42,744 nucleotides of DNA, from NCBI GenBank assembly GCA_049999805.1, contig JBNGIO010005894.1, positions 1 through 42,744 of the forward strand, in the 5' to 3' direction. The position numbers and the translations under genes are program-made. Positions 1 through 42,744 of this stretch are shown piece by piece; within the stretch, counting starts at the first letter, position 1; the number at the start of each line of letters is the position of its first letter. Origin of the DNA: Folioceros fuciformis (lineage: Eukaryota). The notes beneath the pieces are model-generated. The model worked only from the letters and a program-made list of their open reading frames with translations, did no database searches and was not told the DNA's origin.

Positions 1-70
1 GAGTAACCAAAGGCCAAAAGGTTGTACTAGCTCGATCGAACATCATTTTCAAAAACTACTTATGTCTCTG

Positions 71-272
71 AAAATGTCATGATTCTGAAAATGTCATGAT
101 GTGGAATAACAAAAAAAAGCCTAACTCCCAAAATATCATGATGTGGAATAACAAAAGGCCTAACTCCCAAAATGTCATGTGGAATACATGAGTCTCAAAA
201 TGTCATGATGTGGAATAACAAAAAGCTTGACTCCCAAAATGTCATGATGTGGAATAACAAAAGGCCTAACTA
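71..272. repeat. Degenerate ~40-bp tandem repeat
   Basis: Unit aaaatgtcatgatgtggaataacaaaa..cctaactccc recurs about 5 times; an isolated further copy lies near 1075-1120. Confidence 0.85.
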
Positions 273-420
273 CCATCGACTCGGTTTTCACCTTGGACTA
301 AGTTCATACCATCCATTTTTATTATGTGCACGATTTAGTCAACAAAGGAGGTGGTGGTGGATATTGCACCAAGGTGCTCAGCCACGCAAAGTTGGCATCG
401 GTAAGCAGCTTTTGCTTGAA

Positions 421-608
421 GGGGAGTGTTAGAGAGATTCAATCCTCTGCTACGTACTCTAGCATGGGGAGTGTTAGAGAGATTCAATCCTGTGCTACTT
501 CCTCTAGTATGGGGAGTGTTAGAGATTTATGTTAGAGATTTAATCCTCTACTACTTAATCTAGTACGGGAAGTGTTAGAGAATCAATCCTTTGCTACTTA
601 TTCTAGCA
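421..608. repeat. ~45-bp tandem repeat
   Basis: ggggagtgttagagagattcaatcctctgctacgtactctagcat starts at 421, 466 and 511, then decays. Confidence 0.85.
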
Positions 609-1597
609 TATTAGAATATATACTAGGATATTGCACTATTGAGGCTAGGGCTTACCTTGTCGTAAGGGCCAAGGGCTATATATGTAGCACCTTGTGCACC
701 ATATTGACTAGTATTGTGGAGCTTACATTACATGTGTGACTAGCCTTGCTATTCATCTAAGCCAATGGTCAAGTGGTGCTACTGTTTGGACATTTTTGTT
801 TGGCTCTTATCAACCTACATACATAGATTACAAAGATAAAATGAATATAAAAATAAAATATATTTAAATAAACTATGTGAACTTCCTATAGAGTGTTATT
901 CTAAGTGGAGTTTGAGCACCATCTCTAATAAAATACGATCATTTTCTTTTTCATTATTGAAAAAGAGTGGAAAGTCCTATCTACTCCGAAGATAGGAGGA
1001 ATAACCAAAGCATGGTCAAAGGCTAGTAAGGAACTAGTAACTTTGTACATCATTTTCGAAAACTATCTATTGCTCCCAAAATGTAATGATGTGGAATAAC
1101 AAAAAAAAAAAAAAAAGGCTACCTAGTATCAAAGAAGCTACTTGACCTGCACTTATTGCTATTCTAAAAATTGCCTTGGCCAAGGCTCTTCACAAAACAA
1201 TGGATACCCATTGTGGAAAGAAGACCCACCATAGAGGTAAGAGGGAGAATACTATTCCTATGACTCTAATAAACCTTAGCGCACTCGTTTGATGAACCTT
1301 GAAAAGTTCTAAAAAAATGCCCGACATGTAAGGGAGAACACTTATGGACTTTAGCGCTTGCACCCTAAACCCTCCACCACCCATAAAGAGGTTGATGGAC
1401 TTTGGCGCTTGCACAACCCTTTACCACCCACAAAGAAGTTGATGATGACATGCTCGCAAATCGAATTCTATTGGGATCCATAACAACTATATGAGTGACA
1501 CAAGGTCGGCTTTAAGAGAACTTGTTGCACAAAGTATTTGGACACTTCCTCTATCACCTTATGATAAGGTGATTGTTAGAAATCGCCTTATGATTGT

Positions 1598-1732
1598 CAC
1601 TTTTCACTGTTATACCTTGCAAATGGCTTTGATATAGACCGTCATTTTTTTTTTGTGTATACCTTGCAAATGGCTTTCATGCATACCGTCATTTTTCACT
1701 GTTATACCTTGCAAATGGCTTTGATGCGGACC
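1598..1732. repeat. Three-copy tandem repeat (~45-50 bp)
   Basis: Core tataccttgcaaatggcttt occurs three times with similar flanks. Confidence 0.8.
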
Positions 1733-1902
1733 ACGTTTGAGAATTACAGCGAACACACTGCTTGCATTTGTATTATGTTTTCGTAGTGAAAAAGGATTTA
1801 CGTCCTTCGGCGATGAATCCTACCCTGGTCTCTCCCTCCTCTCTCTGATATCCAGGCCGATCAGACAGCATACAGAAGCGGCGTGTCGCGGTTGAGGTAG
1901 CT

Positions 1903-2418
1903 ATGGCGTCCGCCATGGCCTCCCTCGCGCTCCCCTCTTCTCTGTCAACTGCGTCATCCCGCCTTGCGCAGCCGCACTCGCAGCAGGTGCAGCAGAGCGT
2001 GTTGGTGGTCAGAAATTTCGCGTCGCCTGAGAGCCCCTGCTCGCGTTCCGCAAGCAAGGATACCCCGTTGCAATTCACATCTAGGAGACAGGCGGCATTG
2101 TCGCTGGCGGGGTTGTCTCTGGCGGTGCTGACGGGGTCTGGCTCCAGGGCGGAGGCAAGCGACGTGCCGCTCTTTGGTCTCAAGAGGAAGCTGGAGGATG
2201 TGGAGAATGCCGTGGAGCAGGCAGTGGTTGCGGAGGTGAAGGAGCTGGTGCGGGAAGGTGAGGAGGAGGCCTCCGCGGTAAGCTCTGCAGTGTCCGGCGC
2301 GTTTGAAGATGGCCTGTCTCCTGCTGTGCAAGCTGGCCTAGTGGCCGGAGCGGAGCTGGTGGCCGTTGTGGCCGCCTCGTCCGTGGTCTCTAGCCTTGTG
2401 AGCCAACCGTCCAAGTAG
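1903..2418 (+). CDS. Chloroplast thylakoid protein, YCF37-like (Arabidopsis At2g23670-like), intronless
   Basis: Ser/Ala-rich transit peptide; twin-Arg (SRRQAAL) plus hydrophobic stretch and AEA cleavage site; DVPLFGLKRKL motif, acidic coil and C-terminal QAGLVAGAELVAVVAASSVV, as recalled for the At2g23670 family. Confidence 0.8.
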   Translation: MASAMASLALPSSLSTASSRLAQPHSQQVQQSVLVVRNFASPESPCSRSASKDTPLQFTSRRQAALSLAGLSLAVLTGSGSRAEASDVPLFGLKRKLEDVENAVEQAVVAEVKELVREGEEEASAVSSAVSGAFEDGLSPAVQAGLVAGAELVAVVAASSVVSSLVSQPSK

Positions 2419-3723
2419 AGCTGAAGAAACCGATGTGCAGAGCGGAGCTGAGGAGCTGCAGAGCAGGTTTCCGTACCTTGCTTAGGCACATCTAGCTAAG
2501 CTTGTGTGCGTGTGAAGCAAATTTCTTGTCGAGTCCTCCTATCTCCGGGACACATTCTTTGTGATAGATGTTTATTGATAATCGCTATCCAGTGTAACAA
2601 AACTTGTTTGATTGTAAAGTGTTTCACAATTCTCCATCGAAATGGAAATGTGAGAGGCCTGGTACATGCTTTCTGATTCTTGTCCCCTGTGTCTTCCTAC
2701 TTTCTATCTCTGTTCGTCCATGTGACTGTGTATTCCATGATGCAATGTGAGAAGAGGATGTCGAGGGGAGGCAAAGGAAGCTGAATGGTTTGCAGTGTTC
2801 ACATCTCTCAAGGCAACGGTTGTAGATCTTCCAAGCTTCGAAGGCAACTTCTGCACCTCAGTATCTTGTGGTTCTGATTGCAGGACACCAGGAAACGAAT
2901 GCCTCTTTTTTCGCCTTCGAGAATCTTGGAAAGCATGGCATCACAATGTTGCACTGTGTTGTCGGTTACCTGCAATACCTGGAATGACGGCAATGGCGGT
3001 TTGAGGCTATCCCCATGTTGGATGTTTGTGATAGACGTCCGTCCACATGTGTCACAAGAGGTTTCAGTTGCCGCTTTGTTAGTGATTCGTCCAGAATTAC
3101 CTCCAGTGAATATTCCCGCCTTTTACAGTTGTCTTAATGTTTGCTTTCATTAAGGAATCAAGAAGGGACCTGTTCAATGATGCGTGAAGGCAACGGGGAT
3201 GAAACTGTATCTCTCTCAGTGCCAACGTGCGAACGGTGGCCTTCCCCCGCCGAGGACTCCAGACGGCCTCAGAGCTCCCGACAAGGTTCAATGCATTGTG
3301 TGTTTCAGATGCTCTAGTGACGCAACTGGTTCTCCACGAATCCAAGCCCAAGTGACCCGGAATCGAGCCCCGTTAATATGCTCGCCTCGATCGCTGAGTC
3401 CGTCGGAAGTATGTAAAGCTGACATTACGCCGGTGTCGATGCTTAGTCGTTTCGTCAGGTGAAATTGTGGGAGTTGGAGGCGGCTTGCCGATGATGGAGC
3501 AAGCGCAGTGCTTGAAGCAATCTCCTGATTTGTTTCTTCATCAACACCGCTACATGATGTTGGTGTGTCGCAACGGATTGATCTAACCTCCGGATCCGTG
3601 GAGTAATCACCCGTACGCGGCACGCTGTGCCTGATTTGATCAGTTGGAGGTCATTTTCCAACGCATGTGCAGCCGTACCAGGAGGACATCAAGCAGGAGG
3701 TTGCTGCAACCATCAATTGATTC

Positions 3724-4286
3724 ATGGCGGGCCAAACGTACAGGTATCCCTTGCCGCGACATGATTCGTGATCCTACATTTTCTGTTGAGGACGTTCACT
3801 CAAAGGCATGGAATATTACACATAACTGCGAGACTGTGGGGTGTGTAGCATGAGGAGAATCTGATCCGTATGCCAAAACTGTTGGCCTCAGCTGATGACC
3901 GTCTACTGTCTTGTGGCAGCTGCCGAGCGTGTGGCACAGCTCTCAATCTGTTCTCCGACTATCTGTTTCCCGAAGGCATGTTCTTCGAGGCTGGAAACAA
4001 AGGCACTCTTTCCTTCTTCCACATTGACGGCAGCAGCTTTCGCAAGGAGGAGGAGAAGAAGTACAAACCCTTTTGGGAAACAAGGAACTACTGGGGAATA
4101 CAGCGCATCAGGACGAAGCTGCTGTGTGCATCTTGTGATGCACTGGTCGGACATATCTACGAGGACGGCCCTCCTCTGAGAGCTGGCCACGGTGTACACC
4201 ATTTTGGTCCGAGCCAAGTGATTCCCAGGCAGCCGCGCTACCGCATGAAGATAAATGCTTTGCTCCAAAAGCCTCCGCTTGATTAG
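3724..4286 (+). CDS. Small Zn-binding Yippee/MsrB-like fold protein (At2g17705-like), paralogue 1; exons 3724-3743 and 3920-4286
   Basis: Exon 1 MAGQTY-AG|GTATCC and acceptor GGCAG|C give YSCRACG. Two CxxC pairs; FEAGNKGTLSF, ETRNYWGIQR, YEDGPP and FGPSQVIPRQPRYR motifs. Confidence 0.9.
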
Positions 4287-5003
4287 AAGGAGAGCTCAAC
4301 CGCACCAGACCTCAGCGCACCAGGCTATGTGTAAGACGCTGGAGGTAACAAGTATGAGCAACTTTAGCTCGGAGATTCTGCCTATTAAACCGACGTATCC
4401 ACACCTGTGTGTCGCTTTCTTGTAGTGTGCACGTTTGGGTCCTGGTAGGAAGTAGAATGACTCGCAGTTGTTTCAGGTCCTTGAAACCGATCCTTGGACC
4501 CATCAGGCCGTCATATCATACGCTCCATTTGAAAGTGGAGAGTATGGTTCAAATTATGAAGCCACAGAGGTAGAAAAACATCCCACCCTTTCCCTAGTCG
4601 AACACATTCTCACTTCACTGAGAGCTCAGAATTTCAATGTCCCGGTTAGCACCAAGCATCCAGTTCCCAAGGCAGCCTTGGAGATCGGAGGCTGTTTTAT
4701 AAGTCTTGCCGAGGACATAAGAAAGCAAGCCAATCTTTGTTTAGTAAATCACTCTTTAACCGTACACACCATAGACGAAAGGCTGGTTTGGTAATCCTAC
4801 AGAGTACGGGCCTGCACAAGTGCATTCTGTCTGGCCTTGTGCAGGCCCCTCACGAGGTGGGGCCATGGCGGGCGCACTGTTGATGAACCTGGAGCCTGAG
4901 GCCGGCAACTACTCGCCCCGCCTCGCCTCGATTTCAGCTCACGAATCGGGCCAGGATGAGATGCCGCAGAATGCAGGTCACGAACCACTCAGCCCTTGCA
5001 CGC

Positions 5004-5222
5004 TCACATGCGTGGCAGAATCCCTCTGCTGGAACTGTACTTGAAAACGTCGGCCAGAGTGGCCGTTGGAGCCCCAGTCCCAGTCCCAGGTCCAGGCTTG
5101 GTGTCGTCATTCGCATGCCCTTTCGGCTGCTGCTTGGGACCGGCGCTTGCTGCCTTGTGAGCGTCATCGGTTGCAGCCACGCGGGAGTGTCCGAAGCACT
5201 GCAGCTTGCCGAATCCCGCCAT
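5004..5222 (-). CDS. Uncharacterised 72-aa microprotein ending ATLADVFKYSSSRGILPRM
   Basis: Shares C-x4-RVA and a 21-aa C-terminal motif with the ORF at 15356-15616, with synonymous codon differences between them. Confidence 0.65.
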   Translation of the reverse strand: MAGFGKLQCFGHSRVAATDDAHKAASAGPKQQPKGHANDDTKPGPGTGTGAPTATLADVFKYSSSRGILPRM

Positions 5223-6551
5223 CGCTATTCGCCGAGCGCTGAATCGGCCCGCAGCTGGCCGGTAACCCGAGAGTCGCGGGATCACAATCCGGGTCTACAC
5301 GGGTGCTCAAATCGCGAATGCAGGCAGACACTGTCCCTGCCCGCTCGCAACGTCGTGAGAAATTGAACCGCACCGGTATCGATTTCCACAAGCAGCGCTG
5401 GCTGCAGTGGACGAAATCGGAAGGAAACAGACCGCAAGCAGGAGCACTTGCAATTGCAACTTCACTCGCAAGCTGCGGGACGGGATGGCAGTGAGCGGAG
5501 AGCAAAACACAGGGCGCTTGCAAGCTTGGATCGAAATGCAGACAGCAGAGGAGATGCTCTGTCGCTGCGGTTCCGACGCTGTTAAAGGAGGCCGGGAGCT
5601 GGGCGAAATGCGTGCGTGCCACGCCACTGCGCAGATTTCAGACACGTACGGAATTGGACACCAGTGTAAGACTAGTGTGCAGCGGGTAGTCTGGTCAATC
5701 CACAGACGACCATCTACTCTCCTTCTCGCTTCTGGATCATCGCTTGCCTCCCAAGCCAGACTCAGACTCCTCGCTTGCTTCTCGGTTCTTGCTTGTTGCC
5801 CAAGGCAGACCCAGGCCCAGACTGCTGCTCATTGGGGCATGAATAAAGTTGACTAGTTGTTGTACCCACCTCCTCCTGACAACGAACAAAGTTGTTCATC
5901 ATGTTTTGTGGACGATAGCTATGGCATACTTGCGTGAAAACACCACACACCACCGCTTTGATGCCTGAAATTGAAAGCCCACAGCGAACTTCCCCGACCA
6001 TAGAGGTCAGGCTCAGGGCCCCTATCCAGAGATGGGGTTCAGGTTCACGACGGGTTGGGGGTTTCAAGATAGGGTTCAGGAAGGGTTGAGTTGAGCCCCT
6101 GACTCTACTAAAATTCTTCTTCTCCTCCAGTTTGAGAAATCCTTCCTCAAGTCGACCTAAAGAGAAGTCGTCTTAATGGATTTCAATAGATTTCTTCGTC
6201 TTCTAGTCTCCTTCGTCGCCACCCCTGTGTGTATTTTTTCTGCTTCCACGACCCTTCCCTTCAGCCCTGCTGTTTACACTTTGTGGTTGCCGCCAAGTTC
6301 TCCGAAAGCTGGACGCTGGATTCCACCGCTTTCGCTGCCATCACCAGCGCGTGCAGGACTGAGGATGCGGTTCGCTCATCGATCGTGAGTGGGGGCATGT
6401 TGGGACGGGACGAGGACACTGAGCTTCTCCGAGTCCTTCCATCTCGGTGCGGGCTCCGGCTCGGACTCCGGCTCGGCGTCGGCATCTCAGTGCGATTTTC
6501 GTGACCGCAGTCCGCCTAATTTGAAGGATTTCCCAGCACCTTGATCTCCGG

Positions 6552-7087
6552 ATGGCGGGGGTGTTGTACAGGTGTATCCTCGTCTCCCTTGCTTCCTTCT
6601 TCGTCTTCCTCATGCTCCCGCCTCGTGTGCGGGCTTCCACGTCTCCAGCGCTAGTGTGGCCAGTGTGTACTCATGTGTTGGCTTGTTGGTACGTGGCAGC
6701 AGTTGCCGGGCGTGTGGAGAATTCTTGGAGCTGGACTCTGAGTACCTGTTTCCCCAGGAGATGGTGTTCGACGCCGGGAACAAAGGCACTCTGTCCTTCT
6801 CCCACGTAGGCGAGAGCACCTTTCGGAAGGTAGAGGAGAAGAAGTTGAAACCCTACTGGGAAACGAGGAACTACTGGGGATTGCAGCGACTAAGGACGAA
6901 GCTACTGTGCGCATCCTGCGGTGCTCTCCTTGGCTACATTTATGACGATGGGCCTCCTCTGACGCCTTCAACCGGTGTCTACCACTTCGGCCCCAGCCAG
7001 GTGGTTCCCAGGCAGCCTCGCTACCGGTTGAAGATTAAAGCTTTGCTGCAACAGCCTCCACTCGGTCACCAACACCACAAGGTATAG
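6552..7087 (+). CDS. Small Zn-binding Yippee/MsrB-like fold protein (At2g17705-like), paralogue 2; exons 6552-6571 and 6703-7087
   Basis: Same 20-nt first exon and phase-2 intron as paralogue 1 (MAGVLY-AG|GTGTAT ... GCAGCAG|T); same CxxC pairs and motifs. Confidence 0.9.
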
Positions 7088-8630
7088 GACTAGGACTACC
7101 CTTACAAGACATATGACGGTATGGTTCCTGTCAACTGGCTCTGCTCCATCCCGTCCCAGGCACACATGCTTGCGGATGTCTTCTAGGTCAATGTTCAGAT
7201 CTCATCTGTAGAGTGCAGTCCCTGGATCTGGGAGAATGTGTTGCACTCCCCTCCCCTGTATCGTCAATCAACAGATTTGTAGCTCCTGTGACTGTTCCTC
7301 TCAAGCAAGAGGGGGAGACTAGCACTTTCCCTGGCACTCGACTCCTGTGCAGAAGTCCGTACGAACTTTTTTCCTTCACATCACTTGCAGTGGGACAGTG
7401 ATACTTGATAAGTGTCTATGTTCTTCTATGCAATCACAACACATCACAGCTGGAGGAGAACTTCCCAAGGCTACCTCATCGTTGATCCAGAGCTCGCTTC
7501 CCGGATTCTTCATATTGTGCAGAGTCCAAAGCCCATAAAGGCTCCTCTACTCCCGATTGGGTACCCAAATTTTGTACTCCTCCTTGCGATTACCAAGAAC
7601 AAGAAGCAAGCGACTGCATGCTGTAAACATACTCTGGTGGATATGGTTGCAAGCCTGCCATCGCCACGGGATCAGGAAGCGATCGTACGCATCCTTATGG
7701 ATGCAAGGGCTTTTGTAAAACTGTTTAACAGAGTTCTTCTTCTTTTGTTCTTTTGTTTCGAGTATGTACTGTATGCTCCTAATCCCGGTGGCCTGGCCAC
7801 ATACATTTGTACATACGTGTGCACTTGATGGTACAAGGTACTGTTCGCGTATCGCCACGTGGATATACAGTACGGGGTCCATGCAGATCCCACGACTGGT
7901 GGAAGGGCGCCACGTGGCTCGTTCCGCTTGTTTTAGACGGCGGCGAGCGGGCGAGACACGCACCAGATTGGAAGCAGCATCGGGTGCATCGGGCGGACGA
8001 ACTTTCGCCCACCCCGGCGTGGGTCCCAGATGCGCCGGTTGCGCCGGAGAGGGTTACCCCAGCGCGGGTTGGCTGGACCGGGGGTCGGTGTTGGGGTTAA
8101 CCACGGGGCAGTCGCGTCGCGGAGCGAGGGGGTCGGAGCGCGGGGGGGGAGAGAGAGTTCGAGAGAGAGTGCTCGGACGGTTGCGATTGGAATTGCGATG
8201 CAGCAAGCTGTGGAGTTCAAAGACAGAGGGCCACGGCCAGAGCGCCACGCGCTCTGTTGCAGCGTCGAGGCGGCCATAGCTGCGACCTTGCCTTCCTCTT
8301 CAACTTCGTCTTGTTCTTCTTTTTCTTCTTCTTCTGCTGCTCCTGGTGCTGCTCCCGCTTGTGTTGGATTCTGCCCTTGTGGCCGCCTTGGTGGTGGTGG
8401 TTGTGGAGTCTGTATCGGCATCGGCGTCTGCACCGTCTGCTTCCCCGGCTGCTGCTGCCGGGCCTGGAAAGGGCGCCGGTTCGGGGGCTGTGTGCGGTGG
8501 ATGCCCATGCCTGCGGGGAACCGTTCGTGGCCCTGACCTCGGTGGCCGGGCTGGCTGAGGCCGGGAAGCCCTGGGCTGGGCATGCTGGTCCCGCCCGCTG
8601 CGAGGGGTTAGGGCCGTCCGCGCAGCCGAG

Positions 8631-10844
8631 ATGAGGCCCCGGGCTTCGTCCGGGGTGTCGCCTAATTGGCTCGCGGTGCTCTGCATCCTGTGCTTCTGCG
8701 GGGGCATGCTTTTCACCACCAGGTGCTGGATGTGAATGTGGAATGGGGGTGGGTCTGGATCTGGGTTGGGAGGGGTGAGGAACTGCGGGAGGAAGAAAGT
8801 AAGAAAGGAAGGAGGACTCATTGGGGTATGGTGTGTGGTGGTGGTGGTGGGTTGGGCAGAATGACTTTCACCCCCGACGATCAGGATGTGATCAGGACGC
8901 AGGGCCTGCGAGGGACTGGGAGGCTGGAATCGCAGATTGTGGCGGAGGAATGCGATCCCAAGCCTGTGAGTGTTGACTCGGGGCCGGGAGCTAGGTGGAA
9001 TCGGGTTGGATGCTGCAATGTGGGGAATGGGGTGGTTTGGTGTTTCGCTTACGAAGGCAGCTTTTCTTGCAGAAGCCTCTTAACTCGGAGACGGGGTCCA
9101 AGGACATTTTGGAAGAGGTGTCGAGGACTCATCTTGCGATTCGGTAAGATCTGGGGTTGGTGCTGCCCCTGTGTGTCGTGAAGGTGCGTTGGCCTGTTCG
9201 GTGGCTGAGAGAGATGTGCTGGTGCTTGAAGAGGGCTTGACAAGACGATTTCTTCACTGGAGATGGAGCTGGCGGCTGCGCGAGCCACTCAGGCTACCAG
9301 TGCTAAGGGGACGCCTGTGCTTGTGAAGCCTATTCATGAGTTTGCGGATAACCAGCCACGGCTAAAGGCATTCGTCGTCATCGGCATCAATACCGCTTTC
9401 AGCAGTCGGAAGAGGAGGGATTCTGTGCGGGAGACGTGGATGCCTCAAGGTACTAGACCTTGTACTGGTTGGCTGATGCGACTGTGCATGTGTGTGGGGC
9501 AACGCGTTTGATGCGCTGTGGTTTGGGCAGGCGAGAAGCTCAAACAGTTGGAGCAGGAGAAGGGGATTGTGATTCGTTTTGTTATCGGGCACAGGTGAGT
9601 TGCCCTTTGCAACTTGTGCTTCCCTTTCGTGGTAAGTCTGCTGCGATACTGCGGTTGGTCGGGTTGTATGACGCCTGCGTGCCATGTGGAGCGCAGTGCG
9701 ACACCAGGTGGCATTCTCGATCGTGCTATCGAGGCTGAGGACGCGCAACATTCAGACTTTCTAAGACTGGTAGGTCTGTCAGGGGGACTCGAAGAACATG
9801 GCTTTTCGTTATCTTCCCTGTCTGGAACTGAACCTGTGACCCCCTGACGACTTGCAGGACCATGTCGAGGGCTACCATGAACTTTCTGCAAAGACGAAGA
9901 TCTACTTTGCCACGGCTGTGTCAAAGTGGGACGCCGATTTTTATGTCAAGGTGGATGATGATGTCCATGTCAATCTAGGTATGTCCCAGGTTCAGCTTCA
10001 CAGTGTCGATTACAGTTAGCGCGAACGACTGTCTGTGCATTGAATACGATTCTACTTTTCTGATTCAGGTACTCTTGGAACAACATTGGCAAGGCATCGC
10101 TCAAAGCCCCGTGTGTACATCGGTTGTATGAAATCTGGTCCCGTTCTGGCGCAAAAGTTAGTATCCTGGCACCTGATGCCTTTGAAATTTTGCGCGTTGG
10201 TTGGCAAGATGCATGTGTGTGAAAGTTTCTTTTTTCACTATGGTTGCAGAGGAGTGAAGTATCATGAACCGGAATTTTGGAAGTTTGGGGAAGAGGGTAA
10301 CAAGTACTTCAGGCATGCAACGGGTCAGATTTATGCCATCTCCAAAGATTTGGCAACGTACATCAGTATTAATCAGTAAGTGCAACTGTGTTTTCTTAGT
10401 TCGAATGATCACTGATTGCTGTTCATGGAGTCCAGAACAAGCTTCTTACGTTTTTGGCTGGTGATTGCAGGCCAATACTGCACAGATACGCGAATGAGGA
10501 TGTTTCGTTAGGGTCCTGGTTCATTGGCTTAGACGTAGAGCATATTGATGACCGGAGCATGTGCTGCGGTACCCCACCAGGTGCTGAAATGACCTGTTGT
10601 CATAGCACACACTTGTTGGTTGTTCAAGGGCCCCTCATTTTATCGTCACCGTGTTTTTCCTACAGGTTTCTGATGTGCCTGCCGCGTGTGTGCAGATTGT
10701 GAGTGGAAAGCCCAAGCTGGCAATATTTGTGTCGCATCCTTCGACTGGACCTGCAGTGGTATCTGCAAATCAGTTGAGAGGATAAAAGATGTGCATCAGC
10801 GTTGTGGGGAAGGAGATGGTGCCGTATGGAGTACTACCTTCTAG
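8631..10844 (+). CDS. GT31 beta-1,3-galactosyltransferase (B3GALT family), about 11 exons
   Basis: N-terminal TM anchor ([17 protein letters not shown]); [85 protein letters not shown] and [17 protein letters not shown]; stop TAG at 10842-10844. Confidence 0.95.
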
Positions 10845-13800
10845 CTGCACGGTGAGTGCCATTTGTCGGAACTACTAATCACCAATTCTTTTAGAAATAA
10901 GAGCTGGAGCTCCTTGGGAGCCGAGTAATATTTATGGAAGCATGCGACGAGGCCAGCCATACCTTACCGTACATTTGTGTCCGAGAGCTCAATCAACCAC
11001 TAAGTTATCATGTTGGTCGGGCGGAGGCTTGTGGATCTGGTTGTTGTCTAAAAGCGTAGTGGCGGCATCCCGGAGATATCTTGTCCAACAGGTTTATTAT
11101 ACAGCTTAAAGTTATATGGCAGATGGCAAGCAGGTTCACCTATTTCCGATACAGTATGCAGGTGCTCTGATCGCTGGCGTCGCTCTTGACGTCCAGATGT
11201 TGGCGTCTGGCATCCCCGTTTGTGCAGCAGACACAGGCGATCCGTGGCAGGAGTCTGAGGGTTCTTCTAACTGTTGTAGTCGAGCGAAGTACTTGGGACT
11301 GCTAGGAGTTTGAGCTGACACCTGCAACTAAGATGTAATAGCCATCAAGCACTGAAGGCATCGAAGCCACCGCAGGATGTGGAGTTGGATCAGAGGACAA
11401 GTGTTCTGGTGAAAATATCTGAGAGCAGGCTGGCAACGTGGTTAGCCACACTACCAGTTTGAATTTATTGCCCACCGCAGTCACTTTGCCGGCGAATCTC
11501 ACTAGCGGCTCGAAATGGCCTAACAGTAGGCTAGGCATCGCTAATTCAATTTTGCCCAGTTCTGTTGAAGCTGGTCTCGCCACGGGCAGGCGGCGTGTAT
11601 TCTCCTTCCTATTTATCACCAGGTGTAGCGCTGTCCTCTGATCCCAGTGTACTCTTTAGTGTTTGGTTTTCTGAGAGTTGTACTCTGGTGTGCGAAGTGA
11701 GGAAGTTTGAATCTCGACGGTCCAGTTGTTGTCGAGTCGTGAACTTCGCCGGTTCTGCTCCTTGTACAAAGTCGTCGTGTAGGTTGAGGAGGATCTATGA
11801 TTCTCCAGTTAGTGTACAAGTGCTCGTCCAAAAAGATTGCCTGGAAGTACGTGGTGCAGAGATGTGACTAGTCTCTATAACTGACAATTAAATCAAAAGT
11901 TTTCGGCAGTTGCTTGACTGTTGCTCAGTGCATCTTCGGAATTTCCATGCACTTGACACTGTTGTATTCCTCACGCCGGGCTCAGCTGTCTCTGGTGCTG
12001 TAACAGTCAAGTGTCCTCGTCTGACTCCGGTTTGGCGCCCACAGCGTCGTTCACAGCGCAGGTCGTTTCCTCTTTTGTACCTTTCTCGTCCTTTGTATCG
12101 GATCCTTTCTCGCCAATTCCGCATGCCACTGTAAAGGTCTCATGTCTAAATCTGGGTGGGATTCTGCATCAACATTTTACTGTGTAGGATTCTCCGGAAG
12201 CCTTTCCCAGTGTAGTAGAAACCAAGGAACATCCCCGCTGTAACCAGCTTGTACAGGTGAAATATCTGTAGTCCATGCCCGTTGGCGGATCGTGCGCAGA
12301 CAAATCCAGCTTGCTGGCAAGCTTGAGTGTCGCAGGAAAAGCACCGACGCCATGTCTTGTGGCCCCGTAAACGAAACAAGCATACTAAATACAGACCTTG
12401 TATACATACACAAGGTCGTAGACGCTCGTCAAAGTTGCCAACTCCCGAGACCTCCTCGTGGTCTGGAGGCCTTGTTGCTGCGTGCGTGGGCCCGGCAAAG
12501 ATCAGGCGTTCACCTCCCCTGGTCTTGCCCAAGAGAACTTGCCTCCTCCTCTCTGCCGCATACAAGAGTTTAGGGTTGCTGGACTTCAGAAATTTGCCCA
12601 TGGAAATCAAAGTCAGTATAATGCCGTATACAACGATAGGAATCTTAGCAATGCTCGCGGTTTGCAGGGGAAAATCGTGAACTCCTTTCAAAACTGGCTA
12701 CAAACTTCTCAGTAAGAAAAATGATTCACAATTACTCCATGGGGTTCGGCTGATTCATTGCTCCGTGGTGCAAAGAAGTGAGGGGATCCATATGCCCGTC
12801 CCCGCAACTCTACACGAGTTGAGAATGGGAGGCATCTCTGACGAGGTCTTGATAATAAGCTGGTTGCCATTCAGCAAACAAAACTCTCTGCAAACCCACC
12901 GAAGGACGTATGAAAGGACAAGCGCGTGTTCTCGCTTCTCCCTTCCTAAGGGAGAAGCGAGAACAGCTTATATTTGGACTTGCTCTTTCCGAACATAACT
13001 AGTGCACAATTTCTGTCAATCTCAGAAGCCCCATCTGCGTTCCGGTTACTGAACAACGGAAACTACTGACAAGCAAGGAATGTACTTGAACTCCTAGTTT
13101 AGAAGGGGCATGCGATGGTGTTGCAGGTATTGAAGCATTGGAGCTCCACATCAGCCACGATACCTGCCTTACTTGTAGCTTGAAAGGAGAATACCATTTT
13201 GCAGGCTGAACCTCCTAGAACGGTCCGCATAGACTTCATACGATGACACAGTTTCAGACAATGGAGGAATACCTCCAGCTGCATTGTTGGACACGTACAG
13301 AGTGAAAGGCTGCTGCAATTCCTTAGCTTGACTTTTCGTTCCTGACCCCTGGAAACATCACAATGTCATGTCAGGCTTCTCTCAGAATCAAATTAGCAAC
13401 ACCTGGGCTGGGGTTCACCTATAATTACTGGTGCATTGGATGTACAAGCGAAGAGTCCACTCAGAGTACGATACAGAGCGCGACAGACAGAGGACACTGG
13501 ATGACGGTTGAGCAACAGAAGATCTTGTGACATCCAACGGTCCACTTCACCTCTAAAAAGCTGCTCAGGCTGCACATCATGGAGTACTTCAACTCCTGCT
13601 TCTGGCTCCTGGAACGCTCGACGTCGATTGGGTCAGGCGATGGAACCCTTTGACAAGCTAAAGAAGAGCAGGGAAGCAACTCAGCCTGCTCTACTTATTT
13701 CAAGACGAGCGCGCTCACACGCAGAACTAATTCGATGGCCTGCTTGAGCAATGAGCATGTTCAGCGGGAGCGGCATCGACTGGTTCCATTTGCCTCAAAT

Positions 13801-15355
13801 CGTCCCCCAGGCGATACTTCTAGGCACGGGGCCATCCGCCTGTTCTTCTACCAGTTTTGTCGCTTGTGTTGCAAGTTGCGCAGGCAGTAGCGGTGCCGTG
13901 GTTCGTGATGAACAGGACCGGACAGCGCACACACAGGACTCACACCCATTCAACGGCTCGCAGGCTCGTCGCAGACGCAGCAGATGCAGAGGATGGCGGA
14001 GGGAGCTGAAAGGGACTTGACGACAAATGTGGAGCGAGCTGGACACTCTGGCCGATAATTCGTCCTCACCATGCACGGCACTCAAGTCACGAGGCACGAC
14101 GTGTGTGCACCAGCCTCATTTGCACTGTCTCTGTCGAGCTCCATTCCGACGTTTCTCCGTCACTCGAAGGACGGTATGGCAGCTATCGCTGACCTCATTG
14201 CAAGGCTCTAAAGCTCCCATTACACTTTACAGTGAACTACTTCTCGGCTGGAGTAACGGCTTTTGCTGCTACGGGCTGACTTCCGCTGTATTTTAGATCT
14301 TCTGCACTTTTGGAATCCACACGGAGTAGTAGCATGATCGAGAAGCTTGCTGTTGATCCTTTTGCCTGATGCTAGTCCACTCCTCCACCGCAGTGCAACC
14401 TTATCTACAAATGCGAGGTTAAGGAAGGTGGGACTGGTCAATAGCCCGGCTCGGCATCGGCTGATAGGATCACGAGATGCATTTCAAGTCCTAGCTGCAG
14501 ATATCGCTCTTTTACCAGGAAGGTCAAGCGAAAAGTTTGCAGAGCAAACTAAGCCCACGACGACTGGGCTTGCAGGGTCTCTATCTTGCACGATGGTTCC
14601 AAGATGCAAAAAGCGCAGTGCTCATGGCCTGGTAGAAGATGGTGAAACGTCGAAACGTCGGTGACTTAAGACCTGGACTTCGCGCCTGGCAATTGAAGCA
14701 CGCACGTCGCCGGTAGATACCCATAGCTTTCTCTCCAAAGAACTCGTGAGATAACCACAGGTGGCCTCCTATGGAGCAACTGAATGTGTGGTTGGAGCTC
14801 CGGCGGCTCAGGCTGCCGTAGACCACAGCTCTCGTCGGCTTGAGGCGTTTCAAAGCGTTGTAGCCTTACCAACCATGCGGGGTCTTTGATGGTTCCGAGC
14901 GTCTTCTGCTTGGAATCAGCACTGCGTGGTCAGTGTCCTCTGCAGAATGTCCTAACATATGCTCCGGATCAAGCCTCCCTGGTCTGTGACTCCACTACAA
15001 CACCCTTTCACATGTAGTCCAGACTTGAAGTTTGAGGTCTCTCTGGTTCACTTCTGCAAATTAAGCTTGGCTTGTAGTTCTAAGGCTGCAGAACCTCCCG
15101 GCGACACAAGGCTCTCGCGGCCACGCTCTAAACATTGTCAAACCCAAGCTGCGGAGGCATCCACATATGGCCTCCCTCTTTTGTGTAAGGAAAGTCTGTT
15201 TAACCACTGCCTGTACTTCAAAATGTTGCAACCTCGCAAGCATCGTGACTCCAGCTCGCAATCACGCTTCCAAGGTGAGTGCTAGCCTAGCCTCGCATTC
15301 ACTCCCCTTCAGCTCCCTTTCAGTGTGCAGAAGCTCCGCAGTCACAATGTCAGCA

Positions 15356-15616
15356 ATGGGAGCGTGCCTGCGACGCCCCCGCGTGGCTCCCCGCGCTGCA
15401 GCCGAGCAGGAGCAGCTGCAGCAGCCATCCAACCCCGAAGATCCACCTTCATCCAATTCCAAGCTGCAGCAGGCCAAATCGAACGCCGGCAACACCGCCA
15501 AATCGAGCGACACTTGCAAGCAGTGGAACAAGATGAAGAATTCAAGGCCTCCCAGCGCCACTTTCGCGGACGTCATCCACTACAGCTCCCACCGCGGATC
15601 GCTACCACGCCTGTGA
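15356..15616 (+). CDS. Uncharacterised 86-aa microprotein (MGACL...ATFADVIHYSSHRGSLPRL); alternative start at 15347
   Basis: MGxC N-terminus, low-complexity Q/S/P middle, and a C-terminal motif shared with 5004-5222(-). Confidence 0.7.
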   Translation: MGACLRRPRVAPRAAAEQEQLQQPSNPEDPPSSNSKLQQAKSNAGNTAKSSDTCKQWNKMKNSRPPSATFADVIHYSSHRGSLPRL

Positions 15617-16641
15617 ACCTCAGCCAGAGATGAAGCTCGTCTTGAGCTTCGCAGTCTTGTCGTTGATGCAGTAGCTACTCGATGGCTTCTAGCGAATTGA
15701 TAGAAGGAGAAGTGAAGAGGTACATGCTCTCAAGACGGAGAAGTCTGAGCAAGAGAAGCAGAGGAAGAAGGAGAATATTGAGGCGAAAAAGAAGAAATTC
15801 ATCTTGATGAATTTGGTCGGAACTGCTGTAGCTGTAGCAGCTGCAGCAGCTGAAGCTATGGCTGTTGCGATGAATAGAGCCTGAGGCACAAAATTGAAGC
15901 TTGTTCACAACAGATTCGTCAATTTGCAAATGACTGACTCCTTTCCTCCACCATCGCACTGAGACTTGATGCTCAAGATCTAGAATCCACTGTTTGCAGC
16001 GTACCAGAGAGGAAAGCGCGCGGCGACGAAGCAGACCTAGTTTCCTGCATCGCGAACACGGAATTGGCCGACAAGGACAAGGCAGAGGACATGGAAGGTG
16101 GAGCTCGGTGGCCACAATTTTGGAACCCTAGGCCAGCGTTTGTCGTGGCCTCGGGGTTTGCGTAGGAAGCCGGAGCCGTGGGACAGCAAGAAACAAGGGA
16201 ATGACGGGCCTTTCCTAGCGCTGGGCGACAACGGGTGGAAGGGCAGCGATTCGGGAAGTGGGAAGTGACCTCGCGTCTCGCTCGCAGTTAGCACCAACCC
16301 CTTGTTTGGAGGCCAACAAACAAGGGAGTCAGGCGTACCAAACCTACGGGGGTGAGGTGTGCGGGGTCCTTGAGCGAGGAATGCAGCGGAGGCCGGGACA
16401 CTGCACTGGTCAGCGGCCTCGATGCATCCGCGGCGACAGGCTGCTTTGTCGCCAGCCCCGTGGGTCCGCCCAAGGATTAAGGCGCCTGGGAGCAGGCAGG
16501 CAGACCAGCAATTGCAACAGCCTCGACGTAGAGCTGGAGCTCACGTCTCGAACCGGACTACCTACGTGCCGTGCCACATAGCCCCACTTCCGCCTACACT
16601 CGCTGTTCTCGGGCATCACTGAGGTCATTCGGGCAGCAGCC

Positions 16642-18454
16642 ATGGCCGCGGCCCTCGCAAGGATCGCTGGGTGTGCGCTCGAGCTGCAGGATAAGCCACA
16701 GCCGCAGGCGCAGTACTGGGTGCAGAGAGCGAGCTGGGGGAAGAAGGCGATGACGGTGAAATGTGCCGGTGGCGGGAACGTGAACGGCGCGGCTGCGGTG
16801 CGGGTGGAGGAGCAGAGCATCCCAATACCGCTCCCTCTCCCGCTTCCTTTGCCCTTGCCGCTGCCGATGCAGCTCAATCCCAGCCCTGGAGCGGAATTGA
16901 CACCTCTGAAGGAGAAGGAGATGCAGGGTGAGGTGCCCAGGTCGGGGATCAGCGACGTGGATGTGGATGTTCTCAACCATCTCCGGCATGGTCGCCTTGT
17001 GGAGGCCAATGCCGTCTACCGCCAGACGTTCGTGGTGCGCTCGTACGAGGTCGGCGCCGACAAGACGGTCTCCATCGACGCCCTCAACAACCTCTTCCAA
17101 GTGCGCAAGCCAGGACTCCTTTCGGATCCCCTGTCTGATGCTTCCTTGAGAAGTCTCAGACCTGGCTCACGAATTCCACGGTGTTTGGGAACGTTTGCAG
17201 GATGTAGCGCTGAATCATGTCTGGGTGTCGGGGCTGGCCGGGGACGGATTCGGAGCCACCCACGCGATGGTGCGGGGGCAGCTGATTTGGGTCGTGACGC
17301 GCATGCATGTGCAGGTGGACAGATACCCTGCCTGGTAATCATCCTCCCCTGTTGCACATGCATCCAACTCTGCTCACCATCTGCCCGCGAATGGAGTCGA
17401 TTCACATCCTGTGCCTACCTGCGCCATGTGTGCGATCAGGGGAGACGTGATAGAGATCGATTCTTGGGTCGGAGCGTCGGGGAAGAACGGGATGCGCAGA
17501 GACTGGCTCGTCAGGGACTACAAAGCGGGCCAAATTCTTGCCCGGGCCACCAGGTGGGTTTCACGGAATTCAATTCCAATCCCTTTGCATACACTCTAGC
17601 GAACATTGCTGTGATCGCCGGGTTCAGACTGAGTGAACGACTGAGACACAATTCTCCTGCGCAGCACGTGGGTGATGATGAACAAGGTGACTCGAAGGCT
17701 GTCCAAGATGCCGCAGGATGTGCGCGACGAGATTTCTCCATGGTTCATCGACCGGACGGCGATGGAGGAGCAGGCAGCCGCGGGAAGCAAGATCTCCAAG
17801 CTGGACGACGCGTCCGCGGGTTGCATCCGGTCGAACCTCACGGTACGGACGGATTTCTTTTCGGTTGCCGGTAACCAGCCGCATCCTGAGCTGCTGCACG
17901 AATTGCTCATCACTGTTTCTGTTGCGCTTGTGCTGCAATTTCAGCCGAAGCGAAGCGACTTGGACATGAATCAGCACGTCAACAACGTCAAGTACATCGG
18001 CTGGATGATGGAGGTACTGTATCTCGCACAAGCGTCCGTGGAGGGCGGTTGATTTTGTTGTTGGGAAAGGGTGGTTGTCATTACTTACAAACGCGCATAC
18101 GCGCAGAGTCTTCCGGCTCCATTGATGGAGTCCCATGAGCTGGCGACCATCATTCTGGAGTACAGAAAGGAGTGTGGGCAGCGAGACACTGTTCAAGCTC
18201 TGAGCAGCCTGGAAGCTTGGGATGAGGATGACGATGCCGAGGCCTGCACCTTTAGCCCAGTACAGCATGACGAGCTGGGTTCTTGCAACAGGGACTGTAC
18301 ATGCGACGGGCCTCAAGCCTGCGAGGATGCCTGCACTCCCTCGAACCAGACTTACACCCATCTCATCAGGACTGAGGCGGACAGCTCCGAAATTCTTAGA
18401 GGCAGGACTATTTGGAGAAGAAAACAACCCCAATTGCACCCTCCTGCACATTGA
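16642..18454 (+). CDS. FATB: Plastid acyl-ACP thioesterase, FatB-like; exons 16642-17100, 17201-17334, 17440-17553, 17665-17842, 17945-18013, 18107-18454
   Basis: YRQTFVVRSYEVGADKT, GDGFGAT, LIWVVTRM, GKNGMRRDW, ATSTWVMMN, DLDMNQHVNNVKYIGW, LEYRKEC and RGRTIWR; canonical GT-AG junctions. Confidence 0.93.
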
Positions 18455-18868
18455 TCACACCACCCACCATTATGATTACGGGTTGGGGTTGGAGTTGAAG
18501 TGGCGCAACACCACCACCAGAACCACGTAGGCAGTAGCTACCCCGTCCGTGACTGTAGCATTGTACATACAGAGCACCTGTTGCCGTGCACACAGCACGT
18601 ATAGTCTCCATACGTCAATCGGAGTCCTTGATCTGCCCGCATCCTTGTTGGTAATCTGGGATCTCATGATCAGTTAGGTGGAACTGGAAAGTAAGTGGAT
18701 ACCTGGTAGGTGCCCGGAGCCGGGTCTAGTGCAGAGACAGTCCAGGAATGTTCACACTGTCCACATGGAAGTCCCTGTTCACATGCTGTCCCTGTACTAC
18801 GCCCATTTCGCAGGCTATGGAAGGGTGCCAGGTGATGATATGCAGCCTGAAACCCCTTCCAGAAACTT

Positions 18869-21800
18869 TCAGTCCTTCACCAACCTCTTCACGCTTGTAC
18901 GAGTACCTTGCTTCGAGTTTCTTCTCGCATGGTGCCGACCAGCTCCAGCTGGAGTGGCACGTGATTTCCGACGACCGCAGGGAAGAGTCTGGAATGTGCA
19001 CGATTTGTCTAGTGGAGTCTCGGGTTCGGGTAGCACCTGGGGTGGAGCTTCGTTTGGTCCCTCTGTGGTGGCGTTGCTGTCGAACCGGGATATTCGTTGC
19101 GTAAGACCTGTACAGGCGAGGAAGCCAGCTATGTCAGTGCTACTTCTCCACCATGGTTTGTCAGGTGGGCATCCTGCTCACCTGGTGGTATGTCTGAGAG
19201 AAAGCGCGATGCTATCTGTTGCTGTCCTCCGTCCATCAGTACATGCGTTACCTAATACACGGCCACGGAGAGGCTTGATGGGTATGCATCGTAGCAGGGA
19301 GTGAAGACCTGGAAAAGGGAAAGAGGGGAACAGGAGCAAGGTGACAGCTTTCACACCATAAAGAACCGTCTTGCTCGTGTCAAAGCTACATAGAATAGTC
19401 TCCTCTGCAGAGGTAAGCGCCATTGTATTGTAAGCAACCAGGACATCAACAACGTTTCCTCATCTGTGTTATCTCGAGGAACTTACCTCCTCTTCAAGTT
19501 CCTCTTCGATTTGAGATAAAGGGGACCTGTCTTCACAGTCCTCACAAGGAACTGGAGCACCTGGGTCCTTCTGTTCAGCTTCTTGGGGTAATTGTGGACT
19601 CTTTCCGAGTTGAGCAAAACTTGTGGAGTCAACAACTGGCAGGACTCCTTCGTTTGCTCGGACGAGGATGACTGAAGTCCATTCCAGACCTTTGGCCTAA
19701 AGGGAAACAAGAAATCGATTATGCCCTTGAGGCTGATTCCCAAATCAGACCGCAGCTGCAGTCATGTTGCATGCCTGCTCCTGCAAAACACTTGCCTGAT
19801 GAATCGTGGATAACGTCACTACGTCATCTCGGGCCTGGGAATCTCCAGAAGGTCCTGTGGCTTCCTTGTGGCTTTGATTAATGTTTGGATCACTGAGCTC
19901 ACCAAGTTCCTGCTCAAAGCTCCTCAGGGCAACATTGTCCAAGAAAGCCCTGAGCTTGAGGACGACAGTTTCCCAAACCTGATTGGATGCGCTACCAGAG
20001 GATGCGTCAAGAGATGCGAGAGTCACCACCTTGCTTGCTTTCCTGTGGCCCTTCTGCTTGCTGCCATATCGATTTTCACCTACATCCATGCCGAAGAATT
20101 CTGGTCAATTCTTGCACATGCATCTGCCTTTGGGATACAAATTTACACAGCAGTTATTTCAGATTAACAAGGTGCTTCCAGAACAGAGACTCCTACCATT
20201 CCTGTGAAGGGATGACAAGGAAGCCTGATAGTCTTTCTCAAATGAAGCAGCTTCTGTTAGGAGCGCTTTGATCCCTGCGAACTCAAAGTTGCCGGCAACT
20301 TGGCCTGGAATTTCTCCTGGTTCTCCGCCAGGGCCGCCTTTCAATCGCTTTGGTTGATTGCCATGCCTCAGGCTCTCCTCCGTCTTTAACTTAGTGGTGT
20401 GACCTACATCTCTGCATGGACCAACTTGTTGCACGACATTCATCACCAGGTCCCGTAATCCCATAGACTTCAGATCATCCTTGGCAGCTGCTACAACCTT
20501 GAGCAACATGTGCAAGCCACCCAGCGACTTGTCTTGCGAATCCGAATTTCTTTTGCTAACCTCAGCTGAAGCGAAACCGGAAAGCTCCTTACACAGCAGA
20601 AGGCCAAGAAGGTGAGAGCGGGTGCATCGCACCGCCTGCATTGCAGGCATTCTGTGAGTAGCCATAAGGTGGGAGATGCAGGCAGAAACTGCAGGACTGG
20701 GATTCTGACAGAACAGGCCATATAGCCGATGGCATGCGAGGTCATCAGATTCGTTGACAACAAGCCGCAATACTGCCACGACATCATCGAAGACTCGCCC
20801 TTTACCGTCACTTGTTCTAGCGCCAGCTGCAGCACTGCCAAGAAATACTTTCCCGTCAACCTGCGTAAGAGAGCAGCCTTTGAACTCACAAGGAATGTCC
20901 CTAGCTCTCAACTGATGAAGCACCTCCACTCCCACTCGATGCACTCGATAAAGCACAGCCATGTCTTGGTACATGATGCCTTGCTTGTGCAATGCACGTA
21001 TTTGATCAGCCACAGCAACCGCCTCACAGTGCTCGTTACGGCATTCACAGATCGTGAGAAGAGGCCCTGGTGGCGACAAAGTCCTGATGGACTTGGGCAT
21101 CCTGTTCTTGTTCCTGACTATCAGGCGTCGTGCAGCTGCAATGATTGCACCCGTACTTCTGAAATTCTGCTCCAGCTTCACAGTGGTCAAATTGGAAAAG
21201 ACGTCTTCACAAGCTAGGAAGTTCGAATACCCAGCAGCCCCCCTCCAGGAGTAGATTTGCTGGTCATCATCTCCCACAATAGTCAGGCATTTGTGACTGC
21301 TGCAAAGTAGTTTCAATAGCTCAAACTGGTCGGAGTCAGTGTCCTGAAACTCATCAACTGCGTTACAAACAATGACGAGACATCAGTGATGACTGAAAGC
21401 ATAACCACAATCCGTGGGAAGACTGCAGCAGAGGATACAGAAGCTGATCATACCCAAAACATAACGAGCACGTACTTCTGGGCGCTGCAGTGTTTCAGGA
21501 TGGTCTTTAAATACGTTGATAGCATGCCTGGTTCCCACCAGACACAGACCAGGAAATGTGAGACTACTTGTAGAATACAACTTTGCAGAGCAGTAGAATG
21601 TGAGGGGACTTCAGCTCACCCGACCTAATGAAAGCGTTGAAATCAACACCGTTGGCATCTTGCAAGACCCGGCAGTACTGGTGATATACCCAGCTGAAGA
21701 TATTATCGTCGTCGGTTAGCGGAGCTTCATCAATAAGGGCACAGCTGTTTTTCTGTCTCTCGAGTTTCAAAATTCGTTGAAGTATCTTCCTCGCCTCCAA

Positions 21801-22821
21801 TCTGAATATAGCTTTCTGCTCTGGTGTACACATCGACACGCCCTGTTTAACAGCGACAGAAGGTGACCATCAAACTATGCCAGAGACAACCGTCTAGTCG
21901 AAACGGGGATCTTCCATTGATTTGTCACACCTTGACACCACCTAGTCAGTACCTCAGCTCTCCCCTGATCCTGCTTGCCAAGAAACCAGTTCTGAACCAG
22001 CTCTTGTAATACTTCCATCTGCAGTGCAGAAAAGCGACGAAGTGTTAGTCTGATGCCGCCTAAACCAAGAGTGTTGAGAAAATAGTAGAGGACTGACCTG
22101 CATCTTCGGCGTAAAGATAACGAAGTCAGGACACAACCCAGCTTGAACAGGGAAAGCCCGGAGAACGGAGAGGCAAAATGAGTGAAACGTTCCGACCCTG
22201 ATGGCAGCCAGACTGCCAAATCCATTACCCCTTCCATCCTTCAGGGTCCTTGCAACAGAGTGTACTCTATAGCGAAGGTCATTTCCTGCTTTTCGAGTAA
22301 ACTGCAAGCAACAAGCAGCACAGTTCATGATCCAAACACCTTCACGCCAAAAAAAAAAAAATTACAATCCACCACACCCAGGCTTGTGGTACCTGACAAC
22401 ATACCGTCAAAGCTAGAATGTCCGCGGGATCCACACCCTGCCATCAGCAACAATTCGTCATTCCAGCTCACATCCAGTTCCAAAAGCTACCACAGAGTCA
22501 TGCAAGTTCAGACCACCTGGGAGATGAGATGCAAAATCCGATGACAAAGAACTAGCGTCTTCCCAGATCCCTGCGAAGCAACGCAATTTGCCCAGAACTT
22601 ATCCAGTGAGCCCCAGAATGTCTGGAGGTGGGAACGACAATGTGATTGAATTGACCCTCATTGTTCCAAAATGTTCCACTCACAGCTGCAGCAAGAATGA
22701 TCAGGGGATGATTGATGGGTGAAGTTACAGCGAGCTTCTGAGGTTGGCTTAACTCGACATACACACCAATCTGGTCACCGCGCTGCGCCACAGGCTCTTG
22801 CAAGGAGGCTGCCATCCGCAT
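18869..22821 (-). CDS. SF1A UvrD/PcrA/Rep(SRS2)-type ATP-dependent DNA helicase, multi-exon; start and end approximate
   Basis: Spliced motifs: LSQPQKLAV (Q), AAA|GSGKT (I), FTRKA (Ia), VGTFHSFC, VDEFQD (II), VGDDDQQIYSWRGA (III), LEQNFRST (IV), TLSTIHQ|AKGLEW (V), EEE|RRLFYVALTRAR (VI), SRFLSDIP. Confidence 0.9.
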
Positions 22822-24299
22822 CCGCAAGGTGTTGGTCGCCTCTACAGTCCGCAAGTTTGAATGTGGCGGGAAGGCAGTGCTCAGGCCACACGACTACCGG
22901 ATGACCGGACTCGCCGATCACCATTTTCCTAGGAACTCTATCAGAATTGTGATAGTAGTGTAGCTGCGCTTTTCACTCACACTTCGCCCAAGTTTTCTAA
23001 TATCCTATTTTACCTACAATAATCGGCTTCTTGTATGCAATGAATGATGCTTGCAAGAGTGCTTGATAAGAGACGAGAGCCTTAGCATAGGGTGTCCATA
23101 TCACCCTGTTTGCTGCTAGTTGAGATGCCTCCAGCCAGGCTCCGTGCAAAAGCCAATAAAATCGAGTCAGCCTAACCCCCTCGGCCTACTGGCCATCTAT
23201 CCCCAACAATGACTCTGTACCGGGACGACGAGCACGGGGAGCAATCCTCGCGATTGCTCGTGCTCGGTGGGGTAACCCAGAAGCTGTCGAATCGTTTGGT
23301 GGGAGATCCACGTCCTACTGGCTACCGGAGTGTCACTGCCAGTCGAGCCACGTTTCCCTAAGGGAATCGCGGGCTCGGGTGGGAAGAGGAAAAGAAGGAG
23401 GAGCCTTTGGTTGAATCAAACGCATCCGCCACCCCCTCGCGGACTGGTTTCGTAATCCCGATTCTCGGATCTCGCACCGCTGCGAACTCGTGACCTCCTC
23501 GCTTGTGTGCCTCATTACGTCCAGGGATGGAGAAGGGATGCTGAGAATCGATCCTGGCTGCCGCTGGCACACCCAGCCAGTCCGCACTTAGGTGGCCACG
23601 GTAGGTCGTTTTCGTGGTCTGCCCCAGCGCCTACAGCGACCTGATTGTTGCGTTGATCTCTTCCCACAGACCCCGTGCCTGGATTGCAAGGAGTCTGCAC
23701 CAGAATTCGGGATATTTTCGAACCCCTTGCTGCCTGAACGGTCCGAGTCCCATTGCTCCGTGCTCTAGCAACCTCCACCGGGCCCGCGCTCCTGCCCTGA
23801 TTGGCACCGTGCCCTCTCCAGGCTTTCCAATGAGAGCCAGACTACGCGCCCGGCCCAGGCCTGGCCTGTGTGCCGAAACGCCAGTAACGAATGGCAATCA
23901 CGGATCCAACGGAGAACGAAGACATTTGTTTCTCTTGGTTTCTTTTCAATACTCCTCAAACTTTGGCTAGAATTCCAAAAACTTATCTTTATTCCCCATA
24001 GGATTTCCCCATGGAATACCGATACGCGTTCGTTCCAAATTTTTGGACGTCACAAACCTACCCGCATTGGTAGTAGAGCGCCATCTAGGCGCTCCCAATG
24101 AAGACAAACATGCAGTTGTCATCAGATTTTGTCTGACACGTCCAAGTTAGTCAATCTGTCACTTTACTGTCACAATCTTGTCATCTTTTATTAGGGTTTA
24201 GGTTTGAACATCCATCCTATATGTGCCAAGTTCCCAGCGAACCTCGCAGTGTTCAACCTTGTCAATGTTCCCTCAGCGCTCTCTCTCCATATCCAAGTC

Positions 24300-24480
24300 C
24301 CTTTCGTGCATTCCTATCTATCGCCACACCCATGTTCCCTCAACGCTCTTTCTTGCCTATATGCACATCCCTTCCATGCATTCTTGTCTATCGCCACACC
24401 CATGTTCTCTCAGCGCTCTCGTTCACATATATGCACATCCCTTCCACGTATTCTTGCTTATTGCCACACTCCTGCTTGCA
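24300..24480. repeat. Degenerate ~68-bp tandem repeat
   Basis: ctatcgccacacccatgttc..tc..cgctct...tatatgcacatcccttcca occurs about 2.5 times. Confidence 0.7.
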
Positions 24481-26559
24481 TTTGGTATGAGGTGAAGAGG
24501 AGAAGGGTCCATTCTCATACACTCATTCTCCTCTATCTCCGCACCTCAAGGGTTCCCTCCATACAAGTATCTGCATTCACACTTAAAAAAGATTGCAATA
24601 GCTTATGGAGAATGAAATTTCTATCTTTATTTCGTAGACCATGACTGCAAGCCAAAGCTACAAAGGGTTTCACCCCAAACCACACACACCCTAAGCCACT
24701 AGGAAGATGTCCCCCGTGTACTAAAGACGGTGAATGTGAGCTATCTTTTTTTTTTTTTTTTTTGCAAGAGTCGCTCTAAGAAGGTCGGCAACAAAGTGTG
24801 GGTGTAGAGTAGGATTGCAAAAGACTTGTGGAAATGAACTTGAACCACCTATTTGTGCTTAACACTCTGGTGTGCCTATGAGTGTCCTCTGTCAAGAACC
24901 ATTGGCCCCTATAGGAGTGGCAAGGACCGGTACCCTACATGGTAATCATCTTCCTCTGCAAAACACTTTGTGATATGAGAACTATTTAGAGGCTAAATTA
25001 GCCTTCTAAAGTGTCTTTCGTAGAAGCCAAGTATTCGTCCATGTGTTGAGACAGATGCTTTGCAACATTTGAAATGCTTTTACTCAATTGGTTTGAAGTT
25101 GCTGTAGGATGTTAGCAAACATCCCTTTTGAAGTTGTGAGAAGCAATCACCTTTGTACATTTTAATCTAGTTTAAATTGCTTGAAAGATGTTGGAAACAA
25201 GTAGCTCAAGTCTCGGCCTTATTCACCGAAGTTGTAGCCCATTTAATGGAAGATATGGAAACCAATGAAGGTCCTCAACTTCCACAACATAATTGATTGC
25301 GGGCTTGAGGGAAGGAGGAGGAGGATGGCATGAGTAAACTGCTTAACATCAGTAGCGTGAGGAACAATTCACACGTGCACGACTCCTCCTCCCTGGTACC
25401 CTCCTAATGATGCATGTCTTTGGTACATGGGCTTCTGAAGTTGTGAGGAGCAATCACCTACGTACATTTTGATCTAGTTTGAATTGCATAAAAGATGTTG
25501 AAAACAAGTGCCTCAAGTCCTAGGTCCTGGTCACCACATTAAATTTCTACATCCCATTTAATTTCAGGCTGCGTTTTCACGAGGTTTGTACCAACCAAAA
25601 GACTGTTGGGATTGGTCCACCTTGTTTCATCCGTTTTCCACCAGGTTTTTACTACGGCATGACCTGTACAAGTGGCACATATGTGGATATACCAGATGTG
25701 TCAGGTTTGTACTTGCGCCAAGCGCAGACACAACCCTATTTTTTTGAAAGAAATAGTGTGGACCAATAGGGCTTTACTATATTTATCGACTTAGTAATCT
25801 TTGGGTCCCAAGATTACGTTGTCAATTCACCCCATGTAAGAGCATCCTAGTGCGGCCTATAAGTTGGTCGGGCACTAACATCTGGCAAGTTGGGGCACCC
25901 TATCATAAGCCATTCGGATGGCACACATTCGTGTTAATGGGAGCTCTTCGGAATCAGCATTTCTTTATGACCTCTTCGGTCATTTGCACTCAGCTAGCCC
26001 CACGGGTCTATTCTCATACCGGCATGGGGATTTCAGCAACCCACTCGTCAAGTATTGCATGCTCTAAGCGTTTATCGTCTGAGCTTTCCGACATTGCAGG
26101 CTTTGGGGCAACTGCTATTCATGCCTACCTTGGGCCACTATGGAGGAGAATCGTCTACATATGCTTCTCAACTAGCCGTTCCAACACAGTCGATGCTCCA
26201 GAATAGTAACTCACAGCCAAGTACTTCAAAAGCAAGAAGGAAGAGATGAAGTAAAGAGGAGAGTGAGACGCCAAAAGAAGACACAAAACGGAACTGTGGA
26301 TGCACTTGGAAGGACCACTGGACCATGAGTTCTTGAGGCAACCAAAGCAAGGTGAGAAGCTTTCACTTCAACCGACTACAAGCTTTTGAGTGTGGGGCAT
26401 CATTAGGCTCTCAAGTGTTAATGTTTGTCTACATTTGGCACTGCTATGTATATGGAGGGTGTGTGGAAACCCATCCTACAAAATCTTTTGAGTGTGCACA
26501 AATGTGGGAGTGTATAGACTTTCAACGAATATTTAACTAAGATTTCATGTATCTTGTCC

Positions 26560-27545
26560 CACATGGGTAGACAAATGGCAAAGGGTCTTGATAAAGCTAG
26601 TAGGAGCCTACGACTTTGACAAGGATGCCCAAGCATGTCGCCAAAAGTGGCAGGACACAAACAATGACTACAAGATTGATTGTGTGCGAAATGTATCTGG
26701 AGCTGCAATCCAAGATAAGTGTCAATTTTTTGATATAGTTGATATGTACATGCATGATAGGCCCCATGTGCAATGTAAGGCCCATGTTGATTCTAATGGT
26801 GAGGGTCTTGTGGGTTTTAGATCTAGCAACAAAGATAGTGATAATGTTATGGTGTTAGATCATGATGTTGAAGCATCATGTGTTGCAAGAAAAGGCAAAC
26901 AAGTTCATTCGAGATATGAACAACCAAGGGGCCAAAATTCTAGAGATAGTCAAAGAAATGGAGAAACCACTTTCTTCTCCTAGAGCACCCTGTTCACACA
27001 TCTCTCCTATATGTGACCGCTTGAAAAGATTCTTACTCATTACAACTCCCACGCCAACCATAATCATAATCCCAAATGAAGCCCTTAGCATTGACCACTA
27101 GCTGAAACAAGCACAAATAATAGCCTTTTCGGTTATAATAATCATGGGCATTGCGTTTTGGGTGAAGTATGGGTATGTGAGAACCATCAATGGCATCAAC
27201 TACATACGGAATACCACAAATGTCTTGAAACTCTTATGCATACCTTTGCATTGTTGCCTCGAAAGAAAACTCAATGTAGTCATCATGCAACTCCTTTCAC
27301 ATGGCTTTGCAAAAGTCCAACACAACCCTATGCACAGCGGTAACACCAACTGAAAATACATCAGCAATAACTATCAAACAATCAACACCAGCCAACCTGT
27401 ATAATGCCATGACCATCCTCGTGTCCACTAGTATGACTTGATGGAACTTCGTGTCTTGTTTCTTCATATGGGAAGTAACAGATTTGCACAAATACTCAAA
27501 CGTATGTACACCTCGCCAGTATGCATACCTCGCCTGTATGCACAC
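26560..27545. mobile_element. Degenerate PIF/Harbinger DNA transposon remnant: Myb/SANT-like ORF (+) convergent with a broken DDE transposase (-)
   Basis: Plus strand 26588-26983 encodes DKDAQACRQKWQD..DYK..FFDIVD. Minus strand 27297-27545 encodes TFEYLC..DTKF..MALYRLA..IADVF, and ~27120-27235 encodes GIPYVVDAIDGSHIPI..DYYNRKGY. In-frame stops present; no TIRs identified. Confidence 0.85.
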
Positions 27546-27730
27546 CCCTAAGGACCTCGAAGCGTTCAGCCTATATGCACACCTCTAAGGACCTCGTAGC
27601 ATTTAGCCTATATACACATGCCTAAGAACCTCACACCATTCAGCTTTGTGTGCACACGTCTCTCACCTATATGGACACCCCTAATTGTCCCTTAGGTAGA
27701 TTTTTGGGTATTCGCTACTGCACAAGCTAC

Positions 27731-27940
27731 AGAAGAGGACGTCCCTTTTGCGCATTCCTCACTATGCAATTAGTTGGAGGTGAAGAGGACGTCCCTTCTG
27801 CGCATTCCTCACTATGCAATTAGTTGGAGGTGAAGAGGACGTCTCTTCTGCGCATTCCTCACTATGCAATTAGTTGGAGGTGAAGAGGATGTCCCTTCTG
27901 CGCATTCCTCACTATGGAATTAGTTGGAGGTGAAGAGGAC
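27731..27940. repeat. 50-bp minisatellite, 4.2 near-identical copies
   Basis: tgaagaggacgtcccttctgcgcattcctcactatgcaattagttggagg units at 27731, 27781, 27831 and 27881. Confidence 0.95.
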
Positions 27941-29366
27941 AAGGGGCTGAGACTAAAAGAGCCTTGAATATTGGGTTTTGTTGAAGCCTCACATAGAGAC
28001 AAGAAGCTTTACATCATTTACAAAGGGTTTATTGAATCGGTGCGTAGGTGCTGTAGAATACTAGCTCATGTGCCTTAGAAATTTGTGAGAGCAATTGACA
28101 CAGGCTGGTACTGAGCATGTGTTCCCAAGTTGTGAGGAATGATTACCTGTCAACGTTTTCATTCAATGTGGATAGCTACAAACATCCCAAACACAAGTGT
28201 CTGAAGTTCTAATGGTCATGGGCACGAATGCTACAGCCCATTTCATGCAAGGCATGTGGAGATGAAGTGAGCTCCTAAACTTGCACACCTTAATACCCTC
28301 CGGGCTGTAGGGAAGGATGTAGAGGGTGGCAAGTTGGTCACGCGTTCAGGGCTCCTCCTCCTTCTTGATGTCCCCGCAATGTGTGTAAACCTAATGTCTC
28401 ACGACGCATGTAAACCCTTGGTTTTTTCATGTGTGTGGCTAAGTTGTACTTTAAAAAATGCTGATGTCCTATAGAAACGCTAAGCTTTCAGCACCGGTGG
28501 TAGTTAAGCTTTTTGTTATTCCATATCATGACATTTTGGGAATAGTTAAGCTTTTTGTTATTCCATATTCGAAGGGGCTAGTCCTTTTGGCACTAATACC
28601 TTTTTTGGTACTACTCGGTTGTTCCTCCGACTTTTGGAGTAGATAGTATATTACTTTTTATAATATTTAGATATTATTCAACAACTAAACTACTAAAAAT
28701 GCGGGAATCTTGGACTACGCCACCCGGGTTCGACTTCTGCTGGTGGCCGGGCCGGGCTGTGATGGTGTTACGTCTGACAAACCTTAGCCACTTCTCCTGA
28801 TCAGGATGGAAAGTGATTCGCTCAGCCTTTTCTGCTTTTTGCATCTACGGCCTGTGGCGAAAAGTGATGGGATTTGGCAAGCCAGCCAGAGCCACTCCTC
28901 CTGATCAGAATGAAAAGCAGCCTTGTGAGCCTTTAACGCTTTTTTCCTCCGGGGGTTTGTGGCCAGAGTGACCGGATTGGCCAGTCGAGCGGTTCGGCCT
29001 TTGGAAAGATCTCGAAGTGCAGTTGTCCTGGTGGGAAAGACACTTGTCCTGGAGGGAGGGACGACAGATTCTCACGTTTGCGCTTTGGCCACGATCAGCG
29101 CTCATCAATTCGGACCCGCGTGGAGCAGCATGTCCGGCCACCTTTACGTTGTGGCCCATCCAAAAATCTTTGCTGCTGCCTTTGAAGGCGATTGTCGGTG
29201 CTTCTGCGCATTCACTTTTGGTGCAGATGGAGCTCCTAGGGCCGGCGTGGCGGGCTGGGCTTCTATGATGATGTCTTCGTCGGTTCGTAATGCAGATTTG
29301 GAGGAAACGCGAAGAGTGAAGTGCCGATTTTGAGGAGCCGGGACGTTGCCTTGTTCTGCAGGAACA

Positions 29367-30988
29367 ATGTTTCAGGACGTTGAGTTTAAAGGTAAGTGCA
29401 CTTGGTTCGTTCCGATTCTGTTCTCGTTTCAATGATGCTCGTTGTTCTGCATGCAGAGCTCCTGCATGATGCACGAATTTTCTTGAACTTCTGGTTTCTG
29501 GTTTTTTTAGAAAGGTTACGGTTATGGTGTTTATGCTTGCAAGCAGGGGGTGGCGAATCTGGTTCGAAGCATGGCAATGATTTCCTGCCGCTTAAGGATG
29601 CGAGGGAGGTCGTGGCGCGTTTGCGCAAGCTGTACCGGTCGTGCTGGGAGCTGTATGAGAGGAAACGAGCCAGTTATTGGATTCTCTTGCTTCTGAGTAC
29701 TCTTGGGATGATGGTTGCCTTTCCCGCTTCCTCGATTCTTACTCGACTGTACTTCGTCGATGGAGGCAACAAGAAATGGCTTTTGTCATGGGTTGCTGCT
29801 GTAGGGTTTCCCATTCCAGCAGCGGTGCTGCTGGTTATGTGCGTCGTTCAAAAGACTTGGCCTTCCCGTCTCTCCTGGGAGTTGTGGGTGGCCTATGCAG
29901 TGCTTGGCTTCCTCAGTGCTGGGGATAATCTTGCCTTCTCCTGGGCTTATGCTTATCTCCCAGCGTCAACTTCAGCATTGCTTACCACGAGCTCTCTTAC
30001 TTTCACTGGCATCTTTGCCTATCTTCTTGTCGGCTCGAGGATCACTCCGACGGAAACGAATGCCATCGTAGTCATGACAGCAGGAGCAGTGGTTTTGGCG
30101 CTCGATTCCAGCAGTGACAGGCCACCTGGTGTGAGTCAGAAGCAATATGCAGTAAGTCCTCCCCTGTGCAAAGGTGTTGACTGGTTGATGAAGTCTGATG
30201 AGAAGTCCTTCTCAATAATTGACTTCATTCGCAGGTCGGATTTGTGCTGGATATAGTTGGCTCGGCTCTGCATGGTGTCATTTTTGCTCTCTCAGAGCTG
30301 CTCTTCATCAAGTTCCTGGGAAGAAAGTCCTTCCGAGTGGTTTTAGAGGCACAGACGATGACCGGATTCTTTGCAACTCTCTTCACCACAATTGGAGTGG
30401 TTATTAACGGGGACTTCGCAGCAGCTAAATGGTACTTGTCGCTGCCTAGAACCCGATTCCGAACTGATGACATCCCCATCTCAATTTGATCTTTTTTGGA
30501 TGCTAGCCCTAACGGTCCTTCTGCTCTGCAGTTCACGAACCCTCACCAGCCCTGACGTATAAATGTATCGTCTCTTGTCCTCCTGTGACAGGGAATCGGC
30601 GCATTTCAAACATGGCAGAGGAGAGTATTTTCAGGTCTTGTTCTGGGCGGCTATTACATTCCAGTTAGGAATTCTGGGATCAGTCGGCATTTTATACCTG
30701 TGCTCTACCCTTTACGCGGGTGTCCTGAATGCTGCCCGGGTGCCCGTCACTGCGGTTGCTGCTGTCATTATATTCAACGATCCCATGGGGGGTTCGAAAA
30801 TTCTTGCCCTCATTCTCACTGTCTGGAGCGTGGGCTGCTATACGTACGGGAGTGTCAAGGAGATAGAGCAGAAGGCTAAGCTCACTCCAGATCCCCCTGC
30901 TCAGACAGGCAGCGTGGAAAACGCAACAACGGCCGATGCTTCCGGGCACCTTCGCCCTGCTTCTCTGGACCAACCATTTGAACGCTGA
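29367..30988 (+). CDS. Purine permease (PUP/PUNUT family, PUP5-like); exons 29367-29391, 29547-30151, 30235-30431, 30592-30988
   Basis: AFPASSILTRLYFVDGGNKKWLLSWVAAVGFP, LGFLSAGDNLAFSWAYAYLPAST and LYAGVLNAARVPVT; multiple TM helices; in-frame GT-AG junctions. Confidence 0.92.
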
Positions 30989-31245
30989 AAACGTCTACGC
31001 TGTAAACCTCTAAAAGCGGCCGTAGATGGTGGTGACTGTAGCACATGTTGGGACTGGCTGTGTCCTTGCATGTACTACATGCTTATTTTTTTTTCCATTT
31101 CGTGTTCCACAACCGTTTGTTTCTTTCATTTTGCGCCTTTGGTCAAGCAATCGGCGCTGTTCCTCTGTTCCGCAGCCATTTCCTCAACGCGCCTCCCGGC
31201 CTGACTTCCGGTTGACTACGACACTTTCATAGTCTGCGGCAAGGC

Positions 31246-31251
31246 TATAAA
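31246..31251 (+). promoter_or_regulatory. Putative TATA box of the GH105 gene
   Basis: cTATAAAg about 250 nt upstream of ATG 31494. Confidence 0.45.
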
Positions 31252-31493
31252 GAGGGTCCAGACACTGCCAAGCTCAGGACACTCGTCACCCACATCTCCG
31301 TGCCTCATCCGATACGTACCGGAGGGTTCCGGACAGCAGTACAGGCTGTAAGGCTCTCCGTCTTTCCATCCCGCACGGCAAGCAGCTATTGCCCTCGTCG
31401 ATCCGATCTCGAGAAGAATCAGCTGCTGCTCCCTTCATCTCGCATCGCACCGCTACTGATTCGCCTAGGCTTGAAACTCAGAGCTGTAGAGCT

Positions 31494-32663
31494 ATGGCGG
31501 CAGCACCGAAACCTGCGCTTCTGTTGTGCTTCTTGTTGACGCTATGGATGCAGGCTGTGGCGGCGAAGCAGCCGCTGTACTTGAGGATGGCGGACACAGC
31601 GCTGCAGATCTGGAACTCGACGGGGCCGGGGAAGGAAGTATGGAACTACGAGCGGGGTGTGCTCCTCTATGGCATTCAGCAAGTGTGGACGAGGACGAAT
31701 GATCCCAAGTACCTGGCATTCATCAAGAACCGCACCGATGCTTTCGTGGCCGATGATGGCACCATCCCGACATACAAATTAGGAGACTACACTCTGGACA
31801 ACATCAGATCGGGCACCATCCTCCTCTTCCTTTGGCTCCGCACTGGGGAGGAGAAGTACCGCACCGCCGCAGCACTCCTCCGAGAGCAGCTCCGTACACA
31901 CCCGCGCACCAACGAAGGCGGATTCTGGCACAAGCTGGTGTACCCGTACCAAATGTGGCTTGACGGCCTGTTCATGGCGGAGCCCTTCTATGCTCAGTAC
32001 GCGGTGATCTTCGACGAACCGGCTGACTTCGACGACATCGCGTTGCAGTTCACGCTGATGGAGAGGCACGCGCGCGATCCCACCACTGGCCTCCTCTACC
32101 ACGGCTACGACGAGTCCCGGAAGCAGGCGTGGGCCGACCCCGTCACCGGCCACTCACCGAGCTTCTGGGGCCGCGCCGTTGGCTGGTACTTCATGGCGCT
32201 GGTAGACACCCTCGATTTCTTCCCATCATCTCACCCGCAGCGCGCCGAGCTGATCGCCATCGTGCAGCGCTTGGCGGAGGCCGTGGCGAAGGTCCAAGAC
32301 AAGTCAGGGGTGTGGTGGGAGGTGCTGGATCAGGGAACCCGCACTGGCAACTACCTCGAGTCCTCCGCCTCCTCCATGTTTGTCTACAGCTTAGCCAAGG
32401 CTGTCCGCATGGGCTACCTACCTCGCACCTACGCCCATGTCTACATCAAGGGTTTCCGCGGCATCAGGAACCAATTCGTCGAGTTCCGCTCCGATGGCGG
32501 CATCAACCTCAACAGCACCGTCTCCGTCGGAGGCCTCGGCGGCAACCCCTACCGGAACGGCACCTTCGAGTACTACATCAGCGAGGCGGTGGTGACCAAT
32601 GACGCCAAGGGCGTCGGCCCCTTCCTCCTCGCGTCCATGCAGGTCCTCGCACACTCCCACTAA
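31494..32663 (+). CDS. Secreted GH105 unsaturated rhamnogalacturonyl/glucuronyl hydrolase (YteR-like, Glyco_hydro_88 clan), intronless
   Basis: Signal peptide MAAAPKPALLLCFLLTLWMQAVAA; WNYERG, LDNI, GGFWHK..YP.QMWLDGLFMAEPF, GLLYHGYDES, FWGRAVGW, YLESSASSMF and NDAKGVGPF. Confidence 0.93.
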   Translation: MAAAPKPALLLCFLLTLWMQAVAAKQPLYLRMADTALQIWNSTGPGKEVWNYERGVLLYGIQQVWTRTNDPKYLAFIKNRTDAFVADDGTIPTYKLGDYTLDNIRSGTILLFLWLRTGEEKYRTAAALLREQLRTHPRTNEGGFWHKLVYPYQMWLDGLFMAEPFYAQYAVIFDEPADFDDIALQFTLMERHARDPTTGLLYHGYDESRKQAWADPVTGHSPSFWGRAVGWYFMALVDTLDFFPSSHPQRAELIAIVQRLAEAVAKVQDKSGVWWEVLDQGTRTGNYLESSASSMFVYSLAKAVRMGYLPRTYAHVYIKGFRGIRNQFVEFRSDGGINLNSTVSVGGLGGNPYRNGTFEYYISEAVVTNDAKGVGPFLLASMQVLAHSH

Positions 32664-33139
32664 TGCCGTAGCATTCACCATGGCTCCGTGACCTCGCCTC
32701 ATCAACAATGCTTGCGCACGCCTTAGCGCTTCTGTGTCTGCTCGTGTAATCAACAATTGTTGCACTCTACTCCTCATTACGCGCTTCGCACCTCACGTTA
32801 CAGCTTGTGTTTCTAGCTACTTATTTGGGACATAACGATCCATGGGTTGGGCTGGCCTGGTCTGGGTTGTTAGTTAGGAGTGCGAAGGGAACCGTGTGTG
32901 TAGGTTGGAGGAATCGGATACGCATAGGCTTCTCCGACCAGGGGTTTGCATGATACGCGGGTACCCTCGGAGGTGTCACGTTTTGTAAATGTCTGTGTGT
33001 CTGATTGTTTGGTGTTTCATACAATCGGCAATTGCTGGAAAACCCCGTGGCGGGCTGCTGTTTTATCGCTCTCTCTTGCCACGATCTCTGCCAAATTTTC
33101 GCCTCCGCTTCCGAGACCCCCGTGCATCCAGCCCGGCCC

Positions 33140-34319
33140 ATGGAGGTTCTTAGTAGAGCAGCAGGCGTGGAGGCGCGACTGCTTCAGCAGCAGCAGCCGG
33201 CGACTTGTGCTGCCGGCGGTAGTGGTGCGCTGGGGTTTGCCAAAAGCGGGGTGCTGGCGTGCAAGCCTGTTGTGGTGCAGGGGGGGAGCATCAGCTGCCG
33301 ATGNNNNNNNNNNNNNNNNNNNNNNNNNNNNNNNNNNNNNNNNNNNNNNNNNNNNNNNNNNNNNNNNNNNNNNNNNNNNNNNNNNNNNNNNNNNNNNNNN
33401 NNNTGAGAAATCGCTGTGTTGCGGATCGGGGGCTGAGCTGGTGGAATGGCTGGTGTGTGGATCAGGTTTCGCGTCGTTTCCGACTGTGTTAGACATCAAC
33501 CGGATCCGAGACATTCTTCCTCACAGGTGCCTGTTTGAGCTTGCCTGGTGCAGCCGAGTAGGGGAAAGTGGCGTGTGTGACTTCCCGTTTTGCATGCGGG
33601 TGTGGCATGCTGGAGGAGGTGTCCCGGCCCGAGGCTTGGGGGCTGGGTTTCAAGGTGGTTGCTTGCAATTGGCTGCAGATTTCCCTTCTTGCTGGTGGAC
33701 CGGGTGATTGAGCATACTCCTGGTGNNNNNNNNNNNNNNNNNNNNNNNNNNNNNNNNNNNNNNNNNNNNNNNNNNNNNNNNNNNNNNNNNNNNNNNNNNN
33801 NNNNNNNNNNNNNNNNNNNNNNNNNCTCCTGGTGTGTCCGCTGTGGCCATCAAGAATGTGACCATCAACGACAACTTCTTTCCAGGGCACTTCCCGGAAC
33901 GCCCTATCATGCCTGGTGTTCTTATGGTCGAGGTGAGCTGGCCCCACGGGTTTCATTCGGGTTTTGGCACTTTCTTCCTTCCCATCTCCTATCTCTACGT
34001 TGTGTTGAACGTCTACGTGTTCCCTCTTTGCTTCTTTTGTTCCATGCAGGCCCTGGCGCAAGTGGGAGGAATTGTGATGCTACCGCCAGACGAAAGTGGG
34101 AGCGGCGGAGGCACCAAGGAGATTTTCTATTTCGCAGGAGTTGACAAAGTGCGATGGCGGAAGCCGGTTGTTCCCGGGGACACACTGGTGATGCGCATGA
34201 ATCTGATAAAGTATCAGAAGCGCTTTGGCATAGCCAAGCTGGAAGGCAAAGCGTATGTTGGCGGGGAAATAGTCTGCGAAGGAGAATTTTTGTTGGCCCT
34301 GGCGACCGAAAAGGAGTAA
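33140..34319 (+). CDS. fabZ: Plastid 3-hydroxyacyl-ACP dehydratase; spans two N gaps
   Basis: [57 protein letters not shown] and [17 protein letters not shown]. Confidence 0.93.
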
Positions 34320-35207
34320 TATTTCTTCTCCTTGACCGTTGTTTTACTTTGTCCAACTATAGCAGGTTCACAGAAATTGGCCTCGGAGCTCTTCAGAAGG
34401 CTGCAGGTCCTCATCTCAGGCAGACAGTTCTGGTCGGACTTGCCACGATGGTAACGCCGACAAACTGGCTATTTTTCTAGAAGAGCTCTGTTGCCATTGC
34501 CTCCTGTGAAACGCGAAAGGTTCGCCTCACGCGAAACAAGCTTGACATGAGCCGGGATTCACAATTCACGAGCTCACTCATGAGCTGGTATTTCTCAATT
34601 TGTGAAACTGCTTAAGCGCTCGAGTAGGAAAATACTTGACTTTCGCGTCTGCCTTCGCTTGTTAGATGCGTTGTGAATTTGGAACGTCCCCACAGTGTGC
34701 CCTGTGCTACGAAAAAATGATGCTGCAACCATATCTTTATTCCCTGCAGATCCCTAGGGACCATATACCATGGCCCCCTTGATTTTGATCCTTTCCATCA
34801 AGGGTCTGTCACAAATTAGAATGCAGCTTCATCCCTTTATATTTATTATGTATTTGCTTGATCCTGACAATACAACTTGGCCCAGCCGTCGGCTTCGGGA
34901 ATGGCAACAACAGTGCAGAGCGTGCGGAAATTCATTTTTTTATGCAGATACACGATAACAACCGCCAAATTATGCACCAAACCAGGATCTTATCTAGCCT
35001 GAACTGAAAAGCTATCAGCACGGTGCTCAAAGTTCACAACTAAGCACGTCTTTTCTGTCCGTTCTATACAAAGAGAATTCACAGCATTCACGATGGTGCC
35101 CAACAGAGGCATTCAAAAGGGATGAATGCGATTCCAACAATGAGAGCGAGATGCTCCACACATGACCGTACGTTAGGTGCAAACAGTACACAAGCAGCCA
35201 TGACAAC

Positions 35208-36926
35208 CTAATCACTGTCTTCAGCAAAACGAAGGTGCTCCCCAAGAGGAGTCGGCAGGCCCTTCAACCTCGTGATACTTGGAGATAAGACGCGTACATC
35301 CGCTTCACTTGCAGATTTCACGATTTCTTCCTCCATCTCGCCATCGCTGGTATAGTGGAAGCGCTTGTGTGTGCCAGATGGTTTCGGTAGTCCCTTCAAA
35401 CCACGCTCACTCATGGAAATGTGGCTGATCCCCAAACAGAGCTCGTCGCAATCCACTTCATCGAAGTCATCGTATTCTTCCTCGCCATCATACTCATCTT
35501 CGCAATCTGCCCACTCATCTTCGTCACAGTCATCTTCGTTGTCGAATTCCTCGAAGTGGCCTTCCGTAGCGGGTTTTCTGTGAACCCAAACGTATGGCTC
35601 ATCCGACCCCTCTCTAAGCCCATCTTTTTCTTCCCTCAATCGGAACTTGACGAAACTCGGATTCCCAACCAAGGGGGTGCTCACCAGCTCAGGTTCCCCT
35701 GCTACGTTCTTTTCGACCTCAGGCGAGCTTGAACAGGCCTCAATCCTCTTCGCGAAGTCCAGTGATGTCTCACTATCTGTGGACTCCTCATCCAGGGGGT
35801 CATACGACATGTCGTCCATTCCGTCTGGAGAAGGCGGAGAGCGCACATTCACATCCACAGACCACCTGTCCTCTTCCCCGTCAGCTGAAGCATCTTTGAC
35901 AGTTGGAGTGCTTTGCACTGGATATCCTGTTTCAGTCAAAACCGGATCGTTACCGAGTGTGCAACTTTTCACAGGAGATTCAAACATAAGTGTGCGGGGA
36001 TTCTGGTCTGCTGAACCCGTGTCCAAATCGACCTGAAACCCAGCAAAAAAGGAAAGGGTTGAGAGCTATCGAAAAGTGTTGCAGCAAAGAAACGTCAAAA
36101 TCCGATAGAAATACAAAAGCAGCACGAAGCCATACCGCGTCCTGTGTCGCAGCCTCCAAAACAGGTGAAAGCACTTCCGCCGCCTGAACGTTGCCATCCT
36201 GAACTGCGGACTGGTGCTCCAGATAAGTCTTCGGCGAGCAGAGAGGCACTGTCAACAGTGTGCTTTCCAAAGTCTGCACGGTCGGCTCCGAGACAATGTC
36301 CAAAGCAACAACAGGATCTGTTCCCTCGTGTGCACAGGTTGGACCAACCACGAACGAGATTGGCACCTCAGGTTCATCCTGCCCGCTGTTTTGCCACACC
36401 ACATTAGCAGGAGTGTTCGCGGGAGTTGGAGCCGCCAGAAAACTGGGAGAGTCAGCAAACTTAGACAGCAGCGGTGGCACTGGTCGGGCAACTTTGAATT
36501 GCTCCCCTGCTCCCTGCTGAAGAATAGTGAGAGCGTGCGCACGGAGCACCTCATCTCCAGGAGTGCCCTGGCACGTCTCAGAAGAGGGAGCTCCCCGGGG
36601 GCAGGAGGGTGTCAAAACACCACCCGAAGTAGTATGCGCCAAGGGCGTCAGACCTGCAACGGGAGAGTCATTGGTCAAGTCCGCAAGAGCCCTGCGACCC
36701 GCCTTTTTTCTTGAAGTGGCCCCAACAGACTTCTTCACGCTTACAGGTGTGGCAGGCACACCCACGGCTGCAAAAGTACACGACACCATCAGAAACCATC
36801 AAACCGGACCTTCAAACGTAACACTACCTCAACATCAAACGCAAATACCAGATCCCTGCTGAGCTTACCGGCGCCGCCAGCTGCCCGTGCCTGGCTTCGC
36901 GTAACTCTCCTCGCAGAATTATCCAT
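35208..36926 (-). CDS. Conserved plant acidic/disordered protein with D-box (At5g66230/At3g51230-like); exons 36926-36869, 36767-36136, 36032-35208
   Basis: RRVTRSQ, RRALADLTNDSP, APTPANTP, RTLMFESP, WSVDVN, acidic tract, DELCLGIS, GTHKRFHYTSDGE and LKGLPTPLGEHLRF, recalled as family motifs; in-frame GT-AG junctions. Confidence 0.8.
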
Positions 36927-37380
36927 TCCCTCCTGCAGGAACAACAAGCACACCGTCCAGGACAGGTCAGCCCTTCCGGACCAGCAAGTCAGGAAGACCA
37001 CGAGAACAAAAACCAAAGAAGCACCTGCCCCAAAGCAAGCCGTCTGCCTCACAACGCACAAGCTGGAGCCTGCACCAAAACCTCTCCCGCATTAGAAACA
37101 GAAGCGGCCAACCGCACCTCCTGATGCGATCCTGAAGCTCAAATCGGGACATCACGCTTCCGCAGAAAGACGCACTTACAACAACAAAATGCAGAGCGCG
37201 CACGCGAACCACTGCGAGTGCACCGCTTCCGACCAGCTACCGGACTGTGAAAGAAGGAGGGAGCAGACACAAATGCCGAGGAACCAGAGCGCAATGAGCA
37301 GACTGGGGAAGAGCAGCGAGGAGAACTGTCGAAAGACTTTCGAAGTAGAAGATGTGTTATAGGTGGGAGCCTGGCCGCGA

Positions 37381-37615
37381 TGAACGGCACCAAGATTAAC
37401 CGCGTCCAAAAGACTCGAAACAGTGCTTGCGGAATGAGGGTAGCGCTAAGCTGGTTGCAGCCTGCGTTTGCTCCACAGGCTTAGAAGGCCAGTTTTACGC
37501 GCCTTTTAAAGCACGAAATGAAAGTAGCGCTTGGGCGGGTGCACTTTGGTTTGAATTTGGGCGGCGTAGCTACCGCAAGGGAGCCGTTGGTGCGAGTGTA
37601 CAGCTGGTTTGAATT
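37381..37615 (-). promoter_or_regulatory. Candidate G2/M promoter module (MSA AACGG and CHR-like TTTGAA) upstream of the D-box gene
   Basis: CCAACGGCTC (minus, 37581-37590), AACGG at 37383-37387, and TTTGAA at 37550-37555 and 37608-37613 within a repeated ggtttgaattt. Confidence 0.5.
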
Positions 37616-37972
37616 TAGGTTTGCTGTTTTCCAGTCATTTTAAACCCTATCTTACGAACATGCTAGATTGCGTCATTTACAGCGAGAGTAAAGCACAATG
37701 CGACTCGTTGCATAGATCCGCACGTTTAATTCGATTAATTTAGTTCATTTTAATAACAGTAAAGGTTTCATTACACACACAGATGGAGAACCCTTCTGTG
37801 TATTTTATGTACAAGGCTTGAATCGTTTGACGGATCAATTGTCCCACATGTTGTGAGGAAGCATGCTCTGTTGCGCATCCGCTGAGAGTTCCAACAGTTA
37901 TGATGTTTGGTACCTAGAACTGGAACTCTTAGACGAGTACAAACGTCTGCATGCCCTCACAAGAAAAGCTTG

Positions 37973-40858
37973 TCAATGCCGATCCCCGCATGAACAAGAG
38001 CCATTCACGAAACAGTGCACTCGGTGCGCATCTCTAACAATGATGTCTCGCTCCTCGAGACGTGACATGATCTTGGTACCACTGTGGCACTCGCTGCACA
38101 TACGAAGATTCTTTGTGATTAACAAAGTTGTGCCGTCCGGAGTGTTCAGGAGACCATAGGCCAAGGCAAGTTTCTCCGCATGTCCACACAAGGAGTATAT
38201 TCTATCCTCCTCGGACCAGCCCTTGAGAATGAACTCCGTGTTTTGCACATGGCTTCCTTGCTCCTTCAACCGTGAGTTCATGTTCTTCAGCTTTGGTAAG
38301 AGATCGTGCCTCTCCTCTCCTACTGTGAACTCGTGGACCTTGCTCTTCACTTCGATGCAAGCCTTTGCGGGCTTCTTCACAGCCCCCGCTGACTTTCGCA
38401 AGCTTTCTATCCTGTCAGCCTCGTCCCACCTGCCTGCGCATGCATAGATGTTTGCCAGGAGGACATAGTAGCTACCGTTTTGGGGATCCAGTATCATAAG
38501 GTGGTCGAAGCATCGTCTTCCTCGATCTACGTCACCGTGGCCTTTGCAGGCACTCAGAAGAGAAGTCCAACCCGCCACTGAATTCATGCATGGCTTGCTG
38601 CATAAGATGCCTTCTGCCTCGCCTACATGGCCTGCTCGAGCCAGGAGGTCGACTAAACAGTTATAATGATAGTCATTGGGTGCAATACCATGCTCATCCA
38701 TCATCGTCCTGAAGTACCGTTGGCCCTCGTCCACCAGGCCCGCATGACTGCATGCAACAATAAGGCAGATAAATGTAGTCTCGTCTGGTTGCATGCCTTG
38801 CCGACACATTACCTTGAAAGACTGCATAGCCAGCTCGGCCTCACCATGTTCTGCGTAGCCATTGAGCAAAGCATTCCACGTCACCACGTCTCTCGTGTGC
38901 ATACCATTGAAAACTTGTCGGGCTTCGTCCAAACTGGCACACTTGACGTACATGTCAACCAGGCTATTGCCAATGACTACATCAGCTTCCATTCCCCTTT
39001 CCCTTATTTCTCGATGAAGCTGCCTCCCCTGATGCAAAGCGCCAACGCTAGCACATGCTCCAAGCAGGGAAATGTATGTGACGCGATTGGCTGCAGACGT
39101 GCCTGTTACTTGCATGCTTTTATACAGAGCCAGAGCTTCTCCGCCCAGCTCCTGTCGCGTATAACCAGAGATCAGGGCATTCCATGTCACCGAATCTCTG
39201 GACGGCAAGCCATCAAAAACCCTCCGAGCATCTTCCATGCTTCCACATTTCGAGTACATATCCACCAAACAGTTTCCGACTGTCGGATCAGTTTCCAGAC
39301 CCTGTTCCTTTATCTGTGCATGAAGCTGCTTCCCCTGATGCAGATACTTGCCGTTAGCACATGCTTGGACAAGAGACACAAAGGTGGCAGAATCGGCAGC
39401 TGTTGCTGCCTCTTCTTGCATGCGTGCATAAAGAGCAAGGGCTTCTTTTCCAAGCCCATTCTGAGCATATCCTGCGATCATGGCATTCCATGTCACCACA
39501 TCCCTTCTGGACAACGTCTCAAATACTCTGTGAGCGTCAAGCAAGCTCCCACATTTCGAATACATGTCCACCAAGCAGTTGCCAATCGTCACATCAGTTT
39601 CCAGTCCCATCTGCTGAATTTGTGCATGCAGCTCCTTGCCTTGGTGCAGGGCTCTGACACTGGCGCATGCCTGCAGCAGACATACAAATGTGACATGATT
39701 GGGTGGAACTATGCCTTCCCCCCGCATACTTGGATACAGTTCCAGAGCTTCCATACCAAGGCCATGCTGTGCATACCCTGCAAGCATAGCAGTCCATGTC
39801 ACCACACTTTTCTTGGGCAAACTCTCAAACACTTCGCGAGCCTCCTCCAGGCTCCCACACTTCACGTACATGTTCACAAGGCTGCTAACCACGAATTTAT
39901 TGGTCTTCACACCACTTGCCAGGATATCAGCATAAACCTCCCTTCCTGCAACCAGATCCTCTGCCATTGCACAGGCCTTAAGAGCCGCCACGAACACATA
40001 GTTGTCTGGCTTCAAGCTCGAATCCCGCATTCTCCGATACAACTCGATAGCCTCTACAGGCTGTCCATGCTGTGCATGAGCCAAGACAATGGAAGCCCAC
40101 ATGTAGGCATTCGGGGCAGCAACACTCCTAAAAGCCTGCCTTGCTTCCTCCAGCTTGTTATGAGAGGCATAGAGCAAGATCAGGCGGTTTGCCAAGAACG
40201 GGCTCAACTCACGCCCATTTCTGACAGCAAAGGCATGAGCCCGCCTGCCAAAACTCAAGTCCTTCTGACCCATACATTTCTTCAGCACACAATGAACAAG
40301 AGTCTCTCTAACCTCCCATCCCCGTTCCACCAACAAGTCCAAAGCTTCAACAGCCGCCTCAACCTCCCCCTCCTCACAACATCTGCTCAATCTCTCCGCC
40401 TCCAAACCCCCTTCACTTCCTCCACTCCCAAAGCCAGCGTCCCACCGTGCTAACCTCGAAAGCACCCAGTCAGGCTTGTAACAATTGTGCAGCCACAAGC
40501 CCTGCTTGGACGTCTTGTGCCTGAAGTCCGGCTGCCCGGGACTGCTCTTCCCCATCCTGTTGTCCCACCACTGTCCCGGATCCAGGAAGAATTGCTGCCA
40601 CAAGCTCTCCAGCTCATCGCTCTGTTCGCCTCCTTCAAGTGCATAGGCCCCTCCAACAAAAGCTATCCCCGCATCACACAGTAATCTCCTGCAAGAGTGA
40701 GCCCAATGTCCTCCCCACAACCCACAGCTTTGCTTGGGTGACCTTGGCAGAGTACATGACCGTAAAGCGGATTGCGTGATCAACGCTTCCCCAGACTCCG
40801 AGAATGCGGAATTGCTGCATACGTGAAACCTCCTTGCGAGCTCCACCATCATGGCCAT
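37973..40858 (-). CDS. Intronless PLS-PPR-E1/E2-DYW:KP (KPAxA...DRH type) organellar RNA editing factor with an N-terminal OSB-like PDF motif
   Basis: 961-aa ORF: targeting-peptide-like N-terminus; WWDNR..K..P..PDFRHK..LWL motif; P-L-S triplets; E domains; KKPAKACIEV, HAEKLA, KNLRMCSECH and C-terminal CSCGDRH. Confidence 0.95.
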   Translation of the reverse strand: MAMMVELARRFHVCSNSAFSESGEALITQSALRSCTLPRSPKQSCGLWGGHWAHSCRRLLCDAGIAFVGGAYALEGGEQSDELESLWQQFFLDPGQWWDNRMGKSSPGQPDFRHKTSKQGLWLHNCYKPDWVLSRLARWDAGFGSGGSEGGLEAERLSRCCEEGEVEAAVEALDLLVERGWEVRETLVHCVLKKCMGQKDLSFGRRAHAFAVRNGRELSPFLANRLILLYASHNKLEEARQAFRSVAAPNAYMWASIVLAHAQHGQPVEAIELYRRMRDSSLKPDNYVFVAALKACAMAEDLVAGREVYADILASGVKTNKFVVSSLVNMYVKCGSLEEAREVFESLPKKSVVTWTAMLAGYAQHGLGMEALELYPSMRGEGIVPPNHVTFVCLLQACASVRALHQGKELHAQIQQMGLETDVTIGNCLVDMYSKCGSLLDAHRVFETLSRRDVVTWNAMIAGYAQNGLGKEALALYARMQEEAATAADSATFVSLVQACANGKYLHQGKQLHAQIKEQGLETDPTVGNCLVDMYSKCGSMEDARRVFDGLPSRDSVTWNALISGYTRQELGGEALALYKSMQVTGTSAANRVTYISLLGACASVGALHQGRQLHREIRERGMEADVVIGNSLVDMYVKCASLDEARQVFNGMHTRDVVTWNALLNGYAEHGEAELAMQSFKVMCRQGMQPDETTFICLIVACSHAGLVDEGQRYFRTMMDEHGIAPNDYHYNCLVDLLARAGHVGEAEGILCSKPCMNSVAGWTSLLSACKGHGDVDRGRRCFDHLMILDPQNGSYYVLLANIYACAGRWDEADRIESLRKSAGAVKKPAKACIEVKSKVHEFTVGEERHDLLPKLKNMNSRLKEQGSHVQNTEFILKGWSEEDRIYSLCGHAEKLALAYGLLNTPDGTTLLITKNLRMCSECHSGTKIMSRLEERDIIVRDAHRVHCFVNGSCSCGDRH

Positions 40859-41040
40859 CGCGTCCTAACCAAATTGCGGTCTTCCCGACCGACCCAGCCA
40901 TGCTTCGTGCATAGCCGGAGACAACCATTCCTTCGCTCCCGATAAATACTAAGCCTAGTTTGCAATCATGGGACAACACGCCAAAACTGAAACATGCCAA
41001 CGAATATCACGAGAGCTGTCTGTCACTGATGTCCCTGGGC

Positions 41041-41140
41041 NNNNNNNNNNNNNNNNNNNNNNNNNNNNNNNNNNNNNNNNNNNNNNNNNNNNNNNNNNNN
41101 NNNNNNNNNNNNNNNNNNNNNNNNNNNNNNNNNNNNNNNN
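41041..41140. other. Scaffold gap of 100 N (others at 33304-33403 and 33726-33825)
   Basis: Runs of exactly 100 N. Confidence 1.
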
Positions 41141-42744
41141 TCCCTGGGCAGGCCGGCTTTCGGATAGCCTGTTATCCCTCGTTACAGGAGGAGAAAAATT
41201 CTAGTGAAGTCGTCAAGGATTTCCAAAGTCGATTCTATGCTTAGATCTCCGAGCGAATGTTGCGTCCTCGTATCCCATATTTGTTCCAAGCATATTCTTA
41301 GAATGATAGGGTCAGAAAAAGATTGAAAACAATTATAGGGTGAATTTCAACCTGTCCAAACAAAAGGTGATGAAAGTGTTTTGAATAGCCTCATTAGATG
41401 GGACATCCGTAGAGAACTTTAGTTGGAAATAAATTGATAATATATGTTGGATATAGTCATAGCTGGGACATATAAACATAAAGTGCTGTGTTTTCACACC
41501 CTTGCTGCATAACTTGAAAATTCAAAATACTTTTGATCTCAATCTAAGAAAAATATGTGTAAGAGTGAAATTTTGGAGCACCGGTTCAGTTTGGTTAGAA
41601 AAGAGTTACATGTGGCTTACTTAATAGGGTTTTTTTCTATTTTTAATCATATTTTCAGCCCATTTTTCTTTTTTTCCTTTTTACCATTAGGTTAATGGAC
41701 CAAGAAATAGCTTATGTGATTACTAAAGTGGTTATAGGTTTGGTACCAGGCTTAAGGAAACTTGGCCTTGTACCAGATCATAGGTTTGGCTTAGTCTTAG
41801 GTCCGGGTATGGGTTTGGTAATAATTAATATAATTATTTTATTAGTTTAGATAACTAATTAAATAATATTTTGAATAAGGTGGTTGCCTCATATACAGAA
41901 TCTATGCATGTGAGATCATTTCTTGCCCCCAACAAATAGGCCAGTTGTATCAGCTGCGGGGGCACAACAGTGAGAACAACAGCGACCTAGGTTGAGGAGC
42001 AAGAACTCGGGCCATGGTGACCAGCAATAGAACACCCCCAAAACACAAAACTTTGGAGATGATGGCCATGATGGTATGCTTGGTGGGTGACCCTAGTAGG
42101 ATGCAAAACCAACACTGGGGGTACACTAAAGGTTGTCTAAGCAAGGTCATGGGATCTAGGATTTTGTGATAGAAAATTGCAATAGGCATAGATGAGCGCA
42201 AGGCACTAGTTGTCATGCTGGGGTTTGATGGCTGAGAACAGGGCTAGATTCTTCAACCTGGATATTCAATGATCGCAAGGAAGGAGCGCCTAGCCAAGAG
42301 GATAAGACCTAGCTAGACCAGAGTTGGATCTTGGTCACCGGAGCTGAATGCGAAGTTGTGTAGAGTTGGAAGCGAGAGCTAGTTGGTGGCAAAGTGTCGA
42401 AACAAGATGGCCAATCGTGGGCACACCATATGCATCTGGAGCACGCTATTGCCTAGGGGTGCAACAACTTGTAAGAGGGGCGCATGCTTGCCCATCCTTT
42501 TTTATTTTCTCGACAATTCCTCTCTCATTTCCCCCTTCTCCCCTCCATCTCCAATTTACGCTTTCTTTCCTCCTTGCTCCCGTTTTGCCTGCTCCTAAAT
42601 CCTCCTCACCCTACCCCTGACCCTTCTAGTCCCAATCTAGTCATCCCTTACTTGACCTCACGCGGGCTTGCTCCCTCACCTCCACCCCTTACCACATTCC
42701 CCATCCACCCCCACGCACGTTGATCCCTCTCCATTCCCCTGTCT

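Follow-up and report, generated by a model that had tools for sequence, protein, structure and literature searches.

Two diverged small open reading frames in a land-plant nuclear window share a C-terminal tail that may serve as a peroxisome-targeting domain

The small open reading frame (ORF) at 15356-15616 (+) raises two questions: whether it is a gene, and what its last residues are for. It lies in a window of 42,744 nt, by which we mean the whole stretch of DNA that was analysed, and its C-terminus recurs in a second small ORF at 5004-5222 (-). A first-pass annotation had placed both ORFs at these coordinates, where they are indeed found, and had read them as a family of microproteins with an acylation-like N-terminus and a C-terminus resembling a peroxisome-targeting signal (PTS1). 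We refer to the two ORFs as copy A and copy B. In the following we examine whether they are genes, what has been kept between them, and what could read the part that has been kept.

Two small ORFs, their transcripts and their neighbours

Copy A (P0001, 15356-15616, +) translates to 86 aa plus stop. The GC3 of its frame is 0.73, the highest of the three phases (0.58 and 0.55 in the others). A second in-frame ATG lies immediately upstream (15347-15355, +) and would give an 89-aa product starting MSAMGAC. The ATG at 15347 has A at -3 and T at +4; the ATG at 15356 has G at both positions. The frame remains open back to 15065, and an ATG at 15167 would yield 149 aa.

Copy B (P0002, 5004-5222, -) translates to 72 aa plus stop and begins with MAGFGKLQC. 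Its ATG is in a good start context (G at -3, G at +4), and its frame is closed upstream at 5294, 72 nt before the ATG. Directly upstream of the start are 490 nt that contain no ATG (5223-5712, -), a putative 5' leader. This is the longest of the 1506 ATG-to-ATG gaps on both strands of the window (median 36 nt), which provides an independent argument for the gene model of copy B. The gene model of copy A is weaker. The two copies are about 10 kb apart and divergently oriented.

Sequence data from run X1 cover both loci. The run is listed as 'RNA?', and none of the sequencing runs listed for the locus is recorded as RNA. We nevertheless take X1 as RNA because at least 15 GT..AG introns of neighbouring genes are spliced out in its contigs, and as the transcriptome of the same organism; the contigs show no differing letter from the window. 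An unspliced contig at 3917-5864 (strand not given, depth 37.5) contains copy B together with the convergent At4g08330-type gene on the + strand, whose last exon it includes. Another unspliced contig at 14680-15498 (strand not given, depth 5.0) contains copy A from its start through its nucleotide 143. This copy is thinly covered (contig depth 5, bin mean 3.25), with 76% of the sampled words of 15150-15950 present in X1. In the same run, the bins 1500-2100 and 2702-3302 have a depth of 0, indicating that the cover is not uniform carry-over of DNA. X1 contigs carry neither strand nor transcript ends, and their depth is unsuited to ranking genes.

Both contigs are colinear with the genome over their whole lengths (3917-5864 and 14680-15498), and no intron is removed over either ORF. 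A 5'-UTR intron at ~15276-15330, suggested by GT..AG-like signals, was dropped because the X1 contig is colinear there. If the contig at 14680-15498 is one + strand mRNA, nine ATGs precede the one at 15347. The transcripts presumably originate from the ORF strands, and both ORFs are presumably translated.

The window is land-plant nuclear DNA, since it encodes an intronless 961-aa PPR protein with an E motif and a DYW deaminase domain (37973-40858, -). Its G+C content is about 50%, and the GT..AG introns of neighbouring genes, read from the joints in X1 contigs, are ~80-140 nt long; introns this short, together with such a G+C content, would fit a hornwort or a lycophyte. Copy B sits between two tandem At4g08330 'beta-tent' paralogues (PF24046), on the strand opposite to theirs. 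The paralogues lie at 3849-4286 (+; E=2e-35) and 6572-7087 (+; E=1.9e-34) and are 71% identical over 126 aa by tblastx. Between copies B and A is a multi-exon gene at 8360-11958 (+), with a contig depth of 198 and at least 10 introns of ~80-137 nt. Downstream of copy A, a spliced gene runs from 16642 to about 19500 (+); introns interrupt it at 17100-17201, 17333-17439, 17550-17662 and 17841-17944. On inspection by eye, the first exons of this gene resemble an acyl-ACP thioesterase; Pfam gives no match for its unspliced 410-aa frame or for its exon 1.

Farther along are a UvrD-like helicase exon (PF13361, PF00580; 20159-21382, -), a purine permease-like transporter exon (PUNUT, E=2.5e-36; 29396-30256, +) and an intronless ORF at 31389-32663 (+; GC3 0.82) whose match to Glycosyl Hydrolase Family 88 is full-length (E=3.1e-107). 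This family is mainly bacterial and fungal, and the ORF could therefore stem from horizontal transfer or from contamination of the assembly; two 100-N gaps (33304-33403 and 33726-33825) lie just downstream of it. Short tandem repeat arrays with periods of 37-106 nt occur at 27732-27940, 27532-27644, 24265-24469, 78-275 and 1596-1732, the cleanest being a 50-nt unit repeated 4.2 times at 96% identity. A search of Rfam returned 0 matches in the window.

A 21-residue tail held while the rest diverged

The last 21 residues of copy A (15551-15613, +) are PSATFADVIHYSSHRGSLPRL and end in PRL>; those of copy B (5007-5069, -) are PTATLADVFKYSSSRGILPRM and end in PRM>. In agreement with the first-pass annotation, 14 of the 21 residues are identical, and BLASTP of the pair gives E=1e-8. 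When copy A is searched against the window with tblastn, copy B is found at E=3.5e-5 and the next match only at E=0.22, indicating that the window holds two copies and no third.

To set the tail match against a background, the last 21 residues were compared among all pairs of 625 frame ends, taken from the stop-to-stop frames of at least 40 aa in the window. The A/B pair, with 14 identities, is the best non-repeat match. One other pair scores 13, which we tentatively attribute to the 37-nt tandem repeat at 27532-27644, and the following pair scores 10. In 40 simulated first-order Markov windows the maxima are 8-10 identities. The match between the two tails is beyond chance. A degenerate DNA pattern for A-D-V-x2-Y-S-S-x-R-G-x-L-P-R-[LM] finds only these two sites in the window and none in 100 shuffles.

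Within the tail, A-T-x-A-D-V and Y-S-S-x-R-G are invariant, and conservation is strongest upstream of the terminal tripeptide. In both copies the stop codon follows the motif directly, and the only change at the last residue is from L to M. This suggests that the tail is a short linear motif read at a free C-terminus.

The nucleotide differences point to selection on the protein, as the first-pass annotation had claimed from six synonymous codon pairs. All six (GCG/GCC, GTC/GTT, AGC/AGT, CGC/AGA, GGA/GGG and CTA/CTG) are present, and CCC/CCA is a further one. The tails differ at 21 of the 63 aligned coding bases, and the differences at codon positions 1, 2 and 3 are 7, 3 and 11 (counted over 22 codons, stop included). 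By the Nei-Gojobori method dS is ~1.0, dN is 0.32 and dN/dS is ~0.32. When 21 differences are placed at random, at least 14 residues are kept in 25 of 20000 trials starting from copy A and in 13 of 20000 starting from copy B, with a mean of 8.6-8.7 identical residues. The skew among codon positions, the dN/dS ratio and this random-placement rate of about 0.1% all support the claim. Furthermore, among the six frames it is the sense frame in which the copies agree best (15 of 26 identical, versus 6-12 of 25-26 in the others).

Outside the tail little is left. In the motif 45 of 66 nucleotides are identical, as against 25 of 100 just past the stop, and global DNA alignment of the two loci yields no conserved block besides the motif. 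On this evidence the tail has been kept by purifying selection on the peptide, and the rest of the proteins has diverged beyond recognition. DNA similarity confined to the motif, a dS near 1 and constraint at the protein level together indicate that the duplication is old. Comparison of the window with itself by tblastx shows no other duplicated gene beside both copies, as would mark a larger inverted segmental duplication. We consider it highly probable that A and B are real coding paralogues.

The protein bodies match their earlier description as unrelated low-complexity sequence, the middle of copy A being rich in Q, S, N, P and K and that of copy B in G, P, T, A and K. The proteins are probably disordered, as had been proposed: AlphaFold2, run on the two-sequence alignment, gives a mean pLDDT of 56.6 and a pTM of 0.18, and predicts no more than two short helices of low confidence, at residues 52-61 and at 70-78, the latter on the F-A-D-V-I-H-Y-S-S part of the motif. 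By direct reading, neither protein has a hydrophobic run in its first 30 residues. Hence the earlier statement that there is no signal peptide holds, and the N-terminal signal peptide with a hydrophobic core that marks secreted peptide hormones is missing.

The claims about the N-terminus fare less well. The element C-x4-RVA, said to be shared, is present in both proteins, but the resemblance is within chance: 767 of 5000 composition-preserving shuffles reach 4 identities in 8. The acylation-like N-terminus does not stand as a family trait. MGxC occurs in copy A only, and copy B has Ala-2 (M-A-G-F). N-myristoylation absolutely requires Gly-2 directly after the initiator Met (PMC3668125), and with Ala-2 in copy B it cannot be a trait of the family; copy A itself has Gly-2 only if 15356, the second of two in-frame ATGs, is used. 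Arg-6 of copy A was dropped as an objection to myristoylation, since plant NMT is reported to accept Arg at position 6 (PMC3668125). The Cys at position 4 of copy A or at position 9 of copy B could be a candidate for S-acylation.

Searches beyond the window give no further member. Neither of the two proteins scores above a Pfam gathering cutoff, the best being VAD1-2 with 15.5 bits against 26. P0001 has no candidate with common words in a word-based protein search, which depends on shared exact 5-mers. The two-protein alignment yields none at E<=10 among 6 candidates of near length, and none at E<=10 among 872 longer ones. An HMM of both tails has 0 matches at E<=0.001 among 1.84 billion representative proteins; a 21-residue motif gives at most ~30-40 bits, too few for that threshold in a collection of this size, and the blank search is a weak argument for true absence. 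Four versions of the ORFs, looked up by exact match, are not found, and neither is a PPR control from the same window, from which we conclude that the proteins of the source genome are probably absent from the protein collection. In the metagenome scan, the protein patterns give 319 pattern matches, of which 0 are confirmed, and the degenerate DNA pattern gives 0 matches. The ESM Atlas has no usable match for either protein, and a profile search of the PDB returns three rows, all at E=2.2, as expected by chance. With no homologue found in these searches, the conservation rests on one paralogue pair. Of the small-protein family that had been proposed, a gene pair under selection is thus retained, but no member is found beyond these two genes in one window.

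What may read the tail

The first-pass annotation had named PRL> and PRM> as plant PTS1 tripeptides, and the literature bears this out (PMC3427985, PMC9542071, PMC7214503). PMC3427985 lists PRL> among the validated plant PTS1 tripeptides (Table A1), and PMC9542071 has both in its Table 1. A decapeptide ending in PRM> is reported to carry EYFP into peroxisomes, and loss of RM> to abolish the import (PMC7214503). Both tails therefore end in a validated tripeptide, and the change from L to M between the copies keeps PTS1 competence.

The residues upstream give a mixed picture. According to PMC9542071, targeting is inhibited by acidic and enhanced by nonpolar residues upstream of a PTS1, positions -6 to -4 have the greatest influence, and the enhancer pattern there is 'basic-nonpolar-basic'. 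Neither copy has D or E in its last 14 residues. Both have R at -7, with H/H farther upstream in copy A and K in copy B, and both have the nonpolar L at -4, preceded in copy B by I at -5. Positions -6 to -4 themselves are G-S-L in copy A and G-I-L in copy B, not the pattern described in PMC9542071.

How much weight a listed tripeptide can bear depends on how often one occurs by chance. Any of 41 listed PTS1 tripeptides is found at 10 of the 625 frame ends in the window, both copies included, which leaves 8 of the 623 others, or a chance rate of ~1.3%. We estimate that PTS1 cargo makes up ~1% of plant proteins. Combined with the chance rate, this prior puts the odds of a PTS1 near even. We lower them to 0.35-0.4 because the conservation exceeds what PEX5 needs and because a disordered cargo without a domain is unusual. 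At these odds, PEX5-dependent targeting to peroxisomes would be the most likely single mechanism, as judged from the sequences.

Plant PTS1 proteins, e.g. the Arabidopsis trehalose-6-phosphate phosphatase I with PRM> (PMC7214503) and the PRL> proteins of PMC3427985 and PMC9542071, carry the same free C-terminal tripeptide, of a class ([SAPC][RKNMSLH][LMIVY]>) that includes both of our tails. Known PTS1 cargo, however, consists mostly of folded enzymes, whereas copies A and B are probably disordered products of ~70-90 aa with no domain; a disordered protein lacking an enzyme domain would be unusual cargo for the matrix. The copies also differ in that their conservation reaches 21 residues, beyond what a PTS1 domain needs.

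The explanation that we prefer, with a probability of about 0.4 for the whole of it, is that of old paralogous small genes whose tail acts as a PTS1 domain. Two such genes in the nuclear genome of a land plant, one of 72 aa and one of 86 or 89 aa, would encode largely disordered proteins in which purifying selection holds only the last 21 residues. PR[LM]> and the acid-free, basic and nonpolar stretch of 14 residues upstream would form the PTS1 domain; the TPR domain of PEX5 would bind the tail and carry the small protein into the peroxisome matrix. On this view the segment A-T-[FL]-A-D-V-x2-Y-S-S, weakly predicted as a helix, would carry the function or bind a partner. That PEX5 binds the tail and that the proteins have a role in peroxisomes is our inference.

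The extent of the conserved segment could also reflect a different reader. The genes would then be real and the tail a short linear motif or small helix that a partner different from PEX5 recognises, with PR[LM]> resembling a PTS1 by coincidence. Such a partner could be a kinase, a phosphatase or a scaffold that uses the tail as a docking site, or the tail could be a degron. The invariant A-T-x-A-D-V and Y-S-S-x-R-G, more than PEX5 recognition needs, are in line with this possibility, as are the low-confidence helix that AlphaFold2 places on residues 70-78 and the chance occurrence of listed tripeptides at other frame ends. Yet the tail matches no known motif or family (VAD1-2 is sub-threshold and the PDB profile rows are at the chance level), and a motif that ends precisely at the C-terminus of both copies and varies there only from L to M speaks for the reading of a free end. 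A partner of this kind is somewhat unlikely.

That the ORFs are not independent small genes at all, being either last coding exons of larger genes or an untranslated, pseudogenised remnant, is improbable. The 149-aa extension open to copy A and its thin X1 cover would be consistent with an exon or a remnant, and the exact sequences are absent from the protein collection, though the PPR control is absent too. Against this, X1 contigs are colinear over both ORFs and their upstream regions with no intron removed, the frame of copy B closes shortly before its ATG, and a dN/dS of 0.32 at a dS near 1 argues against a dead copy.

A third possibility, quite improbable, is that the proteins are precursors that release the C-terminal 21-mer as a signalling peptide, on the plan of PROPEP/Pep. 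The general layout agrees: PROPEP/Pep precursors are likewise small and disordered with no signal peptide and a block of ~20 residues at the extreme C-terminus, and copies A and B combine ~70-90 aa, a variable disordered body and a conserved block of that size. However, there is no sequence similarity to these precursors, and Pfam and the homologue searches find no match to any known peptide family. Nor is there a conserved basic cleavage site, the motif being preceded by R-P in copy A and by G-T-G-A-P in copy B. To our knowledge, Pep and its receptors have been described only in flowering plants, a restriction that further weighs against this plan.

Finally, the ORFs might be conserved-peptide uORFs, whose C-terminal nascent peptide stalls ribosomes and so controls a main ORF downstream. 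Such uORFs are likewise short and typically keep only the C-terminal part; moreover, the acyl-ACP-thioesterase-like gene lies ~1 kb downstream of copy A on the same strand, with low-level X1 cover continuing between them (bins 15323-16524). This reading is very improbable nonetheless: copy B has no ORF downstream on its own strand, the genes that come next being on the + strand; the contig of the thioesterase-like gene (depth 47.3) stops, by arithmetic from the contig tables, between ~16376 and 16469, at least 760 nt past the stop of copy A if there is no unlisted intron, and so does not extend to copy A; and no homologous main ORFs accompany the two copies, so that a place in the 5' leader of a same-family main ORF is not common to both members.

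Implications for small plant proteins

Returning to PEX5-dependent import as the preferred reading, what would proteins of this kind do in peroxisomes? They may act there as small regulators or adaptors, e.g. by competing for PEX5; alternatively, the microprotein may ferry a partner bound to the conserved helix. The broader proposal, that of a lineage-restricted family of disordered microproteins that enter plant peroxisomes by way of a conserved 21-residue PTS1 domain and act as regulators or adaptors, is speculative and in our judgement unlikely. We know of no sORF-encoded family of peroxisomal microproteins described in plants, and none from plants is among the literature matches listed for such proteins.

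Plant annotations routinely omit small ORFs, and most candidates come with no evidence of constraint. Copies A and B resemble lineage-specific plant sORF microproteins as reported in PMC9638090 and PMC12744755, which are likewise unannotated, shorter than 100 aa, represented by low-abundance transcripts and devoid of detectable homologues. Unlike most plant sORFs, the pair offers direct evidence of purifying selection on a defined motif: two diverged copies in one window provide a clean internal test of protein-level selection, limited to the C-terminal motif. Should import be confirmed, very small proteins without domains would join the peroxisomal proteome of plants as a class of cargo; should it not be, the 21-mer can still serve as a defined bait with which to identify its reader.

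Follow-up and report, generated by a model that had tools for sequence, protein, structure and literature searches.

An OSB-type PDF module ahead of the PPR array in a DYW:KP-type protein of Folioceros fuciformis

Introduction

The usual picture of a PPR editing factor is that of a transit peptide followed by a PLS array, E motifs and a DYW domain. Does the window analyzed here, a stretch of 42,744 nucleotides from Folioceros fuciformis (contig JBNGIO010005894.1), encode an editing factor with one module more and, if so, what might that module do? An earlier sequence-only reading of the window had proposed such a protein, with a PDF motif of the plant OSB proteins placed ahead of the PPR array. 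We followed up this proposal computationally, and found that the extra PDF recurs in dozens of seedless-plant proteins of the editing type.

An intact gene for a PPR protein with an extra N-terminal module

The PDF peptide (LWQQFF...KPDWV) occupies residues 86-132 of a 961-aa ORF and is read from the minus strand of 40463-40603; the plus-strand translation of the same interval is unrelated to it. The reading frame (37973-40858, minus strand) is unbroken from the ATG to the DYW domain, with no stop inside, and the ATG is immediately preceded by in-frame stops. The motif had been placed between a targeting-like N-terminus and the PPR array within one intronless ORF, and this is confirmed, with 77 residues preceding the PDF module. 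The gene is nuclear, intact and free of introns, and codes for a PLS-class PPR protein in which a presequence is followed by one PDF module, a linker of 9 residues, 18 PPR motifs, E1 and E2, and lastly a DYW domain of the KP type (Table 1).

Table 1. Features of the gene and its surroundings (positions in the window)
Feature	Positions	Strand	Basis
Complete intronless CDS, 961 aa + stop	37973..40858	-	ORF list and translation; stop codon 37973-37975
N-terminal presequence, residues 1-77	40628..40858	-	pLDDT <50 (full-length model); no Pfam family
PDF module, residues 78-140	40439..40627	-	OSB-only profile, conserved columns, predicted fold; core in the sequence-only reading, 40463-40603
Gly/Ser-rich flexible linker, residues 141-149	40412..40438	-	pLDDT <50 at residues 140-148 (full-length model)
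PLS-type PPR array, residues 150-760, 18 motifs (36 helices)	38579..40411	-	Pfam PPR, PPR_1, PPR_2, PPR_3; model
E1 + E2 motifs, residues 761-828	38375..38578	-	Pfam E_motif 774-835, E 1.4e-13; two helix pairs at 761-824 (model)
KP-type DYW deaminase-like domain, residues 829-961	37976..38374	-	Pfam DYW_deaminase and KP marks
Upstream flank sharing a contig with the PDF module	40859..40964	-	X1 record 5; contigs cannot show the transcript start
Downstream flank sharing a contig with the DYW domain	37748..37972	-	X1 record 2
Assembly gap, 100 N	41041..41140	.	Sequence; 183 bases upstream of the ATG

The C-terminal parts were readily recognized by Pfam (PPR_2, E 3.6e-78; PPR, E 1.6e-75; DYW_deaminase at residues 870-959, E 2.2e-31 and 107.9 bits against a cut-off of 24), and the full-length model predicted 36 helices across residues 150-752, that is, 18 PPR motifs. 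With tandem PPRs followed by E motifs, the protein is classed, by its Pfam matches and model, as a PLS-class PPR editing factor. On the other hand, a Pfam scan of residues 1-195 found no family. Residues 1-77 are rich in Ala, Ser, Leu and Arg with few acidic residues, and probably act as an organelle transit peptide.

The extra module matches the PDF repeats of OSB proteins

The sequence-only reading had called the extra module an OSB-type PDF motif and had named, as a check, a profile built from OSB motifs. We built such a profile solely from 195 PDF repeats of 79 proteins of OSB architecture (SSB-like domain plus PDFs), leaving out the query and all PPR proteins. It matched residues 78-140 at 78.3 bits (E 1.4e-26), whereas the top score of 1000 shuffles was 7.4 bits. 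Residues 78-140 are identical to the OSB-type repeats at every one of the 15 columns with a conservation of 80% or more; the Pro-Asp-Phe signature is P110-D111-F112, and every invariant column of alignment A1 is kept. On this profile evidence the PDF module is homologous to the ssDNA-binding repeats of plant OSB proteins, which bears out the earlier call.

A word-indexed protein search returned no match for residues 70-150 among proteins of near length, nor for a 70-aa fragment among longer ones; the word index is too coarse for the PDF motif, and therefore an exhaustive phmmer search was used. Residues 76-145, searched against 1.84 billion proteins, gave 668 matches at E<=1e-3, of which 212 were at E<=1e-10. 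Among the 150 matches listed, 79 carried an SSB-like domain (N-terminal to the PDFs in 78 of the 79) and 11 had a PDF followed by PPRs; one phmmer match bears the source name 'protein OSB2, chloroplastic-like', and a Chara match contains Pfam SSB (E 2e-21).

The predicted fold of the module is helix-strand-strand-strand-helix. Its block-mean pLDDT was ~84-93 when folded alone and ~76-91 in the full-length model, and the PDF is thus predicted to be a separate, confidently folded module on a low-confidence linker. Searches with this fold found no match at E<=1e-3 in the PDB by Foldseek (best E 4.2) and none at Z of 5 or above in a wide VIA-align search (top Z 4.7), and at the sequence level the PDF fragment had no PDB match at E<=10. 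A PDB search with alignment A1 found PPR structures only, because A1 contained PPR columns.

A KP-type DYW domain

Published features of DYW:KP domains are an altered PG box, Ala in HxE, a C-terminal triplet other than DYW, and a conserved Lys88 (PMC9478123, PMC11845758). In the present protein, i) the PG box is replaced by KKPAKACIEV (KPAKA at 829), a contrast visible side by side with the domain of a PG-type relative; ii) the zinc site HxE...CxxC is complete and reads HAE (HAEK at 893) and CSEC (CSECH at 921); iii) Lys occupies position 88 of the 133-aa domain; and iv) the C-terminus is GDRH. The protein had been read as a DYW:KP PPR protein, and with all of these marks present (KPAKA, HAE, Lys88, GDRH end) its sequence places it in that subtype. 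The relatives most similar to it are likewise HAE-type.

Contigs join the PDF module to the PPR array

Four contig runs were compared, the RNA nature of the contigs being a guess that is not documented in their records. The contigs of run X1 omit GT..AG and CT..AC segments within neighbouring genes and therefore behave like cDNA. Record 5 of this run spans 39473-40964 with 0 differences and 0 gaps, so that ATG, PDF and first PPRs lie together on a single contig, and record 2 spans 37748-39341 with 0 differences, covering the DYW domain and sequence past the stop codon; the interval 39342-39472, inside the repetitive PPR array, is left uncovered by X1 contigs. Contigs from two related organisms span the same parts (ATG, PDF and first PPRs). 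Since the contigs join the start codon, the PDF and the first PPRs, transcripts are not restricted to the part downstream of 40463; the cDNA-like record 5 speaks against transcripts starting only downstream of that position, named earlier as a finding that would refute the fusion. The identity and the architecture of the PDF-PPR-DYW:KP protein can be taken as established with very high confidence. Outside the gene, contig cover was low at 36768-37747. Only covered and bridged sequence served as evidence, and neither this stretch nor the uncovered interval in the PPR array was used.

Relation to known systems

The protein resembles four kinds of known or databased systems, each in part. First, OSB proteins share with it the PDF of ~60 residues (W..FF..P..WWDNR..K..P..PDF(K/R)HK....LW.....P.WV, with all 15 strongly conserved columns common to both), and an organelle presequence is presumed in both. 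However, OSBs have an OB/SSB-like domain followed by one to many C-terminal PDFs, whereas here a single N-terminal PDF precedes the PPR array and the deaminase-like domain, and Pfam detected no SSB/OB family in the whole protein or in residues 1-195. Judged by its domains, the protein is not an OSB protein.

Second, PLS-E-DYW:KP editors (candidate and designer U-to-C factors; hornworts, lycophytes and ferns) have the same PLS array, E1/E2, KPAKA, HAE, CxxC, Lys88 and non-DYW end. In the descriptions consulted, however, nothing is placed between their transit peptide and PPR array, and the designer DYW:KP proteins begin directly with PPR motifs.

Third, PDF-PLS-DYW:PG proteins (Diphasiastrum complanatum, Sphagnum and Calypogeia) likewise run from presequence through PDF, PLS and E to DYW, each with a single PDF, but their DYW domain is of the ordinary C-to-U type (PG box, HSE, end DYW).

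Fourth, in the RRM-PPR protein PPR4 of maize and with the trans-acting cofactors MORF/ORRM, a general nucleic-acid or helper module supports a sequence-specific PPR tract (PMC9459714, PMC13386178); both differ in fold and family, PPR4 being P-class and acting in splicing and MORF/ORRM being mostly separate polypeptides.

The PDF-PLS family

N-terminal PDFs were found in 50 of 122 PPR relatives, whose hosts are a lycophyte, mosses and a leafy liverwort; the PDF matches also bring in a fern and a thalloid liverwort (named hosts of PDF-PPR proteins: Diphasiastrum, Sphagnum, Calypogeia, Riccia and Adiantum). The residues conserved in OSBs are retained as well across 89 PPR-linked PDF repeats, and an SSB-like profile had no match in any of the 11 PPR-linked PDF matches.

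The sequence-only reading had implied a link of the PDF to DYW:KP, which did not hold: among the relatives examined, a biased sample, a PDF was present in only 3 of 14 KP-type (HAE) proteins, against 24 of 46 PG-type (HSE) and 23 of 55 DYW-less ones. No PDF is visible in the other 11 KP-type relatives, several of which are short and maybe N-terminally incomplete. The PDF is single in 25 of 25 DYW-bearing members, and 9 of the 23 DYW-less PDF-PLS relatives have two to three. Therefore the PDF is a widespread accessory of the PLS class in seedless plants rather than something peculiar to the candidate U-to-C editors. PDF-PLS proteins form a large family of seedless land plants, mostly PG-type or DYW-less.

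Possible roles and origin of the PDF module

We propose that the PDF may be a built-in accessory factor, a sequence-unspecific binder of single-stranded nucleic acid at the 5' end of the PPR footprint. The presequence would be removed after import; the PPR array would read ~18 nt ending 4 nt upstream of the target base, on which the DYW:KP domain would then act, presumably converting U to C. A flexible linker would attach the PDF to the N-terminus of the array, on the side of the RNA 5' end, and there the PDF would bind single strands without sequence specificity, adding affinity, keeping the RNA upstream of the footprint open, or aiding target capture or sliding. We give this whole mechanism about an even chance.

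According to reviews (PMC6963530, PMC4166229, PMC6451138), its PDF motif alone suffices for AtOSB1 to bind ssDNA. Editing by moss PPR56 is more efficient with RNA further upstream of the PPR footprint and is inhibited by RNA secondary structure (PMC10482289); the N-terminal PDF module would sit where this upstream RNA matters, which counts for the mechanism, as does the retention of the OSB-conserved residues in the 89 PPR-linked repeats. On the other hand, AtOSB1 and AtOSB2 prefer ssDNA over dsDNA or RNA (PMC4166229, review), and thus RNA binding by the PDF fits less well than DNA binding; the 11 of 14 KP-type relatives in which no PDF is seen, and the partly decayed PDF of the KP-type relative P0239, also count against the mechanism.

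The ssDNA preference is what favours a nucleoid tether, in which the PDF would bind single-stranded organellar DNA (transcription bubbles, R-loops, and replication or recombination intermediates), concentrating the editor at nucleoids so that nascent RNA is edited. Binding of ssDNA in preference to RNA is the sole biochemical activity that the reviews report for PDF motifs (PMC4166229, PMC6963530), and the PPR-linked copies keep the same conserved residues. We nevertheless consider a tether unlikely: every DYW-bearing member (25/25) has one PDF, whereas OSBs often use several, and the 9-residue linker is predicted to hold the PDF directly at that end of the PPR tract where the RNA 5' end lies.

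The frequency of DYW-less PDF-PLS proteins (23 of 55 DYW-less relatives), often with two or three PDFs (9 of 23), would suit a protein-protein or oligomerisation module that recruits OSB or other PDF-PLS proteins, or that pairs DYW-less with DYW-bearing ones, since relatives without DYW would have to receive their deaminase in trans. A tetramer is reported for AtOSB2 (PMC6963530), yet the reviews ascribe DNA binding and not oligomerisation to the PDF motif, and we regard this role as quite improbable.

Equally improbable in our view is a passenger domain, an old fusion copied during expansion of the PLS family and now of little or no function here. A first tree of 384 PDF repeats (MAFFT alignment) was unresolved, with 12 label changes for 15 rows, and was replaced. 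On the tree redone with a profile-aligned, non-redundant PDF repeat set, PPR-linked PDFs cluster and a single origin is not rejected; therefore one ancient event with family expansion suffices to explain the spread, as a passenger would have it. Moreover, the PDF of the KP-type relative P0239 is partly decayed (one Trp of the WW pair and the N are altered), so that some copies may be able to do without the module. Against a passenger, i) all 15 conserved columns are intact in the PDF of the present protein; ii) in comparison with P0239 and P0222, both KP-type, the adjoining presequence aligns at only 24 and 56 of its 77 positions (8 and 17 identical), whereas the PDF aligns nearly in full (29/63 and 30/58 identical); and iii) liverworts, mosses, a lycophyte, a fern and this genome have all kept the module.

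An artefact (chance resemblance, a chimeric assembly beside the N gap, or two genes merged in reading), for which only the closeness of the 100-N gap, 183 bases upstream of the ATG, might speak, is already contradicted and has practically no chance of being correct, given the OSB-only profile (E 1.4e-26, with no shuffle above 7.4 bits), the single frame from ATG to DYW without a stop, the independent contigs from three organisms that bridge the PDF-PPR junction, and the 50 other proteins of the same architecture.

Returning to the accessory-factor mechanism, a wider and distinctly doubtful extension would make PDF-PLS the ancestral design of land plants. One fusion would have preceded the split of the seedless lineages, and the editor would carry its own general RNA-binding helper, doing the job of the separate cofactors (MORF) of seed plants, where the module would have been lost once those took over. 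The PDF, known only to bind DNA, would then bind RNA as well, and its addition or removal would adjust how efficiently C-to-U and U-to-C editors, natural or designed, work.

Novelty and significance

The PDF had been noted as lying outside the standard PLS-E-DYW architecture; in the literature searched, we found no publication that describes a PDF-PPR fusion. The main text of a 2026 domain-fusion survey contains neither 'OSB' nor 'PDF'. Because domain surveys lean on Pfam-type libraries, which contain no PDF model, the recurrent module has apparently escaped notice; another survey of 2026, on OSB genes, demanded an OB-fold as well and thus would have filtered out PDF-PPR proteins. Our verdict is that PDF-PPR-DYW is a real new domain architecture within a known enzyme class.

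If the PDF aids RNA capture, it touches on the question of how editors made of a single polypeptide manage without MORF-type helpers, and would help to account for the importance of sequence upstream of the PPR footprint. The module is also a small natural add-on for trial in designer C-to-U and U-to-C editors. Moreover, the role of the PDF is widened past DNA maintenance, and its binding can be studied in a second, independent setting. The literature search did not find the PDF-PLS-DYW:PG proteins described in print, and databases file them as 'hypothetical' or 'unnamed protein'.

An OSB-type PDF module at the N-terminus of a PPR editing factor

The sequence-only reading had placed an OSB-type PDF motif at 40463-40603, fused N-terminally to a DYW:KP PPR editing factor. 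The coordinates stood; the coding strand is minus (the plus-strand translation there is unrelated), the peptide being residues 86-132 of one ORF that carries both the PDF and the PPR array, with in-frame stop codons immediately 5' of its first ATG.

Pfam returned no family for residues 1-195 even at E<=10, and thus holds no model recognising this stretch. Via phmmer, residues 76-145 matched 668 of 1,835,955,588 representative proteins at E<=1e-3, of which 212 also passed E<=1e-10 and 20 passed E<=1e-30. Many carry 2-13 motif copies; the follow-up analyses of these matches rest on the 150 listed of the 668. Among those 150, a jackhmmer profile seeded from the SSB domain in the Chara braunii match detected an SSB-like domain in 79, and 78 of the 79 had the OSB layout, with the SSB-like domain N-terminal to every PDF copy. 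The Chara protein itself matched Pfam SSB above cut-off (E 2e-21), two other PDF matches did so only sub-threshold, and one of the 79 (P0025) bears the source name 'protein OSB2, chloroplastic-like [Asparagus officinalis]'.

An OSB-only PDF profile was built from the 195 PDF repeats of these 79 SSB-like proteins, leaving out the window's protein and all PPR proteins. Against it the window's protein scored 78.3 bits (E 1.4e-26 as a single sequence; residues 78-140), while 1000 shuffles of the region reached 7.4 bits at most; moreover, the window's copy is identical at each of the 15 columns with 80% or higher conservation across OSB-type repeats, including the name-giving Pro-Asp-Phe. The assignment as an OSB-type PDF is thereby upheld, and the homology is solid. 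The motif is described in passages of PMC6963530, PMC4166229 and PMC6451138 as ~50 residues long, green-plant-specific, occurring C-terminally in OSBs, singly or in several copies, and conferring ssDNA binding.

Sixty of the 150 listed matches (including P0009, P0004, P0006 and P0014) had no SSB-like domain and no PPRs; some are long arrays of 9-11 repeats (e.g., 908 aa with 11 copies), an architecture outside the OSB descriptions in the review passages cited here. In one 1526-aa match (P0041), PDF repeats and an SSB-like stretch occur together with a kinesin motor domain; it is possibly a merged gene model, not a true fusion.

Contiguity of the PDF- and PPR-coding parts

A 100-N assembly gap lies 183 bases upstream of the PPR gene's ATG. 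The locus was compared with contigs from four sequencing runs, all of them assembled contigs and none recorded as RNA, from which transcript ends are not readable. In the neighbouring genes, contigs of one run (X1) behave like cDNA and bypass segments bounded by GT..AG or CT..AC (e.g., 33930-34048 and 36030-36134); these skips give short introns of 92-180 bases in the neighbours. A single 1492-base X1 contig ran, with 0 differences and 0 gaps, from 106 bases 5' of the ATG through the presequence and PDF into the first PPR motifs, and a second took in the DYW domain and continued to 225 bases beyond the stop codon. The junction was also spanned by contigs of two related organisms (runs X2 and X12). 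Thus the two parts are contiguous in assembled molecules from three organisms, and a transcript limited to the part downstream of 40463 is contradicted by the cDNA-like X1 contig, which includes both ATG and PDF.

Over the PDF-coding 40263-40800, the summed contig depth in runs X2, X3 and X12 was several-fold above that of the single orthologous contig, and other contigs showed small indels at 40570-40589, together a hint of further PDF-bearing genes, at least 80% alike, in these organisms.

Protein architecture and predicted fold

In the window's protein Pfam recognised many PPR repeats, then an E motif at residues 774-835 (E 1.4e-13) and DYW_deaminase at 870-959 (E 2.2e-31). A full-length AlphaFold2 model (alignment of 36 relatives; mean pLDDT 84.4) gave the layout tabulated below, and the PDF module modelled alone (33 sequences; mean pLDDT 79.7) showed identical secondary structure. 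For this module Foldseek against the PDB found no match at E<=1e-3, the best Z from VIA-align over 48,161 chains was 4.7, and a PDB sequence search likewise found none; as modelled, it has no recognisable counterpart among solved structures.

Features of the PDF-PPR protein (residues, full-length AlphaFold2 model), spanning contigs and other ORFs (window positions)
Feature	Position	Description
PPR gene ORF	37973-40858 (-)	961 uninterrupted codons
Presequence region	residues 1-77	disordered, pLDDT <50
PDF module	residues 78-139 (folded)	block means ~76-91 pLDDT
PDF secondary structure	78-92; 97-99, 112-114, 120-121; 130-141	helix; three strands; helix
Linker	residues 140-148	low confidence
PPR array	residues 150-752	36 helices = 18 PPR motifs
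E1, E2	C-terminal to PPR array	two further helix pairs
DYW domain	after E1/E2	mixed alpha/beta
X1 contig, 1492 bases	39473-40964	
Second X1 contig	37748-39341	
X2 record 16	39170-41025	144 differences, 6 gaps
X12 record 11	39568-40951	
Antisense ORF	38666-40453 (+)	595 aa
GH88-like ORF	31494-32663 (+)	intronless, 389 aa
Transporter-like long exon	29432-30256 (+)	PUNUT, E 2.4e-36
Helicase-like long exon	20159-21100 (-)	UvrD-like C-terminal domain, E 3.6e-7

The fusion is not specific to the KP subtype

The DYW domain is KP-type as had been proposed, its marks matching the descriptions in passages of PMC9478123 and PMC11845758: i) the PG box is replaced by KKPAKACIEV; ii) the active site is HAE, not HSE, with CSEC present; iii) the domain has 133 residues, with Lys at position 88; iv) the C-terminus is GDRH, not DYW. 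These differences were directly visible in a BLASTP side-by-side with a Sphagnum PG-type relative. PMC9478123 confines KP-type domains to hornworts, lycophytes and ferns. Taken with the short introns of the neighbours, this suggests that the compact genome belongs to one of these groups, probably to a hornwort.

We classified 121 proteins (119 relatives, the window's protein and Sphagnum P0095) by HxE residue. In this sample, which was picked by word sharing with the query's first 500 residues and is thus biased, its shares not being population estimates, PDFs occurred in 24 of 46 PG-type (HSE) and 23 of 55 DYW-less proteins versus 3 of 14 KP-type (HAE, window included), and in 1 of 6 HCE-type proteins. 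A KP-specific interpretation is therefore wrong; the PDF-PLS family of seedless plants is a more interesting finding than the single fusion.

A PDF-PLS family in seedless plants

Eleven proteins out of the listed 150 carried one to three N-terminal PDFs with PPR repeats directly after them, and a few further short fragments look similar. Their source names include Diphasiastrum complanatum (lycophyte), Sphagnum compactum (moss), Riccia sorocarpa (thalloid liverwort) and Adiantum capillus-veneris (fern). In a set of 122 PPR relatives (119 from a whole-protein search plus three isoforms from the PDF matches), the OSB-only profile found N-terminal PDFs in 50 at E<=1e-3, among them numerous Diphasiastrum proteins, others from Calypogeia fissa and Sphagnum jensenii, and several unnamed ones; none occurred in the 11 seed-plant relatives (seven Ginkgo, three Cryptomeria, one Hevea), a number too small for a claim of absence.

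PDF copy number seems tied to absence of the deaminase: among 48 PDF-bearing relatives (P0156-P0274, E<1e-5), each of the 25 that have a DYW domain carried exactly one copy, and the 23 DYW-less proteins had one (14), two (6) or three (3). Two Diphasiastrum proteins (P0161 and P0171) retain, upstream of the canonical PDF, a short remnant like its second half, which suggests decay of a former second copy. Another (P0185, 1362 aa) has a second PDF mid-protein at residues 675-742 and is perhaps a gene model that merges two tandem PDF-PLS genes.

The Riccia sorocarpa protein (P0122), a PDF followed by PLS-type PPR motifs, comes from a complex thalloid liverwort. Such liverworts are said, in work of Gutmann in 2020, to be without PPR editing factors and RNA editing, so PDF-PLS proteins may also have non-editing roles.

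A first tree of 384 PDF repeats was unresolved. On a second tree, from 53 profile-aligned core columns of non-redundant repeats (27 PPR-linked and 134 OSB-linked), the PPR label changed 4 times against a shuffled mean of 25.4 (0 of 500 shuffles as low). A tree constraining all PPR-linked repeats together was not rejected (p-AU 0.90), its likelihood being 54 units above that of a quick free search. Such clustering is what one old fusion and later expansion of the family would produce; with only 53 columns, it does not amount to proof of a clade.

The abstract of Gutmann et al. 2020 reportedly does not mention a PDF module. Within the literature searched, no description of a PDF-PPR fusion was found, no paper with 'PDF motif' was about PPR proteins, and PDF motif strings occurred in no relevant paper; the observation is real, and the claim that such a fusion is not in print is limited to that literature. 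Neither 'OSB' nor 'PDF' appears in the main text of a 2026 kingdom-wide survey of domain fusions in editing factors. A 2026 paper on OSB evolution, which retained proteins only if they had an OB-fold as well as a PDF, makes no mention of PPR.

A possible role upstream of the editing footprint

In the model the PDF is folded independently and joined by a nine-residue flexible linker to the N-terminal end of the 18-motif array. According to passages of PMC10482289, a PPR array binds RNA in parallel orientation, its final motif facing position -4; for moss PPR56, editing becomes more efficient with native RNA further upstream of the footprint and is inhibited by secondary structure. From this geometry, the N-terminal end faces RNA ~22 nt upstream of the edited base and beyond. 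The PDF may there bind single-stranded nucleic acid without sequence specificity, and such binding would strengthen affinity, hold the RNA in an open state or assist in its capture. The main objection is that OSB1 and OSB2 are reported, in a passage of PMC4166229, to prefer ssDNA over RNA, which favours an alternative, anchoring of the editing factor to single-stranded organellar DNA. A role in protein-protein contact, or that of a passenger, is less likely than either RNA binding or such anchoring.

Other genes in the window

The antisense ORF over the PPR gene most likely reflects the codon make-up of the repeat rather than a gene. The transporter-like (purine nucleobase transporter) and helicase-like exons are ordinary neighbouring genes. 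The intronless 389-aa ORF has a hydrophobic N-terminus and a full-length match to Glycosyl Hydrolase Family 88 (E 2.3e-107); as such enzymes are known chiefly from bacteria and fungi, a horizontal origin may be worth considering.
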